In this document: positions 1-64,000 of the stretch, piece by piece
How positions within the stretch are numbered: position 1 is the stretch's first letter
Layout: the number at the start of each line of letters is the position of its first letter
Virus record (IMG/VR): IMGVR_UViG_3300043418_000072
Span: 186,001 to 250,000 of that record
Reading direction: 5' to 3' (one strand)
Length of the DNA: 64,000 nt
Made by a program: the position numbers and the translations under genes
The notes under the pieces: generated by a model
Database searches by the model: none
The model's input: only the letters and a program-made list of their open reading frames with translations
What the model was told of the DNA's origin: nothing

Positions 1-885
1 TTGCAAGCCCTTGGCTCTAGCGGCTGTGACCCTATGGTTGCCGTCTAGTAGCCATCCGTTGCTGTCTGCAACTACGGGCTTCTTTAAAATATCACGTGTT
101 GTGACATTGTTGATGTGGTCCCAGTCTAAGTCGATTACTCTGCGGTAAGGATCGTCTTGATCGTAGAACTCCGGAGTCTGCAACTCACTTAGTGGAACTT
201 CTTTAAGCACCCATACCTTGTGTCGCAGAATTGGCTTTTCTAAATGATATTCATTATGTATGCCTTTAACATACTTGAGCACCTGTTGATTGGTGTAAAG
301 TTTGTTTTCTACGCTTAGGTCAACATCTTCGTCTTCTACTTCGCTAGCAGGAATCAAGCCTTCTAGTGCATAGTGCAGTTTCTTTAAGGCCCGTTCACAC
401 TCGCCATCTTTGTACAAGATACCAATTCCGCCATTTGCTTCCCATAGCTTGATATTGCTATCCCAATCGTCGATCAAGATATTAGGAGTGCCATCTGCTT
501 GTCTAGCAAACTTTTCCTTTTGGTGATCAAAGATAATGCTTTCGGGAGGGATTCTGGATAGTTTGCGATCAATCCAGTCGGCCTTTTCTCTGCTGCTTTG
601 CTCTACATCGCTCATTAGCGGAGCAGATAAGATACTGTATTCGCCTGCTAGTTTTAGCACACCGTGTAGCAGTTTACCTGCTTGTGGTAATGCTGGCAAT
701 TCAGCGAAGAATCCAGGTTCTTGTGCGACTTGATCAATGCAGTCTTTTTCTTTACGTGCTCTACGCCAATGCGTTGCACCTTCGCGTTTTGCGATCTCGC
801 CAAACATGTCCGCGAGAACACCGTCGAGGTCAACGTATACCACCGGAGTGGACTCATAACTATTTTCTAATTCAAAACTTTTCAT
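1..885 (-). CDS. HAD 5'(3')-deoxyribonucleotidase fused to a C-terminal ParB/Srx-like domain (3' end outside window)
   Basis: Not in ORF track because it is truncated. Hand translation from ATG at 885: [28 protein letters not shown]...ILSAP...NILIDDW (HAD motifs), later [20 protein letters not shown] (ParB-like DGxHR). Confidence 0.8.
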
Positions 886-906
886 ATCAGTATTTACGTG
901 GGTTTA

Positions 907-914
907 TATAAATA
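907..914 (+). promoter_or_regulatory. T4-type late promoter TATAAATA for the GIY-YIG gene
   Basis: Exact TATAAATA about 60 nt upstream of ATG 977. Confidence 0.65.
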
Positions 915-976
915 TTAGTGTAGTTCGCGGACATCCCCTTCCCAACTACTCTAATGCTACAAGGAGCAATCAGCAC

Positions 977-1570
977 ATGTATTTACACTATTACGTCTAT
1001 GCCTATCTAAGAAAAGATAGCACACCTTACTACATTGGCAAGGGAAAAGGTAACCGTGCATTTCAGAATCATATTTCTCACAGGCCACCAGCTGATAGAA
1101 CTAGGATAGTGTTTATTGAGAAAAATTTATCCAATGTAGGAGCCCTTGCAATCGAACGTAAGATGATACTCTGGTATGGCCGTAAGGATAATGGAACTGG
1201 TATCTTGCGTAACAAAACAGATGGGGGAGATGGATTAACTAATTACAATCCGTCAGCGGCAGTGAGGCAAAAATGTTCACAACCCGGTGAGTTAAATGGA
1301 ATGTATGGTAAATCACATTCTGATGATGTACGAAAAGCGTCGAGTATGCGAAGATCCCGCACTAATAGCTTGCGGCGGTGGTATAATAATGGCGTAGAGA
1401 CTGCTTTCTTATTAGAATGTCCCACTGGATGGCGCGAAGGCAGAATAAATCAAAAGCCCACTACTGCTGGTAACAAATGGTACAATAACGGTATTATTGC
1501 AGTTAGTAGAAAAGAGAAACCACCCGGGGACGAGTGGATTTGTGGTATGCTTGACCGTAATAATTTATAA
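977..1570 (+). CDS. GIY-YIG homing endonuclease with NUMOD3-like repeat
   Basis: YVYAY...YYIGKG..R, E and N-x-T-D-GG-D-G core, NGMYGKSHS motif, WYNNG repeats; on the opposite strand to its neighbours. Confidence 0.85.
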
Positions 1571-2128
1571 CGCTAGCGCTCGACGAAAACTTTGAATTGT
1601 GTGGTTAAGAGTTGTGTTAACTGCGTTCTGTTGGCGCAGGGCAATTTCGTGTCCGATACTAAAGATGTTAGTAGGAGGCATAGTAACACGGGCATCGCTT
1701 TCGATTCCGTCCCTACTAATAGCAAGTCCGTGCTTGGTAACAAGGTGCTTAATGGGTGCATTATAGCTCAAACAGTGCATGTAAAGGTCTCTAAAACCTC
1801 TGTTTTGTGCCCATGTCATGGCATAATCCATCATACCACTGGCAATGCCCTTGCTGCGATATGCTTCTGCTACCATTACACCAAACTCTACTTCGTGGTC
1901 GCTCATACGTGCAATATGCACGGTGCCCACAATTTCTTGATCAATATCTTCTGCTACCACAATATTGTGCAAGAGTGCATCTGCAATCATTCCATCCATT
2001 AAATGATCAATCATTTCATGACGCATAGCGTGTCCAAAATAAAGATTAAGAGAATCGGAATTACGCTGTTTTAGAAACATAGCGTATTTTGGTAACTCAG
2101 GCGCAGATAGAATTCGGTAAGTGATCAT
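1565..2128 (-). CDS. GNAT acetyltransferase
   Basis: [17 protein letters not shown] acetyl-CoA motif A, followed by CLSYN motif. Confidence 0.85.
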
Positions 2129-2129
2129 G

Positions 2130-2225
2130 TTAGTACCAGTAACGACCGTTCTTGGTTATGGCGCGGGCTCTAAATTCCTGAAAGCGAATTATGCCTTCCC
2201 ATAAGGTCTTTAAGTATTTACTCAT
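2130..2225 (-). CDS. small hypothetical protein (31 aa)
   Basis: Hand-translated MSKYLKTLWEGIIRFQEFRARAITKNGRYWY; ATGA-coupled to the upstream ORF and abutting the GNAT start. Confidence 0.55.
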   Translation of the reverse strand: MSKYLKTLWEGIIRFQEFRARAITKNGRYWY

Positions 2226-2374
2226 CGTGACCACCCCTTGCGTGAGTCGTACTGGCGAATCCAGTGTTCAACTTCTGTTGTGGTAGTTGGGCGCTTGCTG
2301 GTAATATAGCTGTCTAGTTCATCTTGGTAAGATGGTGCAGCAAATAGACTTTTGATCCATTGTAATAATTGCAT
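2222..2374 (-). CDS. DUF3563-like small protein (50 aa)
   Basis: MQLLQWIKSLFAAPSYQDELDSYITSKRPTTTTEVEHWIRQYD; AAGGA RBS and TATAAATA upstream. Confidence 0.6.
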   Translation of the reverse strand: MQLLQWIKSLFAAPSYQDELDSYITSKRPTTTTEVEHWIRQYDSRKGWSR

Positions 2375-2445
2375 TTCAGTTTCCTTCTAGTGATTGAACT
2401 AGTATTTATACTGGGATGCAACATTATCTCATGGTTTCTACTGAG

Positions 2446-2757
2446 TCACTCTGTCCATCTTAGTGCAAACAACACTGACTTCTGCTCGTCAGTGATATCA
2501 ACGTGCCAGGTGACTTCGGCATCCATGCGATCCGGGCGAGTAGGTTTTCCATTGTACAAGGAGAATACTTCCCATCCGAGTCCAATGGAAACCACATTGT
2601 CGCTAAAGCCATCATTGCCGGGCCCACAGTACTCACCAACATTTTCCTCTAGCCAGTCTTCAATTTGAGACAATGCACTACTGATAGTGCCACGGGCATA
2701 AGGATCATACTCGCGAGCATGATTGAGTATGTTGGGAGTAATGTTGAATATGGCCAT
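2446..2757 (-). CDS. hypothetical protein
   Basis: ORF coupled to the clpP stop; ends in FALRW as many small phage proteins do. Confidence 0.7.
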   Translation of the reverse strand: MAIFNITPNILNHAREYDPYARGTISSALSQIEDWLEENVGEYCGPGNDGFSDNVVSIGLGWEVFSLYNGKPTRPDRMDAEVTWHVDITDEQKSVLFALRWTE

Positions 2758-3380
2758 TAAGGACGCTTAGAGATCACCTCATCGGCAAGACCCATTTCTA
2801 CTGCTTCTTGTGCAGAAAGGAATGTGTCAAACTTCATAGTGGCAAACATTTCGTCGTATGTTTTGCCCGCAGTGTTGTGCTTGATGTACAGCTCAGTAAG
2901 GCGTTGGTTCAAGCGTTGGCTTTCTTCAAAGCTGCGTTTAGCATCTTCAAATTGCAGTTCTTGAACGTGTACGCTACCACGTGTGCTAGGAGTGCCCGAG
3001 CTAACACGGTGAATCATTGTGCGTGATTCTGGCAGTACTAGTCGTTTGCCTGGGGCTCCTGCGTTGGCAAGGAAACTGCCCATAGAGCAGGCTTGGCCAA
3101 GTACAATGGTAGAAACATCAGGCTTAATGAACTGCATAGTATCATAGATTGCCAAGCCAGCAGTGACGAGGCCACCGGGTGAGTTGATGTAAAAGAGGAT
3201 GTCTGCATTTGGATCTTCACTTTCTAAAAAGAGCATTTGTGCAATAACGAGACTAGCGGAATGCTCGCTAACATCCGTGTCCAACATGACAATACGATCT
3301 TTGAGCAAACGACTGTAGATGTCGTAAGCACGTTCGCCGTTGGCAGTTTTTTCGAGTACGGTAGGTACAAAGTTAGGCAT
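2757..3380 (-). CDS. clpP: ATP-dependent Clp protease proteolytic subunit
   Basis: ERAYDIYSRLLKDRI, YINSPGG, ACSMGS (Ser), MIHR (His), DTFLSA (Asp). Confidence 0.97.
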   Translation of the reverse strand: MPNFVPTVLEKTANGERAYDIYSRLLKDRIVMLDTDVSEHSASLVIAQMLFLESEDPNADILFYINSPGGLVTAGLAIYDTMQFIKPDVSTIVLGQACSMGSFLANAGAPGKRLVLPESRTMIHRVSSGTPSTRGSVHVQELQFEDAKRSFEESQRLNQRLTELYIKHNTAGKTYDEMFATMKFDTFLSAQEAVEMGLADEVISKRP

Positions 3381-3428
3381 TAGATTCCTGTTAGTTAGTT
3401 GTTGAGCAACTATTATAACAGGATTACC

Positions 3429-3923
3429 TTAACATTTACTAAAATTTTGGTGTTTAAACCAACGCTTTTGTCCAAAAGAGATTTTTAAGTTTAAGCCGTA
3501 ATGCTCAAAACGATCACGGAACATATAGAAGCTAGGACCATGTGCGCCACTGTTCATGTAAATTTGGCGACCGTCTTCTGCTAGTTCCCAGCGGTACACA
3601 TCCCATTGATACTGATGTACCATTTCGTGTGCAATAGTGTTCATGAACCATTGTTGACAAAACCAGTTTGGGACTAGTCTAATATCGCACCAGCTGCCGT
3701 TGTGCTGCTCTTTAGTTAGCCAACTGCATAGTCCCCAACATTTACGAATTCCGCTAAGTGTGATTTGGGGTCGGGTTAGTACTCCGTCAAACACATAACG
3801 ATTGATAATGTTGTATGCGTATACAACGTCCATTTCGTTTGGACGAAACTGCTTTCTACGTTGGTACGTTATGCTGGGCAGTGGTACTGCCATAATGCTG
3901 CGTATCGGGTTCGGTCTTGCCAT
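3429..3923 (-). CDS. SprT-like zinc metalloprotease
   Basis: TIAHEMVHQYQ (HExxH) and downstream HGPSF. Confidence 0.85.
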   Translation of the reverse strand: MARPNPIRSIMAVPLPSITYQRRKQFRPNEMDVVYAYNIINRYVFDGVLTRPQITLSGIRKCWGLCSWLTKEQHNGSWCDIRLVPNWFCQQWFMNTIAHEMVHQYQWDVYRWELAEDGRQIYMNSGAHGPSFYMFRDRFEHYGLNLKISFGQKRWFKHQNFSKC

Positions 3924-3928
3924 AGAAA

Positions 3929-3966
3929 AGCCCCTGGTTACGGTATTTAACTACCGCCCAGGGGCT
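3929..3966 (-). promoter_or_regulatory. Hairpin (terminator and/or RBS-sequestering) with a late promoter TAAATA in its loop
   Basis: AGCCCCTGG...CCAGGGGCT outer stem, CGGTA/TACCG inner stem, TAAATA at 3944-3949 (minus), then TTTT and ATG 3923. Confidence 0.65.
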
Positions 3967-3981
3967 CGTAATCTACAGCGT

Positions 3982-4563
3982 TTATTCTTTCTTTACTGTA
4001 GATACTGTTGCATCAAGCTCTTTGAACTCTCGCTCTGCTCGGGACATTGCACCTCGTGCTGCACGATCTCGTTCCTTAGTGCGGGCAATTACGTTAGCTT
4101 CGCCCATTGGGAGCGCAACCAACACATAAGCTCGGAAACGGCCTTGGCTTTCAATCACCTTAATCTCCCGGATTTCAGTACCAGTTACGTCAACGTCCGG
4201 GCACATGCTTTTAATGGCTGTGGTGTTGATTGCGTTGCTGGTGCTTTCAGTGTCTACCCGGAACACCTTTGTTTGGCTGCGCACTGTACCACCTGCTGCC
4301 ATACAAATTTGTCGGAATGCGTTGGTTTCCGCAATGTCCTTGGCCATGTTAAAGTCACCTGAAATTGCAGTACCCGACGCATATACTGCATCAGTGCTCT
4401 TAGGTAACTTAGTCATCCACTCAGGAGCTTCGTTAATGGTTTGCTTTACCACACGTTCTTGACGCTCACGCACTTCTTCTGCGCGGCGCTCGTACGGGTC
4501 ACGGGTTGAGCTACAGCCTGTCATGATCAGGGCGATTGCGGCAATTGATAAAATACGTTTCAT
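3982..4563 (-). CDS. lipoprotein (LPP20-like)
   Basis: Start reassigned to MKRILSIAAIALIMTGC (lipobox, GAGG RBS); PEW...VYASG motif. Confidence 0.75.
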   Translation of the reverse strand: MKRILSIAAIALIMTGCSSTRDPYERRAEEVRERQERVVKQTINEAPEWMTKLPKSTDAVYASGTAISGDFNMAKDIAETNAFRQICMAAGGTVRSQTKVFRVDTESTSNAINTTAIKSMCPDVDVTGTEIREIKVIESQGRFRAYVLVALPMGEANVIARTKERDRAARGAMSRAEREFKELDATVSTVKKE

Positions 4564-4610
4564 TTCACACCTCTTGTTTGTTTCAATAACACAGTTTAAC
4601 ATAGATCCCA

Positions 4611-5060
4611 TTACCGGTCAACAATGGCTTCCCAACGGTTGACAACTGGCTTGGGGTTATTTCCACGATAGCATTTTGTACCTTGGCCGTTACCCGAAGG
4701 CAACTGCTCAGTTACTGTCACGCACCCTTGTGGACGGGCTACTGGAGCAGGACACCAATCATGGATCGTCCTGATCAAATTCTTAGCAATGTGTTCCTGT
4801 CTGCGATCAAACATGGCACGTTCTTCGTAGTACGTACCATCTGCTATTGACACCGCAGAAGCCACAGGGCTGGTTATTCTTAGTGCGTTTCTCCAACGGT
4901 CATTTACAGTGGGTATCTGACCTTGCAGAAATGCAATTTGTTCGTCTCGGTACTTGCAATCAATTTGAAAGCGATTCAAATCAACCACATCCATCTTGCT
5001 GGTAGTAGTTGTGCTACAACCAGCGAGGGCGAGTAAACTGATTGCAAGTACGAGTCTCAT
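4611..5060 (-). CDS. lipoprotein
   Basis: LLALAGC lipobox. Confidence 0.75.
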   Translation of the reverse strand: MRLVLAISLLALAGCSTTTTSKMDVVDLNRFQIDCKYRDEQIAFLQGQIPTVNDRWRNALRITSPVASAVSIADGTYYEERAMFDRRQEHIAKNLIRTIHDWCPAPVARPQGCVTVTEQLPSGNGQGTKCYRGNNPKPVVNRWEAIVDR

Positions 5061-5293
5061 TGGCAGTAGTGTTTTAAGCGTTCAATTTGAACATCAATAG
5101 TTTGATCATACTCAGACTGCGAAACAGTGCTGCCCGGGCCAAGAGGAAAACGTTTCCATTTAGTCAGCATCCTGATCCTGGCATCCCTGTTTGCACAATC
5201 TGGGTTAAAGTTAGTCACTGCACTATATGGAGGGCGATGCTGGCTAGCACAACCTGCTAATGCAGCGACTAAGATCAAAGCTAAGAGTTTCAA
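5057..5293 (-). CDS. lipoprotein, paralog-like to 4611..5060
   Basis: AALAGC lipobox; shared DC-x-x-RD-x-x-I-x-x-L motif. Confidence 0.7.
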   Translation of the reverse strand: MKLLALILVAALAGCASQHRPPYSAVTNFNPDCANRDARIRMLTKWKRFPLGPGSTVSQSEYDQTIDVQIERLKHYCQ

Positions 5294-5448
5294 TGCTTGT
5301 GGAAAGTTACTGCTGCCTTTAGCGCGGTTTGCGCTGTTTTCTCATCAACCTGTGCGTTGCGCTGGATATAGCGCACAGCATCACGGCTGTTGAATTGAAG
5401 TTGAAACACTGCCTCATTGGCAAAACGCTCGGCTTGGTTAGACATCAT
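5290..5448 (-). CDS. hypothetical protein (52 aa)
   Basis: Hand-translated MMSNQAERFANEAVFQLQFNSRDAVRYIQRNAQ...; strong AAGGAG RBS. Confidence 0.7.
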   Translation of the reverse strand: MMSNQAERFANEAVFQLQFNSRDAVRYIQRNAQVDEKTAQTALKAAVTFHKH

Positions 5449-5474
5449 TTTCTCCTTGGTTACGATGTTTGGGT

Positions 5475-5801
5475 TTACGCTGAAACTTTTTCTTGGACTC
5501 GACTACTTTTTGTCGAAATGGACTGTCCTGATGAAACAGTACCAGATGTGCTCTTGGATCTGGGTTTCGTGTTTTTCTTTGTCGCTGCTTTGTCATTTTT
5601 AAACTCTTGCTCGATGTACCAAGCTAACATTGTAGCATTGATATAAGCCAATAAATCCGTGTTCAAACTTTCTACCATAAAACGCACAGGGCAATGGCCC
5701 CACGATTGCGTTTCAATGAACTTTCTGTAATAGCGTCGATGCTCTGCATTAGTTGCATCAAAAGCCACAATAGGTCTTGCGCGGAGATACAGTAGGCTCA
5801 T
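5475..5801 (-). CDS. conserved phage hypothetical protein
   Basis: Start reassigned to MSLLYLRARP; FDATNAEHR...WGHCPVRF. Confidence 0.7.
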   Translation of the reverse strand: MSLLYLRARPIVAFDATNAEHRRYYRKFIETQSWGHCPVRFMVESLNTDLLAYINATMLAWYIEQEFKNDKAATKKNTKPRSKSTSGTVSSGQSISTKSSRVQEKVSA

Positions 5802-5802
5802 A

Positions 5803-6225
5803 TTATTCCAGTTCTGCTTCGATAGCGTCTGCCAACACTTGCAAAGGACCGCCACCCAAGCTAACGTACCACACACCATCTTTCATGATGTAAGTGTAGT
5901 GAGCTTGTGTGCTAGCCAACAACTCTTCCATGCTAAATGCAACTTGAAAGTCAACGCCAGACTCATCGCGATCACGCTTGTAGAAGCGACATTGCTTGGC
6001 AATATGGTACTCGTCGTACTCTAGACGATCGCTAAAATCAATCTTCTCGCCAATCTCTTTGCCGAGCATAGAGCAGTCACCTTGGGCAACTAGGAATTGA
6101 GCTTTAGTGCTGTCATAGTTTGCCAGCAATACTTTACCAGCGTAGTCCAGATAACCATCGCTATGCAGGTAAATGTGTTTGCATTTGTCACCGTGCATAA
6201 TTCCGATTGTTGCGTTTGTGCTCAT
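5803..6225 (-). CDS. conserved phage early protein
   Basis: MSTNATIG...IYLHSDGY motif; AGGAG RBS; early promoter upstream. Confidence 0.75.
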   Translation of the reverse strand: MSTNATIGIMHGDKCKHIYLHSDGYLDYAGKVLLANYDSTKAQFLVAQGDCSMLGKEIGEKIDFSDRLEYDEYHIAKQCRFYKRDRDESGVDFQVAFSMEELLASTQAHYTYIMKDGVWYVSLGGGPLQVLADAIEAELE

Positions 6226-6256
6226 CTCAACTCCTGTTTTTGCTTGCTATGTATCT

Positions 6257-6285
6257 ATTATACAACCAAAATCATTAATGGACAA
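6257..6285 (-). promoter_or_regulatory. sigma70 early promoter (repeat family copy 1)
   Basis: TTGTCC-17 bp-TATAAT. Confidence 0.75.
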
Positions 6286-6288
6286 CCA

Positions 6289-6606
6289 TTATTTGCAGTT
6301 TTTGTCTTTTGTTTTGTCGCAATCTTTGCTGCTATTGCTGCGCTGATGCCAGATGTTCCATGGCATATAGAAGTACGAAGGACTAGTTACAGTGCTAGGA
6401 CTTTCGGTAGTACTTTTGCTTGGAGAAGTAGTACTTTTTGCTGGTGCAGGAGCAGAACCTTTTGCTGGCGCTGCTGCATGACTTGAGCTTGCATGTCCAC
6501 CGGAACTAGCATGACCGCCGCCTCCATGTCCGCCTCCGCCACCACCTTTAGCTTGGGCAGTGCCGGTAATTGCAAGGACGATACAGAGTGCAATAATTTG
6601 TTTCAT
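6289..6606 (-). CDS. secreted Gly/Ser-rich hypothetical protein
   Basis: Signal peptide ending AQA, then GGGGGGHGGGGH. Confidence 0.7.
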   Translation of the reverse strand: MKQIIALCIVLAITGTAQAKGGGGGGHGGGGHASSGGHASSSHAAAPAKGSAPAPAKSTTSPSKSTTESPSTVTSPSYFYMPWNIWHQRSNSSKDCDKTKDKNCK

Positions 6607-6612
6607 GTGTGT

Positions 6613-6641
6613 ATTATATAACCAAAATCATTTATGGACAA
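6613..6641 (-). promoter_or_regulatory. sigma70 early promoter (copy 2), leaderless start
   Basis: TTGTCC-17-TATAAT; ATG lies 6 nt after the -10. Confidence 0.75.
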
Positions 6642-6645
6642 CCAT

Positions 6646-6668
6646 AAAAAAGCCCCAATTAAGGGGCT
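6646..6668 (-). terminator. intrinsic terminator after the phasin-like gene
   Basis: AGCCCC/GGGGCT stem followed by a T run on the minus strand. Confidence 0.8.
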
Positions 6669-6689
6669 AGTGAATAGTAGTACTTTGTA

Positions 6690-6959
6690 TTACTTTTTAA
6701 AGCTGAACTTCTCGCTGAAGTCTTTTGTGGCTTTGGCGAAGTCAAACTTGCTGGCTTCGGTAGCTGCTTTAACTGCTTCGCTAGTCAATTGAGCCACTGT
6801 GTCGGAACCGGCCTTAGCTGCCTTCTTTGTGTACTCAGCTTGTGCGTCAACAAAACCGTTTAGTGCCTTGGCGACTGCTTGGTTGTTTGCGAATACTGTG
6901 TTAACGAATTGTTTTTTACCGTTAGATACGGTGTCGATGAATGTGTCTGTAATAAACAT
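6690..6959 (-). CDS. phasin-like (PHA granule-associated) protein
   Basis: Start reassigned to MFITDTFIDTV (AGGAG RBS); Ala/Lys-rich amphipathic helices, FVDAQAEYTKKAAK; PhaR-like palindrome upstream. Confidence 0.55.
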   Translation of the reverse strand: MFITDTFIDTVSNGKKQFVNTVFANNQAVAKALNGFVDAQAEYTKKAAKAGSDTVAQLTSEAVKAATEASKFDFAKATKDFSEKFSFKK

Positions 6960-7032
6960 GTTGTTTCTCCTAAATAGACGAATACTTCTTTTACGGCCCG
7001 CCCTATGCAGCACCGTACAAAGTATTTAGTTA

Positions 7033-7061
7033 TTATAATGCTGCGCCGCAGCAAAAGTCAA
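7033..7061 (-). promoter_or_regulatory. sigma70 promoter with a PhaR-type operator TGCTGCG-C-CGCAGCA (7039-7053) in the spacer
   Basis: TTGACT-18-TATAAT on minus; perfect 7-bp inverted repeat between the boxes. Confidence 0.6.
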
Positions 7062-7127
7062 CAAATTTTCCTAGTGAGCTGTCACTAATTAAATACATAT
7101 ACATTGAAACATGTTTAAGGAGATCCA

Positions 7128-7427
7128 ATGTTTAAAGCAATCAAAGAATTCTTTTTTGGCAAGCCAACTCCGGCACCAAAAATTGAGTCACACGTAGAGG
7201 CAGTAAATGCAGCACCGTACAAAGTTGAACCACCAGTTCTAACTGAAGTAGTTACACCTGCAAAAAAGCCTGCTGCTAAAGTAAAGCCAGTTGCACCTAA
7301 GAAACCAGTTGCTAAAGCGCCTGCAAAAAAGCCTGCTGCAATCAAAGCACCTGCTAAGAAAGCATTGGCTAAAGCTGGCGATCCAAAGCCTGCTAAGAAA
7401 CCAGCCAAGAAACCTGCTAGCAAGTAA
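7128..7427 (+). CDS. histone H1-like / PhaM-PhaF-like PAKK-repeat protein
   Basis: Repeated PAKKP/PAKKA; N-terminal amphipathic MFKAIKEFFFGK; AAGGAG RBS; TAAATA upstream. Confidence 0.7.
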   Translation: MFKAIKEFFFGKPTPAPKIESHVEAVNAAPYKVEPPVLTEVVTPAKKPAAKVKPVAPKKPVAKAPAKKPAAIKAPAKKALAKAGDPKPAKKPAKKPASK

Positions 7428-8518
7428 TGTTTCTCAACGTCGGAGTTTTCCGCGATAATTCCGACACGGTTAGGTACCACCTAGATCATTTTGAAAAGCT
7501 CACTCCAAACGAATGGGCAGTTTACGATGATCTAGGTCACTACTTAAACAGTGGGCATCCACTGAACATCGCGTTTATTCACCTACCCTATCCATTCAAA
7601 TCTGACACCCAAGCTAAACTAGATGCAGTCTACGAGATCAGCGATTTTGTTTTTGTTATAGGCTCTGAGCTACATGCTAGCACACTAGAGTTTATACTAA
7701 AGAACGATCGTCCCAACATTGCCTACTATCTTTGCGGGTTTGTTGAGCAACCACTGGAACATGCAACTGTTCATCAATACTTTGATTGGTTTGAAACCAG
7801 TCGCTATTTTTATCGTGATTACTTGCCCGAGCTGTTGGGAAGAATCAATTATGTTCACAGTAAGGAATCGCACTTTGATATCCTACTAGGTCGAAAGAAG
7901 CCTCACCGTGATGCTGTTTACCAATTTGTAAAAGCGAACCTAAGGCAAGAAAATCGTGTGCTCACTTACTTTAACGAGCACCAAGTAGATTTTGCCACGG
8001 GTAGTGAACAATGGATATGGGAGGATCGCGGTATGCAGTTTATCAATGATCCTAAATGGACTGTGGACTTTGTTAAGTACTACGGTCACGCGATGAGTAT
8101 TAGCCAAGTTATACCCATTGATATCTACAATCGCACTGCCTACACTGTAGTAGCAGAAACCAACTATGATAATAGATACAGTTTTTACACTGAGAAAACT
8201 GCCAAGCCTATTATTGCTAGGCGCTTGTTTATTATGTTTGGCGGCCAGCATTACCTACGCAATTTACGCAAGTTGGGATTTCAAACGTTTGGTTCTGTTA
8301 TAGATGAAAGCTACGACTCTATTGCCGATGACCAACAACGTTGGGCCGCAGCATGTGATCAGATGAGTTGGTTATGCAATCAAGACCAAAATGCCATACT
8401 TCAAAAGGCAAGGCCAATCGTTGAACATAACTTTAACATTATGATGTCAACTGATTGGCACTTGTCTCTTGTGCGCGGTCTAGAATCTAAGATTGAAGAG
8501 CTACTGTCGCGAACTTAA
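7427..8518 (+). CDS. phage glycosyltransferase-like protein (paralog family member 1)
   Basis: C-terminal VVAET...TEKTAKPIIARRLF...LRKLGFQTF...IDESYD, shared with 14138 and 49325. Confidence 0.55.
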   Translation: MFLNVGVFRDNSDTVRYHLDHFEKLTPNEWAVYDDLGHYLNSGHPLNIAFIHLPYPFKSDTQAKLDAVYEISDFVFVIGSELHASTLEFILKNDRPNIAYYLCGFVEQPLEHATVHQYFDWFETSRYFYRDYLPELLGRINYVHSKESHFDILLGRKKPHRDAVYQFVKANLRQENRVLTYFNEHQVDFATGSEQWIWEDRGMQFINDPKWTVDFVKYYGHAMSISQVIPIDIYNRTAYTVVAETNYDNRYSFYTEKTAKPIIARRLFIMFGGQHYLRNLRKLGFQTFGSVIDESYDSIADDQQRWAAACDQMSWLCNQDQNAILQKARPIVEHNFNIMMSTDWHLSLVRGLESKIEELLSRT

Positions 8519-9494
8519 TGCTAGCAAGGTTCTTGGCTTTGGATTCGCACATGATGTCAAAGTCTTTGCTAAACGTAGCAGCCCAGTCGTTAACTGCATT
8601 GTTCCAGTAGTAGTCACTGTGAGCACGAAGTTTTTGCTTTTTGTGACCGCTTACAAGCAACGCTGGGTGATCGGGCAAGGTGTTCGCACAGTGTCCAACG
8701 AGGACATCTTCGCGTGAAACACTGTAGTGACAAGTAGGGCGCACACCGCGCCAGCTATCAATAACTGCTTTAACACGATCGCTGCTCGCATCAATGTACT
8801 CGCCTTCTCGGATCCAGTTATGATGAATATCGAGCACAGTAGGTACAAGATCGTGTAGAGACAAACAATCGTCCAAACCATGTGTGTATTCCTCGTTCTC
8901 TAGTGTTAGACAGTTACGTGCCTCAGGCGATAAACGGCCATATACATCTCTAATGCCCTGCGGACCCTTGCGTCCACTAATGTGTACGTTGATTTTGAAG
9001 TCTTGAAATTTTTGTCCATAGCCCATCCAGCGGGTCATATCAGCATGGTATTCGAACTCAAGGATTGAGCGTTCAACAACATCTCCAGTATCACTTGCGA
9101 GAACGCAGAATTGACCTGGGTGAAAACTAAGACGCACGTTGCAGCAACGAGCAACAGCGCCAACCTGCGCAAAGTGTTTTTCGCAATAAGCCCTAACGTC
9201 AGGCTGGCGCCAAAAATAACTCCAAGAAGGCTCGGTATATACAGGAAGAAGGTCGCTGCTAAGGCGCACCATTCTGAGATGTTGTTCAAGGGTTCCTACT
9301 TTTTCTACCAGCTGCTTTGCTGATTCGATGTTGTGCTTCATGATATCCCAGAGACGTTCCTCTGCAATATGCTTGCTCTGTCTATTTAGCCACGACACTG
9401 TAGTGCCGCGTGTATTTAATTCCGGAACACTTTCAATGCCTTTAGGGGTAAGCTCACTGAACTTACAGGCAAACCCAATTCGTGGTGTAGTCAT
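8487..9494 (-). CDS. uvsE: UV damage endonuclease
   Basis: RIGFACK, RLSSD, RLSFHPGQF, LENEE, LDIHH, AHSDY, MCESKAK. Confidence 0.93.
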   Translation of the reverse strand: MTTPRIGFACKFSELTPKGIESVPELNTRGTTVSWLNRQSKHIAEERLWDIMKHNIESAKQLVEKVGTLEQHLRMVRLSSDLLPVYTEPSWSYFWRQPDVRAYCEKHFAQVGAVARCCNVRLSFHPGQFCVLASDTGDVVERSILEFEYHADMTRWMGYGQKFQDFKINVHISGRKGPQGIRDVYGRLSPEARNCLTLENEEYTHGLDDCLSLHDLVPTVLDIHHNWIREGEYIDASSDRVKAVIDSWRGVRPTCHYSVSREDVLVGHCANTLPDHPALLVSGHKKQKLRAHSDYYWNNAVNDWAATFSKDFDIMCESKAKNLASIKFATVALQS

Positions 9495-9520
9495 GCTGTA
9501 TTATAGCATGTGACCCATTA

Positions 9521-10738
9521 TCAGTCAACTATACCAAAATTTGCCCAATTTGCAGCACCTAAGCAAACCCAGCCCAATGGACCGCCTGCGCTAGGATTGG
9601 CATTAAACACAATATGCCCTTTGGTGCTAGAGAAGTTGGGAGGGGTGTCGCTTGCAGACATTTTTACGTTGCCCATACGCAGGTCATTGATTTGTGCTGA
9701 TCCATCTGTGTTAAGCACGATATTGCTGTGCTGGTTGCTGCCTAAAACAAGTGATTGATTTCTGGGTGTGCCAATGCGGCCCTGACCGTTGCGTTCTTTG
9801 CTAACAGTAATTTCAATATCTTCGTCCCATACTGCCAATGCTGCACTAGGTTCTAGAGTGTTAATACCGGTACGTTTGTTGCCAACATATAACGTGTCTG
9901 CAAGTTGAGTTTCGCCCGATACTTGCAATTCCTTTAGCATACCCAGCTTCTGTAAGTTACTTTCGGTAATGGTGTATCCAATGCGATTACCTTCGATTAC
10001 TACATTTTCATTTACAGTAATCTTGGATAAGTCTAGCCCGTCTGTTTTGATCTTGCTAAAAATAGTGTCGCTGAAACCTGCAAATAATTCACTATCCAGG
10101 CCTTGCTGCACTGCATTGGTAACTGAGCTAGCTAATTGTTTGTAGAACGCACTGTCCTCGTCTACCTTGCCTTTTACGTTGAGGTCGCCCTCAACAGTTA
10201 AATCCATTGTTACTAGATTGTTTTCAACAACTACCGCAGCATCAAGAATAGTAACAACACAATTAGTCGATTGGTCATCAATGCCGGTGGATGCAAAGTT
10301 TCTAATAATACCACCTGCAACTTGGTTACCCGAAATAGCCAAGTCTGACTGCTTGATACTTGCTGCACTAACACTGCCTTCTGGGAAGTCGAGGTTAAAG
10401 ATCTTGTCCTTAACTGCGGTTGCTAATGTTTGGTTAAATTGTCGGTTAACATCAAGGTCCTTGAGTTTCTTGTAAACAAGGTCTGCAATCTCTGCTTCAA
10501 GCTGCGCTTGGATGTTATTTACAACCGCGTTCACAGCCGAGTTAATACGTTTCTGCAACGCCTCGGTGTCAGTGGGGTCGAGTACTTGGTTTAATTTGTG
10601 TACAGCTAGATCGTAGTTGTACGTGTCTAGTCGAGCTCTAAGCTCATCTTTAACGAGGTCAGTAATTTGATTACCAACCTTTGTTTGTACGTCTTCTAAT
10701 ATGTTAGCTACTAACGAGTCGAATTTTGATAGTTCCAT
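9521..10738 (-). CDS. putative virion structural protein
   Basis: Coiled-coil N-terminus; beta-rich C-terminus ending GHIVFN..P..GGPLGWVC...W..FG, typical of fibre-like proteins. Confidence 0.55.
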   Translation of the reverse strand: MELSKFDSLVANILEDVQTKVGNQITDLVKDELRARLDTYNYDLAVHKLNQVLDPTDTEALQKRINSAVNAVVNNIQAQLEAEIADLVYKKLKDLDVNRQFNQTLATAVKDKIFNLDFPEGSVSAASIKQSDLAISGNQVAGGIIRNFASTGIDDQSTNCVVTILDAAVVVENNLVTMDLTVEGDLNVKGKVDEDSAFYKQLASSVTNAVQQGLDSELFAGFSDTIFSKIKTDGLDLSKITVNENVVIEGNRIGYTITESNLQKLGMLKELQVSGETQLADTLYVGNKRTGINTLEPSAALAVWDEDIEITVSKERNGQGRIGTPRNQSLVLGSNQHSNIVLNTDGSAQINDLRMGNVKMSASDTPPNFSSTKGHIVFNANPSAGGPLGWVCLGAANWANFGIVD

Positions 10739-11472
10739 TGATCTTCAAATCTTATGCTGATAACGTGTTCATAATTTTTCTTAATCAATGACTTATACAT
10801 GAGATTTTTATGCACAATGAAATCACCTGCACCTGCATCCATACTAAACTTAGCCAACTGTTTGAAGTACATAGTACGTCGATTAAACGGTCCGTAAGTG
10901 GTTAGTTCATGTGCTGGGTTCGAGATTTCATATACAGTAGTAGTCCATGCACTACGGTTTGCAAAGTCCCAGTCATGGAACTCATTGTAAATGCAGTTAG
11001 TCTTACCATTTCGAATCACAGCCGGGATACTGAACTCACGATCTTTAAAGTCTTGATTCTTATAATCACGTAAAGTACTTACCACAAATTCACTGGCTAG
11101 GTTACAAATCTGTTTAACAACATTTTGCTGATCCAACTCGTTGTCAGCAAACGTAAAGAATTCTTCCATTGCAACCACAACGTCAAACTTCTTACCAACA
11201 GTCTCAGATTCTGATATGTATGTGTATTCGATATTCTTGCTGTCCAGGTAATCCCTTGCAGCTTGGCTAATGCAAGTGACAGAAACGTCACCATTCTTGG
11301 CGGATAGCAATGCTGGATTGAACCCGACGAATAAAGTTGTAGATGGTACAAAGTTATGAAATCCATAGATGCCATCTAAGATCTCTTGCTTCTTAGTTAC
11401 AATCTCTTGCTCTTTGCTTGAGTGTTTAAGTGCTGAAAGTAGTGCATCTGAATATCTAGAAAAATCGGTCAT
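10711..11472 (-). CDS. SAM-methyltransferase-fold protein (degenerate)
   Basis: TLFVGF motif I-like and KFDVVVAM motif II-like. Confidence 0.45.
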   Translation of the reverse strand: MTDFSRYSDALLSALKHSSKEQEIVTKKQEILDGIYGFHNFVPSTTLFVGFNPALLSAKNGDVSVTCISQAARDYLDSKNIEYTYISESETVGKKFDVVVAMEEFFTFADNELDQQNVVKQICNLASEFVVSTLRDYKNQDFKDREFSIPAVIRNGKTNCIYNEFHDWDFANRSAWTTTVYEISNPAHELTTYGPFNRRTMYFKQLAKFSMDAGAGDFIVHKNLMYKSLIKKNYEHVISIRFEDQWNYQNSTR

Positions 11473-11494
11473 AGTTGTTCTTATTATTAAGTAT

Positions 11495-12412
11495 TTATAT
11501 CGAACGAACTAAATCGAGCGTTACACAGTGGAAGCCTCCGCCAAGAGTGCGGCTGTGTCGTAAAGTCAATGGGATGACTGTGAACTTTAATGCCTCCAAG
11601 GTTTTAATTAGCAGGTCTTGTGCAGCATCAACAATGACAGTAGTGGGATTGATACTCAGCATGTTTAGTGCAATCCACTTACTAGCATATGGATACTCGT
11701 GAAACTCTTGAGCTACTACATCGTTAACAAATATCAGTTCTTTGTCTTTTAACATCTTAGGCAGCGTGTCATTGGTTACTCTGCTACCGTTAACAATAAA
11801 GGTATTTTCATTTAATGCAACAATAGTTGAATCAATATGCACCCCGGCATAGAAGTTACATAGCTCAATTTCCACGTCAGGTACTTGCTTGCATAGCCAA
11901 TCATATGCGGCACGATTTCCGCTAGCAGACTCGAGAAATAACCATTTGTCTTTTGCGACACGCAATATATTGGCAGCATCTAGTACCATGCCCTTATCGC
12001 GTGGCATGTGGATAATGTGTTCTGCTTCGTCCAAGAAATCCATGTAGCATTGATATTCCATGTCCCTACATGGGTACATCATGGCTGTGTCAATTATAAT
12101 TCCGCCATGCACAATAAAACGGTCACGCGGGCAATAGTTGTAAAGGCCGTCATGCACTTGAAAGTTCATAGTATCCGGGCGCTCTACTTCTACGCCGTGT
12201 ACAGTAAGAATGGTACAAAGACGTTGCAGGTCGCGATTAGTTTCATCGATGATCCACTGCGGTACCGGTCCTGCTGGCAGAGGAGTCTCTTTCCACAAGG
12301 TGTTTTGTTCTTCTGCACGAAAGACTGGATCGTGTACTGGCCAGTTTGCATGTGTTGCATCGCCGACAATGATCCGCTTTAACGGATCATATTCATTCCA
12401 ACTTGATATCAT
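11495..12412 (-). CDS. amidinotransferase (glycine/inosamine-phosphate amidinotransferase family)
   Basis: SWNEYDPLK, YCPRD, DAAN, HIDST, GGGFHCVTLD (catalytic Asp/His/Cys). Confidence 0.92.
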   Translation of the reverse strand: MISSWNEYDPLKRIIVGDATHANWPVHDPVFRAEEQNTLWKETPLPAGPVPQWIIDETNRDLQRLCTILTVHGVEVERPDTMNFQVHDGLYNYCPRDRFIVHGGIIIDTAMMYPCRDMEYQCYMDFLDEAEHIIHMPRDKGMVLDAANILRVAKDKWLFLESASGNRAAYDWLCKQVPDVEIELCNFYAGVHIDSTIVALNENTFIVNGSRVTNDTLPKMLKDKELIFVNDVVAQEFHEYPYASKWIALNMLSINPTTVIVDAAQDLLIKTLEALKFTVIPLTLRHSRTLGGGFHCVTLDLVRSI

Positions 12413-12921
12413 ACCCAACCTGTTATTTGTAAAGTGTATCTGGCTTCAATGCCAATGTTTGCTGCGGCATGTGGGGTATCATAATCCCATTCTAGCACTG
12501 TTCCTGCATCCCAATGCACTAACCCCATGCCGTTAATCTCACTGTAGTGGCCGGGCTTCCAGTCCTCTAAGAACACTACTGCTCTACGGATACGTTGCTC
12601 CTGACCTTGCAAGCTGTGTAGTTTAACATACTTTGCATACAAGTCAGAGTGAGTTGGTAAGACTGTTCCGGTATCCATGCGGTAGTAGCTGGTACCAATG
12701 TCCTTCCATCCCATCTCTCGATATATCTCGATGAACTTATCATTCCAACTAGGCTGAGGACTGCGCATGTCGCACATAGCGCCAGTGAATGGTCCGGGGT
12801 ATCCTTGGTGTTGCCAGATACGCAAGCTCTCGGGATCATTGAACTCTTCAGTTACATAATCCAACAGCTTGTATTCAATGCCCCAAAACTTAGGGATCTT
12901 ATACTTTGCGTGTATTGCCAT
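12409..12921 (-). CDS. 2OG-Fe(II)/cupin oxygenase (Asp/Asn beta-hydroxylase-like)
   Basis: PTHSD (HxD), PHAAAN (distal His), RYTLQITG; start reassigned to MAIHAKY. Confidence 0.75.
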   Translation of the reverse strand: MAIHAKYKIPKFWGIEYKLLDYVTEEFNDPESLRIWQHQGYPGPFTGAMCDMRSPQPSWNDKFIEIYREMGWKDIGTSYYRMDTGTVLPTHSDLYAKYVKLHSLQGQEQRIRRAVVFLEDWKPGHYSEINGMGLVHWDAGTVLEWDYDTPHAAANIGIEARYTLQITGWV

Positions 12922-14137
12922 AGTGGATGACCTTAATGTCAGTGCGAGCAGTAGCGTATTGACGCCATGGATCAACTACAATACTACCTTCGTTAAGTTT
13001 GCAGTAGAGTTCCTGCTCATTCTTTTCGCCGGCATACCCGTATGTGATCTTTCTATTATGTGCAAGAAGCACCACACCCTTAACGGATTTAGGATTGAGT
13101 TCTTCTGTTAGCGGATCAACATATTGTGGGGTGATACCAAAATCTTGTTTTAGAAAATGCCCAACTAGCAAACTGTAGCTACCTTCTAAATATGCCACGT
13201 CCGGCTTATATGCCTTACCGTGAATGTAAACGGGCAGCAACGCATTATTAGCTTCATCGGCAATAAATTTAGCCAAGTTACGTGCTTGAATTTCTCGCGC
13301 ATTCATGATAGCGTCGAACAAGTCGTAACCTAGATCCAACTTCTCTGCCATGTATCGCAATGCAATGTTGTCACGTGGGTGGCAAGGTCCGGCATCACCC
13401 ATACCTGCTGTCATATATTTTGGCCCCATGATTCGCATACTAGATCTTGCTAGTGCATCAGTCACGACATCCACATTAATATTGCCTTGCTTGATAGCAA
13501 CGTCTTGGATCATGTTAGCCAATCCAATTTTAGCACTAATGAATGTGTTGTAAAACACCTTAATACATTCCGCTTCGTCCCATGTGCCAACTTCATAACG
13601 TGGATTGTTTTGCATCAACCCTTTGTAAAACTCAATTAGCTCTGCTGCATCGGTTGTAACATCACCGTCTTCGGTACCAATAATAACCATCTCGGGATTG
13701 ACCATATCCCACTCTACACTGCCCATAGCAATTAAGTAAGGGTTGTAAACAAAACGTGGATTGGTAATGTGTTGGCGTAATCGTCCGCGCACTGTCCCTG
13801 GTAGTACGGTGCTAATTAGCACAACCATTTGATTAGGTCTTGCCCAACAGTTAATCTGTTTAAGCACATGCTCAACTACATCGTAGTTAAAGTCTACGTT
13901 GGGCAAATGTGCAATTGGGCTAGCACCGCCATACTTGGCATCATGCGGTGTTTGTACTGCAACAAAAATAATGTCTTGACCAAGCACTGCATCTTTAAGT
14001 TGGTCCACAATTTTGATCTTGTCACTGGTTTTGGGGTAAATATCATAGCCGGTAACAGAATGCTTTTCGGCCATCACTTCGGCACACGCCATTCCTAACT
14101 TGCCAATTCCAATAAATCCAATTTTCTTGCCTAACAT
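12899..14137 (-). CDS. ugd: UDP-glucose/GDP-mannose dehydrogenase family
   Basis: GFIGIGKLG Rossmann motif, AVQTP, ISTVLPG, AECIKVFYN, GPCHPRD catalytic Cys, AYKP; AAGGA RBS before ATG 14137. Confidence 0.92.
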   Translation of the reverse strand: MLGKKIGFIGIGKLGMACAEVMAEKHSVTGYDIYPKTSDKIKIVDQLKDAVLGQDIIFVAVQTPHDAKYGGASPIAHLPNVDFNYDVVEHVLKQINCWARPNQMVVLISTVLPGTVRGRLRQHITNPRFVYNPYLIAMGSVEWDMVNPEMVIIGTEDGDVTTDAAELIEFYKGLMQNNPRYEVGTWDEAECIKVFYNTFISAKIGLANMIQDVAIKQGNINVDVVTDALARSSMRIMGPKYMTAGMGDAGPCHPRDNIALRYMAEKLDLGYDLFDAIMNAREIQARNLAKFIADEANNALLPVYIHGKAYKPDVAYLEGSYSLLVGHFLKQDFGITPQYVDPLTEELNPKSVKGVVLLAHNRKITYGYAGEKNEQELYCKLNEGSIVVDPWRQYATARTDIKVIHYGNTRKV

Positions 14138-15253
14138 ATGATTCCTTTTGATTTTTTCTATAATGTAATGAAAGATCACTTCTTTGATAAAACAGGGATC
14201 ATGTTAATTTATCCTCAATTTAATCAAGAGCGTATAACCTTTGTTTCTAAATTGCTAAACGATAATGCAAAGCCTGTTGTTATTTTTTATGACCAAGAAC
14301 CAATCGATGTTACTAAATTTTACGCCGAGGTATATAGACCTTATTCTCAATCTTTTAAGTCCCGTCAGGTCTTAGTAACTAGTGAGTATAGCACAGAGAG
14401 TGACAAATTGTGTAAGGATTATGAGTTGAAAGATGTCCAGTACTTCTATCACGCATTACTGTGCCATGAATGGTATCGATTGCATTGGTACGAAAACATA
14501 AATGTTAATACCGATTTTGACCGCGCATATATTACTTATAACAATTTAACATTAGACAAACGTTTGTATAGAGCAAACTTGATCATTGAGTTGCAAAAGA
14601 GAAATCTAACGTCCAATGGATACGTAAGTTACAACAATAGCAATTTTAGTGGGATAACTGCATCCACTAACACGTATGCAATGTTGCCAGTACAGCATAA
14701 ACTAAACATCCAATTGCACATGGATCTATTAGAAACCCAAATGATACTGGATACTCCTGCCCCAAGAGGAGAGTTGAGTGCCGCAGTTAATATAGGTGAT
14801 ATGCAAAAGGCATTTGTAAATCTAGTAACCGAAACAATCTTTTACGAGAACAAACAACATTTAACAGAAAAGATTTTCAAGCCCATTGTTGCAAAGATGC
14901 CATTCTTGTTGTTAGCAGGCGCCGGCTGCTTGTCGTACTTACGTAGCTACGGATTTAAAACCTTTGGAGAGTTTTGGGACGAAAGCTACGATGATATTAC
15001 AAACAGTGCTGATAGATTTAGTGCAGTGCTAGCCATACTCGAAGATCTATGCAATAAACCCCATGAAGAACTAGTGCAAATGAAGTTGGCAATGAGTGAA
15101 ATCCTAGAATACAATTTCAATCACTTTTACACAAACATGCGTCCCATTGTTGTTGACGAGTTTATAACCAAGCTAGGTGCGGCACTAACTGCAAATGGGG
15201 TAGATTATGATCCAGCTGACTTAGAGAACTTGAACTGTAGATTAACCTACTAA
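14138..15253 (+). CDS. phage glycosyltransferase-like protein (family member 2)
   Basis: LVTET...LTEKIFKPIVAKMPF...LRSYGFKTF...DESYD. Confidence 0.55.
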   Translation: MIPFDFFYNVMKDHFFDKTGIMLIYPQFNQERITFVSKLLNDNAKPVVIFYDQEPIDVTKFYAEVYRPYSQSFKSRQVLVTSEYSTESDKLCKDYELKDVQYFYHALLCHEWYRLHWYENINVNTDFDRAYITYNNLTLDKRLYRANLIIELQKRNLTSNGYVSYNNSNFSGITASTNTYAMLPVQHKLNIQLHMDLLETQMILDTPAPRGELSAAVNIGDMQKAFVNLVTETIFYENKQHLTEKIFKPIVAKMPFLLLAGAGCLSYLRSYGFKTFGEFWDESYDDITNSADRFSAVLAILEDLCNKPHEELVQMKLAMSEILEYNFNHFYTNMRPIVVDEFITKLGAALTANGVDYDPADLENLNCRLTY

Positions 15254-15256
15254 ATA
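15251..15256 (+). promoter_or_regulatory. late promoter TAAATA, leaderless start
   Basis: CTAAATA-CAGT-ATG(15261). Confidence 0.6.
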
Positions 15257-15260
15257 CAGT

Positions 15261-16418
15261 ATGAAAATTACAGACGTATTAGACGAAGCGGGTGCTGCCC
15301 CGATATATTATTTTGCCTACGGCATGTTAACAGATCCAGAATTGATGCCGGGTGCAGAATTTGTTGGACGTGCAGAGCTAAAGAATTTTGTCTTTGAGAT
15401 GTTTACCTATGCCAACGTATTCCCGTATCCTGGTGCCAGGGTAATCGGCAGCTTGTGGGCAATCGATAGACAGCTACTTGCTCAATTAGACCAAACTGAG
15501 GGATACCCAACCCTATACGATCGTAAAACGGTTCCGGTATTTGCCAATGGAGAGCGCCACGAAGCAGCGATTTACACAATGACTCCCGAGACTCGCGAGT
15601 ACATGCAAGGCACTGAACCAAACGATGCGTACATCGCTCGCATAGAGCGTGGGTATAACAATGCAGGAATTCCGTTACGTCAACTTGATGATGCACTAGA
15701 TGCCATTTACTCTGCACAGGATCTTGACGAGGGGTGGAAAGACTGGGCTGCTACAGGCGCCCTTGCTGCTGGAATGGCATTAGGTGGCGGAGCTGCTGAT
15801 GCTAAAGTTGCACCACATGCACAACCTAAAGCAACAGCCCAACACGTGGCTAAAGCTGCACACCCAGTTGCAGCTCAGTCCAAAACAGCACAACCAGAAA
15901 CCTACGGTGTTAGTATGAACACTGGTCCCGAACATACTCTACAACGTACTGCTCTTAGAGCCGGCATCAAAGGAGCAGAACTAGCACAATTCATGGCACA
16001 AACTCGCCACGAAAGTGCAGATTTTACACGTATGAAGGAGATTGGTGGAGCCAAGTACTTCCACAAGCGTTACGACCCCAAAGCCGCACCAGCTATGGCT
16101 AAGACCTTGGGCAATACACATGCAGGTGACGGAGTTAGGTATCACGGGCGCGGCTTTATTCAAATCACTGGACGAGACAACTATCGTATGGCCGGAAAAG
16201 CGTTGGGGTTGCCGTTAGAGCAAAAACCGGAGCTTGCTGCTAACCCAGAAATTGCTGCCAAGATTGCAGTGTGGTATTGGCAAACTCGCGTTAGACCTAA
16301 TGTACACAACTTCAATGACACTGCTACAGTCACTAAATATATTAACCCTGCGCTCAGAGGACTGCAAGATCGCTTGCACAACTTTAAAGAGTACACTGTA
16401 GCGATGAACATGCGATGA
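15261..16418 (+). CDS. gamma-glutamylcyclotransferase (AIG2-like) domain fused to a GH19 chitinase/lysozyme domain
   Basis: YYFAYG...LDQTEGYP..Y (GGCT); FMAQTRHES...YHGRGFIQITGRDNY...AVWYW...TKYIN (GH19). Confidence 0.88.
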   Translation: MKITDVLDEAGAAPIYYFAYGMLTDPELMPGAEFVGRAELKNFVFEMFTYANVFPYPGARVIGSLWAIDRQLLAQLDQTEGYPTLYDRKTVPVFANGERHEAAIYTMTPETREYMQGTEPNDAYIARIERGYNNAGIPLRQLDDALDAIYSAQDLDEGWKDWAATGALAAGMALGGGAADAKVAPHAQPKATAQHVAKAAHPVAAQSKTAQPETYGVSMNTGPEHTLQRTALRAGIKGAELAQFMAQTRHESADFTRMKEIGGAKYFHKRYDPKAAPAMAKTLGNTHAGDGVRYHGRGFIQITGRDNYRMAGKALGLPLEQKPELAANPEIAAKIAVWYWQTRVRPNVHNFNDTATVTKYINPALRGLQDRLHNFKEYTVAMNMR

Positions 16419-17437
16419 AAATAAACGAAATTTTAACAGAAGCCCTAGTAGGCGAACTCAACTTCGGTCCACTAAAGATTATGGTGGACCAACATACCAT
16501 TGACAGATCTATTCAACGCTATGTTTCACCGTTTGGTGTAGACCGTGTGCTAAAACAACTGCCTATTGTAATCGACGAATTGCGCGGGGTTGAACCCGGG
16601 CAACAAGTTTGGGTTTACGATCAGGCACAAAACATTGCGTTAGGTATGCGTAGACTGGGCACAGAGCAAAACCTGCGCTTCTTATTTAAAACTGTAGTTG
16701 GTGATCGCCCATACGACAGCGACATGCCTGTTATCTTATTGGGCGAGCCCCACGAAGAGCTAGACGAGCAAGTATTAGACGAATTAATCACTAGCGATCA
16801 CCGTGCTAAAATCCAGCAAACAATGAAGTCAGCGGGCTACACTGAGCTAGGTGCTGGCGCAGACGCTGCGGTATACGCAAAAGATGCTCATACAGTAATT
16901 AAAATCCTTATGCCAGACAGTGGGCAGTTAAGCACAGGCGAAAAGACATTCCTAGACTTCTATCAATATGTAACAACTAGCAAGCCAAATCCATTCTTGC
17001 CAAGATTTGTTAAGATTCAGGGGCAACATCATAATCGTTTTGAAATTGACGGCGAACCATTTAGGCAAATCGCTATGGAACGCTTGCAACCTATTCCGGC
17101 TGGTACCGCATTGCAGGGCATTGTTTGGATCATGAGTGAGTGTGCAGCCCGCCAACTTAGATGGGAGCAAGTGCTTGATGACTTTATGACCGAAAGTGAT
17201 CTATGGCGTTACTGGGGCGGTGACCCTGATGTCCCGGAACTAGTGCATAACGAGTTCATGGATCACCGTAAGCAAAGCTACTACGAAGCATTGTACATCA
17301 CTATGCTTATTCTAGCTAGACTGGGCGCACACAAAGGTTGGGGATGGGACTTGCATACAGAGAATGTTATGCAACGTGCAGATGGTACACCAGTTATCAT
17401 CGATCCGTGGTACCACGATGTACTAGGAACCGTTTAA
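16415..17437 (+). CDS. two-domain protein: N-terminal DUF4258/RelE-like domain plus protein-kinase-like domain
   Basis: Kinase: LGAGADAAVY, VIKI, AMERL, WDLHTENVM, IIDP. N-domain: HTIDRSIQRYVS. Confidence 0.75.
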   Translation: MKINEILTEALVGELNFGPLKIMVDQHTIDRSIQRYVSPFGVDRVLKQLPIVIDELRGVEPGQQVWVYDQAQNIALGMRRLGTEQNLRFLFKTVVGDRPYDSDMPVILLGEPHEELDEQVLDELITSDHRAKIQQTMKSAGYTELGAGADAAVYAKDAHTVIKILMPDSGQLSTGEKTFLDFYQYVTTSKPNPFLPRFVKIQGQHHNRFEIDGEPFRQIAMERLQPIPAGTALQGIVWIMSECAARQLRWEQVLDDFMTESDLWRYWGGDPDVPELVHNEFMDHRKQSYYEALYITMLILARLGAHKGWGWDLHTENVMQRADGTPVIIDPWYHDVLGTV

Positions 17438-18189
17438 TCCACTTGCTTGTAGATAAACTCGGCCTCGGGTATACGGGTTCTACCGTTTTTACTACCCAAT
17501 ACAACAACGCGGCGCAGGCCGCGTTCTGTTTCAACTGTTAAAATAATACATCCACCTGCTGCATTAGTGGTGCCAGTCTTGCTAACAATGAACTTGTGCT
17601 TGTGACCAATTAAGGGATTGGTTTGTTTAAAGATCAACCACCGCTTTTTGTTCTTAATCTCTACTCGAGTCTTGGCAGCAGAGTCCACAATAAGATAGTT
17701 CTTCTCTGCTACATTCAATAACAATAACAAATCTTCTGCGGTACTGGTGTTGTCTGGTAATAGTCCTGTCGCATCAACATAGTTAGTATGTCGCATACCA
17801 TACTTCATAGCGTTGGCATTCATGTCGCTGATGCAATTACCGTACCCGCCTATATAATTCCTGCATAGCAAATCTGCGGCATGGTTGTCGCTTTTGACCA
17901 TTGCAAGATTAATAAGCTCTTGCCTAGTTAGACGTAGAGTTTGGTTGTAGGCTATGGATTGATTTAGATCCTGTTTTGCTTCCATAACTGTTAGCACAGT
18001 CATTACCTTGGTAATGCTAGCCATTGGACGTATGGTGCCAGTGTCTTTACTGGCTAGGATTTGGTTTTGTTCGTCTGCGACAAGCCAGGACTTTGCAGTA
18101 AGGTCGCTAGTGTCGTCGATAGTTGTGGCAGGTTTCGCCCAGCTAATGCTGCTGGCAAGTAATGCCAAAATAAGTATAGTGCTACGCAT
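17434..18189 (-). CDS. D-alanyl-D-alanine carboxy/endopeptidase (peptidase S11, PBP7-like)
   Basis: Signal peptide; SITK (SxxK), SDN (SxN), KTG. Confidence 0.93.
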   Translation of the reverse strand: MRSTILILALLASSISWAKPATTIDDTSDLTAKSWLVADEQNQILASKDTGTIRPMASITKVMTVLTVMEAKQDLNQSIAYNQTLRLTRQELINLAMVKSDNHAADLLCRNYIGGYGNCISDMNANAMKYGMRHTNYVDATGLLPDNTSTAEDLLLLLNVAEKNYLIVDSAAKTRVEIKNKKRWLIFKQTNPLIGHKHKFIVSKTGTTNAAGGCIILTVETERGLRRVVVLGSKNGRTRIPEAEFIYKQVD

Positions 18190-18232
18190 TTGTCAAAGTA
18201 GTTTAGCATAGATGCTAGTGATATCAAAGTGT

Positions 18233-18772
18233 TTAGGTTATTCGGGGATTTCCGAATACAGTTTCAATTGCCATTCCGCTGTGCAGCTTGCGTTGGTAGG
18301 TTCCGTGGTCAACCATCTTTAAATGCGGATCATTGAATAAGAACTTCAGCAAGTGCTCGCTGTCTACCATTGGTACTGGTAAACGCTTTAGGGTTGTCCG
18401 CATAGCATCACTACTTTCAATCCAGAAACCTGGCTTGTTAAGCAACTGAGTCACTTTGTTTATCACACGGTCTTTGCTTTGTTTTTGTCCATCGTGTCCA
18501 ATACCTTGGATCTTATATCCAACCCATTGCTCGTTTGCTCTAGGACCACGATAAAATACACACGCATCAACTTCGGGGTCGGCGTCCCAGTCAATGACAT
18601 TCCAATCGCTTGGGATAACGTCTCTGATGCTGGTAACAAAACTGCCGTGTGCAGTAGAACTGTATGCGTTGTTAACTAGATCAATTAAATTGTCACCGAG
18701 CTCTTGCTTATCGGCATTGGATACAACTAATTCCCATAGATTTTTAGGCAGGCTAACTTCTGTAATACGCAT
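18233..18772 (-). CDS. hypothetical, probable internal head protein
   Basis: MRITE leader; ATAAATA 5 nt before ATG. Confidence 0.65.
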   Translation of the reverse strand: MRITEVSLPKNLWELVVSNADKQELGDNLIDLVNNAYSSTAHGSFVTSIRDVIPSDWNVIDWDADPEVDACVFYRGPRANEQWVGYKIQGIGHDGQKQSKDRVINKVTQLLNKPGFWIESSDAMRTTLKRLPVPMVDSEHLLKFLFNDPHLKMVDHGTYQRKLHSGMAIETVFGNPRIT

Positions 18773-18779
18773 CTAGTAT

Positions 18780-19094
18780 TTATAGCATCGTTCCGGTCTT
18801 GGGAAAACGGTAACGCACATCCTTGCCTATGCTAATAACACAAGCTGCTTCTCTGTCAAACTCAATAATAGTATATGAGCCAGTTTCCTTATTAAGGTAC
18901 AGAGCCATTGCAACGTCGCTCATATTTGAAGTTGTGCCCATTACCATTGGCTCTTCTCCGTACTTGTCTTTAAGATCCTTCATTAGGACTTTAACAGGAA
19001 AACACACAATCTTCTTGTTTGTTTCTACTGGTTTTTGTGCATAGGATGCAGCACATGTTAGGGCAAGACAGAGAGCAATAAGGTATTTAGACAT
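18780..19094 (-). CDS. secreted hypothetical protein
   Basis: Start reassigned to MSKYLIALCLAL (signal peptide); C...YGEEP...N.ETGSYT...AC. Confidence 0.7.
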   Translation of the reverse strand: MSKYLIALCLALTCAASYAQKPVETNKKIVCFPVKVLMKDLKDKYGEEPMVMGTTSNMSDVAMALYLNKETGSYTIIEFDREAACVISIGKDVRYRFPKTGTML

Positions 19095-19102
19095 GCAAAT
19101 AC

Positions 19103-19255
19103 TTATCGTACTCGCTCCCACCACGCAATGAAAAACAGAATCCCGATTATAGCCCACTTAGTTAGTCCAATTGATAGCGCAAGTAGGACAGTATACGCTG
19201 ACCCTACTCCTTGTTCTAGCAACCATGCTAGAATACTTTGTTTTTTCTTTTTCAC
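19103..19255 (-). CDS. small membrane protein (50 aa)
   Basis: GTG start; MKKKKQSILAWLLEQGVGSAYTVLLALSIGLTKWAIIGILFFIAWWERVR fills the gap between neighbours. Confidence 0.5.
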   Translation of the reverse strand: MKKKKQSILAWLLEQGVGSAYTVLLALSIGLTKWAIIGILFFIAWWERVR

Positions 19256-19257
19256 AA

Positions 19258-20040
19258 TTATCGTCCGATGTACTTTTTAGGTGACATTTCTAATCGACGT
19301 TGTTCTTCCGTTTTTGGTACCCATCCGGTACCGTACTGTGGATATTTTTGAATCCTGTCTTCTACAACATACATCATTAGCACAATGCTAAATCCTATGC
19401 CGAGAATCATACCAATGGCGCCAACTCCTTCAATGAAGTATTTGTCCATTAGTTGTTTTTTACGTTTTGCTGCAATCTCTTCGTTGCGCATCTTGCGAGC
19501 AATAAGCACACGCTGGGTTTGACCCATGTGCTTCATCATTTGTTCGACTTCAGTGTAAAGAGCACCTAATTCAGGCGGACTCTGATAAACCATGAGCTCA
19601 CGTAGATCCACACTCATTTGTTCTAGCTGCTTACGCATTAGAACACGTTGCAGAGCACGTTTACCTAGAGAGGCATCACCGGTGTATACTTCGTTTTCGG
19701 CACGGCGCTCCTCTTCTTCCATAATAGCCAAACACTTATAGAAGTTGTCGTAGTACTCTCCTAGCTTTTCCCCAATTTCAGTATAGACACCAGTATGCTG
19801 GCCTTCGTTGGCTTTCTTGTTTAGCTCAACGACTTTGTTCTTTTCTTGTATGAACTGGTTACGCTGCTCTACTGTGGCTGGCTTTTCTGGAGGGTGAAGT
19901 TTCTTAAATTGATCGTCGAGATCTTTAAGTACGTCTTTAACTTCGCCTGCGGCACCCTTAATATCCCTGTATAATTTGCAGCCAGCCTTAACTGCGGAGA
20001 CAGCTCCGTTAGCAAGTGCAAAGAGGGTTAATGGATCCAA
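19258..20040 (-). CDS. coiled-coil membrane-anchored hypothetical protein
   Basis: MDPLTLFALA N-terminal helix; C-terminal TM segment; AGGAG RBS. Confidence 0.75.
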   Translation of the reverse strand: MDPLTLFALANGAVSAVKAGCKLYRDIKGAAGEVKDVLKDLDDQFKKLHPPEKPATVEQRNQFIQEKNKVVELNKKANEGQHTGVYTEIGEKLGEYYDNFYKCLAIMEEEERRAENEVYTGDASLGKRALQRVLMRKQLEQMSVDLRELMVYQSPPELGALYTEVEQMMKHMGQTQRVLIARKMRNEEIAAKRKKQLMDKYFIEGVGAIGMILGIGFSIVLMMYVVEDRIQKYPQYGTGWVPKTEEQRRLEMSPKKYIGR

Positions 20041-20108
20041 AGCGCATCTCCTGTTATTATTATTGTTAGAGGGCTACCCTAACTTATTTACAGGAGGTTT
20101 GCTCTAGA

Positions 20109-20417
20109 TTAAATGCTGCTAATACGTTTTAGGATTTCTTCGTAAAAACTGTCAACTTCGCCGCCAAAGCGCCCAATAAGGTGTACGCTTAGGTCATGGC
20201 ATATCTTGTAGTCCTTACGGTTAAGTGCTTCCACAAAGTCACAATGCAGCTTAGTTGAGTGCTCGATTGTGGTAATTTCTGTTAACGCGATTTTCTCTGC
20301 AGGGATTACACAGAATACTTCAAGGGGCTTGCCCTCAACCTCAAGAGTTTCTAGTTCTAGTATAGTGTAACGTTCCCGTAGCTGTTCCGCCACATCTTTT
20401 CCAAAGATAAGTTGCAT
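20109..20417 (-). CDS. conserved hypothetical protein
   Basis: Clean ORF; YTILELET...DSFYEEI. Confidence 0.75.
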   Translation of the reverse strand: MQLIFGKDVAEQLRERYTILELETLEVEGKPLEVFCVIPAEKIALTEITTIEHSTKLHCDFVEALNRKDYKICHDLSVHLIGRFGGEVDSFYEEILKRISSI

Positions 20418-20418
20418 T

Positions 20419-20979
20419 TTAATTTCCTAACACGTTTGATGGTGTAAACATGCTATCCCACAAATCTACTTTAATAAAGGATTTGTGCTGAAATCGAGCC
20501 ATAGTTGTAGTATCATTGACGTTACCAATTGGCTTATTCCCGACTAGAGCAGCATATTGACTAATTAGTAGTTGCTCTGCGTAATAAACTTCGTAATCAG
20601 GCGTGATTGACTCAAACTTATAATTAGTAAAGTCAAATACCTGCACAGTTACAAATTGATGATCGATATCGTGGTTGTACGAAGTTTTAAAATCTTCTTC
20701 AATATAAACCCAGTCAGCGCCGCTTGATCCACGGATACGTAGCGGTCCCCAGCTTTTGATATGTGCAATTTGTCGATAGAGCCTGTCGCCGGGATCCGCA
20801 GATCTAGCCTTAGGTGCGCTCATACCGAACTTAATCACAATATCCTTATACTTAATTTTGTAAACATACTTTTCGATCTTGTGTTTATCAAAATAATGTT
20901 GAATTTCGATTGGTGCATTCATCTTAGATACATCAAGAAAATGCTGAGGAACCTGATTCCAGTTGATATTAAATTTCAT
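20419..20979 (-). CDS. degenerate GIY-YIG-like protein
   Basis: YVYKI...IKFGMS...R...E..L...PIGN; ATGA-coupled start at 20979; AT-rich. Confidence 0.5.
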   Translation of the reverse strand: MKFNINWNQVPQHFLDVSKMNAPIEIQHYFDKHKIEKYVYKIKYKDIVIKFGMSAPKARSADPGDRLYRQIAHIKSWGPLRIRGSSGADWVYIEEDFKTSYNHDIDHQFVTVQVFDFTNYKFESITPDYEVYYAEQLLISQYAALVGNKPIGNVNDTTTMARFQHKSFIKVDLWDSMFTPSNVLGN

Positions 20980-21506
20980 CGTTTTTCTAATCCTAATTTG
21001 CAGAACACTTGCTGCACTGCGTTTGCTTGACTCACGCAATCTTCTAGCGCATTGTGCAAACCAACTTTGCCCTTAACACGTGGGTCACCGTGTACTTTAA
21101 ACAAGGTGCGTGAGTCTGCGATCTGCCAGAACTGCCAAGGTGTAGGCCATCCGTATTGCTCGTACAAGTTTTCAAGAATCGCAATGTCAAACACAGGACC
21201 TTGGCACCAAATGTTATTTACGCCCACTAAGAACTTGTTGAGCTGGCGATACATATCCTCTACCGGTATACGTCCTTCAGTACCCAGTGCTTCTTCACGC
21301 ACATCCTCGGCTTGCTGCATCCACCATTGCAGTGTATCTTCTTGGACCGTTCTACCACGGGCAATTTGTTCGTCTGCATCTGGACGGATATACAAACCCG
21401 GGCCCGGATCCTCCATTGTGTAGGGATTGAATTTAACTGCACCGAGAGTGAGAATTACACACCCCGGGCGAGTACCTAAAGTTTCTAAATCGAGCATTAC
21501 ATCCAT
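20976..21506 (-). CDS. DEDDh 3'-5' exonuclease (Rv2179c/exoribonuclease-like)
   Basis: MLDLETLG, WCQGPVFD, DSRTL, HNALED. Confidence 0.9.
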   Translation of the reverse strand: MDVMLDLETLGTRPGCVILTLGAVKFNPYTMEDPGPGLYIRPDADEQIARGRTVQEDTLQWWMQQAEDVREEALGTEGRIPVEDMYRQLNKFLVGVNNIWCQGPVFDIAILENLYEQYGWPTPWQFWQIADSRTLFKVHGDPRVKGKVGLHNALEDCVSQANAVQQVFCKLGLEKR

Positions 21507-21526
21507 GCTATATTATATGCTGCTAG

Positions 21527-22678
21527 TTATAGATTGTCAATTGACTTGCCAACCAAATAGAATTTACTGTAGCAACCGATTAGTCCCTTAGTGAAGTCAC
21601 CGCCGTTGCACCAACTGGTTGGAACTTGTTTTGACAAGTCGCTCAGACCATTAAGCCATTTTGAGTACGCAGGGATAGCATCGCTTCTAAACCAATACTC
21701 ATTTTCTTGGAACATGGGATTGTATGGTTTCTTTACTTTAAACAAGATATCACTGTTGTGGGGATAAATTAGATCGTTGACAATGGAGTAGTATTGTTCT
21801 GGTACCAATGCGCCATACTTACTGTGATCAAGTTTATCCCTTAGGTCAGGGTGTAAATCAAACCATGCACAAATGACCTGTGCTTGCTTTGCTAGCATTT
21901 CGGGTAAGTCGGGAGTCCAATAAAACAACTCGTCGTTTTCCCAATAATGGTCGTTGGTTTGATTAAAGTCCCCCACGCTGATACTTAACTGTATGTCTAA
22001 GAAATACAAGTAGTAGGCATTGTCTTTGTAACAGATTCGTGGCTTGTCAATGCCGTGAATAAACCCGACTCTACGACCTGCATCGTATTGCTGTAGGTAA
22101 TTCTTTGTGGCATTGTGCAGCAAGATGTTCTTGGGCATAGACGAGTTATAACGCACACCTGGGTTGAAATCATCAATCCAATTTGGGTTATTGTAATAGT
22201 CTAAGAGATCATCAGTGTAGTCGTATAGAGTTACTTTTGTTCTAGTATCTATGTCTAGTTTCTTAAGCATTGGTAACGCTTGAAAATCAATTTCACTGCG
22301 CAAATTCCATGCTTCGTCGCTGGCACTCTTAGTGGACTCAGTGCCCTTAAACGGACCGAAGATCAATATCTCATCAATGAAGATGTTGTTGTCGTGAAAT
22401 GCACGTAGGATAGTGTAGCTATCAATGCCGCCGCTGAAGCAAAGCACAAGGTAATCATACTTGTCCCTAAGTTGCTGCGCCCTAATGCGATACAACTCAC
22501 TTAGTGAAATATCAACAGGTTTGGTCCAGTTGTAGTTTGAAAACGCCGACTCGTTGAAATTCCAGTGAGGATGGATGCCGGACTTTGAGTGTTCAGTGAT
22601 AGCATCAATTTTTCTGTAGAACTTCTCGGGTCCTACCTGATAAAATCCACGTTTATCGTATTCAATCGAATTTGACAC
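21527..22678 (-). CDS. PP-loop (adenine nucleotide alpha-hydrolase) protein
   Basis: LCFSGGIDS PP-loop; GIDKP. Confidence 0.7.
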   Translation of the reverse strand: MSNSIEYDKRGFYQVGPEKFYRKIDAITEHSKSGIHPHWNFNESAFSNYNWTKPVDISLSELYRIRAQQLRDKYDYLVLCFSGGIDSYTILRAFHDNNIFIDEILIFGPFKGTESTKSASDEAWNLRSEIDFQALPMLKKLDIDTRTKVTLYDYTDDLLDYYNNPNWIDDFNPGVRYNSSMPKNILLHNATKNYLQQYDAGRRVGFIHGIDKPRICYKDNAYYLYFLDIQLSISVGDFNQTNDHYWENDELFYWTPDLPEMLAKQAQVICAWFDLHPDLRDKLDHSKYGALVPEQYYSIVNDLIYPHNSDILFKVKKPYNPMFQENEYWFRSDAIPAYSKWLNGLSDLSKQVPTSWCNGGDFTKGLIGCYSKFYLVGKSIDNL

Positions 22679-23549
22679 GTTGCTTTATTTTCCGAAAGTT
22701 TGATGCTAATTCTTCTAGCTGATTGGGAACTGTTTTTACTGGGCGATGGTCTAGTTCTAGCAAGCGTTCTGCAACTACCGGTTGAGATACAATTTTTCGA
22801 ATCTTTTCTATCATTACAGGATCAGCAGTCTTGTTAGCAATTAGGATGGACCAGCGGGTATACCCATAATCATTAATGCCAAGTTCGCGCAATGTTGGTA
22901 CGTTAGGATTGGCTGGCAACCGATGTGCAGACATTACTGCCAGTGCCCTGATTTTTCCAGATTTGATATAAGGATCCATAATTGACTCAGCTTCCATCAT
23001 GTAATCGATCTGGCCGCCCAGCACATCTACTAGAGCTTGTGCTTGTCCTTTATAGGGTACGCTAGTAAACGTACCTTGCCCGTTGCCAACAATGGCTCCT
23101 GCAATGTGCGTCCCCGACCCAATGCCACTTGTGCCGTAAGTAACAGGCCTAGAGCGTGAAATTTCAATCAGTTGCTTGAGAGTCTTTGCAGGATGGTTAT
23201 TGCTCACTACCAACATAGAAGCTGAATTTCCTAGATGCTTAATGACCACAAAGTCACTAAACTCGTATTCAACATTAGCTTCTCCGATGTTATCAGTGAG
23301 TCCATTACTGGCAATCATAATAACTGTCTCATTGGTTCGCACTTTAGATAGGTAGTTGTACGCAATAAATCCACCGCCACCTAGTTTGTATTCCAAGTTG
23401 GTGGCAACACCGTTTTCTTCTAGTGCAGTTTGCACAGTCCTAGCTACACGATCACTAACGCCGCCGGGCTGATACTGAACAATTATTTTAACTGGTTGAG
23501 CAAACGCAGAGCTTGCAACTAATACCAATGCGGCTAGAATTAATTTCAT
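22662..23549 (-). CDS. Bug/TctC tripartite tricarboxylate transporter substrate-binding protein
   Basis: Signal peptide; IIVQYQPGGVSD, YGTSGIGSGTH, VPYKGQAQALVDVLGGQID, PNVPTLRELG. Confidence 0.92.
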   Translation of the reverse strand: MKLILAALVLVASSAFAQPVKIIVQYQPGGVSDRVARTVQTALEENGVATNLEYKLGGGGFIAYNYLSKVRTNETVIMIASNGLTDNIGEANVEYEFSDFVVIKHLGNSASMLVVSNNHPAKTLKQLIEISRSRPVTYGTSGIGSGTHIAGAIVGNGQGTFTSVPYKGQAQALVDVLGGQIDYMMEAESIMDPYIKSGKIRALAVMSAHRLPANPNVPTLRELGINDYGYTRWSILIANKTADPVMIEKIRKIVSQPVVAERLLELDHRPVKTVPNQLEELASNFRKIKQRVKFD

Positions 23550-24017
23550 TTATTTTGTCTTTTTGGTTTCAGCTGCTGCAACTCGTTTACGCAGGCTGCT
23601 ACTAGAGAAACTGTGATCTCTACTGTTAAAGATATGCTTGACACCAATGTGCGAACCTTCTGCTCGACCTGTAAAGTCTTGGCTCTCGTATTCCACACCT
23701 AAGATGCGCACATCAATGGGCAAGATGAGAATCAAGTCACGCAGGTCTTGTTCAGTTTGGTACACAACAATTTCGTCAACAAAGCGACATGCACTTAGTT
23801 GGATTTGTCGTTCTACTACACTTTGAATAGGCTTGTTTTTGGTATCAGGGCGATCGATTGTGGCATCTGTTTGCAATCCTGCAATCAAGTAATCACAATG
23901 GTTCTTGGCTTCTGCCAACATGGCAATGTGTCCTGCATGTAGCAAGTCAAATTGACTGAAGGTAATGCCAATGACTTTACCTTCATCTTTGAGCTGTTTG
24001 ATCTTATTGAAAATCAT
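23550..24017 (-). CDS. cytidylyltransferase (TagD/RfaE-like)
   Basis: FDLLHAGH (HxGH), C-terminal SSSSLRKR; start reassigned to MIFNKIK. Confidence 0.9.
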   Translation of the reverse strand: MIFNKIKQLKDEGKVIGITFSQFDLLHAGHIAMLAEAKNHCDYLIAGLQTDATIDRPDTKNKPIQSVVERQIQLSACRFVDEIVVYQTEQDLRDLILILPIDVRILGVEYESQDFTGRAEGSHIGVKHIFNSRDHSFSSSSLRKRVAAAETKKTK

Positions 24018-24220
24018 GCTATTAAATGTTTCTTTCTCTCTTTGAAGTCTGCGCAATGGGCACACTTCTTAACCTGCACAATATAGTTGCCTTTATATGT
24101 GCGAACCTCTTTGGTATTGTCCCACTTGGTCCATTTATGAAACCCAAAGCTGCACCAGCAACTAGTTACCAATGGATCGTCGCCCTTTAGTACTCGGAAT
24201 GTGTTTTCTTCTTCATTCAT
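24014..24220 (-). CDS. small Cys/His Zn-binding hypothetical protein
   Basis: CSFGFHKWTKW...CAHC. Confidence 0.65.
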   Translation of the reverse strand: MNEEENTFRVLKGDDPLVTSCWCSFGFHKWTKWDNTKEVRTYKGNYIVQVKKCAHCADFKERKKHLIA

Positions 24221-24473
24221 CGTCGTCGGTGGTTTCTGATAATTCATCCATACCTTCACCGGTAGTGTGTTGGTATGTTTTGTCGCCTACTATCCATTCG
24301 TCAGTCCAGAAGCGTTGGCTGTTACTGGACTCGGGTGGCGGAAGTAGCGCAAGCATAGTGAATACTTGCTCACGCTCTTCGCCTTCTAGAATTCGAGTAG
24401 TTTTGAGCAAGCCGCAACGTTTTAGAAACGCACGAGCTTCCTCTTTGGTCTTGAACTCTTTGGGTTTGATCAT
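24213..24473 (-). CDS. hypothetical protein
   Basis: Translationally coupled ORF. Confidence 0.65.
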   Translation of the reverse strand: MIKPKEFKTKEEARAFLKRCGLLKTTRILEGEEREQVFTMLALLPPPESSNSQRFWTDEWIVGDKTYQHTTGEGMDELSETTDDDE

Positions 24474-24781
24474 TGATCAGCTTCAAGTTTGACCTGAAGT
24501 GGGAATCCGTTGTTACGTGCAAGCAGTGTGACTTCAACACCTTTTTGCTCTGCAATTTCGTAAGGGAGAGTTGCAACCACTGCCGAACCTTCTTCGTGGA
24601 TTCGCATAGTCAATTGCTCAGAACTGTCATTGTCGTGATTGAAAACAGCCTTCAGCGTCTCGACAACAAATTCCATAGTAGTGGTATTGTCGTTAACGTA
24701 AATCACCTTGTACAAACTTGGTGGCTTAACATCGAAACGTGGTTGGATTTTAATTTGTTGACGAGTTTTGGTATTTGCCAT
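24470..24781 (-). CDS. clpS: N-end-rule adaptor ClpS
   Basis: PPSLYKVIYVNDNTTTMEFVVETL...IHEEGSAVV...EIAEQK...FPLQV. Confidence 0.95.
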   Translation of the reverse strand: MANTKTRQQIKIQPRFDVKPPSLYKVIYVNDNTTTMEFVVETLKAVFNHDNDSSEQLTMRIHEEGSAVVATLPYEIAEQKGVEVTLLARNNGFPLQVKLEADQ

Positions 24782-24797
24782 AATTGAATTAAGTTAA

Positions 24798-24821
24798 ACG
24801 TAGGGCGTCATTGCCCTACGT
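24798..24821 (-). terminator. hairpin downstream of hsp20
   Basis: ACGTAGGGC/GCCCTACGT 9-bp stem. Confidence 0.65.
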
Positions 24822-24834
24822 ATATCACATTATA

Positions 24835-25281
24835 TTACTTTTTGAAAGTAATTGCAATGGATTTTGGTTTCTTTTCTTCCGGAACAACTAGTTCCAGTTG
24901 AACAGAAAGGATACCGTTTTCCACAGTAGCGCCACGAACCTCTACGTTGTCTGCCAACGTAAAATCGCGAACGAAGTTGCGGTTACTGATTCCTTGGTGC
25001 AAGTATGTTGGAGCAGCCGAATCGGCATCCTTGACCTTTTCACCAGTTACAGTAAGAACATTGTCTGCTAGCTCTACGTTGATTTCGCTTTCTGAGAATC
25101 CAGCAACTGCAACTTCGACCACAAAATGGGTTTCGTTAACTTGAACGATATTGTGTGGAGGGTAGTTGCCGCTTTTGCTGTTTGCAAAGGTGCGATTCAA
25201 TTCCTCAAACATGCGGTCAAAGCCAATGGCTGAACGATGTAGGGAAGGTAGGTCTAGAGTACGGATGTTGAATTGTGTCAT
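24835..25281 (-). CDS. ibpA: small heat shock protein Hsp20 (IbpA-like)
   Basis: IGFDRMF, YPPHNI, AVAGF, YLHQGIS.R.F.R.F.LA, NGIL. Confidence 0.95.
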   Translation of the reverse strand: MTQFNIRTLDLPSLHRSAIGFDRMFEELNRTFANSKSGNYPPHNIVQVNETHFVVEVAVAGFSESEINVELADNVLTVTGEKVKDADSAAPTYLHQGISNRNFVRDFTLADNVEVRGATVENGILSVQLELVVPEEKKPKSIAITFKK

Positions 25282-25342
25282 GTTATTCTCCTATTAAGCA
25301 AGTTATGACGTTTAAAATGTAGCCCGATTATCGGCACTACAT
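25277..25342 (-). promoter_or_regulatory. ROSE-like RNA thermometer in the hsp20 5' UTR
   Basis: CUUGCU pairs with AGGAG (bulged G); GUCAU pairs with AUGAC over the start codon; upstream hairpin AUGUAG..CCGAU-A-AUCGG..CUACAU. Confidence 0.65.
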
Positions 25343-25351
25343 GTTTATTTA

Positions 25352-25648
25352 TTATACAGACAAAAAGTCAGTGATCAAATTATTTTGGGCATCTACAACT
25401 TCAATACGTTTCCTGCTGCTGCTATGGTATTGTGGTTTGTAGGTTAGTAAGAAAAAGCTGATACTTGCTGGATCCTCGAGAGTGAGATACAAGTATCTGC
25501 CGTCGTTTTTAAGCGTGTACGGCTGCTGATAACGACTGCCCCATCGCTGCATATCCGTTTGAATAAAGGATATTGCAGTTTGGTTAACGCCAACAGGATT
25601 TCCTGGAAAAATGGTTTCGTCAGCAGGTAATCGAAACCTAACTTGCAT
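25352..25648 (-). CDS. hypothetical protein
   Basis: TGATG-coupled to the rpsU stop; start MQVRFRLP. Confidence 0.6.
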   Translation of the reverse strand: MQVRFRLPADETIFPGNPVGVNQTAISFIQTDMQRWGSRYQQPYTLKNDGRYLYLTLEDPASISFFLLTYKPQYHSSSRKRIEVVDAQNNLITDFLSV

Positions 25649-25881
25649 CAGTACAGTTTCTTTGGCAAGCTCTCTGCTTGCAGTTTCTTTTGCCAACGGC
25701 GCTTGGCTTGTGCTGCTGCCTTCTTGCGCTTGGTAGTTGGCTTTTCGTAAAACTCACGTTCGCGAAGTTCTTGCAACTTGCCACTCTCCATGATTTTCTT
25801 TTTAAATTTGCGCAAGGCTTTTTCAACGTTGTCGTTTTGCACAACTACGCTGCTGCCATAAAGTTTCATTCTTTCGTTCAT
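25648..25881 (-). CDS. rpsU: ribosomal protein bS21
   Basis: VEKALRKFKKK...LQELREREFYEKPTTKRKK. Confidence 0.93.
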   Translation of the reverse strand: MNERMKLYGSSVVVQNDNVEKALRKFKKKIMESGKLQELREREFYEKPTTKRKKAAAQAKRRWQKKLQAESLPKKLY

Positions 25882-25888
25882 TTTTATC

Positions 25889-27091
25889 CTATTCTATAAA
25901 ATTAGGTGGGTCGTTATATTTAACCACTTTGTCAGTAATCTCTATCTTTTTAAAACCCTGCTTTTTAATTTCAGTTAGGGTGTACATATATGGTGTAAGA
26001 GTACGCTCTAAAATACTCTTTAGTCCACGGGCACCAACTTTTTGCTGCACTGCTAAGTCGGCTACTGCTTCAATGGCTTCCGGTGTAAACAGTAATTCCA
26101 CTTCGTCTGACGAGAAGTAAAACTTCATCTGTGCAAGCAAGTTGTTCTTAGGTTCAGTTAGAATCTTAACAAAGTCATCCTTGCTTAGTTCGTCAATTTG
26201 CACAGAGATTGGGAAACGTCCAGTAAACTCCGGTATCATCCCAAACTTTTGGAAATCGTCCGGGGTCACTTCTGTAACATCAATTTGGTCTTCATTGGCT
26301 GAGTTGAATCCAATACTGGTTCCTCGCTGCCTACGGTCGACAATCTTAGGTAGTCCAGCAAAGGCACCGCCGGCAATAAACAAGATCTTGCTGGTATCAA
26401 TTTCCACTTGATCCATTGCTGGATGCTTCTTGCCACCATTTACACTAACCTTGCACTTGGTACCTTCTACTAGCTTGAGTAGAGCTTGTTGTACTCCTTC
26501 GCCGCTTACGTCACGAGTTAGGCTAGCTGATTCACTTTTACGTGCAATTTTGTCTACTTCATCAAGGAAGATAATACCTTGCTCACAACGGGCAACATCG
26601 TATTCTGCTGCTGCTAGCAAGCCCGAGATGATGCTTTCAACATCATCCCCTACATATCCTGCTTCGGTTAGTGTAGTTGCATCTGCTACAACAAAGGGCA
26701 CGTTTAGATAACGTGCGATTGTTTTGGCTAGTAGTGTTTTACCTGAGCCAGTTGGGCCGTGAATTAGAATGTTTGACTTTTCTAGTTCAACTGAACTTTC
26801 GAAGAAGATGCGTTTGTAGTGATTAACCACTCCCACACTAATTGCAATTTTGGCAGCGTCTTGGCCGATAATGTATTCGTCTAAGTGCTGTTTGATTTTG
26901 ATTGGATCAAGTGCCTTGCCAATTTTCTTATCCTTGCGAATATGATCGTTAGCTTCTTTGTTAATGATGTTGCTACAAAGCGTGATACATTCATTACAAA
27001 TGCCCGCGTCGTTGGCTACAATTAACTTCTCAACTTCATTACGGCTTTTACCACAGAAGTTACAGTGGATCGGTTGAATGGTTTCGCTCAT
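25889..27091 (-). CDS. clpX: ClpX AAA+ unfoldase
   Basis: CNFCGK..ICNEC zinc-binding domain, [39 protein letters not shown] loop, GARGL. Confidence 0.97.
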
Positions 27092-27440
27092 GGGCTCTTT
27101 TGATAAAATATTCTAATACGTTAGTGTATTTACGATCATTGTTGATAAAGTTCTTTGGCCCGTAATGGTATGTTTTTTCTGACCCAACAAATAGGTCTTT
27201 GATTGGACTTAGCTCGGTAGCAGCGGTGTTTACTACGATTGCATCTACTTGCCCTGCTGCCTTGGTAAGCCAATTAACGTCATCTAACTCTGCACTGTAC
27301 AGATACACATTAAATGCTTCGTTATGTCCTGCGCATAAAAATGCCAATGTTTCAACGTCAACTGGATCGACGTCAATTAGCAATACTGAATGATTTGGAT
27401 CTTCTACAAAATCCGGCGGGGTAATAAAGTTAGTTGTCAT
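27060..27440 (-). CDS. conserved hypothetical protein
   Basis: ITPPDF N-terminus; coupled ORF. Confidence 0.7.
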   Translation of the reverse strand: MTTNFITPPDFVEDPNHSVLLIDVDPVDVETLAFLCAGHNEAFNVYLYSAELDDVNWLTKAAGQVDAIVVNTAATELSPIKDLFVGSEKTYHYGPKNFINNDRKYTNVLEYFIKRAHERNHSTDPL

Positions 27441-29080
27441 TTGCTCTTTAGATATTCGCGAATCTGCTCTTGTTCGCTTTCGCTTAGTGTTTCAACATCG
27501 TATTCGCCGCTATTGATTTTGTCAATTAGGTACTTGATGTATTCTTCATTGTAAGTGTAGCTATCAGTTGCTGCTTTGTCAACTTCAATCCACTTAACGC
27601 CATTAAACTTAAACAGCCTAGCTGGCAAGAAGTCTACACGCAGATACATGTCACCTTTGTTTGCAGATTCTGGAAACTTAGTTCCAAAGTCTGCGTTAGC
27701 TGCTTTAGCACGATCAATATTGTCTGCATGGGCATCTAGGTCAGGTACCCACGAGTGACTGAGAGTTTTGATACGAGTATTTGGATCAATGTGCTCTTCA
27801 ACTACTTCTTTCATTGGGCCGGTGTACTCAGGGGGAGTAATGTAGTCACCCGGACGCTCGATTTCGTCAATGCCCATTGTTAGGATCTCTGGAGAAGATT
27901 GCTGGATGCCTAATCCAGACTCAATGGCTATGTCATCTTCGGATTCTTTGGTATCAACTGCGGCCTTAAATGCTTCCACAGACTTGATAAGTTGCGCCAC
28001 TTGTTCATCTGTTAACGGCCCATCATCTTCATCATACTCTGGTGCCATCACCTCATCTGCAACCACTTCACGCTTATGTACCATCGGTGGCAGGTTTGAA
28101 AAATGAACAAAGGGTTTCTTTAGGTACGCAAACAAATCCACTTCCTCTGTAGTGGTAGACTCAGCAGGGACACTCTGAACTATGGGCTCAGCGTCCAACA
28201 CCGTGTAATCGTCTACTGCAATATGTTCCTCTACATCGGGAGTGGGCTCGTGGGGTTCTTCGACTGCAACATGACTGTTAGCGGTCTCCGTATATTTGTT
28301 CACCTCGTCAGGTGTGTGTTCCTCCCCACGTGACCATTTTAGGCTTTGTTGCGCTGCTAAAATTAGCACAAGAGCAAGCGGATCAAACACCGCGACAATC
28401 ATCATGATGACTAACCGTACTGCTTTTTCAAGGATGTTAGCATCTGGGTTGTCCCCGTAGATCAACGCCGCGATGTATTTAATTGGACCGACTTCACTTT
28501 CAACTTTGCGGAATTCAGCCCGCAAAGGCGCTGCCTCTTCGCCAAGGGCGGTAATAGTTTTCTGTTCGGCTTGGATCTCGGATTGAAGTCTTGTGCGTTC
28601 TTTTTGTTGACTACGTCTAATTGCAACAGCTTTGTCGGCACCTTTTTCATCACTGCTTCGAGCCAACACCTGGTCCAAAGCTTCATCCATTTGTTTAATC
28701 GCCTTCCGGTTCGCATCAATATTATCCTTTGAGATTTTGATTTTTTCATCATAGATAGCAACTTTAGCCATGCTATCACCGGATATCATGCTTTGGTCCG
28801 AGTGCGCTTTACTTAGGAAACCAAAGATGCCCATACTAGTTAGTACCATTAGGAATGCCACGGCCGGCACAAGGTATAACTTGTAGGTCCAGCTAGCACG
28901 TTCCCAATTGAGTTTTAGCCAAACTGCGGCAGTGATTTTGCCTACTCCGAGCACTGCACCCATAATAACAATGGGCCAAAAAGCCGCAGAGAAGATAGCA
29001 GTAAGACCTACAATGCTGTAGTATTCTGCAACGGCACTAATAATTAGTGCTACAAGAAGTGTGAAATATCCGAATATCAT
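27437..29080 (-). CDS. membrane-anchored coiled-coil protein with an acidic linker
   Basis: Three N-terminal TMs, coiled coil, TM ending FDPLA, C-terminal FG.KFP...GD..LRVD..P.RLFKF; ATAAATA upstream. Confidence 0.75.
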   Translation of the reverse strand: MIFGYFTLLVALIISAVAEYYSIVGLTAIFSAAFWPIVIMGAVLGVGKITAAVWLKLNWERASWTYKLYLVPAVAFLMVLTSMGIFGFLSKAHSDQSMISGDSMAKVAIYDEKIKISKDNIDANRKAIKQMDEALDQVLARSSDEKGADKAVAIRRSQQKERTRLQSEIQAEQKTITALGEEAAPLRAEFRKVESEVGPIKYIAALIYGDNPDANILEKAVRLVIMMIVAVFDPLALVLILAAQQSLKWSRGEEHTPDEVNKYTETANSHVAVEEPHEPTPDVEEHIAVDDYTVLDAEPIVQSVPAESTTTEEVDLFAYLKKPFVHFSNLPPMVHKREVVADEVMAPEYDEDDGPLTDEQVAQLIKSVEAFKAAVDTKESEDDIAIESGLGIQQSSPEILTMGIDEIERPGDYITPPEYTGPMKEVVEEHIDPNTRIKTLSHSWVPDLDAHADNIDRAKAANADFGTKFPESANKGDMYLRVDFLPARLFKFNGVKWIEVDKAATDSYTYNEEYIKYLIDKINSGEYDVETLSESEQEQIREYLKSK

Positions 29081-29151
29081 AGTGTGTATTTATTGGGGTT
29101 AACCAACAGTTTACATTATGATATCTGTAAAGTCAAAAGTTTTGATTAAAT

Positions 29152-29358
29152 TTAGGTGGTCCAGGGTCGGCCTTGCACTAGGCCTCCGACGTTTGGATTG
29201 TCTACAACATCGTCGCCGCTGTACTGTGTTGGCAATTGGGTGATATCATATACATCACGCGGGTTACCTACTGCTGCGCGGTCAGTTGCTGCAAGGTCAA
29301 GTTTAGCCTTTTGCTTTGCTTCTTTTGTGGATAGGGTTGAGATTCCGTTTTGTGACAT
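29152..29358 (-). CDS. small late protein
   Basis: NGISTL...LPTQY...GLVQGRPW; CTAAATA 4 nt before ATG. Confidence 0.7.
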   Translation of the reverse strand: MSQNGISTLSTKEAKQKAKLDLAATDRAAVGNPRDVYDITQLPTQYSGDDVVDNPNVGGLVQGRPWTT

Positions 29359-29370
29359 ACAGTATTTAGC

Positions 29371-29553
29371 CTACTGCAACGTAGATTGAGTATACCCAGC
29401 ACCGCCCATTTTAATCATTGCGGTGTGCATAACAATGCGTTCAAACTCTTTTATTTCATCAAAAGTTGCTGCGGTTTCTGGTAGCAGCCCGTGACATACG
29501 TTCCAAAGTCGTTGAATGTCTTCTTCCTCTAGCCAACTATCGAATGTGCTCAC
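29371..29553 (-). CDS. hypothetical protein
   Basis: Coupled small ORF. Confidence 0.55.
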   Translation of the reverse strand: MSTFDSWLEEEDIQRLWNVCHGLLPETAATFDEIKEFERIVMHTAMIKMGGAGYTQSTLQ

Positions 29554-29732
29554 AGTTTAGCCTTAATGTTTGCAATAACTTCTTTGGCGTCTGCGTAGTC
29601 CATCATTTCCATGAAGTTGTCTTGTGCTTGCCCTTGAAACTCGCCAAATTGGCGCTGGAAGTTTTCCAGATCACGCTTGGTCAGCTCGATGCTAAATGTA
29701 TAACCGTTAATAGAAAGTGGCTTGTTGTTCAT
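29550..29732 (-). CDS. hypothetical protein
   Basis: Coupled small ORF; AAGGA RBS. Confidence 0.6.
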   Translation of the reverse strand: MNNKPLSINGYTFSIELTKRDLENFQRQFGEFQGQAQDNFMEMMDYADAKEVIANIKAKL

Positions 29733-30106
29733 GATATTTTCCTTGGTGAAGAACGACGATCGCTATAGAGTTGGTCTCCGCGATCTCTGATTAAGTCTGC
29801 TGCTGCTTGAGGGTCTTCCTCGAACATGCGAATCATGCTGTCTTTATCAATGCTGGGTGTAGTATTGATTTTGTAGATTTCGTAATTGCGCTGTGGATTG
29901 TAACGAGCCCGCAACTGCATCATGTGGATCATTTTTGTGATTTTATTCAATGCTTCATTGTGCGGCTCAATGTTGGGGTTTTTAATGCGCTCAAAAATAC
30001 TTTCACGCTCAAAGTCATCACAGCGTACGAGATCATCTGTAATGTCCACGCAGGCTTCAAGGCCTTCGCAGTCCCAGCTGAGGATGAAAGTATTTGTCTT
30101 GCTCAT
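29729..30106 (-). CDS. conserved hypothetical protein
   Basis: WDCEGLE...LRARYNPQRNYEIY...PQAAADLIR. Confidence 0.75.
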   Translation of the reverse strand: MSKTNTFILSWDCEGLEACVDITDDLVRCDDFERESIFERIKNPNIEPHNEALNKITKMIHMMQLRARYNPQRNYEIYKINTTPSIDKDSMIRMFEEDPQAAADLIRDRGDQLYSDRRSSPRKIS

Positions 30107-30107
30107 A

Positions 30108-30512
30108 TTACTTAACCAATGCGTAGGGCTTGTCCCAACGGCCCACGTTTACATCCACATACCAACCAACGTTGAAGTAGTCGGTCTGGATGTCGCTTTT
30201 GTCCCAATTGCCGTCATTCATGACTGCAAAGATTTTACGCAAAAACACAAGAGCAACACCATCAAAGTGTTCCTGAAACCAGTAAGGATTCACGTCCAGT
30301 GAGCCTTCTGCTTTGCGCCAATCGCGCCCGTGTGCTTTAGATTCGCTAACTCGGTTCGCGTTACCAATGAAGTCAATTTCACCTTGGCTAATGTTAAGCA
30401 CAAGGGTAGAGTGATGACGTACTGCAATGCTGGCCTTGACCTTGTACTCTTTGCAAATTGCACGAAGTTGTGGGGCCAATTTTGCTTTAAGTTCTTGACT
30501 AACGTATGCCAT
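30108..30512 (-). CDS. conserved early phage protein
   Basis: MAYVSQE...DKSDIQTDYFNVGWY; AGGAG RBS; early promoter upstream. Confidence 0.8.
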   Translation of the reverse strand: MAYVSQELKAKLAPQLRAICKEYKVKASIAVRHHSTLVLNISQGEIDFIGNANRVSESKAHGRDWRKAEGSLDVNPYWFQEHFDGVALVFLRKIFAVMNDGNWDKSDIQTDYFNVGWYVDVNVGRWDKPYALVK

Positions 30513-30544
30513 CTTCTACTCCTGTTTTGCTTTGCTATGTAGTT

Positions 30545-30573
30545 ATTATAGCAAGAAATCCATTTCGGGTCAA
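30545..30573 (-). promoter_or_regulatory. sigma70 early promoter (copy 3)
   Basis: GGTTGACCCGAAATGGATTTCTTGCTATAAT, 17-bp spacer. Confidence 0.8.
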
Positions 30574-30601
30574 CCAAAATCTAGCACTAAAAAGTACTAC
30601 T

Positions 30602-30877
30602 TTAGTTAGTTAACTGCAATAGCACCAAAGTGGCATCTGCTTCGTTAGTAAAGCTGATCCAATATGGGCGATAGCCATTGTTGCCACGCACAGGGGAACC
30701 AAAGTTGGATTTCCAAACTTGGCTATGGTTGTAGGCATATTGACTGCCATGGATGTCGTGCATGATGCGTTCAATCTTGGGGCACAGTTTACTATCGTAG
30801 CTGCTAAAACGAAACGCCCAATGGTGATGGTGTTCCTTGTATGCCTTATGCGTTTTGTTTAATTTTACCAATCTCAT
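30602..30877 (-). CDS. hypothetical protein
   Basis: Clean ORF in the early block. Confidence 0.65.
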   Translation of the reverse strand: MRLVKLNKTHKAYKEHHHHWAFRFSSYDSKLCPKIERIMHDIHGSQYAYNHSQVWKSNFGSPVRGNNGYRPYWISFTNEADATLVLLQLTN

Positions 30878-30878
30878 T

Positions 30879-31166
30879 CTAATGCCCCAATGTCAACATC
30901 ACCATGGTGATGTAATGTTCTTCCCTCATGTAAATGCGTCTGCGCTTGGCGGTTGCATTCATCTCGAGGCGGTAGTTCTCATTGTACTTGCGAATATTAA
31001 ATCCGTTTGCAGTGGGCACCGATTCGTGTGACGGCCCGTACATGTCTACAAATGCTGGGATTAACTTTTTGAATAACTCCCGCTCACCGTGCCACATAAA
31101 CTCGCAGATGTAAATTAACCCTTGGTTGTGGTATTTGTACCTACCATCACTTTTGAACACTCTCAT
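30879..31166 (-). CDS. hypothetical protein (similar architecture to 30602..30877)
   Basis: MRV.K..., C-terminal R-I-Y...T-x-V-x-L. Confidence 0.65.
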   Translation of the reverse strand: MRVFKSDGRYKYHNQGLIYICEFMWHGERELFKKLIPAFVDMYGPSHESVPTANGFNIRKYNENYRLEMNATAKRRRIYMREEHYITMVMLTLGH

Positions 31167-31332
31167 ATCTTGTCACCAAATCTTTTGCGTTTGCGTCTAA
31201 CTGTTTCATGTGCTTATCCAGCTTGTCCTGAAACTTATTACGATCACTTTTTGCTTTTTGCCAATCTTCCCACATCTCCAGGGCTTGTGAGCCTTTTGCC
31301 AGGATGCTGCCTTTATACACCACTTGTTTCAT
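31147..31332 (-). CDS. hypothetical protein
   Basis: Overlapping-coupled ORF. Confidence 0.6.
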   Translation of the reverse strand: MKQVVYKGSILAKGSQALEMWEDWQKAKSDRNKFQDKLDKHMKQLDANAKDLVTRYESVQK

Positions 31333-31591
31333 TTGCTGCCTTGTTTGCTAGGTTGGCCAATCGACGTGCTTCGTTGCTGGCACGTTGCTCGGCTTTTTTC
31401 TGGGTGCGACGTTCGTGCTCTCGCCAAGACACTTCTGCATTAATATCCTTGGCTACTTCTTCCTGCGTTTTGCCATATGCTTCTGCTAAAAGAATGTATG
31501 CACACCAAGCATTGTAGCGCAACCGGTCACTCATTTGATCCACAGTGAAATGGATCATTTCTTCGTAAGTTTTCATTTTCCAAAGACCCAT
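31313..31591 (-). CDS. hypothetical protein
   Basis: ORF in the early block. Confidence 0.6.
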   Translation of the reverse strand: MGLWKMKTYEEMIHFTVDQMSDRLRYNAWCAYILLAEAYGKTQEEVAKDINAEVSWREHERRTQKKAEQRASNEARRLANLANKAANETSGV

Positions 31592-31676
31592 CTAAGCAAG
31601 TTTAACACAACGGCAATTGGCAACAACAAGATTGAGCCAACCCAATACTTGATGTGATACCAAATGCCAAACTCTT

Positions 31677-31979
31677 TCATTTCCAACCTCTGTTGGGATC
31701 AAGTTCTTCTGCCGTCCATCCGCCACCGCCCATGCGGTCCGGGTTAGTGATCCAGCTGTCGTCGGCAGCTTGCTTGCAACACACTTCCACATCCTGCAAG
31801 ATACGCTTGAGTTCGTCAATGTTGATTGTCAGAAAGCGAATAATTGCCTGGTGGGCGGAGTCACTATAGCAATCACCATCTTCTAGTTCTTGGCGTCTTT
31901 TAACCAGCAATTCTTCCTTGCCGGCGATTGTGTTACGCAGATTTTCTGCTACGGTTTGGATGTTCATTTTGCTCTCCAT
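31677..31979 (-). CDS. hypothetical protein
   Basis: SWITNPDRMGG motif; coupled ORF. Confidence 0.65.
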   Translation of the reverse strand: MESKMNIQTVAENLRNTIAGKEELLVKRRQELEDGDCYSDSAHQAIIRFLTINIDELKRILQDVEVCCKQAADDSWITNPDRMGGGGWTAEELDPNRGWK

Positions 31980-32191
31980 TCTGTTACACCATGTTCTTGA
32001 CCGAAACCCATGTATTCAGCAACATAGTCGCCAGCATATTCGCAACCTGCGTCCTGTGCCATGTCAGCGGCATCAGCACATTCCTTCACAATCAACTCGG
32101 CGAAGATTTTTTGCCATTCTGTAGATCCTGTTGGAGCTCCGGTCCGTAGTAATGTTTCATATGCAATTTTTGCTATTAGCTGTTCGTTCAT
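31964..32191 (-). CDS. hypothetical phage protein
   Basis: MNEQ...FAELIVKEC family motif. Confidence 0.7.
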   Translation of the reverse strand: MNEQLIAKIAYETLLRTGAPTGSTEWQKIFAELIVKECADAADMAQDAGCEYAGDYVAEYMGFGQEHGVTEWRAK

Positions 32192-32412
32192 TTTTCAACC
32201 CCGAAATGTTTCTTTGCTACTGATACCCCTTCATCAACATCAGTGTAATGTAACACAATGTTGGTACATTTGCGCACAACCATTTCGGTGTACTGTTGCA
32301 GTTCATAAGTGGTCATAGTAAACATGGGGTTACCACAAACATTCTTAACTATCTGGCAACCTGTGAGTTTAGCAAGGTTGTGTATTTGTTCACGGTCAGT
32401 AATCATACGCAC
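32188..32412 (-). CDS. hypothetical phage protein (paralog-like to 31964)
   Basis: YTEMVVRKC...KKHFGVE. Confidence 0.65.
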   Translation of the reverse strand: MRMITDREQIHNLAKLTGCQIVKNVCGNPMFTMTTYELQQYTEMVVRKCTNIVLHYTDVDEGVSVAKKHFGVEK

Positions 32413-32413
32413 C

Positions 32414-32614
32414 TTAGTCTTTCATTACACGAGAACCAACATACTTGTCACCTGTGCAAGTTGGACGGAGTTCTGCAACCATGCCTTTGGCTTCGTCTTC
32501 AGTTAAGCCTGCTTTGATCACACGCTCAGAACTGTAACCACGTCCACCTGCAGGAGGAGCAAAAAATCGCTCAACGTATACTTCGTAAAACTTTGGATAG
32601 TAATCTTTTGGCAT
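32414..32614 (-). CDS. hypothetical protein
   Basis: AAGGAG RBS downstream of an early promoter. Confidence 0.65.
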   Translation of the reverse strand: MPKDYYPKFYEVYVERFFAPPAGGRGYSSERVIKAGLTEDEAKGMVAELRPTCTGDKYVGSRVMKD

Positions 32615-32643
32615 ATCTGACTCCTTTTTGCTGCTATGTGTAT

Positions 32644-32672
32644 ATTATAGCAAAGAAATCATTTTCGGACAA
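32644..32672 (-). promoter_or_regulatory. sigma70 early promoter (copy 4)
   Basis: TTGTCCGAAAATGATTTCTTTGCTATAAT, 17-bp spacer. Confidence 0.75.
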
Positions 32673-32673
32673 A

Positions 32674-32940
32674 TCAAACATCACCTTTGAGGGTGTGCCA
32701 AACTTTGGGATCCATGCCCAAATACACACTGTATACTTTATAGTTACGCCAGCGGCTGTACCTTTCTGTATAGCTGATCAGCTTGTCCAGGAACCACTCG
32801 CGGAACCACAGGGGATTCAAAAACCCAATGATCATAACTGCTACAACTACGGGCAGCATGGGCCAGGTAAGCAAGATGCTTAGTGACTGCGCACGCCAAA
32901 AGTGGCCACCGTCGCGGGTCATTTTAATTGTTTTAGACAC
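32674..32940 (-). CDS. small membrane protein
   Basis: One TM segment; GTG start with AAGGA RBS. Confidence 0.6.
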   Translation of the reverse strand: MSKTIKMTRDGGHFWRAQSLSILLTWPMLPVVVAVMIIGFLNPLWFREWFLDKLISYTERYSRWRNYKVYSVYLGMDPKVWHTLKGDV

Positions 32941-32949
32941 TGTTGTTCC

Positions 32950-33102
32950 TTAGATAAAAATTACCAACATAACCAATCCCATTATAACAAACAGGCCGAT
33001 GGTGTCGGCAATGTCCTCGCCCTGCCCATATTTGTAGTTGTCCAGTGGACGAATACAGTCCTGAAATTCTTTTGAATTTAAGTAAGCGATTAGTTTCTTC
33101 AT
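32950..33102 (-). CDS. small membrane protein (50 aa), leaderless
   Basis: Hand-translated MKKLIAYLNSKEFQDCIRPLDNYKYGQGEDIADTIGLFVIMGLVMLVIFI. Confidence 0.6.
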   Translation of the reverse strand: MKKLIAYLNSKEFQDCIRPLDNYKYGQGEDIADTIGLFVIMGLVMLVIFI

Positions 33103-33108
33103 GTATGT

Positions 33109-33137
33109 ATTATAACCGAGAATCCATTATCAGTCAA
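33109..33137 (-). promoter_or_regulatory. sigma70 early promoter (copy 5)
   Basis: TTGACT-17-TATAAT; ATG lies 6 nt after the -10. Confidence 0.75.
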
Positions 33138-33160
33138 CCAAAAAAAAGTAGTACTTAGTA

Positions 33161-33375
33161 CTACTCTTTTAAAACGTCAAAGATGTTGCCATATTCATAA
33201 CGTTTCCAATCATCCATGTCAACGTAGGTATTAACACATCGGCGGAGTACAGTTTTAAGCCATACCCGTTCGCCGTGTATCTTTACTGGCCGCCATGCAA
33301 ACCACTCTTGCCAAGGGCCTGTTTCAATTTTTCTAGCAACGTACCCGCCACTACTAGATCCACCAAACCACTCAT
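33161..33375 (-). pseudogene. frameshifted small phage gene (WFAWRPV..G..VWL family)
   Basis: The ATG at 33375 is out of frame with the protein-like frame; span is 215 nt, and one extra T restores a 71-aa ORF. Confidence 0.45.
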
Positions 33376-33377
33376 CC

Positions 33378-34283
33378 TTAGGCCACCTCCAAATAGTTGC
33401 GTACCCATGCTAGACGAGCTTGCTCATCCATTGCTGTATATTCTTCAATGTTAGCACGGATAGCGTCCACCAGTGGGTAGTACTCTTCGTCTAACTGCTT
33501 CTTAATATCAGCTTGCATGTTAACCAGCTTGTCTGTGCGTGGATTGCGAGAAACCCACTTTGAGGTCAAGTAGTACGGGCTTTTGATTTTAGCACTCACA
33601 CCGGTGTCGGTATAGAACACATAACCTTCATGCTTACATTCCTTTGACATTTGCACAAGGTGTTCCATATTAGTTGTTACACTTTCTGGACAATAGCACT
33701 TGAACACTTCTGCCAATTCTTTAAGCATAGCTGGGTCATGTCCTACACGGCTACCCCATTCGTTCTCACGGTAACCCAAAATGTACATACCAGCCTTTTC
33801 AGGAATGATATGTGGGTCAGAGGGATGCACACACTCAAACATATAAGTCATGCCACGTAAGTCAGCTGAGCACATTGCCATTTGCCAGTCTGCCCAAGGC
33901 ATGTGCTTCTGCATCATTTCCTTGGCGTACTCAACATAGTCGTTGGCAGTAGATCCAGTAGTGGAAACCAACACGTCGCCGTTATACCAAGTACATGCAA
34001 CCATGAAGCCGTTTACTTTACGGAAAGCAGTTACCTTAGTATCTGGAGCAAGCACTGGTGCTTCCTTTTCGATACCATAGTTGTAGATCTTTGTGAATGG
34101 ATATGTAACTAGGTTAAAATCCGCATCCACAATACTTCCACGGCATTCAGCAATGTATTCGTTCCACAAGTTATCGTAGAACACTTTCTTCTTGTACTTG
34201 AGCACATAAATGTCTGGGCCACACTCTTTCATGTTAACTAGTCCCGACGAGTTTACGTACTCTTTTAGCTTGTCCTTAAACAT
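33378..34283 (-). CDS. T4 Rnl1-like RNA ligase
   Basis: ECRG, PFTKIYN, KVNG (motif I variant), YMFE, HII, EGYV, AKIKSPYY; start reassigned to MFKDKLK. Confidence 0.88.
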   Translation of the reverse strand: MFKDKLKEYVNSSGLVNMKECGPDIYVLKYKKKVFYDNLWNEYIAECRGSIVDADFNLVTYPFTKIYNYGIEKEAPVLAPDTKVTAFRKVNGFMVACTWYNGDVLVSTTGSTANDYVEYAKEMMQKHMPWADWQMAMCSADLRGMTYMFECVHPSDPHIIPEKAGMYILGYRENEWGSRVGHDPAMLKELAEVFKCYCPESVTTNMEHLVQMSKECKHEGYVFYTDTGVSAKIKSPYYLTSKWVSRNPRTDKLVNMQADIKKQLDEEYYPLVDAIRANIEEYTAMDEQARLAWVRNYLEVA

Positions 34284-34737
34284 ACCAAATTTCCTTAAAG
34301 CCTTCTTCTTCAGAGGGCATTTCCAAATTATCAATCATGCTGCGCATAACATGCTCGGGAATTGTTTTACCCAGGCGGCTTTCTAAACGACGAGCATGTT
34401 CTTCGGGCTCAGGAGTTCTAAACACCACTGCAATCTTTTCGTACTTGGGCAACATGGCCAATTTCTTTGCACGGCTTTTTGCTGAGGTGTTGGTTTGATC
34501 CCAAATCACGTCTGTGCCATTTGCTTGGCAGATCAACACTTGGTTATCCATCAAGCGCATAGCAATAGGCGCATATTCTTTGAACACTTCGTTGTAAGTC
34601 TTGCCTTCTTTTTCAGCATACTCGTCAATGAAGCGATCGCTGCTAACTACAGGCATGTCCTTAGTCCAGTCTTGCGACTTGATCCAAGTGCTCTTGCCGC
34701 TAGCGGGCACTCCGATTAACATATACAATTTGTTCAT
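34276..34737 (-). CDS. P-loop polynucleotide kinase-like (AAA_33) protein
   Basis: LIGVPASGKST, SSD, WDQTN...R; leaderless start MNKLYML. Confidence 0.88.
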   Translation of the reverse strand: MNKLYMLIGVPASGKSTWIKSQDWTKDMPVVSSDRFIDEYAEKEGKTYNEVFKEYAPIAMRLMDNQVLICQANGTDVIWDQTNTSAKSRAKKLAMLPKYEKIAVVFRTPEPEEHARRLESRLGKTIPEHVMRSMIDNLEMPSEEEGFKEIWYV

Positions 34738-34743
34738 GTGTGT

Positions 34744-34772
34744 ATTATAGCAAGAAACCCATTTCGGGTCAA
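34744..34772 (-). promoter_or_regulatory. sigma70 early promoter (copy 6)
   Basis: GGTTGACCCGAAATGGGTTTCTTGCTATAAT. Confidence 0.8.
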
Positions 34773-34778
34773 CCAAAA

Positions 34779-34952
34779 TTACTCGTCGTAATTGCTGTTT
34801 TCAATGCGTAAGCGTTCTATCTCGTTCGCTGCTTCTTCGAGAATGTCGGCAATGCGATCCGGAGTTCCTTCCTCGACGCTTTTACGTCCTGGAATTTGTC
34901 TCCGGATCTCTGCACGTTTGCGCAAACGATAAACTAAGTCTTGTTCATCCAT
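34779..34952 (-). CDS. conserved small phage protein (57 aa)
   Basis: Hand-translated MDEQDLVYRLRKRAEIRRQIPGRKSVEEGTPDRIADILEEAANEIERLR. Confidence 0.7.
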   Translation of the reverse strand: MDEQDLVYRLRKRAEIRRQIPGRKSVEEGTPDRIADILEEAANEIERLRIENSNYDE

Positions 34953-35022
34953 TAGTGATATCTTTCATCCCATTCAATAATTGGGCTAGTTGTATAAATA
35001 CATTATAACAGAAAGTATCAAT

Positions 35023-35679
35023 ATGTCAAATCTACTCAATGCTTATCCGACAGTGTTTGTTGATAACAAATACTTACACTGGTACGAAAAACTTACCTCT
35101 AATCCCTCGGTTGGTGGATATTTAGAAAAACATCACATTGTGCCAAAATCGATTGTGCCGAATACTAGCCTAATTTCGCTCACAGCACGACAGCATTATA
35201 TTGCTCACTTACTCCTAATTAAATGTGTTACACCCAAATACAAAAGGAAGATGTTGTATGCTCTTACTGCAATGAAAATGCGGACGATTAAGGGTATAAA
35301 GTTCAATTCAAGGTTATTTGAGACTTTTAAAATTGAAGCAAATAAAAATCGAAGAGAGGCACTAACAGGAAGAAAACATTCAGCAGAAACAAAGGAAAAG
35401 ATTAAGGCAAAGCGGGCATTGCAGACCATTTCTAACGAGACCAAGCTCAAAATGAGTGCCGCTCACAAAGGGAAAAAAAATTCTCCAGAAGCAATAGAAA
35501 AAACCCGTCAAGCACACATTGGATCCAAGCGAAGCGACGAGACTAAGCAACGACTAATTGAAAGTAGACAATATTATCCTCGCATCAAGTGCGAGCACTG
35601 CGGAATGGAGGTTGTTACCGTCAACTATAATAGATGGCACGGTAACAACTGCAAAAAACGAATCAATGATGAGTTTTAA
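35023..35679 (+). CDS. HNH homing endonuclease with NUMOD3 repeats
   Basis: EKHHIVPKS...LTARQHYIAHLLL; GRKHSAETKEKI repeats; C-terminal CEHC...RWHGNNCK; TATAAATA at 34993-35000. Confidence 0.88.
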   Translation: MSNLLNAYPTVFVDNKYLHWYEKLTSNPSVGGYLEKHHIVPKSIVPNTSLISLTARQHYIAHLLLIKCVTPKYKRKMLYALTAMKMRTIKGIKFNSRLFETFKIEANKNRREALTGRKHSAETKEKIKAKRALQTISNETKLKMSAAHKGKKNSPEAIEKTRQAHIGSKRSDETKQRLIESRQYYPRIKCEHCGMEVVTVNYNRWHGNNCKKRINDEF

Positions 35680-36211
35680 TTTCTCGTTTTAACGCCGATG
35701 CAATTACCTCATCCATGCTAACTGCAATTACTCCTGTGGCATCCATTCCAACATCTTGCATACGATACTTTTCCATGCCAGTTGTGCCGCCATGCAAGTG
35801 ACCATACAAGTGGACGCTACCTCGGTGCATCTGGTCCCATTCTAAGAATGGAAAATGTGACATCACAACCATTGTGCCGTTGTATTGGATGGCCAAGTAC
35901 TTGTGTACTTCTTCAAAAGATTCAAAGAAGTGCTTGTCCATCAATGTTTTACGGTCATGGTTGCCTTCAACCAAGATCTTTTTACCGTTCAACCGGTTCA
36001 TGATCTTGCTTGCGTCGAATCCGCCCATAAATGCCACGTCACCCAAGATGTAGGTGGTGTCTTCTGGTCCAATCAACTCGTTCCATTCTTTAATCATTGC
36101 TTCAGTCATGTAAGCAATGTCGTCTTTAAATCGTGCGCGAGTCACTGGACAGAACTTTGTGATGTTTCTGTGGCCGAAGTGTAAGTCGCTAGTTACCCAA
36201 GTTTTTGTCAT
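35663..36211 (-). CDS. calcineurin-like metallophosphoesterase
   Basis: SDLHFGH, LGD, GNHD, SHFP, GHLH. Confidence 0.92.
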   Translation of the reverse strand: MTKTWVTSDLHFGHRNITKFCPVTRARFKDDIAYMTEAMIKEWNELIGPEDTTYILGDVAFMGGFDASKIMNRLNGKKILVEGNHDRKTLMDKHFFESFEEVHKYLAIQYNGTMVVMSHFPFLEWDQMHRGSVHLYGHLHGGTTGMEKYRMQDVGMDATGVIAVSMDEVIASALKREIKTHH

Positions 36212-36231
36212 ATTTGTATTTTACTCGATTA

Positions 36232-36447
36232 TTAGTTAGTTGTCAACTGTGCAGTTTGTTTAAGTAGGATAGCAATGTACTCGCCGGGTTGCTCAGGATT
36301 GCCATAACTGTTGTGGGACACTTTGTCATAGCATGGGCCGCAGAAGTAACCGCTGATGTTGTAGTAGCCCCGGAGACTCCAGAAGCTACGCTCACGTTCT
36401 AGAGATTTTTCCGTGTAACCACAATTGGTGCATGTTGCATAAGCCAT
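36232..36447 (-). CDS. small zinc-finger protein
   Basis: CTNC...CGPC; start reassigned to MAYATC. Confidence 0.6.
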   Translation of the reverse strand: MAYATCTNCGYTEKSLERERSFWSLRGYYNISGYFCGPCYDKVSHNSYGNPEQPGEYIAILLKQTAQLTTN

Positions 36448-36448
36448 G

Positions 36449-36646
36449 TTATTCCCCGATGTACTCACGCACCCACTCAAAGTGAGTGTCTGCAGGGATC
36501 CACTTGATTTGTTCACGGCGACGGTTTTGCTTGTCAAAGTCAAAGCAGATACAGAACCAACCGCGTTCGTCACTGAAGCCAACTGTGTCAGCATAGCGCA
36601 CAATTTGAACAATCTTGTCCTTCATTTTTGCTACCATAACCATCAT
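36449..36646 (-). CDS. hypothetical protein
   Basis: AAGGAG RBS. Confidence 0.6.
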   Translation of the reverse strand: MMVMVAKMKDKIVQIVRYADTVGFSDERGWFCICFDFDKQNRRREQIKWIPADTHFEWVREYIGE

Positions 36647-36655
36647 GCTAACTCC

Positions 36656-36982
36656 TTAGTGAGTGTTCAATGCGGGCTTGTTGCCGTTAATCAATTCACG
36701 CTCAACGCTGTGTGCTGGCTTGCGACCACGCACAACATCAACCAACAACACTGCAAACGCTTCTGCACCGTGTTCGCGAATGCTTTCGCACAGGGCCCAG
36801 TCTTTGTTTTCAGTGAGTGCGCGGCGCACATGCTTTTGAAAGCGAACTTTAAGGGCTTTGCGAACTTGGTTACCACAGACAGTGATACCAATGTAGCTTT
36901 CATTTGTGTTAGTGTTCACTAACATATAGACAGCATGTTTGGTATCTTGTCTGCGTTTACGGGTAACTGTTGTTTTCTGCAT
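36656..36982 (-). CDS. stand-alone GIY-YIG nuclease domain protein
   Basis: AVYML...SYIGIT...R..KH...E..LI...P.LN; leaderless early gene. Confidence 0.8.
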   Translation of the reverse strand: MQKTTVTRKRRQDTKHAVYMLVNTNTNESYIGITVCGNQVRKALKVRFQKHVRRALTENKDWALCESIREHGAEAFAVLLVDVVRGRKPAHSVERELINGNKPALNTH

Positions 36983-36988
36983 GTATGT

Positions 36989-37017
36989 ATTATAGCAAGA
37001 AAACCATTTCGGGTCAA
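36989..37017 (-). promoter_or_regulatory. sigma70 early promoter (copy 7)
   Basis: GGTTGACCCGAAATGGTTTTCTTGCTATAAT. Confidence 0.8.
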
Positions 37018-37046
37018 CCGAAATTTCTACTACTTGAGTACTAGTT

Positions 37047-37235
37047 TTACATCAACGTAGAAGCGTCATTAAGCTCAGAGTTGGCCTTTTCTAAGGCAAC
37101 ATCAACCGCTTGTAATACTGAAGTACTACCATTTGCCTTAACCAAATTTTCCCGGGCCTTTTCCAAGTCCCACACTGCATTTTGCAGATAATGAATTTGA
37201 TCACGTTGTTTTTGTGTGTAATCTCGAGCGTTCAT
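37047..37235 (-). CDS. hypothetical protein
   Basis: Start MNARDY with AAGGA RBS. Confidence 0.55.
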   Translation of the reverse strand: MNARDYTQKQRDQIHYLQNAVWDLEKARENLVKANGSTSVLQAVDVALEKANSELNDASTLM

Positions 37236-37277
37236 TTTGCTTCCTTTGAACCATTGTAACACCGATCCCATTATGGG

Positions 37278-37490
37278 TCAATGGATTGTTGGACTAACTG
37301 CTAAACTCTCAACGTCGTTGACATTGAATACTGCTAGCACTTTATTAATGTTTTCTGGCAGCTCAAACGGAACTTCGTCTGGCAAAAGTATCTGCTTTAG
37401 ATTTCCGTCTGGACTGATAATAAAAACATAATCATCATCTGCTATGTCTGCATCAACTACATCAATTTCGTCGTCTTCGATATCGCTCAT
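37278..37490 (-). CDS. acidic hypothetical protein
   Basis: DYVFIISPDGNLK. Confidence 0.65.
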   Translation of the reverse strand: MSDIEDDEIDVVDADIADDDYVFIISPDGNLKQILLPDEVPFELPENINKVLAVFNVNDVESLAVSPTIH

Positions 37491-37491
37491 A

Positions 37492-37809
37492 TTATTTAAA
37501 AAGAATAAATGCCATAATTACTGCTTGGGTGATAAAACCCATGCCGTTTGTGATGATGTTTAAACTGTTCTTCAGTAAAATGGCACGGAAGAACAATAAC
37601 ACTAGTCCGCCCCATGCAAACAATACCACATCAAGGCTAGGAGCCCGATCACTTAGTGCAGTTACCATTGCTAGCAAGGTAGGAATAGTGGCACAATGGA
37701 TAATGATGATTGCTAACCACTCTAAGCTGTCTGCTGAAATCTTATGAAAGTGATTTTCAAAGTAACTCACAACGGATGCTTTAATTGCATTGATGTCGAA
37801 TTTTTTCAT
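37492..37809 (-). CDS. small three-TM membrane protein (holin- or SemiSWEET-like topology)
   Basis: Three hydrophobic segments; directly downstream of the cell wall hydrolase. Confidence 0.6.
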   Translation of the reverse strand: MKKFDINAIKASVVSYFENHFHKISADSLEWLAIIIIHCATIPTLLAMVTALSDRAPSLDVVLFAWGGLVLLFFRAILLKNSLNIITNGMGFITQAVIMAFILFK

Positions 37810-37810
37810 T

Positions 37811-38386
37811 TTAATCCTTGTAGAAAATGTGGTGGCCAATTTGTGTGATTTTTGGTTTACCCCACTTTGGGTTGACATAATCTGCATGATAATACATTGC
37901 GTCTTTCATGCCCGGCAAACGGAAGTTTTCCAATAAAACCTTTTTGGCTACTTCTTCGCTTTCTTTATACAATGCTGGGTAGACTACTTTCTTGCCTACG
38001 CCCGGAATACATGCCCAGCTAAATTGACAAATAACCTTTTCGTAAATTACATTCTTTTGATAAACTACTCCGCATACTCCGTTACCAAATCGGCCGTTGT
38101 CAACGCGGTTCATGGTTACTTGTGCTACTGCTACTTTTCCTTCAAATGGTTCGGTTGCAGCCTCGTGATAGATATTGCGTGTTAGGCATTCTAATTGTTG
38201 AGTACGATCTGCGGTGCTGATAAAGCCCTGTCGGTATGCTTCGCTACCTTCTTTTAAGGTGTTAAATTTTGCTGTGGTTACATTCCATACCAGGAATACA
38301 ACTGCAAGTAATGCTAGAAATTGGACAACATTTCTAGAAAGAGCAATCCAAGAATCTGTTTTGCTGTTTGACGTTTTAAGTGTCAT
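37811..38386 (-). CDS. cell wall hydrolase, SleB/Hydrolase_2 family
   Basis: CLTRNIYHEA..E...GKVAVAQVTMNRV, CGVVYQ, CQFSW, YYHADYVNPKW, IGHHIFY. Confidence 0.93.
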   Translation of the reverse strand: MTLKTSNSKTDSWIALSRNVVQFLALLAVVFLVWNVTTAKFNTLKEGSEAYRQGFISTADRTQQLECLTRNIYHEAATEPFEGKVAVAQVTMNRVDNGRFGNGVCGVVYQKNVIYEKVICQFSWACIPGVGKKVVYPALYKESEEVAKKVLLENFRLPGMKDAMYYHADYVNPKWGKPKITQIGHHIFYKD

Positions 38387-38516
38387 ACTTTCTCCTTTGT
38401 TTCTGTCTGTTGTTTATATAACCCTGTAGGATCAAAGTAAACAACTGCTATAACTCAATAACTGATACTATTATAGCAATTAGTTCGCTGAAAAGCGAGT
38501 AATATGGTAAGTTAAC

Positions 38517-40097
38517 TTACCCCTTTCGGATCTTTGCTAGCACATCCATCGGGTCAATTTTGGTTGTGTTGGCAATACCAGCGGCTGCAGATTTGGCAAT
38601 GTTTTGCCCCTCTGACAGTGCTGCTTTGACTGCATCGCCGTACTGGTCGTCAGTGGCCATGCTGCTGAATAGGAAGTTGTATCCTACTTGTTGTTTATCA
38701 AGACCTAAGTCATGCAACTTGTTTGCAAGTCCTAGTAGTGCTGGCGCCGCTGGAACAGTGGCTGCGCTTGGCACAAAGCCCGCTTTGGTTTGATTTGTGG
38801 CTTCATTGGTTAATTGAGTCTGACTTGCAGTAATGGCAGCACTGCTGTCAGTAATCAATTTAGCCAATGCGGGGTTAGTTGAACTGGTTACTGCTGATTG
38901 GGCAGAGACAAAGGCACTTAACGTAGATGGGTTTGACGGATCTGCAATTAGTGCGTTGGCTGCGGACTGCAATGATTGTCCTGCACTAGTTTGTAGAATC
39001 GCAGTATGTGCGGCCACTATGTTAGTAAAGCCTTCTGTATGTTTGTATCCTGCTGCGGTGCCAATGATATCATTGATAGTGGGATTACCAAATGGTCCTC
39101 CACCTGCGCCTAGTTTGCTAGATAGTGCAGATGCGATGCTAGCCGGCATTGGGGAACTCAATGCGTCTAGGTGTTTAAGTGATGGAATTTTAGTTGCTGC
39201 TAAACTTGCCGCCATTGCTGCTGCTGTTTTAAACTTACCGCCCATGTTAGACAAGGCGTTACCGAGGCCATCCAAACTACCCCCTGGTAGTGCAGCCAGC
39301 TCACTGGTGCTCACAATCTTTTTAGCATCTAGTAGATCAGCTGCCGAAGATATCATAGTGTTAGCTGGCAAGATCATTTTTGTTTGACTGATGATCTTAG
39401 CTACGTCTAATCCTGTGATTGTTTCTAGCACCTGTTTAATAACTGCGGGATTTGCAGAATCTAAATTGGTTGGATCGAGACCGGCCTCTGACAGTTTGTC
39501 CTCTAGTCCGCCTATGTCACCAAGTCCTTGCTTTTGCAGGTTCTTCACAAAACCAGCTGGGTCAAACATCTTTTGCGGATCGCTAGAATCAAATGCAGAT
39601 CCAAATTTAGTTATGGTACTCGACAATGCAGTGAAGTCTGCTGCTGCACCATTGGCGCCTGCCATAATGGTGCCGACGCCGCCGGATACCATCTGACTAA
39701 AATTAGAAATGCCAAGGCCGAAACTATCAAAGCTCGCAGATGCTGCACCAGTTAATGCACCAGACCAAGTAAAGCTGGTTTGTGCAAAGGTGCTAGCACT
39801 GTTAAAGTTGCTAATAAACTTTTGCGTATTTGGAGCAATCGCAGTTGCCGCAGTTCTAATGCTGTTAGTGATGCTCGTACCAGTTTCGCCACTGGACAGT
39901 CCAGTGAAGTAATTTGGCATAGTTGGTAACGCAACGTTTGCTCCGTTTAACGCAGAGATAACATTGGTGTACAGTGTGACTACCGGGCTGGTATCAAAAT
40001 TGGTTAATGCTGTTAGCATCGCACCACTTACGCCTAGACCCTGGTTGTTAGTAAAACCAGTGGCAGCGATCATCATTGTTGGACTAATTCCACTCAT
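38517..40097 (-). CDS. Ala/Ser/Gly-rich putative baseplate hub/tail protein
   Basis: 526 aa; follows the PAAR gene; G.GPFG.PT..D.IGT..G motif. Confidence 0.55.
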   Translation of the reverse strand: MSGISPTMMIAATGFTNNQGLGVSGAMLTALTNFDTSPVVTLYTNVISALNGANVALPTMPNYFTGLSSGETGTSITNSIRTAATAIAPNTQKFISNFNSASTFAQTSFTWSGALTGAASASFDSFGLGISNFSQMVSGGVGTIMAGANGAAADFTALSSTITKFGSAFDSSDPQKMFDPAGFVKNLQKQGLGDIGGLEDKLSEAGLDPTNLDSANPAVIKQVLETITGLDVAKIISQTKMILPANTMISSAADLLDAKKIVSTSELAALPGGSLDGLGNALSNMGGKFKTAAAMAASLAATKIPSLKHLDALSSPMPASIASALSSKLGAGGGPFGNPTINDIIGTAAGYKHTEGFTNIVAAHTAILQTSAGQSLQSAANALIADPSNPSTLSAFVSAQSAVTSSTNPALAKLITDSSAAITASQTQLTNEATNQTKAGFVPSAATVPAAPALLGLANKLHDLGLDKQQVGYNFLFSSMATDDQYGDAVKAALSEGQNIAKSAAAGIANTTKIDPMDVLAKIRKG

Positions 40098-40118
40098 AAA
40101 AGTATCCTATTATAATAC

Positions 40119-40406
40119 TTATGACCCAATTTCCACGTCGGGACTACCTGCTGCAATAGCATGGCCGCAGCTGAGATCACTGCCCACAAAGGCAATACCT
40201 TTGCCATTGGCAATCACTGTGCTGCTAGCGGTAGCAACCGTTGCGGCTTGATGTGGGGGATGAGGGGCTCCGTACGGAGCATGACTGCTATCTAGACTGC
40301 CCTCTAATGCAGCACCTTGCCCGTTGATAATAACATCAGTACTAACGTCGCCACAAATTTGGCCGTCGCTAGTGTCTGCATCATTTAGGCGTGCTGCTGC
40401 TGGCAT
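40119..40406 (-). CDS. PAAR domain spike-tip protein
   Basis: MPAAARLND, V.INGQGAA, SCGH.IA.GSPDV. Confidence 0.9.
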   Translation of the reverse strand: MPAAARLNDADTSDGQICGDVSTDVIINGQGAALEGSLDSSHAPYGAPHPPHQAATVATASSTVIANGKGIAFVGSDLSCGHAIAAGSPDVEIGS

Positions 40407-40717
40407 TAAAGGATGATTCCAGGTTTAGCAATTACGTCAACACCAGTTGTGGTCTTAACATAATGCACACGCATTTGGTCCAATGACTCGGCATGGAACA
40501 TAACGTGTTGCTTACTGATGAAAACTTTGCAGTCTTCCTTAGCACTAAACAAACTCTGCATTAGACCAAGGCCTTGTTGGCTTGGCATAACTGTGCAAGG
40601 ACTAGCGACCTTCCAACCATCGTCGGTTGTCTCTAGTAATTTAGCAACGACTTCATCGCCGTTGACCATTTTGAAACTCACTACATCACCTGATGCGTAT
40701 TGTTGACTTACTAGCAT
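40406..40717 (-). CDS. Sm/LSm-like conserved phage protein
   Basis: VVSFKMVNGDEVVAKL...Y..TTGV. Confidence 0.6.
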   Translation of the reverse strand: MLVSQQYASGDVVSFKMVNGDEVVAKLLETTDDGWKVASPCTVMPSQQGLGLMQSLFSAKEDCKVFISKQHVMFHAESLDQMRVHYVKTTTGVDVIAKPGIIL

Positions 40718-40718
40718 G

Positions 40719-40961
40719 TTATCCTTTTAATGTTGTCCAGAAGGCTTCGTCTTTACCCGCAATGCCTTGGTAGCCACCGGGGATAATTGTTGTGCCTGTA
40801 AAAATTTGTGGGACGCTGCGTAGACCCATGTCTAGTAGGTGTTGGCGTGCGTCTTGATCTTCTTCGATGCTGATTGTTTTGTACTCAATGCCCTTGCTTT
40901 CAATTAGTGCCTTGGCACGATCGCAGAAAGGGCAGTTGCTTTTTGAATAAATTGTTAACAT
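40719..40961 (-). CDS. glutaredoxin
   Basis: YSKSNCPFC, RSVPQIF, GGY; GAGG RBS. Confidence 0.93.
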   Translation of the reverse strand: MLTIYSKSNCPFCDRAKALIESKGIEYKTISIEEDQDARQHLLDMGLRSVPQIFTGTTIIPGGYQGIAGKDEAFWTTLKG

Positions 40962-40986
40962 AGTTTCCTCTTTTATTATAATTATC

Positions 40987-42117
40987 TTAGAGACTGAAGC
41001 CGCTAAAAGTATTTGAGTCAACGTCTTGTTTTGTACCACCAACTACGTAAGATGAAATCTCAGTTTCTTGTGGCGCAACTTGTACGTCAGCACCAGCAAT
41101 CCACTTGGCAGTCCAAGGCAATGGGTTAGAGCTAGGCTTTGGAATACCGCAGTCTAGGCCGATAGCAGTCATGCGCTTGCAAGTCAACCAGTCCACGTAT
41201 TGGCACAATAGTTGAGTGTTAAGACCAATCATAGATCCGTCTTTAAACAAATACTCAGCCCAAGTCTTTTCTTGTTGTGCTGCACTCAAGAACATGCGAG
41301 TACATTCTTCTCGTGTCTCTTCTTTGATCTTGATAAAGTCGGGATCATCCTGTGGCAACAACTTCAACAAGGTCTGTGTTGAGCCAAGGTGTACGTTCTC
41401 GTCGCGGCAGATAAGTTTGATGTTCTTGGCATTGCCTTCCATCTTCTTTAGTTCTGCAAATGCCCATGAGCAAGCAAAGCTAACGTAGAAGCGAATGCCC
41501 TCTAGTGCGTTAACACTGTTGATAGCAAGCCACAGCTTCTTCTTTAGTTCGTACAGGTTGACTTCAAATTCGTTGCCGTTAATGGTGTGTACACCAGCGC
41601 CTAGCAAATTGTAGAACCCGCCGTACTCAATGAGATCATCGTAGTACTTGCTAATATCTTTAGCACAGTTAACAATAGGTTCAATGTCCATTAGGCCATC
41701 GAAGATCTCGCTAGGGTTGCTATAGATGTTGCGAATAATGTGAGTGTAACTACGACTGTGAACAGTCTCGTTAAATGCCCATGTGGTAATCCAAGTTTCC
41801 AATTCAGGAATAGATACCAATGGCAAGAACGCCAGCGTTGGGCTACGTCCTTGCACACTGTCTAATAAAATTTGTCGCTTTAGGTTACTGGTAAAGATAT
41901 GCTGTTCAAACTCTGTTAGTTCCTTGAAGTCTTTGCTATCGCGAACGATGTCAATTTCTTCAGGGCGCCAAAAGAATCCCAACTGCTTATCAGTTAGTTT
42001 GTCAAATTGTCTATACTTTAATGTTTCGTAACGTTGCACTGTCACTGGACCACTTGGGTCCAGGAACATGAGTGCTTCGGTATGCTTCTTTTTGTTGTTG
42101 ATATTAAAAACGCTCAT
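40987..42117 (-). CDS. nrdB: ribonucleotide reductase class Ia beta subunit
   Basis: FFWRPEE, LDSVQGR, ETVHSRSY, LEGIRFYVSF, RDENVH, VAPQETE. Confidence 0.97.
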   Translation of the reverse strand: MSVFNINNKKKHTEALMFLDPSGPVTVQRYETLKYRQFDKLTDKQLGFFWRPEEIDIVRDSKDFKELTEFEQHIFTSNLKRQILLDSVQGRSPTLAFLPLVSIPELETWITTWAFNETVHSRSYTHIIRNIYSNPSEIFDGLMDIEPIVNCAKDISKYYDDLIEYGGFYNLLGAGVHTINGNEFEVNLYELKKKLWLAINSVNALEGIRFYVSFACSWAFAELKKMEGNAKNIKLICRDENVHLGSTQTLLKLLPQDDPDFIKIKEETREECTRMFLSAAQQEKTWAEYLFKDGSMIGLNTQLLCQYVDWLTCKRMTAIGLDCGIPKPSSNPLPWTAKWIAGADVQVAPQETEISSYVVGGTKQDVDSNTFSGFSL

Positions 42118-42776
42118 TTTGTTCCCCAATTATTTTTTGCGTATTCTTCAAATAATGGATATAACATTTTTCTTTTTATTTCCATGATATTAAATGAATG
42201 ATGTGTTCCTCGTTGCGCTGCCGTGGTTTCTGTTAACACAAAAACATACCGTTGGTGATCCATTCCTCCGATAAATTTTTCAAGTTCCGTTGCGTTACTT
42301 ATGTCAGTTAATACATACTGTTGGGTATTAGTATCGTACACTGACACTTTGTTGCCACGATTAACAATGCCGTTCCATAGTCTAATTGCCTCGTCGGACA
42401 AAATAGCATCGCTTGTAAATGTTAAATTCAAATTTGACAAATCTTGTTTTATTAACAAATACAAATCACTAGCATAAGGAGGAGACTTGGCAGGAACCTG
42501 AGGATTTTTTGATGTTAACGTAACCTTACAAAAATTGCCGTTAATTTCTGTATCTACAATAATTGATACCTCTGTGGTATTGATATCTCCGCCCCAATAT
42601 GTGAGTTGATTCTCAGATGTAGCTTTAAAAATATTACGCGAAACTTCTTCTACGTCTGCTCCGTGTTTTAAATTTTCTTGCAACATCTCTAACTGTGCAG
42701 CAAACTCATTTCCGCCAGGCGCACGCCATGGCATTTCTGCCAGGAACGTGCGGTAAAACGATTCGTAATTATTCAT
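42114..42776 (-). CDS. hypothetical protein inserted between nrdA and nrdB (GNAT-like remnant)
   Basis: AT-rich 220-aa ORF; SDAILSDEAIRLW; FLAE leader. Confidence 0.65.
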   Translation of the reverse strand: MNNYESFYRTFLAEMPWRAPGGNEFAAQLEMLQENLKHGADVEEVSRNIFKATSENQLTYWGGDINTTEVSIIVDTEINGNFCKVTLTSKNPQVPAKSPPYASDLYLLIKQDLSNLNLTFTSDAILSDEAIRLWNGIVNRGNKVSVYDTNTQQYVLTDISNATELEKFIGGMDHQRYVFVLTETTAAQRGTHHSFNIMEIKRKMLYPLFEEYAKNNWGTK

Positions 42777-42777
42777 A

Positions 42778-45078
42778 CTAGATTACACAGCTATCGCAGT
42801 CTTCTTGACCCGTGTCACCTTCTGGTAGTTGCGTTGTAGCGCCCAGCTTGTCGACATCAATCTCGCCTTGTCCGTCGTTTGTGTTGAAGTAGTAAAGTTG
42901 TTTAGTTCCGTATTTGTAGCACATTAGCAAGTGCTTGAGCATCTCACTCATGGGGATCTTTTCATCTTCGTAGAACTTAGGGTTGTACGAAGTGTTGATG
43001 CTAATACCCTGGTCAATCCATTTTTGTAATACTGCACATAGTTTTAGGTAGCCGTCTGGGCTACGTTGGTCCCATAACAATTCGTATTTGTTCTTTAGTT
43101 TGCGGAATTCAGGTACAACCTGTTTTAATACTCCGTGTTTGCTTTGCTTAATAGAAACATAGTTTCTTGGTGGTTCAATGCCGTTAGTGGCATTGGAAAT
43201 TTGTGCGCTAGTCTCTGCTGGCATCAATGCCATTAGTGTAGCGTTACGGATACCTGTAGTTAGAATCTGTTCACGTAGAGCACGCCAAGGCATACGCTCT
43301 TGATGTTCGACTAGTTCGTCAACTTCTTTCTTGCGTGTGTCCATTGGAAGGATACCATCGGCATACTTCAACTCGTCCCACTTCTCACATGCACCTTGCT
43401 CACGTGCCAAGTCTGCACTGGCTTTGATCAAGTAGTATGACCATGCTTCTGCATACTCGTCAACTAGTGCTAATGCACGTGGATCGCTATAGGATACATC
43501 ATGCTTGGCCAAGAAGTAGGCAAAGTTAATAATACCGTTACCCAATGGGCGGAATTCTTTAGTTGCAATCTCAGCAGCCTTAACTGGATAGTTCTGGTAG
43601 CTTAACAATGCGTCGAGTCCGCGAACGCTTAGAGTACACATACGTTCAAAGTCTTGCGGCTTTCTAACGTTGCCCCAGTTCTGTGCAGAAAGAGTACACA
43701 ATGCAATACGACCCATTTCGTCGTTAATGTCCATCAATGGCTTGGTTGGCAAGTTAATCTCAGTACACAAGTTACTCATCTTGACAGGGTGTAACTCTTC
43801 CTTGAATGGGCTATGAGTGTTAGCATGGTCCACGTTCATCAAATAGATACGACCAGTGTCCTTGCGCTCTTGCATGAACTTACCAAACAACTCCGCAGCA
43901 GGAATAGTCTTCTTGCGGATCTTGGTATTGCGTTCTGCCTTCTCATACAGCTCTTTAAACAACTCTTGATTGTTAAAGAAAGCATCGTACATTTCCGGCA
44001 AGTCGTGGGGGCTAAACAAGGTGATATTGCCACCTTGAATAAGTCTTTCGTACATTAATTTGTTGAATTGGACGCCGTAATCCATCTGGCGTACTCTGTT
44101 ATCCTCTGTGCCTTTGTTGTTCTTCAAAACAAGCATATCTTCGACTTCTAGGTGCCACAATGGGTAATAGATAGTTGCTGCGCCGTTACGCACGCCACCT
44201 TGACTGCATGAGCGAGTGGCTGTTTGAAAGTGCTTTAAGAAAGGTGTGATGCCTGTATGATATGCGTCACCATTGCGAATAGGGCTTCCAAGCGCACGGA
44301 TACGTCCAGCACCAATTCCAATACCTGCCTTTTGTGAGACATACTTAACAATGCTGCTAGAAGTAGCGTTGATACTATCGAGACTATCGCCAGACTCGAT
44401 AAGAACGCACGAGCTGAACTGCTTCTGTGGAGTGCGTAAACCGGCCATAATAGGGGTAGGCAAACTAATATCAAAATTAGAGATAGCATCATAGTAGTCC
44501 TTAATCCATTGCATACGTGTGTCTTTTGGATAGGCCATAAACAATGTGGCAGCAATCAACATGTATGCAATTTGTGGTGTTTCAAAGATTTCGCCAGTGA
44601 CACGGTTTTGTACCAGGTACTTACCGCGCCATTGTTCCATAGCCACGTAGGTGAATGTTTCATCACGTTCGTGTTTGATATACGAGTCCATTTGATTGAT
44701 CTCGTCTTCGCTATAGTTTTCTAACAATTCTTTTGTGTAGTAGCCAATATCAGTGTTACGTTTAACTAACTGTAGCAATGGCCATGGCTTAAAGTCTCCA
44801 TAAACTAACTTATGGATATGATATGTAAGCAAGCGTCCTGCTACATATTGGTAATTTGGTGATTCTTCGCTAATTAAGTCTGCTGCGCTTTTGATAAGCG
44901 TTTCTTGAATGTCTGTACTCTTGATGCCGTTGTAGAATTGTACATGACTATTGATTTCTACTTCGCTTGCACTAACTCCTGTAATTCCTTCGGTTGCCCA
45001 AAAAACAACTTTGTGTAGCTTCTCTAAATTTAGTGGCTCTTTACGGCCGTCTCTCTTCGTGACGTTTATTTGACTCAT
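42778..45078 (-). CDS. nrdA: ribonucleotide reductase class Ia alpha subunit
   Basis: ATP cone VTKRDG, PTPIM, QFSSC, SNLCTE, LMPAETS, YY, C-terminal CDSC. Confidence 0.98.
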   Translation of the reverse strand: MSQINVTKRDGRKEPLNLEKLHKVVFWATEGITGVSASEVEINSHVQFYNGIKSTDIQETLIKSAADLISEESPNYQYVAGRLLTYHIHKLVYGDFKPWPLLQLVKRNTDIGYYTKELLENYSEDEINQMDSYIKHERDETFTYVAMEQWRGKYLVQNRVTGEIFETPQIAYMLIAATLFMAYPKDTRMQWIKDYYDAISNFDISLPTPIMAGLRTPQKQFSSCVLIESGDSLDSINATSSSIVKYVSQKAGIGIGAGRIRALGSPIRNGDAYHTGITPFLKHFQTATRSCSQGGVRNGAATIYYPLWHLEVEDMLVLKNNKGTEDNRVRQMDYGVQFNKLMYERLIQGGNITLFSPHDLPEMYDAFFNNQELFKELYEKAERNTKIRKKTIPAAELFGKFMQERKDTGRIYLMNVDHANTHSPFKEELHPVKMSNLCTEINLPTKPLMDINDEMGRIALCTLSAQNWGNVRKPQDFERMCTLSVRGLDALLSYQNYPVKAAEIATKEFRPLGNGIINFAYFLAKHDVSYSDPRALALVDEYAEAWSYYLIKASADLAREQGACEKWDELKYADGILPMDTRKKEVDELVEHQERMPWRALREQILTTGIRNATLMALMPAETSAQISNATNGIEPPRNYVSIKQSKHGVLKQVVPEFRKLKNKYELLWDQRSPDGYLKLCAVLQKWIDQGISINTSYNPKFYEDEKIPMSEMLKHLLMCYKYGTKQLYYFNTNDGQGEIDVDKLGATTQLPEGDTGQEDCDSCVI

Positions 45079-45090
45079 TGATTCCTCTTA

Positions 45091-45528
45091 TTATCTATTC
45101 AAATGCAGTTGATCGCTAAACGTAGCTTTCAACTTTAATGTATTTTCAACCTGTTCTTTATTTACGATCTCATCAGTGACCAAATTAATAACATATTTCC
45201 CCTGCTCAATCCAGACTAAATTATAACCGTACTTTGTTTCTGGATCGACATACATGCGTAGCTCAACGTCGGGGTTGTGCGCGGTGTACTTAATAGTATA
45301 CAACATACCCAATGCTTTTGCAATATCGCAATAGTAGTTTTCGGTGATCATTGTCCACGGATCTGGCCATTCGTCCGGCTTAGCTGGATCTAGATAGTAA
45401 GGAGAGAACGGACACGCTGACCAGAAGTCATTGACCTCAGCTAATGCTTTGTCTAGTGGTAGGTGATCCAGCGATTTTCGAAATTCACGCCAGCGAGTTA
45501 ATCTCTCGCTAGCTTGTAGTTTGAACAT
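45091..45528 (-). CDS. conserved protein, transglutaminase-like Cys protease fold possible
   Basis: WPDPWTMITENYYCDIAKALGMLYT resembles the BTLCP W.TP...DC...A.AK core. Confidence 0.5.
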   Translation of the reverse strand: MFKLQASERLTRWREFRKSLDHLPLDKALAEVNDFWSACPFSPYYLDPAKPDEWPDPWTMITENYYCDIAKALGMLYTIKYTAHNPDVELRMYVDPETKYGYNLVWIEQGKYVINLVTDEIVNKEQVENTLKLKATFSDQLHLNR

Positions 45529-45531
45529 AAA

Positions 45532-47103
45532 TTAACCGAAGTAGTTGATGTTGTATTTAAGGATGGCGTTAGTGCCTGAAGATGTTGTTGTGTAGGTAAT
45601 AACGTTTGCGTTACTTACGCTTAGTAATACGCCTACTGAAGTTCCAGTTACTGTGTAATTATCAATGAAACTTGCGCCAGTGGTGCCGTCGTGTGCAAAC
45701 ATCAATGTACCAAATCGTTGAGCTGCACCGCGGGTAATAGTATACGACACGCTGCATCCGTTGATCAAGTTTACGTTTGAACTAATGAACGTCGGGGAGT
45801 TGTCTAATAGAACAGCATATCCGCCAGTGCCAATTGTGTAGGTACCTACAGATACTCCTACGTTTGCTTGGATAGCAATATTCTTGGCATTGTTAAAGCT
45901 CAAACGAGGAACTGTTATATTATCAGCATCATTGCGATCAAAGATGTCATTTGCGCTAGTGTTGCCGTTTGCAATAAACGAAATAACAGAAGCTACAGGT
46001 GATCCAGAACCAGCAAAGTTGTTACCGACATCAAGGAAGTGGTTGCCGCCACTTAGCACGCCAGTGACGTTTGCATAGCAGTCGATTGCATTGTTTGCAA
46101 CGCTGGCAAAAATGCTGTTTAGAATTTTGTAGTTGCTTGGGGTAGTTGCAACGCTTGCACTATTCTGGCCTAACTTTAGACCTTTGTACAAGCCAACAAA
46201 TAAACATCCGTTCATTCTCACGTCGTTGCTAGCGTCGTCGCTCAATGCTGCATAACGTGTATTCTTAAATTTGCACGACCAGAAGTTGATATTCTTAGTA
46301 GTTGCCGCAAACGAATTGATTTTTACGCCTGCGTATGCTTGACTACCAGCAGTAGTTGGACTGCTTAGGCTACCAAGGAATTCAACACCAAAGAACGTCA
46401 CGTGCTCTGCGCTGTCGATTGCCACAATGTCGCGATCGCTTGTGGTGGCCAATGTCATGTTTTCGATTGTAATGTAACCAGGCAATGTTGCACTGTTCTG
46501 CCCCAGTGTTGCACCAGTCTGGTACATGCTATCTGTGAACTGGAACAGCGAAGATTGTGAGCCATCGGTTTGTTTAATAATTGTGCTTTCGATCCCGTCG
46601 CCAGTAAATCGAACGTATGGAGGAATTAAAATACTTGCACCAGTTACTTTGTACGTACCTGCAGGGAAGAAGATTGTTCTACGCACTTGCGGATAGTTTG
46701 ACAAACGAGTAGTCAAGTAGATTTGCTGAATTGCACGGTTAATAGCCGCAGTGTCATCTGCAATGCCATCACCAACTGCGCCAAAGTCCTTGATGCTAAC
46801 AATGTCATCAAGTTTATCTTGAATTGTGCGAACAATAGGACTTAGTGGACTTGTGGTAGTCTGTGCAGTGTATCCGCCAGCATTGCCTTTGAACGTGTAG
46901 TTCTTTAAGACTGCTGCAAAGTCAGTGTACTGAGTTAAAATCTCAGTTGCACCTTCGGTCGGAGCACCTTCTGCTAGGGTTCCGTTACCGATGTATAACT
47001 TACGTGTATCAACACTCCATGCAAACTCTGCGCTTGCTAGTGCTGGTAAATCTTGTTGTAGGCCTCTACGTGCCTGAATTCTCGAGATTTGGACTACTGC
47101 CAC
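45532..47103 (-). CDS. virion protein with a pectate-lyase-like beta-helix (tailspike/baseplate)
   Basis: RIQARRG...LASAEFAWSVDTRKLYIGNG; VSIKDFGAVGDGIADDTAAINRA, FFPAGTY. Confidence 0.85.
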   Translation of the reverse strand: MAVVQISRIQARRGLQQDLPALASAEFAWSVDTRKLYIGNGTLAEGAPTEGATEILTQYTDFAAVLKNYTFKGNAGGYTAQTTTSPLSPIVRTIQDKLDDIVSIKDFGAVGDGIADDTAAINRAIQQIYLTTRLSNYPQVRRTIFFPAGTYKVTGASILIPPYVRFTGDGIESTIIKQTDGSQSSLFQFTDSMYQTGATLGQNSATLPGYITIENMTLATTSDRDIVAIDSAEHVTFFGVEFLGSLSSPTTAGSQAYAGVKINSFAATTKNINFWSCKFKNTRYAALSDDASNDVRMNGCLFVGLYKGLKLGQNSASVATTPSNYKILNSIFASVANNAIDCYANVTGVLSGGNHFLDVGNNFAGSGSPVASVISFIANGNTSANDIFDRNDADNITVPRLSFNNAKNIAIQANVGVSVGTYTIGTGGYAVLLDNSPTFISSNVNLINGCSVSYTITRGAAQRFGTLMFAHDGTTGASFIDNYTVTGTSVGVLLSVSNANVITYTTTSSGTNAILKYNINYFG

Positions 47104-47123
47104 GATATTTTCCTTTAATAATA

Positions 47124-47804
47124 CTATTTATTGCACCACACACGTTTACCATTAACTACTTTCCAGGACTTTCCGGTACAACCGTTATCAACAACAATTT
47201 TACCTCTTTTGTTTTCGTAAGAGGGTAAGACAGGCATATTAGCTCTGCGTATTCTCCAACCTTTTGTTTGTTTTTGGAATAGTCTACTAGACGGATTGTT
47301 TAGCGTAGTTGGCATAGATTTGTCTACGCCATTATCCTCGCACCATTTACTAATATTGTGTACATATACCTCAGTTGGATCATCCACCTTGCTTACATAC
47401 CACCCTTTTGCACGAGAATTAGCTTGTTTTACCAATATGTCTTTCTTTTGTACGTCGGTTAAATTTTTAAACCATTTGTTGCGACCAGCAAATTTATCAC
47501 CCGGTCTTCGTAAGGAATAATCAATAAACTTGCTCAAGTCCCCGCCTTCTCCGCCTGATGCTAAGTTGTAGCTCAGTGGATCTGATGTAGCTTTAGTTTG
47601 ACTGATCCAAAATTTTTCTCTCAGTGATAGCTCGTCTTTAGAGGTACACGTTTCTAAAATAATCTTTTCAAAATTGTCTTTTCCGTACTTAGTAATGGCT
47701 TGTGTAATGAGTTTGCCTGACCCATAATAATTTGGGTTGTTGGCCATATCTTTACCTATGTACCATTTTCCGTTGATCTTATTAATAGTCTTATAAATTA
47801 TCAT
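47124..47804 (-). CDS. GIY-YIG homing endonuclease (Seg-like)
   Basis: IIYKTINKINGKWYIGK, YYGSG, E.FWI, YNLASGGEGG; ATAAATA 5 nt before ATG. Confidence 0.9.
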   Translation of the reverse strand: MIIYKTINKINGKWYIGKDMANNPNYYGSGKLITQAITKYGKDNFEKIILETCTSKDELSLREKFWISQTKATSDPLSYNLASGGEGGDLSKFIDYSLRRPGDKFAGRNKWFKNLTDVQKKDILVKQANSRAKGWYVSKVDDPTEVYVHNISKWCEDNGVDKSMPTTLNNPSSRLFQKQTKGWRIRRANMPVLPSYENKRGKIVVDNGCTGKSWKVVNGKRVWCNK

Positions 47805-47840
47805 ACAGATATTTATCTAATAATCTGTACTATAGGCATT

Positions 47841-48551
47841 TTAGCTAGAGAGGTAATACATCTCTACACGTTTCATCCACTCTTTGTCCCAATGTGCAAA
47901 CTCATCGCCTTCGATTACATATTCGGTATAAACCGGCTTGTCTAGTTCGCCATTGGGCAATGTAGTTGGCTGTTGAGCCATTAAAATAACGCCAGTGTTG
48001 ATTTCTGTGCCGTGAGTGTGATTGTGTGCTGCGGCGTATGCTGCTAGCTGAATAAAGTAATCGTCGATCCACTCACGCTTCTTAGGCTTGTTAGTTTGCT
48101 TAAAGTCAAGGATAGCAGGCCTGCCCTTCCATACGCCAATGCAGTCGGTGGTACCTGCATATAACCCACTATAATAAAGTGGAACTTCTGTGCCCCAAAA
48201 CTCGTCTACGTTTTGCAGCCCTTGCAGAATGACTTCGGCGGCCATAAACCAGCTAGGCTGGGCAAAGGGGTTAGAGGGCAGTTCCTTCATGTCACCTGTT
48301 AAGATGTACTGCTCTAGGTAACTGTGCATACGTGTACCGCGGTTAGCAGCTTCTGTCACAATCTTTTGTGCTTGCTGCTCGCCTACACGCTTTTTCCAGT
48401 TAGCAAGGACTGCTTTCTTTTCCTCGCTCTTGGTACGGTCTAGGATAGTAGTAACGCTAGGTACTTTGCTGCCGTCGGGTAAACAATAATGACGTTTGCC
48501 TTCTAGCGTTTCTCTGCTTAATGGTGAATATTCATATGGTGATGTTAACAT
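47841..48551 (-). CDS. PD-(D/E)XK (Cas4/RecB-like) exonuclease
   Basis: PSVTTIL, RGTRMH, E..L, AGTTD, ILDFK, QLAAYA; sigma70 promoter TTGACT..TATAAT just upstream. Confidence 0.9.
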   Translation of the reverse strand: MLTSPYEYSPLSRETLEGKRHYCLPDGSKVPSVTTILDRTKSEEKKAVLANWKKRVGEQQAQKIVTEAANRGTRMHSYLEQYILTGDMKELPSNPFAQPSWFMAAEVILQGLQNVDEFWGTEVPLYYSGLYAGTTDCIGVWKGRPAILDFKQTNKPKKREWIDDYFIQLAAYAAAHNHTHGTEINTGVILMAQQPTTLPNGELDKPVYTEYVIEGDEFAHWDKEWMKRVEMYYLSS

Positions 48552-48597
48552 GTTGCAATTATAACAACCAGTAGTCAGATAGTCAATAAATATTTTG

Positions 48598-49347
48598 ATG
48601 AAATTACTTATAAGTGGGTGCAGCTTTACCCAATGGCCCGAGACACCGGGCGGACTCAATACGTGTTGGCCCCGTTACCTAAACGAAATCAATCCCGACC
48701 TAGACATTACCACTATTGCCGAAGCTGCGGCTGGCAATCAATATATCGCAGACAGCGTTATACACAAGGTCTTAGAGAATCCTGGTGCGTATGACCAAGT
48801 GTTGGTTATGTGGAGTGGTGTGAGCAGACTAGATTTCCTAACCGACGTTACTGATCCGGACTGGAATGCCTTATACGACAGCTACGGTTTCTATCGCAGA
48901 ATGGATAACCAAAAGCTGGGTTACATCTTTAGCGGTGGGCAGATGGGCACATGGTATAAGAATCCTGTTGCACATAAGATGTTCTATGAGCAGTACAAGG
49001 TATCTAGTGAATTGAGCTTGGCAATGATCAACTTAATGGAGATAGTTAAGCTGCAAAGCTTCTTGGAGAGCAAGGGCATCAAGTACAAGTTTATGAGTTA
49101 TGTAAACTACTGGACTGATGGTAAGAATATTAGCCCCAATGGCGACTTTGGTGTTACAGGATTCCCCGAAGTTCAGCATCTGTTACGTGAAATCAAGTTT
49201 GATAACTGGATCTTTACAAACGATGCCAAAGACGGGGTCTACGAATTAGCTAAGAGTATGGGAAGTTTTATGGATGACAAGTTTCATCCAGGCCCTGCTG
49301 CACATGCTGCGTGGGCCGGAATTGTTAACCAACGATTGTTGAGTTAA
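48598..49347 (+). CDS. SGNH hydrolase/acyltransferase-like protein
   Basis: GCSFT block I, AAGN block II, WSG..R.D, D.FHP block V. Confidence 0.7.
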   Translation: MKLLISGCSFTQWPETPGGLNTCWPRYLNEINPDLDITTIAEAAAGNQYIADSVIHKVLENPGAYDQVLVMWSGVSRLDFLTDVTDPDWNALYDSYGFYRRMDNQKLGYIFSGGQMGTWYKNPVAHKMFYEQYKVSSELSLAMINLMEIVKLQSFLESKGIKYKFMSYVNYWTDGKNISPNGDFGVTGFPEVQHLLREIKFDNWIFTNDAKDGVYELAKSMGSFMDDKFHPGPAAHAAWAGIVNQRLLS

Positions 49348-50410
49348 TTACTTGAGTGATACGGGATGCTGGCCATTCAGTCCAGTCCCGTGTCATTAAC
49401 AGTTGAAAGTTATGTTCAACAATAGGCTTGATCTTGGCATAGATAACATCTTGATCTTGCTCACAAAGCCACTTAACCTGCTCAAATGCGGCAGTATAAC
49501 GCTCGTTATCGTCTTTAATCAAGTCATAAGACTCGTCAATTACTCCATCAAATGTTTTGAAGCCCAATGCACGTAGATTGTGCATAAACTTGTAACCTGT
49601 AAAGGCAATAAACAGTCGACGACCAATCATTGGCTTGGCTGTCTTCTCGGTGAAGCAGCTTAGTGTGTTATCAAAGTCAGTTTCTGCAATGATACTGTAT
49701 GCTGTTTCGTTGAATGTCTTGATAGGAATGATCTGACTTAGGTGTACACGTTGCCCGCAATAGTCTGCCCAGTCGGCAGTGCCAATGGTTTGGCCAATTG
49801 GCGTTGTTCCTTCTTCCCAGATAAAATAATCCTTGGCATAGAATTCGCCTTCTTTCCAGTCGCCACCGTAAGTCATTACAACTTTGTCATTTAACTGGTT
49901 ATCGTTAACTGCCTTAAACACAAAGTCTCTATGTGGCTTGGGACTGCCTAGCAAGGCATCGAAGTACTTGGGCTTGGTAGCAGAGTAGTTGATGTGCATT
50001 ACTTTGTCGGGCAATGCTTTGTAAATGTTCGCAGTTGTTTTAAACCAGTCGCCCCAGCATAGGATGTGACTGTTAATGTCATCTCTGTCGTTTACTGCAC
50101 CGGGTAGCATCCAGTAGACATTGTCATGATGACATTGGTCCCAAATTTGCCAATGGAAGTTGTGCAATTCGCTTTCAAAGGTGAAAACTAAATCACTAAT
50201 GTAACTTAAACGGTTTATCTTATCTTCGAATCCAACGTAGGCTGTGTCAAAGTCACAGTGTAGTCGGTGTGTAGTAAATGCTATCTTAGTGTCAACTTGT
50301 GCTGCTTCATATTCGTCAATGCTGTGACAAATTGTGTATGGGCGGTTGAACTGTATTTTTGGAAGCCACTCTAAGTCAATAATCTGACTATCACTGTAAA
50401 CTAGAATCAT
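49325..50410 (-). CDS. phage glycosyltransferase-like protein (family member 3)
   Basis: FDALLG..KPHRD, SQIIP, IIAET...TEKTAKPMIGRRLF, GFKTF..VIDESYD; closest to 7427. Confidence 0.55.
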   Translation of the reverse strand: MILVYSDSQIIDLEWLPKIQFNRPYTICHSIDEYEAAQVDTKIAFTTHRLHCDFDTAYVGFEDKINRLSYISDLVFTFESELHNFHWQIWDQCHHDNVYWMLPGAVNDRDDINSHILCWGDWFKTTANIYKALPDKVMHINYSATKPKYFDALLGSPKPHRDFVFKAVNDNQLNDKVVMTYGGDWKEGEFYAKDYFIWEEGTTPIGQTIGTADWADYCGQRVHLSQIIPIKTFNETAYSIIAETDFDNTLSCFTEKTAKPMIGRRLFIAFTGYKFMHNLRALGFKTFDGVIDESYDLIKDDNERYTAAFEQVKWLCEQDQDVIYAKIKPIVEHNFQLLMTRDWTEWPASRITQVINSTIVG

Positions 50411-50783
50411 TCTTTGCTCGATAATTTTCAATTGCTGCTTTGATTGCATCCTCAGCTAAGATGCTACAATGGATTTTAACTGGTGGTAGAGCTAGCTCGC
50501 CTGCGATCTCACTGTTTGTGATGCTTGCTGCTTCGGACAGACTTTTTCCTTTAACCCACTCAGTAACCAATGAGCTGCTTGCAATAGCACTCCCGCAACC
50601 ATAAGTCTTAAAACGTGCATCGGTGATAATTCCATTCGAGTCTACCTTTATTTGTAATTTCATTACGTCGCCACAAGCGGGTGCGCCAACCATACCAGTG
50701 CCAACATCGCTGTCCTCACTCGCAAAAGAACCCACATTACGTGGGTTCTCATAGTGATCAATTACCTTGTCTGAATATGCCAT
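50391..50783 (-). CDS. iscU: Fe-S cluster scaffold IscU
   Basis: YSDKVIDHYENPRNVG, APACGDVM, FKTYGCGSA, LPPVKIHCS. Confidence 0.98.
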   Translation of the reverse strand: MAYSDKVIDHYENPRNVGSFASEDSDVGTGMVGAPACGDVMKLQIKVDSNGIITDARFKTYGCGSAIASSSLVTEWVKGKSLSEAASITNSEIAGELALPPVKIHCSILAEDAIKAAIENYRAKNDSSLQ

Positions 50784-50813
50784 ATAAGTCCTTTATGGAC
50801 AACTATAACAGAT

Positions 50814-51236
50814 TTAGCCACGGTTTCCTAGTGCCCTGTTAGCCATACTGCTAACAGTTTTCTCAGGAGCAGTTTGTGCTCCGTCTTCTGCACCAGGAGT
50901 CGATTCATCACCGAAACCGTCATCACTAAATGTAGCCAAGTAAACGTACTTAACGCCGTTTTCGTCGTCTTTAATATCTGTGATTAAGTTTTTGATTGTG
51001 TCGTTGCTCTTACGTGCAGACTCTAGTGCATCTGCGTTAAACGATTCACCACCTGGTAAACGCTTAACTAGATTAACTAAGCTGTCAACACGTACCTTAG
51101 GGACTGAATGCCCGTGAGCACGATTACGTAATTCTTCAAGAGCTGTGGCTAAGACGCTATCTCCACGAGTTTCTGCCTCGTCTTCGATCATTGCGCCTAT
51201 GCCGCTGTCTTCAACAATAATTTCTGCGAATCGCAT
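50814..51236 (-). CDS. putative head-associated protein
   Basis: MRFAEIIVE leader; C-terminal V.SMA.RA. Confidence 0.65.
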   Translation of the reverse strand: MRFAEIIVEDSGIGAMIEDEAETRGDSVLATALEELRNRAHGHSVPKVRVDSLVNLVKRLPGGESFNADALESARKSNDTIKNLITDIKDDENGVKYVYLATFSDDGFGDESTPGAEDGAQTAPEKTVSSMANRALGNRG

Positions 51237-51919
51237 TAGCGTACTTCTCTGCCTAAGTCGGCTGTACCGCCAGTTGCTGCATCGCTGGCACCGAAGTCTG
51301 CGCCTTGGTCCATGTCACTCATTTCACCGTCAAGACCGCCGTCCATGCTTGGACCTAAGTCTGCGCCGCCCATGCCCATATCTTGGCCCATGTCTTCGCC
51401 GGCTAAGCCACGTGCTGCTGAATCAGCAGTTTCGCGACCTTGTTGTAGTGTTTGTGCCAAATTGCCTAGCAATGGGCTAACTGCGCTCTTAAAGCCGTCA
51501 GCTTTTTCAATGCCAATTTGGTCACGGATTGTGTCTAACAATGCAGGCAACTGCTCGTTCTGCATTTTGCTGATTTTTTCCAACATGTCTTGGATGCTAT
51601 CAACCATGTCTTTTGCAGCTAAGATAGCTTCAGACTTGGCCATTTCGCTTTCGTTGATCAACTGTTGTTTGTTGTCACGCATCCAGCTGTGTAGGCTCTC
51701 ACGTACCATAAGCATTTCCATGTAAGATGGATTCTTTTCAGCGGTGTGAACGCCGTGTGTGCTCTTAATCTTGTTTAGGCTTTCGCTGATAGCAGTTGCC
51801 ATCGTGTAAGCCTTCTTGAAGGTTAAGTTTGCATAGTCAACTTGGAAACCAAAGCGGCTTTCCATGACTTTGTTCATTTGTTTTGCGGTTGGCTTAGCGC
51901 CCATTTCGTTTAATCTCAT
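51236..51919 (-). CDS. putative prohead core/scaffold-like protein
   Basis: MRLNE and QLINE sites; helical core; acidic Gly/Met-rich tail. Confidence 0.6.
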   Translation of the reverse strand: MRLNEMGAKPTAKQMNKVMESRFGFQVDYANLTFKKAYTMATAISESLNKIKSTHGVHTAEKNPSYMEMLMVRESLHSWMRDNKQQLINESEMAKSEAILAAKDMVDSIQDMLEKISKMQNEQLPALLDTIRDQIGIEKADGFKSAVSPLLGNLAQTLQQGRETADSAARGLAGEDMGQDMGMGGADLGPSMDGGLDGEMSDMDQGADFGASDAATGGTADLGREVR

Positions 51920-51924
51920 AGTGG

Positions 51925-52452
51925 TTATTCCCAGATACCTTTTAGATATTTAGCCTGATTTAAAGTTTTTTCAAGATCTATTTTAGCTAGATCTAACATG
52001 ATACTATTATCTGTTATTCTAGCATCTAATACGTCAACTGTAAACATGTCATCGCGCTTAATTGCTCGATTTCTGTTGTGTACGTAATAGATTTTATCCT
52101 GTGTTAACTTACTTAGTGTCGTATCGTTTCGGTATAAATTCTGTGCTTGCTTCAAGCGGCCAGTTTGATATAGCAACGAGTACGTCACAGCGGATTGTTT
52201 GCAAGTAAACGTGGCCATCAACTCAGTGAAGTCGTTGAATAGTTGCCAGACACCTGCTGACTGTTTTATAGAGTGCTTACCAACTTGCCATCCATCCTTA
52301 GTGGGGATGATCAAGGGTTCGCTTTTTATTAGTTTTTGAGTTTCATTTTTAGTCCAGGTTTTGACATATTGTGCAGCTAAATCTACTGCTACCATTGCCT
52401 CGACTATTTGCCCATTAGTTATGGGATTTTTTCTTGTACGTGATTTGGCCAT
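51925..52452 (-). CDS. conserved hypothetical protein
   Basis: Clean ORF in a late operon. Confidence 0.7.
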   Translation of the reverse strand: MAKSRTRKNPITNGQIVEAMVAVDLAAQYVKTWTKNETQKLIKSEPLIIPTKDGWQVGKHSIKQSAGVWQLFNDFTELMATFTCKQSAVTYSLLYQTGRLKQAQNLYRNDTTLSKLTQDKIYYVHNRNRAIKRDDMFTVDVLDARITDNSIMLDLAKIDLEKTLNQAKYLKGIWE

Positions 52453-52627
52453 CTTGATTCTTTCTCAACAATACATCTTTGTTGACTAATTGATTTGCAA
52501 TGTGAATTTCGCGCTCGTTCAGGTCGGCCCGTTTAATTATTTCGTGTTCATTAAATTTGCCCAACACATCCGCTTCTTCGTTTGTGATGGACAATCTAAT
52601 GTGATTTAATAGTTCAACAATTTTCAT
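52415..52627 (-). CDS. small winged-helix-like protein
   Basis: ITNEE...L.ERE..IANQLVNKDVL.R. Confidence 0.6.
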   Translation of the reverse strand: MKIVELLNHIRLSITNEEADVLGKFNEHEIIKRADLNEREIHIANQLVNKDVLLRKNQDGQITYKKKSHN

Positions 52628-52881
52628 TTGTTGACGAAGTTAACTAGCACAACAACAAAACCGGAGATCAACACGCCAATGATTGCTGTACCAATAGTGA
52701 TAATTGTTTTGTTTGATGCGTCAGGAGCAGCGGCAAGCGATTCTTTAATACTCACGATTAAATCCTCAACGCGACTCATTCTTTCATCAAGACTGTTTAG
52801 CTTAGTGTCCAAATTCTTATACCTTTCAGCACATAATTCTACGTGCGCTTCAAGATTCTCTTTTTCAATTTCCGTCGCCAT
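52624..52881 (-). CDS. coiled-coil protein with a C-terminal TM segment
   Basis: LEAHVELCAERY coiled coil; TM at C-terminus; AAGGA RBS. Confidence 0.7.
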   Translation of the reverse strand: MATEIEKENLEAHVELCAERYKNLDTKLNSLDERMSRVEDLIVSIKESLAAAPDASNKTIITIGTAIIGVLISGFVVVLVNFVNK

Positions 52882-52912
52882 TGCGATATTCCTTATTTGT
52901 TAATCAGATAAC

Positions 52913-52973
52913 AATGCTGTTGAGTGTGCCAAAGTGTGTGCCATAAAAGAGTGCCTGTGTGTGCCGTAGCATT
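52913..52973 (-). repeat. four GGCAC repeats enclosed by an AATGCT/AGCATT stem in a late-gene leader
   Basis: GTGCC on the plus strand at 52926, 52938, 52951 and 52961; inverted hexamers at 52913-52918 and 52968-52973. Confidence 0.7.
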
Positions 52974-53418
52974 AAATATTATTTAAGTCTATTGCCAGGT
53001 TTTTAAAGTACACATTTTTTATCGCGCCATGCGGATAAAAGATAGGCAACATAAAACGAGCTGTTTCTGCCAATCCGGTTACAACAGGAATTTGTTCAAA
53101 GTCAGTTTCTAGGCCACCTTGTGGATTGTCTCCTACTAGGAAAACGTCTTGGTGCTCAATTGCAAAGGTCCAGGCCCATATTTTATGTCGCCCTTGGTAG
53201 TATTCCCCAAAGTTCCAACCATCTGCTAGATTACTTTCTGTGCAAATTGGACCATTGATCATGAGAGGCTGAGTTCTAAGACCCATTGTCTGCAATACCG
53301 TTTCCCAGTTACGTTGCTGATTTCTTTCAAACTCTTGCTCAGGTCTATAGCGGGTCACACCAGTGGCAGTAATGTCCACTAGTGTGTATCCTGTATAAAA
53401 CTGTAGTTCTCGGTTCAT
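52972..53418 (-). CDS. conserved late hypothetical protein
   Basis: TLVDITATG...RNQQRNWET..Q..GLR.QP; ATAAATA 5 nt before ATG 53418. Confidence 0.75.
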   Translation of the reverse strand: MNRELQFYTGYTLVDITATGVTRYRPEQEFERNQQRNWETVLQTMGLRTQPLMINGPICTESNLADGWNFGEYYQGRHKIWAWTFAIEHQDVFLVGDNPQGGLETDFEQIPVVTGLAETARFMLPIFYPHGAIKNVYFKNLAIDLNNI

Positions 53419-53437
53419 GTAGATATTTATGTCCAAC

Positions 53438-53462
53438 AAAAAAGGCAGTATAAAACTGCCTT
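53438..53462 (-). terminator. intrinsic terminator
   Basis: AAGGCAGT/ACTGCCTT stem followed by a T run on the minus strand. Confidence 0.8.
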
Positions 53463-53481
53463 CGTTGCTGAGTGTTAACTC

Positions 53482-53925
53482 TTATGCTAGCTTTAAGCCG
53501 CCTGTACTAGCAACTGATACGCTAGACACAGTGCTGTTACCGTATACACCAAGTTGTGTAATGTTTGCACGAATATATGCTTGCAATTCTGCATCTGTCC
53601 ATGCACTGTGTTCTACTAATGCGCTTAGTTGATTGCTGCCGCTTTCAACTTGGTATGCCACAACAGTGTTACGTTGTTGAATCACTCCGAGCATCTGCGA
53701 TACTAAACCAACGTTACCTGTTGTACGGTTAATGCCGCTTTCAAGAGTTAAGTTGCTTGCAGCATACCCGCCAACACCTGTAATCTTATATGCAGTGATG
53801 CGGCCACTCATGCCAGGTGCAATAATGCCAGTGGCAGTACGTGCTGAGCCGTCTGTGTTACTATCAATGTCTGTTGCAACTACTGCGGTTGCATCGCCGT
53901 TTACTTTTAATGCGCCTAAGGCCAT
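53482..53925 (-). CDS. putative virion structural (decoration-like) protein
   Basis: Own late promoter, GGAG RBS and terminator; MALGALKVNG shared with its neighbour. Confidence 0.6.
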   Translation of the reverse strand: MALGALKVNGDATAVVATDIDSNTDGSARTATGIIAPGMSGRITAYKITGVGGYAASNLTLESGINRTTGNVGLVSQMLGVIQQRNTVVAYQVESGSNQLSALVEHSAWTDAELQAYIRANITQLGVYGNSTVSSVSVASTGGLKLA

Positions 53926-53961
53926 GTTATATCTCCAATATACTATATTTAGTTAGCCATT

Positions 53962-53986
53962 AAAAAAGGCTCCTAAGAGCCTTTTT
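53962..53986. terminator. bidirectional intrinsic terminator
   Basis: AAAAAAGGCTC-CTAA-GAGCCTTTTT. Confidence 0.85.
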
Positions 53987-54005
53987 GTTTTCACTGCTTA
54001 AAATA

Positions 54006-54404
54006 TTAAGCGAATGTGAATGTACCAGCGCCGTTCAACACGCTAGATGAAGTAACTGTCAAGTTACCAGCACCCATGCCTGTTGCAGATGCAACTGCAT
54101 CCTTCAAAGCACCGTAAGCACCAGATGTTGTTGCACCTGCGCCTGCGTTGAATGTAGCAGCATCAACAATAACACACAAAGATGCGTTAGTTTGTGCGCC
54201 TGCCCATACGATAGAACCCAATGTTTCTACTGCACGGATACCTTGGTCGTAGCCACCTTCAACCAATGGTGCAGATTGACTTGTACCACCTGTTGCTGCT
54301 GTGAAGCCAGACTGGCTGTCAGCAATTTTAAGAACCAATGGTTGGTAACCTTGGAACGCACCTGCGGCTGCTTTGCCGTTTACTTTTACTTGTCCTAATG
54401 CCAT
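54006..54404 (-). CDS. putative virion structural (decoration-like) protein
   Basis: MALGQVKVNG; Ala/Gly/Thr-rich; own promoter and terminator. Confidence 0.6.
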   Translation of the reverse strand: MALGQVKVNGKAAAGAFQGYQPLVLKIADSQSGFTAATGGTSQSAPLVEGGYDQGIRAVETLGSIVWAGAQTNASLCVIVDAATFNAGAGATTSGAYGALKDAVASATGMGAGNLTVTSSSVLNGAGTFTFA

Positions 54405-54477
54405 TTTAAATTTCCTTTAATGAATGGGCTATACGCCTCATGTAAATATTTATCTCTTTGAGAAAAAGACTGGCTAT

Positions 54478-55596
54478 TTACTTGTTAAAATGCGCTGCGC
54501 CGAACTGCCCACGATTTACAATTTTAACCAGGCCATTTGGGCTCGGAAATACAAATCCTTCGCCACCGGGTTGGCCACCACTAAACTGTTCTAGTCCCTT
54601 AACTTGAGATTCAAGCTGTTGACTTAGGTTAACTTTAAACGCATAGATTGCGTTCCATATTGCTTTAAGGCCTATGTAACCTGGACTTTCGTCTAGGCCG
54701 CCTTCTGCATTTTGTGCATACAACGCACCAGGAGTTTCCTGATCGCCTACTAGGATTTGAAACTGCTTTCCGCTAGCTTTTGCTTTCAAGAACTCAACAA
54801 GATCCCTGCCTTCGGGCTGGTTAGTAATGCGCTTGTTAAAGAATTGCTGTAGCAGAGCTTTTGCTGTTCCAGACTGTGTAGCAAGGAACTGGTCCACAAT
54901 CGGGCCCCACTTTTTGATTGCTGCATCTGCTGCTTTAGAAAGCTGCACAGGTTCTTTGAGGCTAAACTTAATGCCTAAAGTAGGGTTAATAATAGCCACA
55001 CCGCCTGGAATATTACGCAAACCGTTGCCGTTCCATGGCGTTTTTGTACCACCAGGGGAATCAGACTGTACGTGTACAACAATGCCTGCAATAGTTCTGT
55101 TAATTAAATGTCCTAGTTCACTTTCAATGGGAACACGGTACTCAACAGTTGGGCCCTTAAACACAAAGCGTCCATGGATAGGAGTTAGTGGCTCGCTGTA
55201 CATTAGGTCACCGAAGAACCATCCTGGCCCAACAACTGCTTTATCTAATGCAGGCCACATTTGTGCTAGCTTTGCATATAAGTCATCACGAGTTGTTCCC
55301 GACTTCTTTTGTAAATCGTATTCACGCCATTGCTCGGGGCTAGTTGCTAGAACACCTTTGTCTGGCATGTACTTGTCAGTTACTACTAACTGTCCTTGTT
55401 CATTGCGACCGAACCACAATGCAATACCACCATCCCATTTAATACTCATATTACCAGCTTGGGCAATAGCACCCCTAAGTCCTGCAAGAGCTCGTGCAGC
55501 ATCTGCACTGCCATTGGGTCCAAAGATAGCATCCTCTGGATGGGGAATACGTGGATCTGCTGCTTCAGTCAGCATGTTAATAAAGCTGAATTTCAT
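54478..55596 (-). CDS. ATP-dependent ligase-fold nucleotidyltransferase (DUF6267-like)
   Basis: SIKWDG (motif I KxDG), FGDLMY (III), EGFV (IV), LVKIVNR (V); MLTE leader. Confidence 0.7.
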   Translation of the reverse strand: MKFSFINMLTEAADPRIPHPEDAIFGPNGSADAARALAGLRGAIAQAGNMSIKWDGGIALWFGRNEQGQLVVTDKYMPDKGVLATSPEQWREYDLQKKSGTTRDDLYAKLAQMWPALDKAVVGPGWFFGDLMYSEPLTPIHGRFVFKGPTVEYRVPIESELGHLINRTIAGIVVHVQSDSPGGTKTPWNGNGLRNIPGGVAIINPTLGIKFSLKEPVQLSKAADAAIKKWGPIVDQFLATQSGTAKALLQQFFNKRITNQPEGRDLVEFLKAKASGKQFQILVGDQETPGALYAQNAEGGLDESPGYIGLKAIWNAIYAFKVNLSQQLESQVKGLEQFSGGQPGGEGFVFPSPNGLVKIVNRGQFGAAHFNK

Positions 55597-56612
55597 TATG
55601 CGAATAGTCCTCTAACCATGTCAAGACCCTGCTGGATCTTTTGTCTGTCTTGTTCTGCTCTAGCAATAGCATCAGGTGTTTGTGCCTTGTCGCGTTTCTT
55701 GCCTGCGATATCAATCATGGCTTTTTCTTCGTAACGTTGCCAAAACTGCTGTATAAAATCCTGTGCGCTTGAGAAGTTAGCAAAATCGCCTTGTCCCATC
55801 ATGCCACTGGCTTCTGCGCTGCGGGCAAATCCCTTAACGCCGTTAACTAGTTTAGCAATTTTAACATCATTTAAGTCGTTGCCTGGAAATTGCTTTAGCA
55901 ATGAATCGATACGTGGTTGCACGCCTTGTTGTTGGGCTTCGTAGTTAAACAAATCTAGGATATAGGTGCTAGGGTTAGTTGTGATAGTAACAACTTGTGT
56001 GCCCTTTTGTTTACTAAACGGAACGTGTTGATTGTCAATAACCTTTAGCTGCACACCCGCATGTTGAATACTAATATCCAACAGCTCGCCTAGCACACTA
56101 AACATGTTGCCAGTTAGCAAGCCCTTGACCCCACGCTCAGGAGTAACACGGGCTGCGCCCCATTGCTCTAAACGCTCGGGATGCCACATAAAGTCAATCT
56201 GTACGTAATCGTTTGCGCCAATTTGGAAAATAGGGTGACCGGGTTTGCTTTCGCTTGTGTCCACATAAGGAGCATGACCTTCTTTAACAAACTGATCTGC
56301 TAGCTTGTTCCAGTTTCCTGTAAACTGTGCAAATGTTGCACCTTCAAACTCAGGTCCGATCATTTGTAAGTCAATGTCTCCGTAGACCTTGTCTGGTTGT
56401 TCTGCTGTGTCTGCTTCGTGATGTGCGCTGCTACCTGTAGGGCGGCCTCTGCGTACAGGGCCCAATCCCTTAGGCTCTAGCCATTTGTTAAAGTCCATAA
56501 CAAACTTGTCAACTACTGCTAGCGCAGGAGCAACAATTTTAGGATGTAGGACTGTGTTTTGTGTTAAGGTAGTGTCCCACCCACCTTCTCTTAGAATTTC
56601 AAAAATTTTCAT
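55596..56612 (-). CDS. Pol-beta superfamily (PolX-like) nucleotidyltransferase
   Basis: TGS...YGDIDL...VQIDFM three-Asp signature; MKIFEILRE leader. Confidence 0.7.
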   Translation of the reverse strand: MKIFEILREGGWDTTLTQNTVLHPKIVAPALAVVDKFVMDFNKWLEPKGLGPVRRGRPTGSSAHHEADTAEQPDKVYGDIDLQMIGPEFEGATFAQFTGNWNKLADQFVKEGHAPYVDTSESKPGHPIFQIGANDYVQIDFMWHPERLEQWGAARVTPERGVKGLLTGNMFSVLGELLDISIQHAGVQLKVIDNQHVPFSKQKGTQVVTITTNPSTYILDLFNYEAQQQGVQPRIDSLLKQFPGNDLNDVKIAKLVNGVKGFARSAEASGMMGQGDFANFSSAQDFIQQFWQRYEEKAMIDIAGKKRDKAQTPDAIARAEQDRQKIQQGLDMVRGLFA

Positions 56613-57367
56613 AGTAAACTGCTATACTTTCTAAACCACGTTGCTGTACCAGGTGCAACGTCTTCGGGTAATGTTAGTAATCCCTTGGATTGGTCCTGTC
56701 TGGCTTGTGCTAGTTTACCTTCGCGATCTGGGTCGTTTGTTAGTGCGGCCATAATAGTGCCTACACTGTTTAAATCTGCTGCCTTTGCTTTGGGATTAAG
56801 CAAAACTTTTGCGGCAGCATCTCTATTGTTTGCTACCACTTCGTTATTGTCTCTGCGCAATACGTTGCCAGCAAAGGCATCTACTTTAAGCCCAAGATGC
56901 TTACCAATGCTGTTTAACAAAATAAAGATTTGCGCTGCTTTAAACTTGGGATCTTCGTAACTGCCGCGTGGGCCATGCTGGTGCCAATCTGCTACACGGG
57001 TAGCATCTGGTATAACCATTAAGTCAACTTGAGCTGCACGATTGCCTGCTTCAGTTTTGTAAGGAACTTCAATATGCACGTTGCGACCTGAGATTTTGGC
57101 CTTGTAGCCTTTAGCCATCATAAACTCTGCTAGAGCTACTTTAGCTGCCTTCTCATCTGCTGCACCAAACTTCTTCATTACAGTCTCTGCATCTAAAAAC
57201 AAGTCCATGTCACCTGCTGATACTTTGAAGCCTGCTGAGCCAATGTCAGCAATGGCCTTTAGCCCAGCAGGTAGGTCTGCTTGTACATGGGCAATGATGC
57301 CCTGTACTGCCTCTTTGGGAATGTCGCCATCCCCGAAAATGTTTCCACCTTCGTACAAATGCATCAT
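56609..57367 (-). CDS. Pol-beta superfamily (PolX-like) nucleotidyltransferase
   Basis: IGSAG..SAGDMDL...QVDLM; thumb-like GS...IGKHLGLKV...G; HLYE leader. Confidence 0.72.
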   Translation of the reverse strand: MMHLYEGGNIFGDGDIPKEAVQGIIAHVQADLPAGLKAIADIGSAGFKVSAGDMDLFLDAETVMKKFGAADEKAAKVALAEFMMAKGYKAKISGRNVHIEVPYKTEAGNRAAQVDLMVIPDATRVADWHQHGPRGSYEDPKFKAAQIFILLNSIGKHLGLKVDAFAGNVLRRDNNEVVANNRDAAAKVLLNPKAKAADLNSVGTIMAALTNDPDREGKLAQARQDQSKGLLTLPEDVAPGTATWFRKYSSLL

Positions 57368-59790
57368 TTGATTCTCTTCATTTTACGCCATAGTGTTTCG
57401 GCTATGTCAATTTTGCTTTCAGCCATTGCTGGTTGTGCTGCTGCTGCGGCTTGTACTTTCTTGTTGTAAGCGTCCACTTCGGCAGGGGTTGCACCACCCG
57501 AAACAACCTTAGGTTGCTTTGGTTGCGCTGGTGTTGCTGGCTTAGCTGCTGTAGGAGTTGTGTTTACAGTAGTTGTAGTCTTACCGTAGCCGCCCATTTG
57601 CTGACCAAAGTTTGGTGCTGCTTTAGGAGCTGCTGGTTTAATTCCGGCCATCTTAGCTGCTGACGCATAATCAAATCCAGTTGATCCAGTTACCGGGGTT
57701 GGCTTTGCTGCTGGAGCAGTTGTGGTAGGAGCGGGTGTAGCTTGCGCTGTTGCTGCCGGAGCAGGTGTAGCTTGCGCTGTTGCTGCCGGAGCAGGTGTGG
57801 CTGCTGGCTGTTGTGCTGCTGCATATTGCGAACGTAAATTGTTCATCGCTGCGCCTGCTGTTTTAGATGCATCTGCAGGTGGTGCTTTTGCTCCGCCGGT
57901 GCTTGCTGCATTGTACGAGTCAACTGCTTGACCTGCTTGCTGTGCGCCAGCGCCTTTTAGCAAACTAGATAAGAATCCGCCCTTTGTGGCGTTTGCGGCC
58001 TGTGACGATTTGTCAAGCGGGATATTCATGTCGGCGAATACGCTGTTAATTAAGTTATCCTTGACACCTTGGTCTTTAAGAAACTTAACTAGGTCTTCGC
58101 TGTTTACAGTCGGGGCTGCTGCTAACTTTGCGCCACGACGCCAATTCATGTCTAGCTTATCGTAAGTGATATTGTTAGTTGCTGCGTCTGCGCCAGCTGC
58201 GGCAATACGTTTTAGCGGTGCTGTTGCTTTACCAATTGCTGCGCCAGCTTGTTGGTTAAACGACTTTAGCTTATCTAATGCACCTTCGTTTAAACTTGCT
58301 TTAGCGATTGCACGGAAAATAGCTTTACGACCAGATTCTGTAATCTGTACGCCACCACGTGCTTTGCCCATACCTTCGCGTAAGACCCACATACGGATAG
58401 TCATGTCACGATCAATGTAGCTTTCACGTAAACGGATACCGTTTGCTGCGGCTCTGTTTAAACGATCAATGTAGGCATTACTAGTTGGTACATAGTTTCC
58501 TTGGGCACCTTGTTGAGTTGCGTAATCTGCGTCTACTTTATCCTGCACCGTTTTGTTTAATTCAACTTGGTTGCGGGCTTGCTGTGCAAAATCTGTAGAC
58601 GGTTCTGCAACTGGTGTTGCGGCTTGCTGTGCTGCGCTTATGTTTGATGTTCGACCACTTAATTCGTCGGCTTGTGCTTGCGGCATTGTGCTAGACGCAG
58701 TTGGTCCACCTGCGCCAACCCCATTGGCATAAACATTACTGCCAGTCTCTGCAGGGATATTGATATTTTGTCCTACTGCAATCTTGTGTACATCAGTGAT
58801 CTCTGGGTTAGCAGCTTGTAATTCTTCTACTGATACACCATTGGCTTTGGCAATCTGACTCAGTGACTCACCTTTTGTTACAGTGTGTTGAATTACTTCG
58901 CCTGCATCAACTCCGCCCATGTCTACACTACCAGCGCCAGTTGGCTGTAAGCTATTGCTAACCGAAATATCTTGTAACTGCGCTGCTGGCATTCCAGTAG
59001 CTTGCTCAATTGCTGTTTTACCCGCTTCATCTGCATCAAGCCACTGCTGTGCTGCATCTACATCTGCTTGTGCGTTCATTGCTGCATCGGCGTCAGGTAA
59101 TTGTAAATCTTGGCTTGCTTCTGGCTCAGCTGCTGCATCCGGCTCTGTAGTTGCTGCATCTGGTGCATCGGCTAATAAGTCTTTTGCCACGTGCATAGCT
59201 GCTACAGTTCCGCCTGTTGCTAATGCGCTACCAACTGCGCTAGAGAATTTGTTACCTTGCAACATTTTGTTAGCAAATGTTAATCCTGCTGCGATACCAA
59301 CTGGGCCAAGGCCCGAACCTGCTAAACCCGCAAGACCAACTACGATTGCTTTAATAGCAAGAGCCATGCCCGGTACTTTACTTAATTCACGGTACCAATC
59401 AAGCGCCTGTTGCACCTTGCCTGCGTCGCCGCCTGCTGCTGACATAATTTCTTTTTGCGCTTGGTCGATCATTGCATCTAAGCCAGCAACTGGTCCAGAA
59501 TTACCAATCCAGTTACCAACGTCTTTAAATGCAGAAGATACTTTACCAGCAACGTCAACGCCTTTACCTAATAGGGTACGGTTGCTTGCTTGATCGTCTG
59601 TAGAGAATTCTGTGTTTGCACCTGCTGCTGCGCCGTCGGCTACACGCTGAAATGCTTGTTTGACTTGATCTTGTGTTAGGTCTGCTTCTTTAAGCAAGCG
59701 ACCGAGATTGTACAATTTCTTGTAATTTGGATCTTCAATTAATCGTTGCTTTGCTCTTACATTTTCCGATAGGATGCTGTTAATTCTCAT
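57364..59790 (-). CDS. large LysM-domain virion (ejection-like) protein
   Basis: HTVTKGESLSQIAKANGVSVEELQAANPEI...IAVGQNINIP (LysM); hydrophobic Gly-rich hairpin; Ala/Pro-rich linkers; MRINSILSE leader. Confidence 0.8.
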   Translation of the reverse strand: MRINSILSENVRAKQRLIEDPNYKKLYNLGRLLKEADLTQDQVKQAFQRVADGAAAGANTEFSTDDQASNRTLLGKGVDVAGKVSSAFKDVGNWIGNSGPVAGLDAMIDQAQKEIMSAAGGDAGKVQQALDWYRELSKVPGMALAIKAIVVGLAGLAGSGLGPVGIAAGLTFANKMLQGNKFSSAVGSALATGGTVAAMHVAKDLLADAPDAATTEPDAAAEPEASQDLQLPDADAAMNAQADVDAAQQWLDADEAGKTAIEQATGMPAAQLQDISVSNSLQPTGAGSVDMGGVDAGEVIQHTVTKGESLSQIAKANGVSVEELQAANPEITDVHKIAVGQNINIPAETGSNVYANGVGAGGPTASSTMPQAQADELSGRTSNISAAQQAATPVAEPSTDFAQQARNQVELNKTVQDKVDADYATQQGAQGNYVPTSNAYIDRLNRAAANGIRLRESYIDRDMTIRMWVLREGMGKARGGVQITESGRKAIFRAIAKASLNEGALDKLKSFNQQAGAAIGKATAPLKRIAAAGADAATNNITYDKLDMNWRRGAKLAAAPTVNSEDLVKFLKDQGVKDNLINSVFADMNIPLDKSSQAANATKGGFLSSLLKGAGAQQAGQAVDSYNAASTGGAKAPPADASKTAGAAMNNLRSQYAAAQQPAATPAPAATAQATPAPAATAQATPAPTTTAPAAKPTPVTGSTGFDYASAAKMAGIKPAAPKAAPNFGQQMGGYGKTTTTVNTTPTAAKPATPAQPKQPKVVSGGATPAEVDAYNKKVQAAAAAQPAMAESKIDIAETLWRKMKRIK
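57728..57798. repeat. 30-bp in-frame tandem repeat (about 2.4 copies, ATPAPAATAQ)
   Basis: GGAGC(A/G)GGTGTAGCTTGCGCTGTTGCTGCC repeated. Confidence 0.85.
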
Positions 59791-60031
59791 TGTTTCTTAG
59801 TCTCCGTACACCACGTGTGAATTTTTGTGGATCCTGCGAACGGATACTGTTTAGAAGCCTACGCTCAAGTTCAGCAGATGTCTCAGCATCATAATTTTCC
59901 TTGATATAGTTTACTAAATTGATAGCACTAGCGATCACATTATTAGCACGGCTTTCAATAAGGCTTTCTTTGTCCTTTTGTGCACCGATACTAGCAAGTT
60001 CGTCTAGGATACTACGAGTACGTTTTTGCAA
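59780..60031 (-). CDS. conserved late hypothetical protein
   Basis: Probable TTG start (MQKRTRSILDEL) after GGAG; LERRLLNSIRSQDPQKF. Confidence 0.7.
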   Translation of the reverse strand: MQKRTRSILDELASIGAQKDKESLIESRANNVIASAINLVNYIKENYDAETSAELERRLLNSIRSQDPQKFTRGVRRLRNNEN

Positions 60032-60053
60032 GATTTGCTCCAATTTAGTATAT

Positions 60054-60076
60054 TTAGTTGGCGAATCGCCAACTAA
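60054..60076. terminator. perfect 10-bp hairpin after the helicase gene, overlapping a late promoter
   Basis: TTAGTTGGCG-AAT-CGCCAACTAA; CTAAATA on minus at 60051-60057. Confidence 0.55.
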
Positions 60077-60085
60077 CGAAGTTGA

Positions 60086-61531
60086 TTATTCTTTGTTGCT
60101 TTTAAGCCCAGCTAACATCTGCTTTAGCTTGTTGCTTTGTACTTCGCCTGTTACCTTGGGGCCTTGTTCCCACGCTGGAGTTCCTGTTGCACGTTTAAAC
60201 TCAGTGGGGCCTTCGTCATCATCGGACGCTGCTGGTTTGTTCTTAATCTGATTCATAATGCCAGCAAGTCTAGGTGGGCCGCCATTGCCACTGCTTTCGT
60301 CAATGCCTGGGTCAGTGATACGCATAGTTTCAATGTTGTACTCAAGATCGATCTTTTGCCCGACACCTGTAGAACTACGTGACTTCATACACTGTATTTG
60401 ATACTTGCCACGTTCTTTCATAGCACGACTAGTAAAGATACCAAACACGTTGTCAGCCGTGTTAATCTTAGAGATACCGCCAGCAATGTGACTGTGATCA
60501 AATTCAACTTCTTCAACCGCACTACGGTTCAACTGCGATGCTGTAACTAACAAGATACCCAGTTCCTTTGCCAAGTTACGCAACTCTTCTGCTACATACT
60601 TGTCTTTAATAAACTGGTCGTTAGGGTTAACTTTAACTGATACCGGCATAACCAAGTCAAGGTAGTCAACCATTACAAAGTCAACTTTGATGCCTGTTTG
60701 TAATTGCACTTCCTTTAGGTAAGCACGAATGTCGTTAACGTTACTCTGCGCTGGTAATGCCTTAATGCGATACTGCCCAGACTTTTTGCTAACCAGCTTA
60801 ACTTTAAGTGTTGTGGTATCAATGTCCTTGCGAATGTCTTTTGTGCCCATGCCAGTTAACATAGCATCAGTACGCAATGATGTAAGTTCTTCGCTCAATT
60901 CTAGCGTAACATATACACCACTTAGTCCTGCTTGCAACCAGCTTAGGGCAATGTTCATCATAACAAGAGATTTGCCCGAGCCAGATCCGCCTGCAAAGAT
61001 GTTTAGTTCGCCTCGGCTAAATCCGCCGTACAATAGTCGATCCAGTTGCGGCCATCCAGTACTTACTTGTCCGCCACTGTTGTAATATTTGTTAATACGA
61101 CCTGCTGGGTCAGCAAAGTAATCTGTACCCATGTCTTTTTGCAAACTGATCTGCACTGCATCCTTGATCAGTTTCTCTACAGGATCAAAGTCTCCTGCCT
61201 CAAGCATGTCCGCTGCTTTAAGGATAGCACGTTCTAGTTCTTGGCGCTTAGTAAATTGTTCAAACTCAGTCAGGAACCATTCAGTATGCCCTTCGCCTAC
61301 GTCAGGAATCGCCTTGAGTTCTACTCCAGTAACTGCTTTAATCTGGTCATAGCCTGGTAATGTTTTAAAGTCATTACTGTGTGTCTTGATAAATTCTGCT
61401 GCTGCTCTAATGCTACGATCAAAGTTGTCAGGATTGTAAATATTTGCTACCCGCACATACGATTGTGCATCCTGTAACATCATTTCTAAAAATAGTTTTT
61501 GTAAATCGGTACTGTATTCTTTTGTTGCCAT
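60086..61531 (-). CDS. replicative DNA helicase (T4 gp41/DnaB-like)
   Basis: STGW..LD, GGSGSGKS, TLELSE, VDYLD, TASQLNR, KSR. Confidence 0.95.
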   Translation of the reverse strand: MATKEYSTDLQKLFLEMMLQDAQSYVRVANIYNPDNFDRSIRAAAEFIKTHSNDFKTLPGYDQIKAVTGVELKAIPDVGEGHTEWFLTEFEQFTKRQELERAILKAADMLEAGDFDPVEKLIKDAVQISLQKDMGTDYFADPAGRINKYYNSGGQVSTGWPQLDRLLYGGFSRGELNIFAGGSGSGKSLVMMNIALSWLQAGLSGVYVTLELSEELTSLRTDAMLTGMGTKDIRKDIDTTTLKVKLVSKKSGQYRIKALPAQSNVNDIRAYLKEVQLQTGIKVDFVMVDYLDLVMPVSVKVNPNDQFIKDKYVAEELRNLAKELGILLVTASQLNRSAVEEVEFDHSHIAGGISKINTADNVFGIFTSRAMKERGKYQIQCMKSRSSTGVGQKIDLEYNIETMRITDPGIDESSGNGGPPRLAGIMNQIKNKPAASDDDEGPTEFKRATGTPAWEQGPKVTGEVQSNKLKQMLAGLKSNKE

Positions 61532-61543
61532 GTAATTTTCCTG

Positions 61544-62602
61544 TTAGCTATTATATATGCGGCGCTTCATAAGCTCAATCTTTAATCTGCTCGTTTGCTT
61601 GCCCTCTAAGATACTCTTCATAGTAAATAGCTTGCCGTATGATTCAACTGCATTTGCAGTGTCTTTAACCAGTTCTCGCCAGACTGGGAAACTAACAGAC
61701 CAGCCATATTCAATTGCTTGGTCTACTAACTTTTCTCCAGCCCACACCATCTTGCCCTTAACCTCTTTAATGTCAAAGTCTGGAACTACAATAGCTTCGC
61801 GACCAAGAGATTCGATAATGTCTGCTTGAGTCTCATTACATTCGGAGCCCAGAATAGCAACACCGTCAACAGACATCGCATCAAACGGACCTTCCATAAC
61901 AAGAACAAACTTGCTAGTATCCAGCTGCTCATCCATATTAAAGACAAAATTAGGCTCATGGTGGTTGTGGTACTTGGGCTTAACGTTGTTGTCCCATGTT
62001 CTTGCTGTGTATCCAATTATCTGTCCTTTCCACTTAAATGGAACAATTACACGTTTGTGCAAATTGTATGCTTCGTTCTCTGTAGTGTAGAAATCGTACC
62101 TGCTGTAATCAATTTTACGATTGTAAATGTAGTTAAATGCACTAGCAAATTGTGGATGCACAGGCTCATCGTCGTCTTGCAAACGCAGGAATGTCTCCCA
62201 CTCCTTGAAACTCACTGCATCCTCTGGTAGTGCCCGTACCTTAAAAGAAACTTCTTCTCGCTCTTCTTTAATAGTCTCGGGTGCAACCAGATCTTTAACT
62301 CGTAGTGCGTCAATAACCAAACGCTTTACTTCGTTCTCGCTTGCACCGAGCCAACCCAATAGCTTACGAAATTTATAGTTTAAGTGGCGACCCGGTGTGT
62401 AGTTGGCTTTGAACCCACAGTTAAAACAGTGATAGCTAGTACCGCCATCTGCGTTCATTACAAGGCCGCCTCTGCCCCGTGTGTCTGCGCTTTCGCCATT
62501 GTGAGTGCAACACACGCCGTTGAAACTGATCCAGCCATTGGAACTGGTTTTCTTTTTAGCAGGAAGTATTTGACGCACTGCGTCTTGGATGGTATTAAAC
62601 AT
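61544..62602 (-). CDS. DNA primase (T4 gp61-like)
   Basis: Zn finger CC...YHCFNCG, GYTAR, KY, EGPFD (TOPRIM), PDFD. Confidence 0.92.
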   Translation of the reverse strand: MFNTIQDAVRQILPAKKKTSSNGWISFNGVCCTHNGESADTRGRGGLVMNADGGTSYHCFNCGFKANYTPGRHLNYKFRKLLGWLGASENEVKRLVIDALRVKDLVAPETIKEEREEVSFKVRALPEDAVSFKEWETFLRLQDDDEPVHPQFASAFNYIYNRKIDYSRYDFYTTENEAYNLHKRVIVPFKWKGQIIGYTARTWDNNVKPKYHNHHEPNFVFNMDEQLDTSKFVLVMEGPFDAMSVDGVAILGSECNETQADIIESLGREAIVVPDFDIKEVKGKMVWAGEKLVDQAIEYGWSVSFPVWRELVKDTANAVESYGKLFTMKSILEGKQTSRLKIELMKRRIYNS

Positions 62603-63564
62603 TATCGTTGATCTTCTAAGTTAGCTGCTTCAATTTGCGCCAACTGTTCTCGCTCTACATCACTAACAGTAATATTGCTGCCATCTTTTGTGGGCAAGAC
62701 ATTGCCTTGCACTGACCAGCATTTGGGTCGATCTAGGTTACAAAACAACCACACAAGGCGTTCAGCCGTTTCCCCAATCACTGCTCTTACTGCATCTCTA
62801 TCGGATGTACTTGAGTATGTAAAGATACTAGTGCCATATACACTGTGGAACAATCCTGCTAGGCATACATCAATGTTTTGCTTTTTGTTTTGCAGAATCT
62901 GATACGTGCCCATTAAATGACTTTTTAGTGTGCCTTTGGCGTGCTGTGTTTTATCTGCGCCAATTTGATTAAGCAAGGCTGTGTATTTTGCTTCAATGAT
63001 ATCTGGTGCAGAATCTAAACGTATCTTGTATACTAACACTTCTCTCAGCTCATTGCAAGTCTTACTAACAGGTCTGGCTGCATGTAATTGGTTGCAGGGG
63101 AATTTCACAATGCGCCTAAATCTTGGTATTACTGACTGCTGGATATCTTTACCCTCTATATCAAGGATAACGGTTTCTCCTGCCCAGTTCATTTGCCATT
63201 CTCTATTGAGATAGAGCATGACTGTGTATTCCCCATCTCGGTTGCTGTCTGTGTGCATTGCACCTTCGGTGCCAAACGTATATGCGTTTACGTAACATCG
63301 TAACAGTTTACATGGCTCTACAATAATGTCACGTTTGATAACGTCCCAAACTTGTGATTCTAATTCGTAGCCGGGCTTATTGTAAAACTTATGTGAAACG
63401 TCATCTACTCCGTTTAGTCCGCCATCAGCAATACCATGATGCCAATGGTTCAAGGAAGACTTGACGTTACCTGCCCAGTAGTAACTAAAACGAAATCGAC
63501 GATACTTGTTCCATAATTCAATGGCTGTTGTATCGTCGATTGCTGAATCAAAAACTTTAATCAT
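62602..63564 (-). CDS. 2OG-Fe(II) prolyl-hydroxylase-like domain fused to a DUF6817 (HD-like) domain
   Basis: MHTD...WAGET...LHAA...R; then H...L..HL.GT..IL...CLAGLFHSVYGT. Confidence 0.8.
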   Translation of the reverse strand: MIKVFDSAIDDTTAIELWNKYRRFRFSYYWAGNVKSSLNHWHHGIADGGLNGVDDVSHKFYNKPGYELESQVWDVIKRDIIVEPCKLLRCYVNAYTFGTEGAMHTDSNRDGEYTVMLYLNREWQMNWAGETVILDIEGKDIQQSVIPRFRRIVKFPCNQLHAARPVSKTCNELREVLVYKIRLDSAPDIIEAKYTALLNQIGADKTQHAKGTLKSHLMGTYQILQNKKQNIDVCLAGLFHSVYGTSIFTYSSTSDRDAVRAVIGETAERLVWLFCNLDRPKCWSVQGNVLPTKDGSNITVSDVEREQLAQIEAANLEDQR

Positions 63565-63599
63565 ATAGTAGTTTATACTAAATGACAACTTAAATCAAC

Positions 63600-63622
63600 A
63601 AAAAAGGACCAAAGTCCTTTTT
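63600..63622. terminator. bidirectional intrinsic terminator
   Basis: AAAAAAGGAC-CAAA-GTCCTTTTT. Confidence 0.8.
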
Positions 63623-63635
63623 GTTTTATGCCATA

Positions 63636-64000
63636 TTATCCAACTGTCCAAGTTCCAATTGCTGTGTTACCACCAGTTGCACTGATTGGGTTGATACGCA
63701 TTAGTGAACCTGCTGGTACTGTTACAGTTCCCGGAGTCACGCCCCAGCCAATTTGTGGAATTAATGTGCCGCCTGTGGTTACATCAATTGTACCAAACAC
63801 TTCGATAATGTTCGGTGTTCCATTTGCACCACTTGCCGTAACGGCCGATCCTGTTGCAAAACCACTGGTGATGTTGGTATTATTCATTACCGGAGTTGTT
63901 ACTGAGTTAACGCTCACTGCAAAAAAGTTAACACGAGCCAAAGCTGCTGTTCCGGCAAAACCTAAACGCATAGTGCTTGACCCACCTGCACTGCGGCTTA
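63636..64000 (-). CDS. C-terminus of a tail-fibre-like protein (5' end outside window)
   Basis: Thr/Gly-rich beta-strand sequence, GTIDVTTGGTLIPQ; frame appears open to the window end. Confidence 0.6.
   Translation of the reverse strand, partial: SRSAGGSSTMRLGFAGTAALARVNFFAVSVNSVTTPVMNNTNITSGFATGSAVTASGANGTPNIIEVFGTIDVTTGGTLIPQIGWGVTPGTVTVPAGSLMRINPISATGGNTAIGTWTVG

What the first reader, a model, noticed from the sequence alone, without database searches (positions are those of the whole stretch)
25277..25342. ROSE-like RNA thermometer controlling a phage hsp20
Seen on the mRNA: GUCAU-AA-CUUGCU-UAAU-AGGAG-AAUAAC-AUGAC. CUUGCU pairs with the SD leaving a bulged G, GUCAU pairs across the start codon, and a second hairpin lies upstream. 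Both TATAAT and TAAATA boxes precede it. Established: U(U/C)GCU opposite the SD is the ROSE hallmark upstream of ibpA-type sHSP genes. Inference: the phage retains temperature-gated translation of its chaperone.
Basis: partly seen in the sequence, partly recalled or inferred. Interest (0 to 1): 0.6.

Follow-up and report, generated by a model that had tools for sequence, protein, structure and literature searches.

The report
ROSE-like leader on phage hsp20
A 354-kb phage carries, in front of its small heat-shock chaperone gene, a two-hairpin RNA leader that resembles the bacterial ROSE "RNA thermometers"; the same leader sits in front of hsp20 (and dnaK) genes of many other phages, including cultured marine ones, so whether it senses temperature can now be tested directly.

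Summary
On the minus strand, 25342..25277 holds hairpin I and then GUCAU-AA-CUUGCU-UAAU-AGGAG-AAUAAC-AUGAC, ending on the start codon of a 148-aa IbpA-like Hsp20 gene in a 354-kb phage. In one sequence the motif is not beyond chance. Comparison makes it real: 75 of 80 viral hsp20 loci keep YUYGCU opposite the SD. Hairpin I is kept with compensatory changes at 7 of 11 pairs (10 of 11 over 80 distinct leaders). A model built from these leaders picks the hsp20 leader as the best hit in five cultured phage genomes. Rfam's only match is ROSE_3, always below its cut-off (22-34 bits against 43). So this is a diverged ROSE-like variant, not a curated member. It differs in four ways: a phage sigma70-type promoter instead of sigma32, an AU-rich hairpin II, a 5-bp clamp over the AUG, and reuse in front of phage dnaK in relatives. 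Hairpin II rests on motif invariance and on homology. It shows no covariation, RNAalifold does not predict it, and nearest-neighbour folding shows no melting switch. Temperature gating is therefore inferred (about 0.55). Autoregulation by the IbpA-like protein is the main rival or partner. The TAAATA box reading is not supported.

The parts
25373..25378 (-). -35-like hexamer TTGATC of the hsp20 promoter
   Evidence: Promoter scan, 10 of 12 matches with a 16-nt spacer. It belongs to the phage's TTGAC(C)-N17-TATAATAnnTA promoter class.
25351..25356 (-). -10 hexamer TATAAT. The stop codon of the upstream ORF lies inside it.
   Evidence: The extended motif TATAATAAATA has an exact match only here in the window.
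25344..25344 (-). Predicted transcription start (inferred, not mapped), 7 nt after the -10 hexamer and 2 nt before hairpin I
   Evidence: Inferred from spacing in the promoter class.
25317..25342 (-). Hairpin I: seven outer pairs, one extra G on the 5' arm, inner CCGA/UCGG, loop UAA. Stable and strand-specific (U.G wobble).
   Evidence: MFE fold. RNAalifold consensus with 7 of 11 pairs compensatory. 99.6% of cells paired against about 40% in slid controls. 10 of 11 pairs compensatory over 80 distinct leaders.
25310..25316 (-). Single-stranded spacer UUUAAAC. Its length and sequence vary in relatives.
25305..25309 (-). GUCAU, 5' half of the clamp that can pair with AUGAC across the start codon
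   Evidence: Invariant in the 19 group-A leaders of alignment A4 and absent from the other 6. Present in L001-L030. AUG predicted more than 90% paired up to 45 C.
25297..25302 (-). Anti-SD CUUGCU, containing the ROSE hallmark U(U/C)GCU with the G that would bulge
   Evidence: Invariant in A4. YTYGCT lies opposite the SD in 75 of 80 viral hsp20 loci. The U/C alternation keeps pairing with G. Aligned to the ROSE_3 anti-SD by cmscan.
25288..25292 (-). Shine-Dalgarno AGGAG
25277..25281 (-). AUGAC: start codon plus two bases, 3' half of the clamp
   Evidence: Conservation here is confounded by the coding of Met-Thr.
24835..25281 (-). hsp20/ibpA-like gene, 148 aa
   Evidence: PF00011 E 1e-19. PHROG 432 Hsp20 E 3e-39. 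48% identity to E. coli IbpA. Equivalents of IbpA Y34 and R93 (Y40, R101) are invariant in the phage family.

Best explanation
The roughly 63-nt 5' leader of the phage's ibpA-type hsp20 mRNA is a diverged, short (two-hairpin) ROSE-like translational control element. Transcription starts from a constitutive phage promoter read by host sigma70, not from a heat-shock promoter. Regulation is therefore left to the RNA. Hairpin I sits at the very 5' end. It is stable and does not melt, and it scaffolds or protects the leader. Hairpin II is weak. It holds the SD against CUUGCU (bulged-G ROSE arrangement or the neighbouring CUU register) and holds the AUG in a 5-bp GUCAU/AUGAC clamp, so 30S binding is hindered in the cold or resting state. 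Warming melts this AU-rich structure and lets the sHSP be translated. Shown here: the sequence, the promoter class, hairpin I (by covariation), invariance of the anti-SD motif, similarity to ROSE_3, and wide conservation in phages. Inferred: the pairing of hairpin II in vivo, the transcription start, and the temperature response.
For: The only Rfam match is ROSE_3. It is full length (model positions 1-69) and ends on the hsp20 start: window 22.4 bits, relatives 25-34 bits. Positive controls behave as expected: P. aeruginosa ibpA scores 69 bits on ROSE_3 and E. coli ibpA 100 bits on ROSE_2. 75 of 80 viral hsp20 loci have YTYGCT-N2-10-RGGAG-N3-12-ATG. In all 57 unique leaders RNAfold finds a stem-loop upstream of the anti-SD, and most carry the same G-CC...GG core on very different outer stems. 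Hairpin I has 7 of 11 pairs with double-sided changes and 99.6% of cells paired, against about 40% when partners are slid. Over 80 distinct leaders 10 of 11 pairs are compensatory. Model R1 finds one strong site in the 354-kb genome (75.9 bits; the next is 17.7). In each of five cultured phage genomes its best genome-wide hit is the hsp20 leader. The promoter is sigma70-type and belongs to a class whose other members have short unstructured leaders. By published experiment, short ROSE-like leaders with this architecture are thermometers in Pseudomonas: hairpin II alone suffices and hairpin I stays closed (PMC3669281).
Against: No copy reaches the ROSE_3 gathering score. Hairpin II never varies in its core, so it has no covariation support, and RNAalifold predicts only hairpin I. 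Nearest-neighbour folding gives hairpin II only -3.5 kcal/mol at 37 C, or -0.9 in the ROSE register. The SD is about 40% unpaired and flat from 5 to 50 C, while the validated controls go from 0.04-0.08 to 0.16-0.41. The opening energy of the start region is unexceptional among 24 crudely called starts in the window, rank 11. The hexamer-gap-SD pattern in one sequence is within chance. No transcript or temperature data could be obtained.
Confidence: 0.55

Rival explanations
1. Aggregation-sensing autoregulation rather than, or together with, thermosensing. The phage IbpA-like protein binds the structured leader of its own mRNA (and of phage dnaK mRNA in relatives) and blocks translation. Misfolded or assembling virion proteins draw the sHSP away and release translation, as shown for E. 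coli IbpA.
For: E. coli, Cedecea and Vibrio IbpA repress their own translation through the RNAT-type 5'UTR. This needs R93 and an aromatic residue at position 34 (PMC10474464). Both equivalents (Y40, R101) are invariant in the 14 aligned phage proteins. The hairpin I core is nearly invariant from phages to the ROSE_3 consensus and many bacterial ibpA leaders, which is more than a plain stabiliser needs. The same leader type precedes phage dnaK, as expected for a shared trans-acting factor. The promoter is not a heat-shock promoter.
Against: No binding could be tested here. According to that paper R93 is general to alpha- and gamma-proteobacterial IbpAs, so its presence may only reflect ancestry. 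The RNA determinant recognised by IbpA is not defined.
Confidence: 0.25
2. No switch: hairpin I is only a 5'-terminal stabiliser of the mRNA, and the rest is a strong translation start. CUUGCU is conserved for another reason, such as a standby or S1 site or a binding site for another factor.
For: Only hairpin I has covariation and energy support. The predicted SD occlusion is modest and insensitive to temperature. 5' stem-loops stabilise mRNAs, and this role was proposed for hairpin I of the Pseudomonas ibpA leader (PMC3669281).
Against: The anti-SD hexamer stays in place opposite the SD while the spacers, loops and flanks around it diverge. Different clades add different helices that close the start region: GUCAU/AUGAC in this clade, pairing to codons 5-7 in another, and UUGCUUA/UGAGCAA in the dnaK leaders. 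Other genes of the same promoter class have short leaders without any of this.
Confidence: 0.1
3. Hairpin I is a DNA operator (a CIRCE-like inverted repeat at the transcription start) for a repressor of chaperone genes, not an RNA structure.
For: It is an inverted repeat just downstream of the -10 box, and it is present before both hsp20 and dnaK in relatives. CIRCE has a similar position.
Against: The half-site sequences are not conserved; only their complementarity is (six outer pairs with two to four pair types each). The conserved U.G wobble (46 of 80 leaders) and the extra G on the 5' arm are strand-specific and would be mismatches on the other strand or in a symmetric operator.
Confidence: 0.03
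4. Hairpin I followed by UUUU is the intrinsic terminator of the upstream S21 operon. The ROSE resemblance is coincidence.
For: In the window hairpin I is followed by four U residues. It lies 10 nt beyond the stop of the upstream ORF.
Against: It is not called by the terminator scan. A promoter lies between the stop codon and the hairpin. The U run is absent in most relatives while the hairpin is kept. The same hairpin is the 5' half of the full-length ROSE_3 match.
Confidence: 0.02

Closest known systems
Short ROSE-like RNA thermometers of Pseudomonas ibpA (Rfam ROSE_3, RF02523; Krajewski et al. 2013, PMC3669281)
   Same: A 5'UTR of about 60 nt in front of an ibpA-type sHSP gene, with two hairpins. 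Hairpin I has the same GAUGCC...GGGUC-type core with one extra G. Hairpin II carries the SD opposite U(U/C)GCU with a G that cannot pair. This is the only Rfam family that matches, and it matches over its full length.
   Different: Scores are 22-34 bits, below the gathering score of 43. The promoter is a phage sigma70-type one rather than sigma32. Hairpin II is AU-rich, lacks the flanking G-C pairs and has two fewer pairs at the top. In this clade the AUG is enclosed by a GUCAU/AUGAC clamp, whereas it is unpaired in Pseudomonas. The carrier is a lytic-type jumbo phage. In related phages the element is also placed before dnaK.
Enterobacterial ibpA/ibpB thermometers (Rfam ROSE_2, RF01832) with IbpA autorepression (PMC10474464)
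   Same: UCGCU opposite the SD, and a first hairpin with the G-CC...GG core. The protein is 48% identical, with the residues needed for mRNA binding conserved.
   Different: The E. coli leader is longer, with three hairpins. ROSE_2 does not match the phage leader. The phage model R1 scores the E. coli ibpA leader at only 15.5 bits.
Known phage or prophage RNA thermometers: lambda cIII (own knowledge) and the fourU element of blyA in prophage SPbeta (PMC10586365)
   Same: A temperature-responsive mRNA structure in a phage genome that controls translation initiation.
   Different: The sequences and architectures are unrelated. Those elements control lysis-lysogeny or lysis genes, not a chaperone. 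None is ROSE-like.

Membership tests
ROSE-like RNA thermometers (ROSE, ROSE_2, ROSE_3) | Lies in the 5'UTR of a small heat-shock (ibpA/hsp20) gene | tested here: met
   HSP20 domain E 1e-19. 48% identity to E. coli IbpA. The element ends on the start codon.
ROSE-like RNA thermometers (ROSE, ROSE_2, ROSE_3) | U(U/C)GCU motif placed opposite the SD in the 3'-proximal hairpin, leaving a G unpaired | tested here: met
   CUUGCU-UAAU-AGGAG at 25302..25288. The motif is kept in 75 of 80 relatives. 100% of cells can pair, and the U/C alternation pairs with the same G. Caveat: this is complementarity. The ROSE register is not the energy optimum.
ROSE-like RNA thermometers (ROSE, ROSE_2, ROSE_3) | One or more stable 5' hairpins upstream of the sensor hairpin | tested here: met
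   Hairpin I has 7 of 11 compensatory pairs, or 10 of 11 in the wider set. Its core matches the ROSE_3 consensus.
ROSE-like RNA thermometers (ROSE, ROSE_2, ROSE_3) | Scores at or above the Rfam gathering threshold of a ROSE model | tested here: not met
   Window 22.4 bits against 43. 0 of 20 relatives reach the threshold. The best phage copy scores 34.1 bits. Controls pass: 69.2 and 100.4 bits.
ROSE-like RNA thermometers (ROSE, ROSE_2, ROSE_3) | Temperature-dependent opening of the SD hairpin and temperature-dependent translation | tested here: inconclusive
   Only in silico. The SD is about 0.40 unpaired and flat from 5 to 50 C, and the AUG is closed. The validated controls show rising accessibility. 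The model cannot treat the non-canonical G pairing. An experiment is needed.
ROSE-like RNA thermometers (ROSE, ROSE_2, ROSE_3) | Coupled to a sigma32 heat-shock promoter (typical of gamma-proteobacterial ibpA) | tested here: not met
   TTGATC-16-TATAAT, a member of the phage's sigma70-type promoter class.
IbpA-autoregulated leaders | The encoded sHSP has the arginine (R93) and aromatic residue (Y34) needed for binding its own 5'UTR | tested here: met
   R101 and Y40 align to R93 and Y34 and are invariant in 14 phage proteins. The criterion comes from PMC10474464.
IbpA-autoregulated leaders | The protein binds the leader and represses its translation | not testable with these tools
   Needs a binding assay and cell-free translation.
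CIRCE-type DNA operator | Inverted repeat with conserved half-site sequence, symmetric on both strands | tested here: not met
   The outer stem sequence varies freely with compensation. The U.G wobble and the extra G are strand-specific.
Intrinsic terminator | G+C-rich stem followed by a conserved U tract | tested here: not met
   Not called in the window. The U run is not conserved in relatives.

The most novel reading that the evidence does not exclude
The leader is the operator of a phage-encoded proteostasis circuit, not just an inherited thermometer. The phage IbpA-like sHSP binds the conserved hairpin I and anti-SD module on its own mRNA and, in related phages, on phage dnaK mRNA. Chaperone output would then follow both temperature and the load of unfolded virion proteins. 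Because the module is kept from jumbo phages to cultured cyanophages, pelagiphages and an OM43 phage, it would be a general way for aquatic phages to tune infection to temperature and protein stress.
Probability: 0.25. Interest if true: 0.8.

Novelty: new variant of a known kind. Interest (0 to 1): 0.6.

Why it matters
ROSE-like thermometers are known as bacterial devices tied to sigma32 heat-shock genes. Here the same design is carried by phages, detached from heat-shock transcription. It is conserved with covariation across a large family of phage hsp20 genes and is reused on phage dnaK. Rfam's thresholds do not detect it. Three full-text searches of the held library returned no paper whose title or abstract reports a ROSE-like element in a phage. 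hsp20 is one of the commonest host-like genes of marine T4-like phages. If its translation is gated by temperature or protein stress, that links phage reproduction to water temperature in a way that can be tested in existing cultures: Melnitz on OM43, Mosig and HTVC115P on SAR11, and S-RSM4 and Bellamy on Synechococcus. It would also give a set of naturally weak, AU-rich ROSE variants for studying how such sensors are tuned to cold habitats.

Tried and rejected
- Rfam at gathering thresholds on 20 relatives found nothing. A ROSE_3 search of the whole phage genome through the genome search gave no match at E up to 10, although cmscan on the 1-kb region gives 22.4 bits.
- The first MAFFT alignments of the leaders (A1, A3) misplaced GUCAU or cut the 5' arm. 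They were replaced by A4, anchored on the hairpin core.
- The melting profile showed no switch. This is reported as evidence against, not explained away.
- The start-region opening energy ranked 11 of 24 crude starts in the window. That control set is poor because it includes internal ATGs, so the result is inconclusive.
- A T4-type late promoter TATAAATA or 'TAAATA box' is rejected for this phage: 14 copies in 354 kb with no evident pattern. Exact TATAAATA does precede the element in Melnitz, Mosig and L006-L009.
- The terminator and DNA-operator readings are rejected (see rivals).
No RNA reads were seen and read laying was not used.
- The phasin annotation of the ORF behind the second leader is too weak to use (E 0.04, below the cut-off).
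- DnaK is absent from this phage, so the dnaK leader could be studied only in relatives.
- A protein tree of phage against bacterial IbpA was not built. 'Inherited together with the gene' remains an inference.

Full report
**What is there.**
- The window is bases 186001-250000 of a 354,098-bp IMG/VR virus record. It carries phage tail-spike-like, DnaB-helicase, ribonucleotide-reductase and endolysin-like genes.
- Nearly all genes run on the minus strand. Around the finding the order is ClpX (25889-27091), ribosomal protein S21 (25648-25881), an unknown ORF (25352-25696), Hsp20 (24835-25281) and ClpS (24470-24781).
- The unknown ORF has an internal ATG that overlaps the S21 stop codon.
- The Hsp20 is of the IbpA type: PF00011 E 1e-19, PHROG 432, and 48% identity to E. 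coli IbpA.

**The observation.**
- A sigma70-like promoter (TTGATC, 16 nt, TATAAT) ends at 25351. The mRNA would then start about 25344, two bases before hairpin I.
- The 84-nt stretch folds at -16.3 kcal/mol with z -2.76, mostly because of hairpin I.
- On its own the anti-SD/SD pattern is within chance: one match, 0.25 expected.

**Similarity to known RNA families.**
- cmscan of the 1-kb region against all 4227 Rfam families gives one relevant match. It is ROSE_3 (the short Pseudomonas ibpA thermometer), model positions 1-69, at 25343-25276, with 22.4 bits and E 0.044. The gathering score is 43.
- Relatives score 25-34 bits at the same place, and none reaches the cut-off.
- The controls work. 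A P. aeruginosa ibpA leader scores 69 bits on ROSE_3, and the E. coli ibpA leader 100 bits on ROSE_2.
- The phage element is therefore ROSE-like, but not a member by Rfam's curated criterion.

**Relatives.**
- A scan of viral contigs found 592 stretches that encode relatives of the protein. The best 80 (100% to 43% identity) were fetched.
- 75 of the 80 have YTYGCT, 2-10 nt, RGGAG, 3-12 nt, ATG in front of hsp20. The other five have shifted variants.
- In all 57 unique leaders RNAfold places a stem-loop upstream of the anti-SD. Most share the same core ([U/C]-G-CC ... GG-G) on very different outer stems.
- I built alignment A4 (25 sequences) anchored on that core. In it hairpin I has 11 pairs, 7 with changes on both sides, and 99.6% of cells paired. 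Slid controls give about 40%.
- RNAalifold predicts the same hairpin on its own.
- The five anti-SD/SD pairs never vary in A4. The GUCAU/AUGAC clamp is invariant in the 19 leaders of the window's clade and absent from the six leaders of another clade.
- A covariance model from A4 (R1) finds the window element at 75.9 bits. The next best site in the whole 354-kb genome scores 17.7 bits.
- Over 80 distinct leaders aligned to the model, 10 of 11 hairpin I pairs show compensatory change. The U/C alternation of U(U/C)GCU pairs with the same G. This alignment is fitted to the model, so the counts lean towards it.

**A second target gene.**
- In many related phages R1 hits a second site about 2 kb upstream of hsp20. 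That site is the leader of a phage dnaK of 632-648 aa.
- The gene order there is S21 or another ORF, then DnaK, Hsp20 and ClpS.
- These dnaK leaders have hairpin I with the same core and CUUGCU opposite AGGAG. The motif can also pair with UGAGCAA at the dnaK start.
- The window's phage has no HSP70 gene.

**Cultured phages.**
- A tblastn search of the phage collection finds hsp20 in 509 records, mostly cyanophages. I read six leaders: Methylophilales phage Melnitz, Pelagibacter phages Mosig and HTVC115P, Synechococcus phages Bellamy and S-RSM4, and phage C48C1.
- Five of them have hairpin I with the G-CC...GG core (G-CU...GG in HTVC115P), then YU(U)YGCU (GUCGCU in S-RSM4) opposite the SD. C48C1 has the CUUGCU anti-SD but a stem-loop of a different form.
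- R1 scores run from 48.3 bits (Melnitz) down to 18.9 bits.
- Searched over five of those whole genomes, R1's best hit is the hsp20 leader in every one.
- Published work notes hsp20 and Clp genes near phage S21 (PMC9723584) and HSP genes in large aquatic phages (PMC12619734). Neither mentions a thermometer.
- Three literature searches returned no paper whose title or abstract reports a ROSE-like element in a phage.

**Bacterial side.**
- The closest bacterial proteins are alphaproteobacterial (54-55%) and enterobacterial (about 48%) IbpAs.
- Their leaders have the classical UYGCU opposite the SD, and often a first hairpin with the same G-CC...GG core. The remaining leader sequence differs.
- R1 finds them only weakly: 28 bits at best, and 15.5 for E. 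coli.
- Two contigs binned as Haliscomenobacter and Pirellulales MAGs carry the phage-type leader (65.8 and 38.1 bits).

**Promoter.**
- The phage genome has 44 TTGAC-N17-19-TATAAT sites on the minus strand against 2 on the plus strand. It also has 18 TATAATAnnTA sites.
- Typical members are followed by a short leader of about 20 nt. Only hsp20 and one other gene (window 7037) have long structured leaders.
- TATAAATA occurs 14 times with no evident pattern.
- hsp20 is thus transcribed from an ordinary phage promoter, not a heat-shock one. That leaves any regulation to the leader.

**Energetics.**
- Hairpin II is weak: -3.5 kcal/mol at 37 C in the register RNAfold prefers, -0.9 in the bulged-G ROSE register, and -0.7 for the clamp alone.
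- The model predicts the SD about 40% unpaired from 5 to 50 C, and the AUG more than 90% paired up to 45 C.
- The validated P. aeruginosa and E. coli leaders have an SD 4-8% unpaired at 25-37 C, rising on heating.
- Phage leaders differ among themselves. Bellamy behaves like the validated ones.
- In another clade the anti-SD region pairs with codons 5-7. Each lineage closes the start region in its own way.
- This points to selection for a closed start region. It is not a formal covariation test.

**Mechanism and rivals.**
- Most likely (0.55) the leader works like a short ROSE-like thermometer, tuned weak for a cool habitat.
- The main rival or partner (0.25) is autoregulation. E. coli-type IbpA binds its own RNAT-type leader through R93 and Y34 and is drawn away by aggregates (PMC10474464). 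Both residues are invariant in the phage proteins. The fixed hairpin I core and the shared dnaK leader fit a common trans factor.
- A pure stabiliser hairpin (0.1), a CIRCE-like DNA operator (0.03) and a terminator (0.02) are disfavoured. The reasons are the invariant anti-SD, the strand-specific U.G wobble and extra G, and the missing U tract in relatives.

**Verdict.**
The element is a real, conserved, ROSE-like leader of a phage hsp20. It is a new variant of a known kind. Its response to temperature remains to be shown.
- No RNA reads could be consulted.

Noticed in passing
L029:961-1029, L031:973-1036, L026:953-1025 and about 20 further loci: In related phages a phage-encoded dnaK (632-648 aa) lies just upstream of hsp20. 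It has its own leader of the same type: hairpin I with the G-CC...GG core and CUUGCU opposite AGGAG. The motif can alternatively pair with UGAGCAA at the dnaK start codon. I know of no ROSE-like leader described in front of a dnaK gene (own knowledge).
   Followed up: partly
window 6951-7037 (minus), ORF 6690-6959: A second long structured leader follows a promoter of the same class (TTGACT...TATAATAACTA). It has a hairpin-I-like stem with the extra G, then UUCGUCU opposite AGGAGAA with a G.A mismatch. R1 scores it 17.7 bits (E 0.12-0.19). It precedes an 89-aa ORF with only a sub-threshold phasin hint (E 0.04).
   Followed up: partly
G000 whole genome; in the window e.g. 7027-7037, 30540-30550, 33104-33114, 36984-36994 (minus): A strongly stereotyped sigma70-type promoter class: TTGACC, about 17 nt that often contain GAAATG, then TATAATAnnTA followed by CAT. 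TTGACC-N16-18-TATAAT occurs 17 times, all on the minus strand. Most sites are followed by a short leader ending in AGGAG.
   Followed up: partly
window 24470-27091 (minus): A proteostasis and translation gene cluster: ClpX, ribosomal protein S21, an unknown ORF whose internal ATG overlaps the S21 stop (TGATG), Hsp20 and ClpS. Relatives have DnaK in place of the unknown ORF.
   Followed up: partly
L170:294-361, L171:287-361, L169:341-415, L172:333-400, L173:315-377, L168:307-379: The hsp20 leaders of five cultured phages (Melnitz, Mosig, HTVC115P, Bellamy, S-RSM4) carry the same two-hairpin module. C48C1 has the anti-SD motif but a different first stem-loop. In Melnitz and Mosig an exact TATAAATA (T4 late-promoter consensus) sits just upstream. 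In Bellamy and S-RSM4 the gene upstream is regA, a translational repressor.
   Followed up: partly
L031, L034, L038 and related loci, leader to codon 7: In the clade without GUCAU, the bases AGUUCUUG that overlap the anti-SD are complementary over 8 bp to UAAGAACU in codons 5-7 (Leu-Arg-Thr). RNAfold closes the whole start region with this helix.
   Followed up: no
L085:1443-1509 and L110:743-812: Contigs binned as a Haliscomenobacter MAG and a Pirellulales MAG carry the phage-type hsp20 leader (65.8 and 38.1 bits). They may be mis-binned phage contigs or prophages.
   Followed up: no
window 22662-24065 (minus): The phage encodes a TctC-family periplasmic binding protein with a signal-peptide-like N-terminus (PF03401, E 8e-35) next to a cytidylyltransferase-like protein. 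This is unusual cargo, and it might hint at a proteobacterial host.
   Followed up: no
L082-L161 (bacterial ibpA loci), upstream 110 nt: Many alpha- and gamma-proteobacterial ibpA leaders share the hairpin I core seen in phages (N-G-CC, loop, GG-G-N') although the rest of the leader differs. This core may be a functional site in its own right.
   Followed up: no

What the first reader, a model, noticed from the sequence alone, without database searches (positions are those of the whole stretch)
25648..25881. Phage bS21 together with frequent leaderless gene architecture
Seen: ATG lies only 4-6 nt after the -10 or late box, with no room for an SD, at many genes. After TATAAT: 6606, 9494, 21506, 33102, 34737, 36982, 48551. 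After TAAATA: 885, 15261, 18772, 29080, 29358, 47804, 48598, 53418. Other genes have strong AGGAG sites. Established: bS21 contacts the anti-SD region and modulates initiation, and leaderless mRNAs initiate on 70S ribosomes without an SD. Inference: the phage may run two translation-initiation classes and swap bS21 to shift between them or to escape host shut-off.
Basis: partly seen in the sequence, partly recalled or inferred. Interest (0 to 1): 0.6.

Follow-up and report, generated by a model that had tools for sequence, protein, structure and literature searches.

The report
Phage bS21 plus leaderless-type genes
An uncultured 354-kb freshwater jumbo phage carries a genuine ribosomal protein bS21 gene and, separately, about thirty genes whose ATG sits exactly where transcription should start. 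Nothing in the evidence ties the two features together.

Summary
Both parts of the observation hold. The ORF at 25648-25881 (-) is a full-length bS21 (Pfam 61 bits; aligns with E. coli bS21 residues 6-65). It sits in a ClpX-bS21-orf98-Hsp20-ClpS module that is syntenic with Pseudomonas phage PA5oct.

All 15 listed ATGs lie 4-6 nt after TATAAT or TAAATA. Genome-wide, TTGAC-N17-19-TATAAT-N5-6-ATG occurs 15 times, against 0.02 in shuffles. The leadered early promoters carry ATA(G) at the very position where the leaderless ones carry ATG.

The genome encodes a gp55-like late sigma factor, so TAAATA is plausibly a T4-type late promoter. The TAAATA+4-6-ATG peak recurs in three other freshwater jumbo genomes and in homologues down to about 41% identity. 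It is absent from PA5oct and from T4.

No transcription start site (TSS) data could be obtained, because the RNA runs were held only as contigs.

The proposed link, a bS21 swap that shifts between initiation classes, is not supported:
- PA5oct has the same bS21 module without the leaderless signal.
- Leaderless-type genes are both early and late, whereas bS21 is late.
- Published work indicates bS21 supports SD pairing and that its loss favours leaderless mRNA.

Phage bS21 is already known. The clade-wide leaderless promoter architecture appears undescribed.

The parts
25648..25881 (-). Phage bS21 (rpsU homologue), 77 aa. Weak SD (aGGAtaaaaATG). Starts 7 nt after the clpX stop. Its TGA stop overlaps the ATG of the next ORF.
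   Evidence: Pfam PF01165 E=7e-17. PDB bS21 chains E~1e-12. Sequence read. Alignment with phage and proteobacterial bS21.
25917..25922 (-). TAAATA box 35 nt upstream of the bS21 ATG, inside the 3' end of clpX. Candidate late promoter for bS21.
   Evidence: Sequence. Relatives carry TAAATA either 4-7 nt or 24-41 nt before their bS21 ATG.
25889..27091 (-). ClpX-like AAA+ unfoldase with an N-terminal C4 zinc finger.
   Evidence: Pfam AAA_2 4e-30, zf-C4_ClpX 1e-12. Syntenic with PA5oct gp229.
25352..25648 (-). orf98, no family match. Start overlaps the bS21 stop (TGATG), which suggests translational coupling.
   Evidence: No Pfam or PHROG match. PA5oct has a hypothetical gene at the same position.
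25313..25342 (-). Hairpin followed by a T run after orf98. Terminator-like, closing the clpX-bS21-orf98 unit.
   Evidence: Read from the sequence. Inference only.
24835..25281 (-). Hsp20 small heat-shock protein, SD-led (taGGAGaataacATG).
   Evidence: Pfam HSP20 1e-19. Sequence.
24470..24781 (-). ClpS adaptor.
   Evidence: Pfam ClpS 6e-26.
27437..29092 (-). 547-aa membrane/virion-like protein with a late box: TAAATA (29087-29092), CACACT, ATG (29080). The best-conserved leaderless-type late gene. Heads the tightly packed run of genes down to bS21.
   Evidence: Homologues down to about 41% identity keep TAAATA+4-7 nt+ATG, with the ATG aligned to residue 1. The G001-G003 orthologues are all leaderless-late.
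9492..9528 (-). Early leaderless-type promoter/start: TTGACT-N17-TATAAT-ACAGC-ATG. Endonuclease gene 8487-9494.
   Evidence: Kept in relatives at 96-98% identity and seen again in some at 66-68% (L004, L018, L028, L012).
21504..21540 (-). Early leaderless-type promoter/start: TTGACA-N17-TATAAT-ATAGC-ATG. Exonuclease gene 20976-21506.
33100..33137 (-). Early leaderless-type promoter/start: TTGACT-N17-TATAAT-ACATAC-ATG. 50-aa ORF.
34735..34772 (-). Early leaderless-type promoter/start: TTGACC-N17-TATAAT-ACACAC-ATG. ATPase/PNK-like gene 34276-34737.
36209..36246 (-). Phosphoesterase gene 35663-36211.
   Evidence: The orthologues in G001-G003 are SD-led.
36980..37017 (-). Early leaderless-type promoter/start: TTGACC-N17-TATAAT-ACATAC-ATG. 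GIY-YIG homing-endonuclease-like gene 36656-36982.
48549..48600 (.). Divergent pair with only 46 bp between the two ATGs. The 48551 (-) exonuclease gene sits behind TTGACT-N17-TATAAT-TGCAAC. The 48598 (+) gene sits behind TAAATA-TTTTG. There is no room for leaders.
6604..6641 (-). TATAAT-ACACAC-ATG with a poor -35 (TTGTCC). 105-aa ORF.
883..896 (-). Late leaderless-type start: TAAATA-CTGAT-ATG. Deoxyribonucleotidase-like gene.
   Evidence: The G002 orthologue is leaderless-late.
15251..15263 (+). TAAATA-CAGT-ATG before the endolysin-like gene. The TAA is the stop of the upstream gene, so coupling is an alternative.
18770..18782 (-). TAAATA-CTAG-ATG, 179-aa ORF. The upstream gene's stop lies 7 nt away.
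29356..29368 (-). TAAATA-CTGT-ATG, 68-aa ORF. The upstream gene's stop lies 12 nt away. Orthologues are SD-led.
47802..47815 (-). TAAATA-TCTGT-ATG before homing endonuclease gene 47124-47804.
53416..53429 (-). TAAATA-TCTAC-ATG, 148-aa ORF.
   Evidence: (G002 and G003 orthologues are leaderless-late).
30510..30573 (-). Comparator, a leadered early cassette: TTGACC-N17-TATAAT-AACTAC-ATAGCAAAGCAAAACAGGAGTAGAAG-ATG.

Best explanation
Two real but separate features are present.

(1) The bS21 gene. The ORF is a genuine, full-length phage bS21. It belongs to a conserved late-expressed module, clpX-bS21-orf98 | hsp20 | clpS, which this uncultured freshwater jumbo phage shares with Pseudomonas phage PA5oct. 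It is transcribed from TAAATA-type late promoters by host RNA polymerase carrying a phage gp55-like sigma factor. By inference from published work on another phage bS21, the protein enters the host 30S platform next to the anti-SD. Most likely it keeps or re-tunes canonical SD-dependent initiation while late proteins are made in bulk.

(2) The promoter architecture. The phage builds its promoters in two forms. In the leadered form, the +1 A starts a short leader that carries AGGAG. For early genes this leader reads ATAGCAAGCAAAACAGGAG followed by a few more nt and then the ATG, about 23-26 nt in all. For late genes it is about 12-16 nt. In the leaderless form, the same +1 A is the A of the ATG, giving a 5'-AUG mRNA that a 70S ribosome or a 30S-IF2-fMet-tRNA complex can start on without an SD. 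About 30 of roughly 474 genes are of this form. That is about a third of exact early promoters and nearly half of gene-proximal late boxes.

The leaderless form is a trait of the freshwater clade, not of bS21-bearing phages in general.

Shown here: the gene's identity, the synteny, the motif statistics and the conservation. Inferred: the TSS positions, ribosome incorporation and the direction of any bS21 effect.
For: bS21 identity.

Module synteny with PA5oct. Hsp20 and Clp neighbours of phage bS21 are already reported in PMC9723584.

Late control:
- gp55-like sigma, phrog_12791, E=4e-76; T4 gp55 matches the same ORF.
- TAAATA lies before bS21 in most relatives.

Leaderless architecture:
- Exact positions.
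- Distance histograms are bimodal: early at d=5-6 and 29-32, late at d=4-6 and 17-22.
- Shuffle tests.
- Of 46 exact early promoters, 15 have ATG and 16 have ATA(G) at the same 6th/7th nt.
- The -1 base is a pyrimidine in 26/31 leaderless-type genes against 115/263 SD genes, p=1.8e-5, as expected of a TSS.
- All such starts are ATG and first in frame. 27 of 31 have no strong-SD alternative start downstream.
- PHROG alignments begin at residue 1-2.
- Homologue N-termini align at offset 0.
- The same peak appears in G001, G002 and G003.
- PA5oct and T4 lack it.
- The divergent pair at 48551/48598 leaves only 46 bp between ATGs.

Direction of the bS21 effect: PMC10491246. PMC6375957 reports that the pelagiphage bS21 is incorporated into E. 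coli 70S ribosomes.
Against: No TSS was measured. The only RNA data were assembled metatranscriptome contigs. They run across the promoters at DNA-like flat depth.

Gene calls come from my own crude codon-usage script.

Eight of 18 late sites lie no more than 15 nt after an upstream same-strand stop, so termination-reinitiation could explain those.

The host is unknown. A beta-type tmRNA hints at Betaproteobacteria, so the host's capacity for leaderless translation is also unknown.

Independence of bS21 from the leaderless trait rests mainly on one with-bS21, without-leaderless genome (PA5oct). All four large freshwater relatives tested (G001-G004) also carry bS21, so no leaderless-rich genome lacking bS21 was available as the reciprocal control.
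Confidence: 0.6

Rival explanations
1. The phage runs two initiation classes and uses its own bS21 to shift host ribosomes between them, or to keep translating after host shut-off.
For: bS21 lies at the anti-SD, and variants or absence of it change mRNA selection (PMC7797042 and PMC9976891; PMC9578407). The phage bS21 family has its own conserved N-terminal extension and an LPKKLY tail. In about a third of relatives the bS21 gene is itself leaderless-type. All four leaderless-rich genomes carry bS21.
Against: PA5oct has the same module and no leaderless peak. Leaderless-type genes are early as well as late, while bS21 is late. Orthologues toggle between the two modes. Published data say that loss of bS21, not gain, favours leaderless mRNA. 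No IF3-like or S1-like gene accompanies bS21.
Confidence: 0.1
2. The late-type sites are not leaderless. TAAATA is partly the stop codon and AT-rich junction of the upstream gene. These ATGs would then be read on polycistronic late mRNAs by termination-reinitiation or SD-independent (bS1/A-rich) initiation.
For: Eight of 18 late sites have an upstream same-strand stop within 15 nt. At 15261 the TAA of the box is that stop. The genes are tightly packed. RNA contigs span the junctions.
Against: Ten of 18 late sites have gaps of at least 22 nt or divergent neighbours. No other stop-containing hexamer is enriched at d=4-5. The same hexamer also sits 17-22 nt before SD-led genes, behaving as a promoter. 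A gp55-like sigma factor is present. The early class has full -35/-10 promoters in intergenic gaps of 20-237 nt.
Confidence: 0.15
3. The phage bS21 does not act on initiation choice at all. As part of a ClpX/ClpS/Hsp20 module, it replaces bS21 that is lost or degraded from host ribosomes during infection, or counters a host response. The result is simply to maintain ribosome number and activity.
For: The conserved neighbourhood of protein-quality-control genes (PMC9723584). The core is very close to cellular bS21. bS21 is an exchangeable, late-assembling protein (PMC6375957; PMC10491246).
Against: No direct evidence. Neighbouring genes alone are weak evidence. This overlaps with part (1) of the best explanation rather than excluding it.
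Confidence: 0.2

Closest known systems
Phage-encoded bS21 (pelagiphage HTVC008M; Bacteroidetes-infecting lake phages; Pseudomonas phage PA5oct gp228)
   Same: Same Pfam family and the same small basic two-helix protein. Late-type expression context. Hsp20 and Clp neighbours are already reported for many bS21 phages (PMC9723584; PMC6375957). PA5oct has the same ClpX-bS21-hyp-...-Hsp20-ClpS order.
   Different: This one is of proteobacterial type (REFYEKPTT core, C-terminal LPKKLY; about 50% identity to Halothiobacillus/Thiotrichales bS21). It is not the Flavobacteria type with the anti-SD-sequestering tail. Its genome shows the leaderless promoter architecture, which PA5oct lacks.
Leaderless mRNAs of phages and bacteria (lambda cI from PRM; mycobacterial and Caulobacter leaderless transcriptomes)
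   Same: ATG at the predicted +1, no SD, ATG-only starts and a pyrimidine at -1, as in known leaderless genes.
   Different: Here it is predicted, not mapped. It is frequent in a lytic jumbo phage with a probable proteobacterial host, used with two different sigma specificities, and freely interchanged with SD-led forms among orthologues. phiKZ dRNA-seq found no leaderless transcripts (PMC8244752). AR9 UTRs are 26-491 nt (PMC5312081).
T4 late promoters (TATAAATA read by gp55 with gp33/gp45)
   Same: A -10-only, A/T-rich box containing TAAATA. A gp55-like sigma is encoded.
   Different: In T4 the box lies 13-34 nt before the ATGs, never 4-6 nt. Here the core is usually nTAAATAy rather than the full TATAAATA (14 full copies). 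gp33 and gp45 homologues were not sought.
bS21-dependent specialised ribosomes (Flavobacterium johnsoniae bS21/anti-SD sequestration; Francisella bS21 paralogues)
   Same: They show that changing or removing bS21 can change which mRNAs are initiated.
   Different: None of these involves leaderless mRNAs or a phage-supplied protein. No functional data exist for this phage.

Membership tests
Ribosomal protein bS21 (Pfam PF01165) | Profile match above the curated cut-off | tested here: met
   61.3 bits against a cut-off of 27, E=7e-17, profile positions 2-53 of 55.
Ribosomal protein bS21 (Pfam PF01165) | Full-length similarity to bS21 chains seen in solved ribosomes | tested here: met
   E. coli chain residues 6-65 of 71, E=1e-12. 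38 distinct bS21 chains matched at E up to 0.001.
Ribosomal protein bS21 (Pfam PF01165) | Binds the 30S platform beside the anti-SD | not testable with these tools
   Inferred from homology only. Incorporation has been shown for a different phage bS21 (PMC6375957).
Leaderless mRNA genes | Transcription start at or within a few nt of the start codon | tested here: inconclusive
   Promoter geometry puts +1 on the A of the ATG, and the -1 pyrimidine bias fits. RNA runs were available only as contigs and show no ends.
Leaderless mRNA genes | AUG start, no Shine-Dalgarno, first start in the frame | tested here: met
   All about 31 candidates start with ATG. SD duplex energies are weaker than -3.5 kcal/mol in nearly all. 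Most are the first ATG after the upstream in-frame stop.
Leaderless mRNA genes | The start codon is the true N-terminus | tested here: met
   Homologue alignments begin at residue 1 with offset 0. PHROG matches begin at residue 1-2.
T4-type late transcription | Phage gp55-family sigma factor | tested here: met
   phrog_12791 E=3.8e-76 at G000:C1:13854-14678. T4 gp55 matches the same ORF at E=7e-6.
T4-type late transcription | TATAAATA -10-type box without a -35, at a fixed distance from gene starts | tested here: met
   The TAAATA core is enriched at d=4-6 and 17-22 before ORF starts in four genomes. The full 8-mer is rare (14 copies).
T4-type late transcription | gp33 co-activator and gp45 sliding clamp | not tested
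   Not searched.
bS21-driven specialised ribosomes | A change of bS21 alters mRNA choice | not testable with these tools
   Needs reporters, ribosome mass spectrometry or structures.

The most novel reading that the evidence does not exclude
The phage bS21, with its clade-specific N-terminal extension and LPKKLY tail, remodels the host 30S platform. The ribosome could then accept both the phage's 5'-AUG mRNAs and its short-leader SD mRNAs while discriminating against host messages. That would make the leaderless architecture and the bS21 gene two halves of one takeover strategy in this freshwater jumbo-phage clade.
Probability: 0.1. Interest if true: 0.85.

Novelty: new variant of a known kind. 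Interest (0 to 1): 0.5.

Why it matters
Phage bS21 is the commonest virus-encoded ribosomal protein, and its role is still unknown.

This genome does not explain that role, but it offers a clean natural system. Near-identical promoters occur with and without a 23-26-nt SD leader. Orthologues flip between the two forms. In some relatives the bS21 gene is itself leaderless-type.

If the starts are confirmed, a whole clade of abundant freshwater jumbo phages would express about 7% of its genes as leaderless mRNAs from both host-sigma and phage-sigma promoters. That is unusual for phages of probable proteobacterial hosts and is not seen in T4 or PA5oct. It would also improve gene-start calling in such genomes. 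The matched leadered and leaderless cassettes are ready-made reporters for testing whether phage bS21 changes initiation preference.

Tried and rejected
RNA evidence. One search found three freshwater metatranscriptome runs holding the region. Laying 6,000 letters (window 31350-37349) on X3, X4, X8 and the DNA run X1 gave only assembled contigs. X3 contigs cross the 33102 and 36982 promoters at flat, DNA-like depth, and no 5' ends can be read. A loose end at 34743 is a branch into another copy of the repeated promoter cassette, not a transcript end.

Identity by DNA. megablast of 8 kb against cultured phages found nothing. tblastn of the 808-aa protein also found nothing. The nearest cultured relative was found through DnaB (PA5oct, 45% amino-acid identity).

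With/without-bS21 comparison inside the clade. This was not possible, because all four large freshwater relatives tested (G001-G004) have bS21.

Other translation-initiation genes. No IF3_C domain and no S1 domain is encoded in the genome.

A at +4 as a leaderless signal. It is 61% in leaderless-type genes against 47% in SD genes, which is not significant.

Site 31591. My regex flagged it as an early leaderless site, but it has only TAAACT and no convincing -35, so I dropped it.

Literature. Searches found no paper linking phage bS21 to leaderless mRNAs, and none describing leaderless genes behind T4-type late promoters.

Not run. Structure or complex prediction and the large protein search were skipped, because the family assignment was already unambiguous.
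Full report
What the window is. The window is bases 186001-250000 of a single 354,098-bp virus record. It has 43.5% G+C. My crude codon-usage caller gives about 474 genes, 423 of them on the - strand. The window itself has no tRNA genes, but the genome has 48, plus a tmRNA. Public runs that hold the sequence are freshwater, with a few wastewater, metagenomes and metatranscriptomes. So this is an uncultured freshwater jumbo phage. It has no nucleotide match among cultured phages. By DnaB-like helicase, its nearest cultured relatives are Pseudomonas phage PA5oct and its kin (45% amino-acid identity), followed by Agrobacterium phage Atu_ph07 and a Vibrio jumbo phage.

The bS21 gene. The ORF 25648-25881 (-) encodes 77 aa. 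It matches Pfam Ribosomal_S21 at 61 bits against a cut-off of 27. It aligns with E. coli bS21 from solved ribosomes over residues 6-65 of 71. An alignment shows a proteobacterial-type core (ALRKFKKK...REFYEKPTTKRKK), a phage-clade N-terminal extension of 7-12 residues, and a conserved LPKKLY tail comparable to the proteobacterial RxRLY. The nearest cellular sequences recovered were gammaproteobacterial (Halothiobacillus, Piscirickettsiaceae, Methylophaga) at about 50% identity; that search is pattern-limited. Thousands of metagenomic proteins of 77-82 aa form the phage family.

The module around bS21. The gene starts 7 nt after the stop of a ClpX-like gene and has only a weak SD (aGGAtaaaaATG). 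Its TGA overlaps the ATG of an unknown 98-aa ORF. A hairpin with a T run follows, then an SD-led Hsp20 gene, another hairpin, and ClpS. PA5oct has the same order: ClpX, bS21, hypothetical, QueD-like, Hsp20, ClpS. Hsp20 and Clp genes were already reported as frequent neighbours of phage bS21 (PMC9723584). The gene and its neighbourhood are therefore real but already known.

The leaderless-type architecture: positions. Thirteen lie on the - strand, which is the coding strand for about 90% of genes.

Early class. The early sites are full sigma70-type promoters, for example ggTTGACccgaaatgggtttcttgcTATAATacacacATG. Genome-wide there are 46 exact TTGAC-N17-19-TATAAT sites, nearly all on the - strand (42 with the narrower N16-18 spacer, all on the - strand). 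Fifteen have ATG at the 6th/7th nt after the -10. Sixteen have ATA(G) at that same position and continue as a conserved leader, ATAGCAAGCAAAACAGGAG-N5-8-ATG. The two forms are thus the same promoter. They differ in whether the expected +1 A begins an SD-bearing leader of about 23-26 nt or begins the start codon.

Late class. TAAATA lies 4-6 nt before ATGs of long ORFs 25 times. A second hump at 17-22 nt precedes SD-led genes.

Statistics. In 100 dinucleotide shuffles the full early pattern occurs 0.02 times, against 15 observed. TATAAT-N5-6-ATG is 22 against 9.1+-2.9. TAAATA-N4-6-ATG is 28 against 17.0+-3.8, although both hexamers are under-represented overall. Without any motif chosen in advance, TAAATA at d=4-5 and TATAAT at d=6 rank at or near the top of the hexamers before first-ATGs, next to SD hexamers.

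Are these ATGs the true starts and the likely TSS?
- All candidates use ATG. Nearly all are the first ATG after the upstream in-frame stop and lack an SD. 27 of 31 have no strong-SD alternative start within 60 codons.
- PHROG alignments begin at residue 1-2 for the phosphoesterase, PNK-like, exonuclease and homing-endonuclease genes.
- The -1 base is a pyrimidine in 26/31 candidates against 115/263 SD-led genes (p=1.8e-5). That is the known preference at bacterial transcription start sites.
- The divergent pair 48551(-)/48598(+) has only 46 bp between its ATGs.

Comparative evidence. For the 547-aa gene at 29080, homologues from IMG/VR down to about 41% identity keep TAAATA, 4-7 nt and an ATG aligned to residue 1, while the surrounding sequence diverges. 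For the early endonuclease gene at 9494, close relatives keep the arrangement. Some relatives at 66-68% identity have a different TTGACA-N17-TATAAT/TATACT followed by 5-6 nt and ATG, while others are leadered.

Late transcription machinery. The genome encodes a gp55-like late sigma factor (phrog_12791, E=4e-76; T4 gp55 matches the same ORF). This makes TAAATA a plausible T4-type late promoter core.

How general is the leaderless pattern? Three other complete freshwater jumbo genomes (G001-G003; 355-400 kb; 37-41% G+C) show the same sharp TAAATA peak at d=4-6, with 27, 23 and 27 first-ATG ORFs against 20 here. PA5oct shows none; only SD hexamers are enriched there. In T4 the TATAAATA boxes lie 13-34 nt before ATGs and never 4-6 nt. 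Orthologue by orthologue, the state is conserved for some genes (29080, 885, 53418). It switches to SD-led in others (36211, 29358, 34737).

Limits.
- I could not measure a TSS. The single reads call returned contigs only. Those from the best RNA run cross the promoters at flat depth and may include DNA or read-through.
At 15261 the TAA of the box is that stop. Termination-reinitiation on a polycistronic mRNA is therefore a fair alternative for those eight, but not for the other ten or for the early class.
- The gene set is my own rough call.

Is bS21 connected to the leaderless class? Evidence bearing on the link:
- PA5oct has the same bS21 module without the leaderless signature.
- Leaderless-type genes occur under both early and late promoters. 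They encode nucleases, homing endonucleases, a phosphoesterase, a PNK-like ATPase, a nucleotidase, an endolysin-like protein and a virion/membrane protein. There is no temporal class for bS21 to switch.
- bS21 is itself late. In this phage a TAAATA box lies 35 nt upstream, and the gene also sits downstream of the 29080 late box in a tightly packed run. In relatives the bS21 ATG is preceded by TAAATA either 4-7 nt away (about 18 of 57 distinct contexts, so bS21 is itself leaderless-type there) or 24-41 nt away with an SD. Late expression agrees with PMC9723584.
- The published lambda cI leaderless-mRNA structures report that ribosomes lacking uS2 and bS21 favour leaderless mRNA and that bS21 supports the anti-SD (PMC10491246). 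The classical finding cited by PMC6375957 is that bS21 is needed to bind natural, SD-led mRNAs.
- No IF3-like or S1-like gene is encoded.
- For the link: all four leaderless-rich genomes encode bS21, and the phage bS21 family has distinctive termini. Neither point is specific.

Most likely mechanism. Host RNA polymerase with host sigma70 (early), and with the phage gp55-like sigma (late), initiates at the A seven nucleotides after TATAAT or five to six after TAAATA. Where that A is followed by TG, the transcript is a 5'-AUG mRNA. It is translated without an SD, by 70S ribosomes or by 30S-IF2-fMet-tRNA complexes. Elsewhere a short leader supplies AGGAG. The frequent switching between forms among orthologues suggests that both work adequately in the host. 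The compact form also saves space and lets mobile genes such as homing endonucleases carry a minimal self-contained expression signal. The phage bS21, made late together with ClpX, ClpS and Hsp20, most plausibly enters 30S subunits and sustains or tunes canonical initiation during bulk late synthesis. That step is inferred.

Novelty. Phage bS21, its late expression and its Clp/Hsp20 neighbours are already known. I found no report of leaderless genes behind T4-type late promoters, and none of a jumbo-phage clade with this dual promoter design. phiKZ and AR9 TSS maps report none. I rate the whole finding as a new variant of a known kind, of moderate interest, pending TSS mapping.

Noticed in passing
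L359:609-999 (-) = G000:C1:179608-179998, about 6 kb before the window start: The phage encodes a permuted tmRNA. ARAGORN gives the tag ANDSQFLMVA. It matches Rfam beta_tmRNA at 110 bits (gathering score 84). This hints at a betaproteobacterial host.
   Followed up: partly
L360:395-466 (-) = G000:C1:174391-174465; tRNA cluster at G000:C1:280156-302664: The genome has 48 tRNA genes outside the window, plus one tRNA with anticodon CTA, which looks like an amber suppressor (Rfam tRNA 66.7 bits). By eye, two of the four tRNA-Met(CAT) genes have an A1/A72 mismatch at the top of the acceptor stem, reminiscent of initiator tRNAs.
   Followed up: partly
window 36656-36982 (-) and 47124-47804 (-): Two GIY-YIG-type homing-endonuclease-like genes each carry their own leaderless-type promoter, one early and one late. 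This is a minimal self-contained expression signal on probable mobile genes.
   Followed up: no
window 30545-30573, 34743-34772, 36988-37017, and outside the window at -2848, -3337: The early promoter cassette (tggTTGACCcgaaatgg.tttcttgcTATAAT) is repeated almost identically at many loci. This makes assembly graphs branch: a loose end at 34743 in run X4 continues into the leadered version of the cassette.
   Followed up: partly
window 24782-24834 (-): ClpS has no SD and is not leaderless-type. A TATAAT at 24829-24834 is followed by a hairpin (cgtagggc...gccctacg) and then an AT-rich 17 nt before the ATG. How it initiates is unclear.
   Followed up: no
window 57364-59790 (-): An 808-aa protein with a weak endolysin-like central domain has no tblastn match in about 50,000 cultured phage records.
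   Followed up: no
G004 (IMG/VR record of 524,565 bp, reached through L048): A 525-kb relative carries two separate bS21 genes, at 63744-63896 (+) and 471943-472095 (-).
   Followed up: no
PA5oct NC_071039.1, orthologue of window gene 47841-48551: PA5oct lacks the genome-wide signal. Even so, its exonuclease orthologue has TATAAT-ACAGGCT-ATG with the ATG aligned at offset 0, so a few leaderless-type genes may exist there too.
   Followed up: no

What the first reader, a model, noticed from the sequence alone, without database searches (positions are those of the whole stretch)
52913..52985. Stem-enclosed fourfold GGCAC repeat in the leader of a late operon
Seen on minus, just after a TAAATA box: AAUGCU-AC-GGCACACACA-GGCACUC-UUUUAU-GGCACACAC-UUU-GGCACACUC-AAC-AGCAUU, ending about 30 nt before the start at 52881. 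Four direct repeats spaced 10-13 nt are held in a loop closed by a 6-bp stem, in a genome with very little non-coding DNA. Inference: this could be a multivalent binding platform for an RNA-binding protein (compare CsrB or TRAP logic) that sets the stoichiometry of head proteins, or DNA iterons (roughly one per helical turn) for an origin or packaging site.
Basis: seen in the sequence. Interest (0 to 1): 0.6.

Follow-up and report, generated by a model that had tools for sequence, protein, structure and literature searches.

The report
Four-GGC leader of phage late mRNA
The fourfold GGCAC repeat is real and belongs to a previously undescribed, widely conserved 5' leader of a late phage messenger RNA, most likely a landing pad for a still unknown RNA-binding factor that tunes a small XhlA/holin-like membrane protein gene in a family of freshwater jumbo phages.

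Summary
On the minus strand, a TAAATA box (52985-52980) precedes AATGCT (52973-52968), four GGCAC units (spacing 10, 13, 12 nt) and AGCATT (52918-52913). This lies 31 nt before ATG 52881.

The window is part of a 354-kb jumbo phage that encodes a gp55-type late sigma factor. TAAATA is its general late-promoter box.

The element occurs once in the genome. About 130 related freshwater viral and metagenomic contigs carry the same layout at the same place, between a 155-aa gene and an 85-aa XhlA-like membrane-protein gene:
- a TAAATA box;
- a stem arm 5-8 nt later;
- usually exactly four GGC[A/U]C units, about 12 nt apart, with spacers almost free of G (1-2 %);
- the second stem arm;
- often a second hairpin;
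- a Shine-Dalgarno sequence and ATG.

The closing stem pairs in 345 of 345 cells, including A-U/G-C swaps and 17-19 G.U pairs. This evidence, the strand-asymmetric G depletion and the variable spacing all favour RNA over DNA iterons.

The modules separate: one clade keeps the array without the stem, another keeps the stem without the array, and a few have neither. There is no Rfam match.

Best reading: a multivalent single-stranded RNA platform in a late-mRNA leader. The binder is unknown, and the adjacent winged-helix gene does not track the element.

The parts
52980..52985 (-). TAAATA box, predicted gp55-type late promoter. It lies inside the last codons of the upstream ORF.
   Evidence: Present in all 56 aligned relatives, whether it is coding or overlaps the stop codon. 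Genome-wide, 89 of 202 TAAATA and 38 of 53 ATAAATA lie 5-120 nt upstream of a same-strand start. A late sigma factor is encoded.
52968..52973 (-). P1 5' arm AATGCT. It overlaps the TAA stop at 52972-52974 and contains an invariant AUG.
   Evidence: It starts 5-8 nt after the box in 68 distinct sequences, that is 0-3 nt from the inferred transcript start.
52961..52965 (-). GGC unit R1 (GGCAC)
52951..52955 (-). GGC unit R2 (GGCAC; GGCUC in most stem-bearing relatives)
52938..52942 (-). GGC unit R3 (GGCAC, usually within UAUGGCACA)
52926..52930 (-). GGC unit R4 (GGCAC)
52913..52918 (-). P1 3' arm AGCATT. It is in phase with the units (12 nt after R4) and resembles a fifth unit without the GG.
52898..52913 (-). 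P2 hairpin (TGTTA / TAACA) directly abutting P1
   Evidence: Most stem-bearing relatives have a hairpin at this position, with compensated arm sequences.
52889..52894 (-). Shine-Dalgarno-like AAGGAA
   Evidence: Purine-rich sequence at the same position in the relatives.
52624..52881 (-). Regulated gene: 85-aa protein with a coiled coil and a C-terminal TM segment (XhlA/holin-like)
   Evidence: phrog_1193, E 1.9e-5. The nearest named Atlas clusters are XhlA / putative holin. It follows the element in every relative.
52972..53418 (-). Upstream gene (148-155 aa, generic ferredoxin-like fold) whose 3' end carries the promoter box

Best explanation
The element is the 5' leader of a late mRNA.

Proposed course of events:
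1. A gp55-type late promoter (TAAATA) starts transcription about 5-6 nt downstream of the box.
2. The transcript therefore begins 0-3 nt before the first stem arm.
3. The leader (about 90 nt here, against 15-25 nt for ordinary late genes of this phage) presents four GGC[A/U]C units about 12 nt apart.
4. The spacers lack G and so cannot fold, which keeps the units single-stranded.
5. In the ancestral form, which the window has, the array is closed by a 5-6-bp stem P1 at the very 5' end and followed by a small hairpin P2, the Shine-Dalgarno sequence and the start of an 85-aa XhlA/holin-like membrane-protein gene.
6. The units most likely act as a multivalent single-stranded RNA platform for an oligomeric RNA-binding factor. 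A tetramer, two dimers or a ring are possibilities. The factor is encoded elsewhere in the phage or by the host.
7. Occupancy of the platform would set translation initiation and/or the stability of this late mRNA.
8. P1 is a separable 5'-terminal hairpin module, of the kind that protects the 5' end and holds the array in a closed loop.

Shown: conservation, uniqueness in the genome, position behind the promoter, base pairing of P1 and P2, and G depletion of the spacers.
Inferred: the transcript start, the existence and nature of the binder, and the direction of the effect.
For: Conservation and context
- The same architecture is found at the same locus in relatives whose flanking protein is only 50-60 % identical: 44 of 69 distinct metagenomic intergenic regions have exactly four GGC units, 12 have three and 2 have five.
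- Among 68 distinct stem-bearing sequences from 122 loci, 64 have exactly four units.
- 79 of 80 fetched viral contigs that match a sequence pattern of the element have it in the same gene context.
- A tree of the flanking protein places the stem-plus-array form in all deep branches, so it is ancestral.

Evidence that it acts as RNA
- Spacer composition is A 578, T 527, C 346, G 18. The P1 loop outside the GGC units is 2.2 % G. The depletion affects the sense strand only.
- P1 pairs in 345 of 345 cells. Pair 1 is GC 62 / AU 5 / GU 2 and pair 3 is UA 52 / UG 17. The observed covariation score was reached by 0 of 500 shuffles.
- P2 shows compensated arms: CG 28 / UA 12 at one pair and UA 39 / AU 7 / CG 5 / UG 4 at the next. 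Its covariation score is 0.227, against 0.120 when shuffled and at most 0.086 when slid (arm variants).
- Unit spacing varies between 9 and 15 nt at each interval. A flexible strand tolerates this.

Link to the late promoter
- The distance from the box to the first GGC is 13-17 nt. The distance from the box to P1 is 5-8 nt.
- 24 ORFs have TAAATA-N4-6-ATG, which places the start site about 5-6 nt after the box.
- A late sigma factor is encoded (phrog_12791, E 5e-75; T4 gp55, E 7e-6).

Single copy
- The element occurs only once in the genome.

Modularity
- One clade keeps the array without P1.
- Another keeps a 5' hairpin without the array.
- A few have an ordinary 15-17-nt leader.

Precedent
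- The T4 gene 32 operator combines a 5' structure with an unstructured stretch of repeated short motifs bound cooperatively by a protein (PMC3014915).
Against: - No binder is identified. The phage encodes no recognisable CsrA, cold-shock, Hfq or S1 domain.
- All neighbouring genes, including the winged-helix p70, persist in relatives that lost the element.
The transcript start is therefore inferred.
- Thermodynamic folding does not favour P1: its probability is about 0.07-0.09. It also predicts weak pairing of the GGC units.
- The units lie 38-52 nt from the start codon and do not overlap the Shine-Dalgarno sequence, so the route to translational control is not obvious.
- The element has been reduced or lost at least four or five times, so it is dispensable.
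- I know of no RNA-binding protein with GGC[A/U]C specificity.
Confidence: 0.5

Rival explanations
1. DNA operator or iterons. The GGCAC/GTGCC repeats would be double-stranded DNA sites, at about +7 to +55 of the late promoter, for a DNA-binding protein such as the winged-helix p70 encoded two genes downstream. That protein would repress the promoter or serve as a centromere, origin or pac site, as in tubC/TubR or parC/ParR.
For: - There are four to five direct repeats with a period near one helical turn, and the element is single-copy in the genome.
- A 70-aa protein with a winged-helix fold is encoded in the same gene string. Its model has pLDDT 83 and matches MecI/BlaI/MarR with TM 0.6-0.68.
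- The distance to the promoter box is tightly kept.
Against: - The spacers lack G but hold 24 % C on the sense strand only. A duplex site gives no reason for this asymmetry.
- The period averages about 12 and varies by +-2 at each interval. Sites would not stay on one face of the helix.
- The flanking inverted repeat is imperfect as DNA in 17-19 of 69 sequences, yet always pairs as RNA through G.U.
- The P2 arms covary.
- p70 is retained at 57-79 % identity in relatives without the array.
- The array always accompanies the same downstream gene. An origin or pac site would not need that.
- There is no GC-skew turn in the window.
Confidence: 0.12
2. Protein-independent unstructured leader. The G-poor, A/U/C-rich stretch would act by itself as a ribosome standby or S1-type translational enhancer, or as a Rho loading (rut-like) site that makes expression depend on translation or antitermination. 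The 5' hairpin would be a stabiliser.
For: - The C-over-G excess is extreme: 24 % against 1-2 % over about 50-60 nt.
- One clade has no consensus structure at all.
- The leader is long and untranslated.
- C residues are regularly spaced. By my own recollection of the rut literature (not checked here), rut sites are C-rich, G-poor and have C every 11-13 nt.
Against: - The most conserved feature is the GG of each unit, together with the count of four. Neither S1-type enhancers nor Rho, which prefers pyrimidines, would require these.
- Many relatives have C-poor, U-rich spacers.
- Other late genes of the phage manage with leaders of 15-25 nt, or with none.
Confidence: 0.15
3. Alternative-pairing or 5'-AUG switch. 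The invariant 5' arm (AUGCU) can pair fully with the 3' arm, or over 4 bp with any GGCA unit. Its AUG sits 2-5 nt from the transcript start, in a phage that makes many leaderless mRNAs. The array would then be a set of competing partners, or a short upstream reading frame, that controls ribosome entry at the 5' end.
For: - The 5' AUGC is invariant in 69 of 69 sequences, while the 3' arm varies between A and G.
- The 3' arm is in phase with the units, 11-13 nt after R4, and looks like a unit without the GG.
- 24 genes have TAAATA-N4-6-ATG.
- Folding places the 5' arm on R1 in the optimum structure.
Against: - The clade without the 5' arm and its AUG still keeps four GGCA units.
- The upstream frame ranges from 5 to 60 or more codons, with no conserved peptide or stop position.
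- The units are read in different frames.
Confidence: 0.1
4. A two-tier RNA G-quadruplex formed by the four GG tracts, with the closing stem offsetting the cost of the long loops.
For: - There are exactly four GG tracts in most sequences, and G is excluded everywhere else.
- The hosts live in cold water, which would favour weak structures (inference).
Against: - The C after each GG is invariant, and positions 4-5 are conserved as [A/U]C. A quadruplex does not need these.
- The loops are 8-12 nt long.
- 12 of 69 sequences, from several lineages, keep only three units.
- One clade lacks the closing stem.
Confidence: 0.04
5. A functionless remnant of tandem duplication in a tolerant intergenic spacer.
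For: The element has been lost or shortened several times without change to the neighbouring genes.
Against: GGC, the number of units, the spacing, the G-free spacers and the distance to the promoter are all kept across lineages whose flanking protein is only about 50 % identical and whose spacer sequences have turned over completely.
Confidence: 0.02

Closest known systems
T4 gene 32 translational operator (PMC3014915)
   Same: - It is the leader of an mRNA of a T4-type phage.
- It has a structured element at the 5' end, followed by an unstructured stretch carrying several copies of a short motif.
- A protein binds that stretch cooperatively to control translation and mRNA stability.
   Different: - There the 5' element is a pseudoknot and the motif is UUAAA in an A/U-rich stretch reaching the ribosome-binding site.
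- The binder is the product of the regulated gene, an ssDNA-binding protein.
- Here the motif is GGC[A/U]C, the count is fixed at four, and the array ends 38-52 nt before the start codon.
- The regulated gene here encodes a small membrane protein that is unlikely to bind RNA.
TRAP-binding trp leader and CsrA-binding leaders / CsrB (my own knowledge, not tested here)
   Same: Several copies of a short G-containing motif are displayed in single-stranded RNA, for a multisubunit or multivalent protein, in a 5' leader.
   Different: - TRAP uses 9-11 (G/U)AG triplets with 2-3-nt spacers.
- CsrA needs GGA, often in hairpin loops.
- Here the motif is GGC, with four units about 12 nt apart.
- No CsrA domain is found in the phage. 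TRAP was not searched for.
Centromere/iteron arrays such as tubC-TubR and parC-ParR (my own knowledge)
   Same: - Direct repeats of 10-12 nt lie at the head of an operon that also encodes a small winged-helix protein.
- The array is single-copy in its replicon.
   Different: - This element shows strand-asymmetric composition, variable spacing and G.U-compatible flanking stems.
- There is no adjacent tubulin, actin or ParA gene.
- The winged-helix gene persists where the array is lost.
5'-terminal stabiliser hairpins of bacterial mRNAs, e.g. the ompA leader (my own knowledge)
   Same: The stem starts within a few nucleotides of the 5' end. It is retained as a simple hairpin in relatives that lost the array.
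   Different: Here a 5-6-bp stem encloses a loop of about 50-65 nt, which is thermodynamically marginal on its own.

Membership tests
T4-type (gp55) late promoter | TATAAATA-like box about 6 nt upstream of the transcript start; a phage-encoded gp55-family sigma factor | tested here: met
   - The box here is cTTAAATAat. TAAATA is invariant in 56 relatives, and several have a perfect TATAAATA.
- The box is enriched genome-wide upstream of gene starts.
- A gp55-like ORF is present.
- The transcript start itself was not mapped.
Any Rfam family | Covariance-model match | tested here: not met
   No match at E up to 10 over 52700-53200 on either strand.
CsrA/RsmA target or CsrB-like sponge | Multiple GGA motifs (ANGGA), often in hairpin loops; CsrA present | tested here: not met
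   The units are GGC, never GGA. The phage has no CsrA domain. The host is unknown.
TRAP-regulated leader | 9-11 (G/U)AG triplets separated by 2-3 nt | tested here: not met
   There are four units about 12 nt apart with the motif GGC[A/U]C.
T4 gene 32-type operator | 5' pseudoknot plus UUAAA repeats reaching the ribosome-binding site, upstream of the ssDNA-binding protein gene | tested here: not met
   - No pseudoknot is predicted.
- The motif differs.
- The downstream gene is XhlA-like.
- The resemblance is in logic only.
DNA iterons / centromere (parC, tubC, plasmid or phage origins) | Directly repeated duplex sites with fixed spacing, bound by a cognate protein encoded nearby; strand-symmetric constraint | tested here: not met
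   - Spacing is 9-15 nt and variable.
- The sense strand holds 1-2 % G against 24 % C.
- The nearby winged-helix gene does not co-vary in presence with the array.
- Binding was not testable.
Sigma-54 promoter | TGGCAC-N5-TTGCW with strict GG-N10-GC spacing | tested here: not met
   R3 gives TGGCAC, but the next GC is one position off in the window (read directly). The R3-R4 spacing varies between 10 and 14 in the relatives.
Intrinsic terminator | GC-rich hairpin with a short loop, followed by a U run | tested here: not met
   No terminator-like site lies in the element. The nearest on this strand is at 53441-53463.
Rho utilisation (rut) site | About 60-80 nt, C-rich and G-poor, unstructured and untranslated; Rho-dependent termination downstream | tested here: inconclusive
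   The composition fits. The conserved GG does not fit. Termination cannot be tested here.
RNA G-quadruplex | Four G tracts with short loops; no requirement for the flanking bases | tested here: inconclusive
   There are four GG tracts, but the loops are 8-12 nt, the following C is invariant, and variants with three units are common.

The most novel reading that the evidence does not exclude
The array defines a new class of phage mRNA leader: a fixed set of four single-stranded GGC[A/U]C sites, held in a G-free loop at the extreme 5' end of a late transcript. An oligomeric phage or host protein would read these sites to time the synthesis of a holin-like lysis factor in uncultured freshwater jumbo phages. 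Such a system would have no described RNA family and no described protein partner.
Probability: 0.3. Interest if true: 0.75.

Novelty: new variant of a known kind. Interest (0 to 1): 0.6.

Why it matters
- It is a strongly conserved non-coding element, with more than 100 distinct sequences, in a family of 200-370-kb freshwater phages. The flanking 155-aa protein finds no match in the GenBank phage collection searched.
- It has no Rfam family, and I found no literature record of it.
- It gives a concrete handle on post-transcriptional control of late genes, possibly lysis genes, in jumbo phages, where such control is essentially unexplored.
- The motif is short and defined and the modules are separable. 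The array and the stem each occur alone in natural variants, so reporter and pull-down experiments are straightforward.
- If a dedicated binder exists, the pair would be a compact, orthogonal RNA-protein module.

Tried and rejected
- **Nucleotide similarity to GenBank phages** (near and distant): no match. The 155-aa protein also finds none.
- **Rfam**: nothing.
- **Tandem Repeats Finder**: does not report the array, because the spacing is irregular.
- **Thermodynamic folding**: gives no support for the stem or for any structure (z 0.1). Only comparative analysis supports P1 and P2.
- **Sigma-54 promoter reading of TGGCAC**: rejected on spacing.
- **Sigma-70 promoter scan**: at chance level, and there is no terminator in the element.
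- **Coding explanation**: rejected. The units fall in different frames, and the upstream frame is 5 to 60 or more codons long with no conserved peptide.
- **Antisense or trans partner in the phage**: no complementary TGCC/GCC array exists elsewhere.
- **Phage-encoded CsrA, cold-shock, Hfq or S1 domains**: none found.
- **The 'Sm-like' ORF 40406-40717**: no support.
- **The upstream 155-aa protein**: only a generic ferredoxin-like fold (bS6, ACT, RRM-like; Z at most 6.7, within background). No claim is made from it.
- **treekit default tree build**: killed by the sandbox and replaced by FastTree.
- **Second covariance-model hit** at window 62868-62955: E 0.32, not significant.
- **Literature searches**: nothing found on this motif.
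- **Complex prediction**: not used, because no protein pair is claimed to bind.

Full report
**1. The observation**

Read on the minus strand, the region holds, in order:
- a TAAATA box at 52985-52980;
- six bases of spacer;
- AATGCT at 52973-52968, whose first bases are also the TAA stop of the upstream ORF;
- four GGCAC units starting at 52965, 52955, 52942 and 52930;
- AGCATT at 52918-52913;
- 31 nt further on, the ATG at 52881 of an 85-codon ORF.

GGCACWC is at chance frequency in the window as a whole (16 found, 14.4 expected), but a quarter of the copies lie in these 42 nt.

The window is bases 186001-250000 of a 354,098-bp viral record. Across that genome:
- The only other clusters of GGCAC are Gly-Thr-coding repeats.
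- This is the only array of GGC with G-free spacers.
- It is the only significant match to a covariance model of the element (E 4.8e-12; the next hit has E 0.32).

Single-sequence folding does not support the stem. The stem is absent from the optimum structure, the energy is no better than that of shuffled sequence (z 0.1), and its pair probability stays below 0.1 from 5 to 37 C.

**2. Genomic setting**

- The phage has no nucleotide relative among GenBank phages.
- It encodes a gp55-family late sigma factor (T4 gp55 E 7e-6; phrog_12791 E 5e-75).
- TAAATA is its dominant promoter-like motif. 89 of 202 copies, and 38 of 53 ATAAATA, lie 5-120 nt upstream of a same-strand start, usually 20-29 nt from the ATG.
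- A further 24 ORFs have TAAATA-N4-6-ATG. I read these as leaderless late mRNAs.
  - This places the transcript start about 5-6 nt after the box.
  - The upstream 155-aa gene is one of these ORFs.
- The leader of the 85-aa gene would therefore begin one or two bases before AATGCT. It would be about 90 nt long, several times the norm for this phage.
- The 85-aa product has an N-terminal coiled coil and a C-terminal membrane segment.
  - It matches phrog_1193 ('hemolysin', XhlA-type; E 1.9e-5).
  - Its nearest named Atlas clusters are XhlA / putative holin.
  - It is not a head protein.
- The genes that follow it:
  - a 70-aa protein with a winged-helix fold;
  - further small proteins, two of which match 'virion structural' PHROGs;
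  - an IscU-like gene.

**3. Relatives**

- The 155-aa protein recovered 16 viral loci and 80 of 371 metagenomic loci, mostly from lake metagenomes.
- A sequence pattern of the element recovered 82 more viral contigs.
- The gene order 155-aa gene, intergenic region, 85-aa gene, 70-aa gene and onward is kept throughout.
- In 69 distinct metagenomic intergenic regions the commonest form repeats the window's layout. 44 have exactly four GGC units at 9-15-nt spacing, 12 have three and 2 have five.
- Among 68 distinct stem-bearing sequences from 122 loci, 64 have exactly four units.
- The unit is GGC, then A or U, then mostly C.
- The modal spacings are 11, 12-13 and 13 nt, and the array spans 33-38 nt.
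- The first GGC lies 13-17 nt after the box, and the last lies 38-52 nt before the ATG.
- Spacer sequences have turned over completely between lineages but remain almost free of G: 18 G in 1469 spacer bases against 346 C, and 2.2 % G in the loop outside the units.
- All viral pattern hits but one, a coding false positive, are in the same gene context. The element is tied to this one gene.

**4. Structure**

- In the stem-bearing lineages RNAalifold finds the closing stem as the only consensus helix.
- On 69 sequences all 345 cells of its five pairs are standard pairs.
  - The outer pair is G-C in 62, A-U in 5 (the window's form, present in at least two separate lineages) and G.U in 2.
  - The third pair is U-A in 52 and U.G in 17.
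  - None of 500 shuffles reaches the observed covariation score or the observed percentage of paired cells.
- As a DNA inverted repeat the arms would be imperfect in about a quarter of the sequences. As RNA they always pair.
- A second hairpin starts at the last base of the 3' arm in most of these sequences, with arm sequences that differ in a compensated way.
  - The arm variants are CGCU/AGCG, CGUAU/AUACG, CGUUC/GAACG, CACUU/AAGUG and, in the window, UGUUA/UAACA.
  - On a model-guided alignment its three core pairs show CG 28 / UA 12 and UA 39 / AU 7 / CG 5 / UG 4.
  - The covariation score is 0.227, against 0.120 when shuffled and at most 0.086 when slid.
  - A third of the cells are unpaired, and the alignment is fitted to the model.
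- The 3' arm lies 11-13 nt after the fourth unit. It is in phase with the array and resembles a fifth unit without the GG.
- The 5' AUGC is invariant, while its partner varies.

**5. Modularity and history**

- A tree of the 155-aa protein (FastTree, midpoint-rooted) puts the stem-plus-array form in all deep branches.
- One monophyletic clade has lost the stem. It keeps four GGCA units followed by an invariant ACAGAACCCU and has no consensus structure at all.
- A group inside the window's own clade keeps a 5' hairpin at the same place but has lost the array.
- A few lineages have an ordinary leader of 15-17 nt.
- At least four or five independent reductions are implied.
- The stem and the array are therefore separable modules. 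Both are dispensable, and neither loss is accompanied by loss of a neighbouring gene.

**6. Interpretation**

Five observations point to function at the RNA level:
- the strand-asymmetric G depletion;
- the G.U-tolerant stem;
- the compensated second hairpin;
- the flexible spacing;
- the fixed position just inside the predicted transcript.

What is conserved inside the array is not pairing potential. It is four short sequence words kept single-stranded by the exclusion of G from everything around them. That is the signature of a multivalent binding site. I therefore take the element to be a platform for an oligomeric RNA-binding factor, with a separable 5'-terminal hairpin. That hairpin probably protects the 5' end and closes the array into a loop.

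The nearest precedent in logic is the T4 gene 32 operator: a 5' structure followed by an unstructured stretch of repeated short motifs bound cooperatively (PMC3014915). The trp leader/TRAP and CsrA systems are comparable from my own knowledge. Membership in any of these families fails on motif, number and spacing.

The binder is unknown:
- The phage has no CsrA, cold-shock, Hfq or S1 domain.
- The winged-helix p70 does not track the element.
- The upstream protein has only a generic ferredoxin-like fold.

Because the regulated gene looks like a holin-associated membrane protein, control of lysis timing is an attractive role, but it is inferred.

**7. Rivals**

- *DNA operator or iteron.* This remains possible, given the winged-helix neighbour and the single-copy array. 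It explains neither the asymmetry, nor the G.U pairs, nor the variable period.
- *Protein-independent unstructured leader* (enhancer, standby site or Rho loading site). This explains the composition but not the invariant GG or the count of four.
- *Switch based on the invariant 5' AUG and alternative pairing of the 5' arm with the units.* This is suggested by the leaderless-mRNA habit of the phage and by the unit-like 3' arm. It fails in the clade that lacks the arm yet keeps the array, and the upstream reading frame is not conserved.
- *Two-tier G-quadruplex.* This is unlikely, given the invariant C, the long loops and the frequent three-unit variants.

**8. Limits**

- No expression data could be obtained.
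- The transcript start, the binder and the direction of regulation are all inferred.
- The sequences are related, so shuffle-based significance overstates independence.
- The tree is from one short protein.

**9. Verdict**

The element is a real, conserved and previously undescribed cis-regulatory leader. Its anatomy is well defined, and its mode of action is plausible but unproven.

Noticed in passing
G000 genome-wide; in the window e.g. box about 53425-53430 with ATG 53418 (minus strand): 24 ORFs of 60 or more codons have TAAATA-N4-6-ATG, sharply peaked at gaps of 4-5 nt. This suggests that the phage makes many leaderless late mRNAs. The 155-aa gene upstream of the element is one of them.
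   Followed up: partly
window 53441-53463 (minus strand): An intrinsic-terminator-like hairpin with a T run lies between the 147-aa ORF and the 155-aa ORF, immediately before the late box of the latter.
   Followed up: no
G000:C1 174391-174465, 179583-179981 and 280156-302664 (outside the window): Aragorn finds about 48 tRNA genes, a tRNA with a CUA (amber-reading) anticodon and a tmRNA-like gene in this phage genome.
   Followed up: no
window 50391-50783 (minus strand): An IscU/NifU-like Fe-S scaffold ORF (judged from its translation, not checked against a family library) lies in the same gene string as the regulated gene. It is conserved at 70-89 % identity in many relatives.
   Followed up: no
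window 52415-52627 (minus strand): The 70-aa ORF folds as a winged helix (pLDDT 83; MecI/BlaI/MarR-like, TM 0.6-0.68). It matches a PHROG annotated 'virion structural protein'. It is kept in relatives that lack the GGC array.
   Followed up: partly
window 52906-52971 (minus strand): A 22-codon upstream frame starts at the ATG that overlaps the TAA stop (TAATG) and runs through all four units. In relatives the equivalent frame is 5 to 60 or more codons long (MLRHH-stop is the commonest), so no peptide is conserved. The AUG itself is invariant.
   Followed up: yes
window 52628-52903 (plus strand): A 91-codon antisense ORF overlaps the 85-aa gene and is slightly longer than it. A length-greedy gene caller picks it in place of the real gene.
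   Followed up: partly
window 53482-53925 and 54006-54404 (minus strand): Two paralogous small ORFs (147 and 132 aa, both starting MALG..KVNG) have no family match. At least the first lies behind its own TAAATA box.
   Followed up: no
window 40119-40717 (minus strand): There is a PAAR-motif ORF at 40119-40406 (PF05488, E 1.7e-9).
   Followed up: yes
window 57728-57802: A 30-nt tandem repeat (2.5 copies, 95 % matches) lies inside the 808-aa ORF, which matches endolysin PHROGs over about residues 250-443. I read a LysM motif there from the translation, unconfirmed.
   Followed up: no
window 62868-62955 (minus strand): There is a weak second hit of the covariance model (16.6 bits, E 0.32) around a lone GGCACAC. 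I judge it to be chance.
   Followed up: partly
L014, L016, L029, L037 and the other 'clade 2' loci: In the clade without the closing stem, the array is followed by an invariant ACAGAACCCU box, in phase with the units, for which no pairing partner was found.
   Followed up: partly
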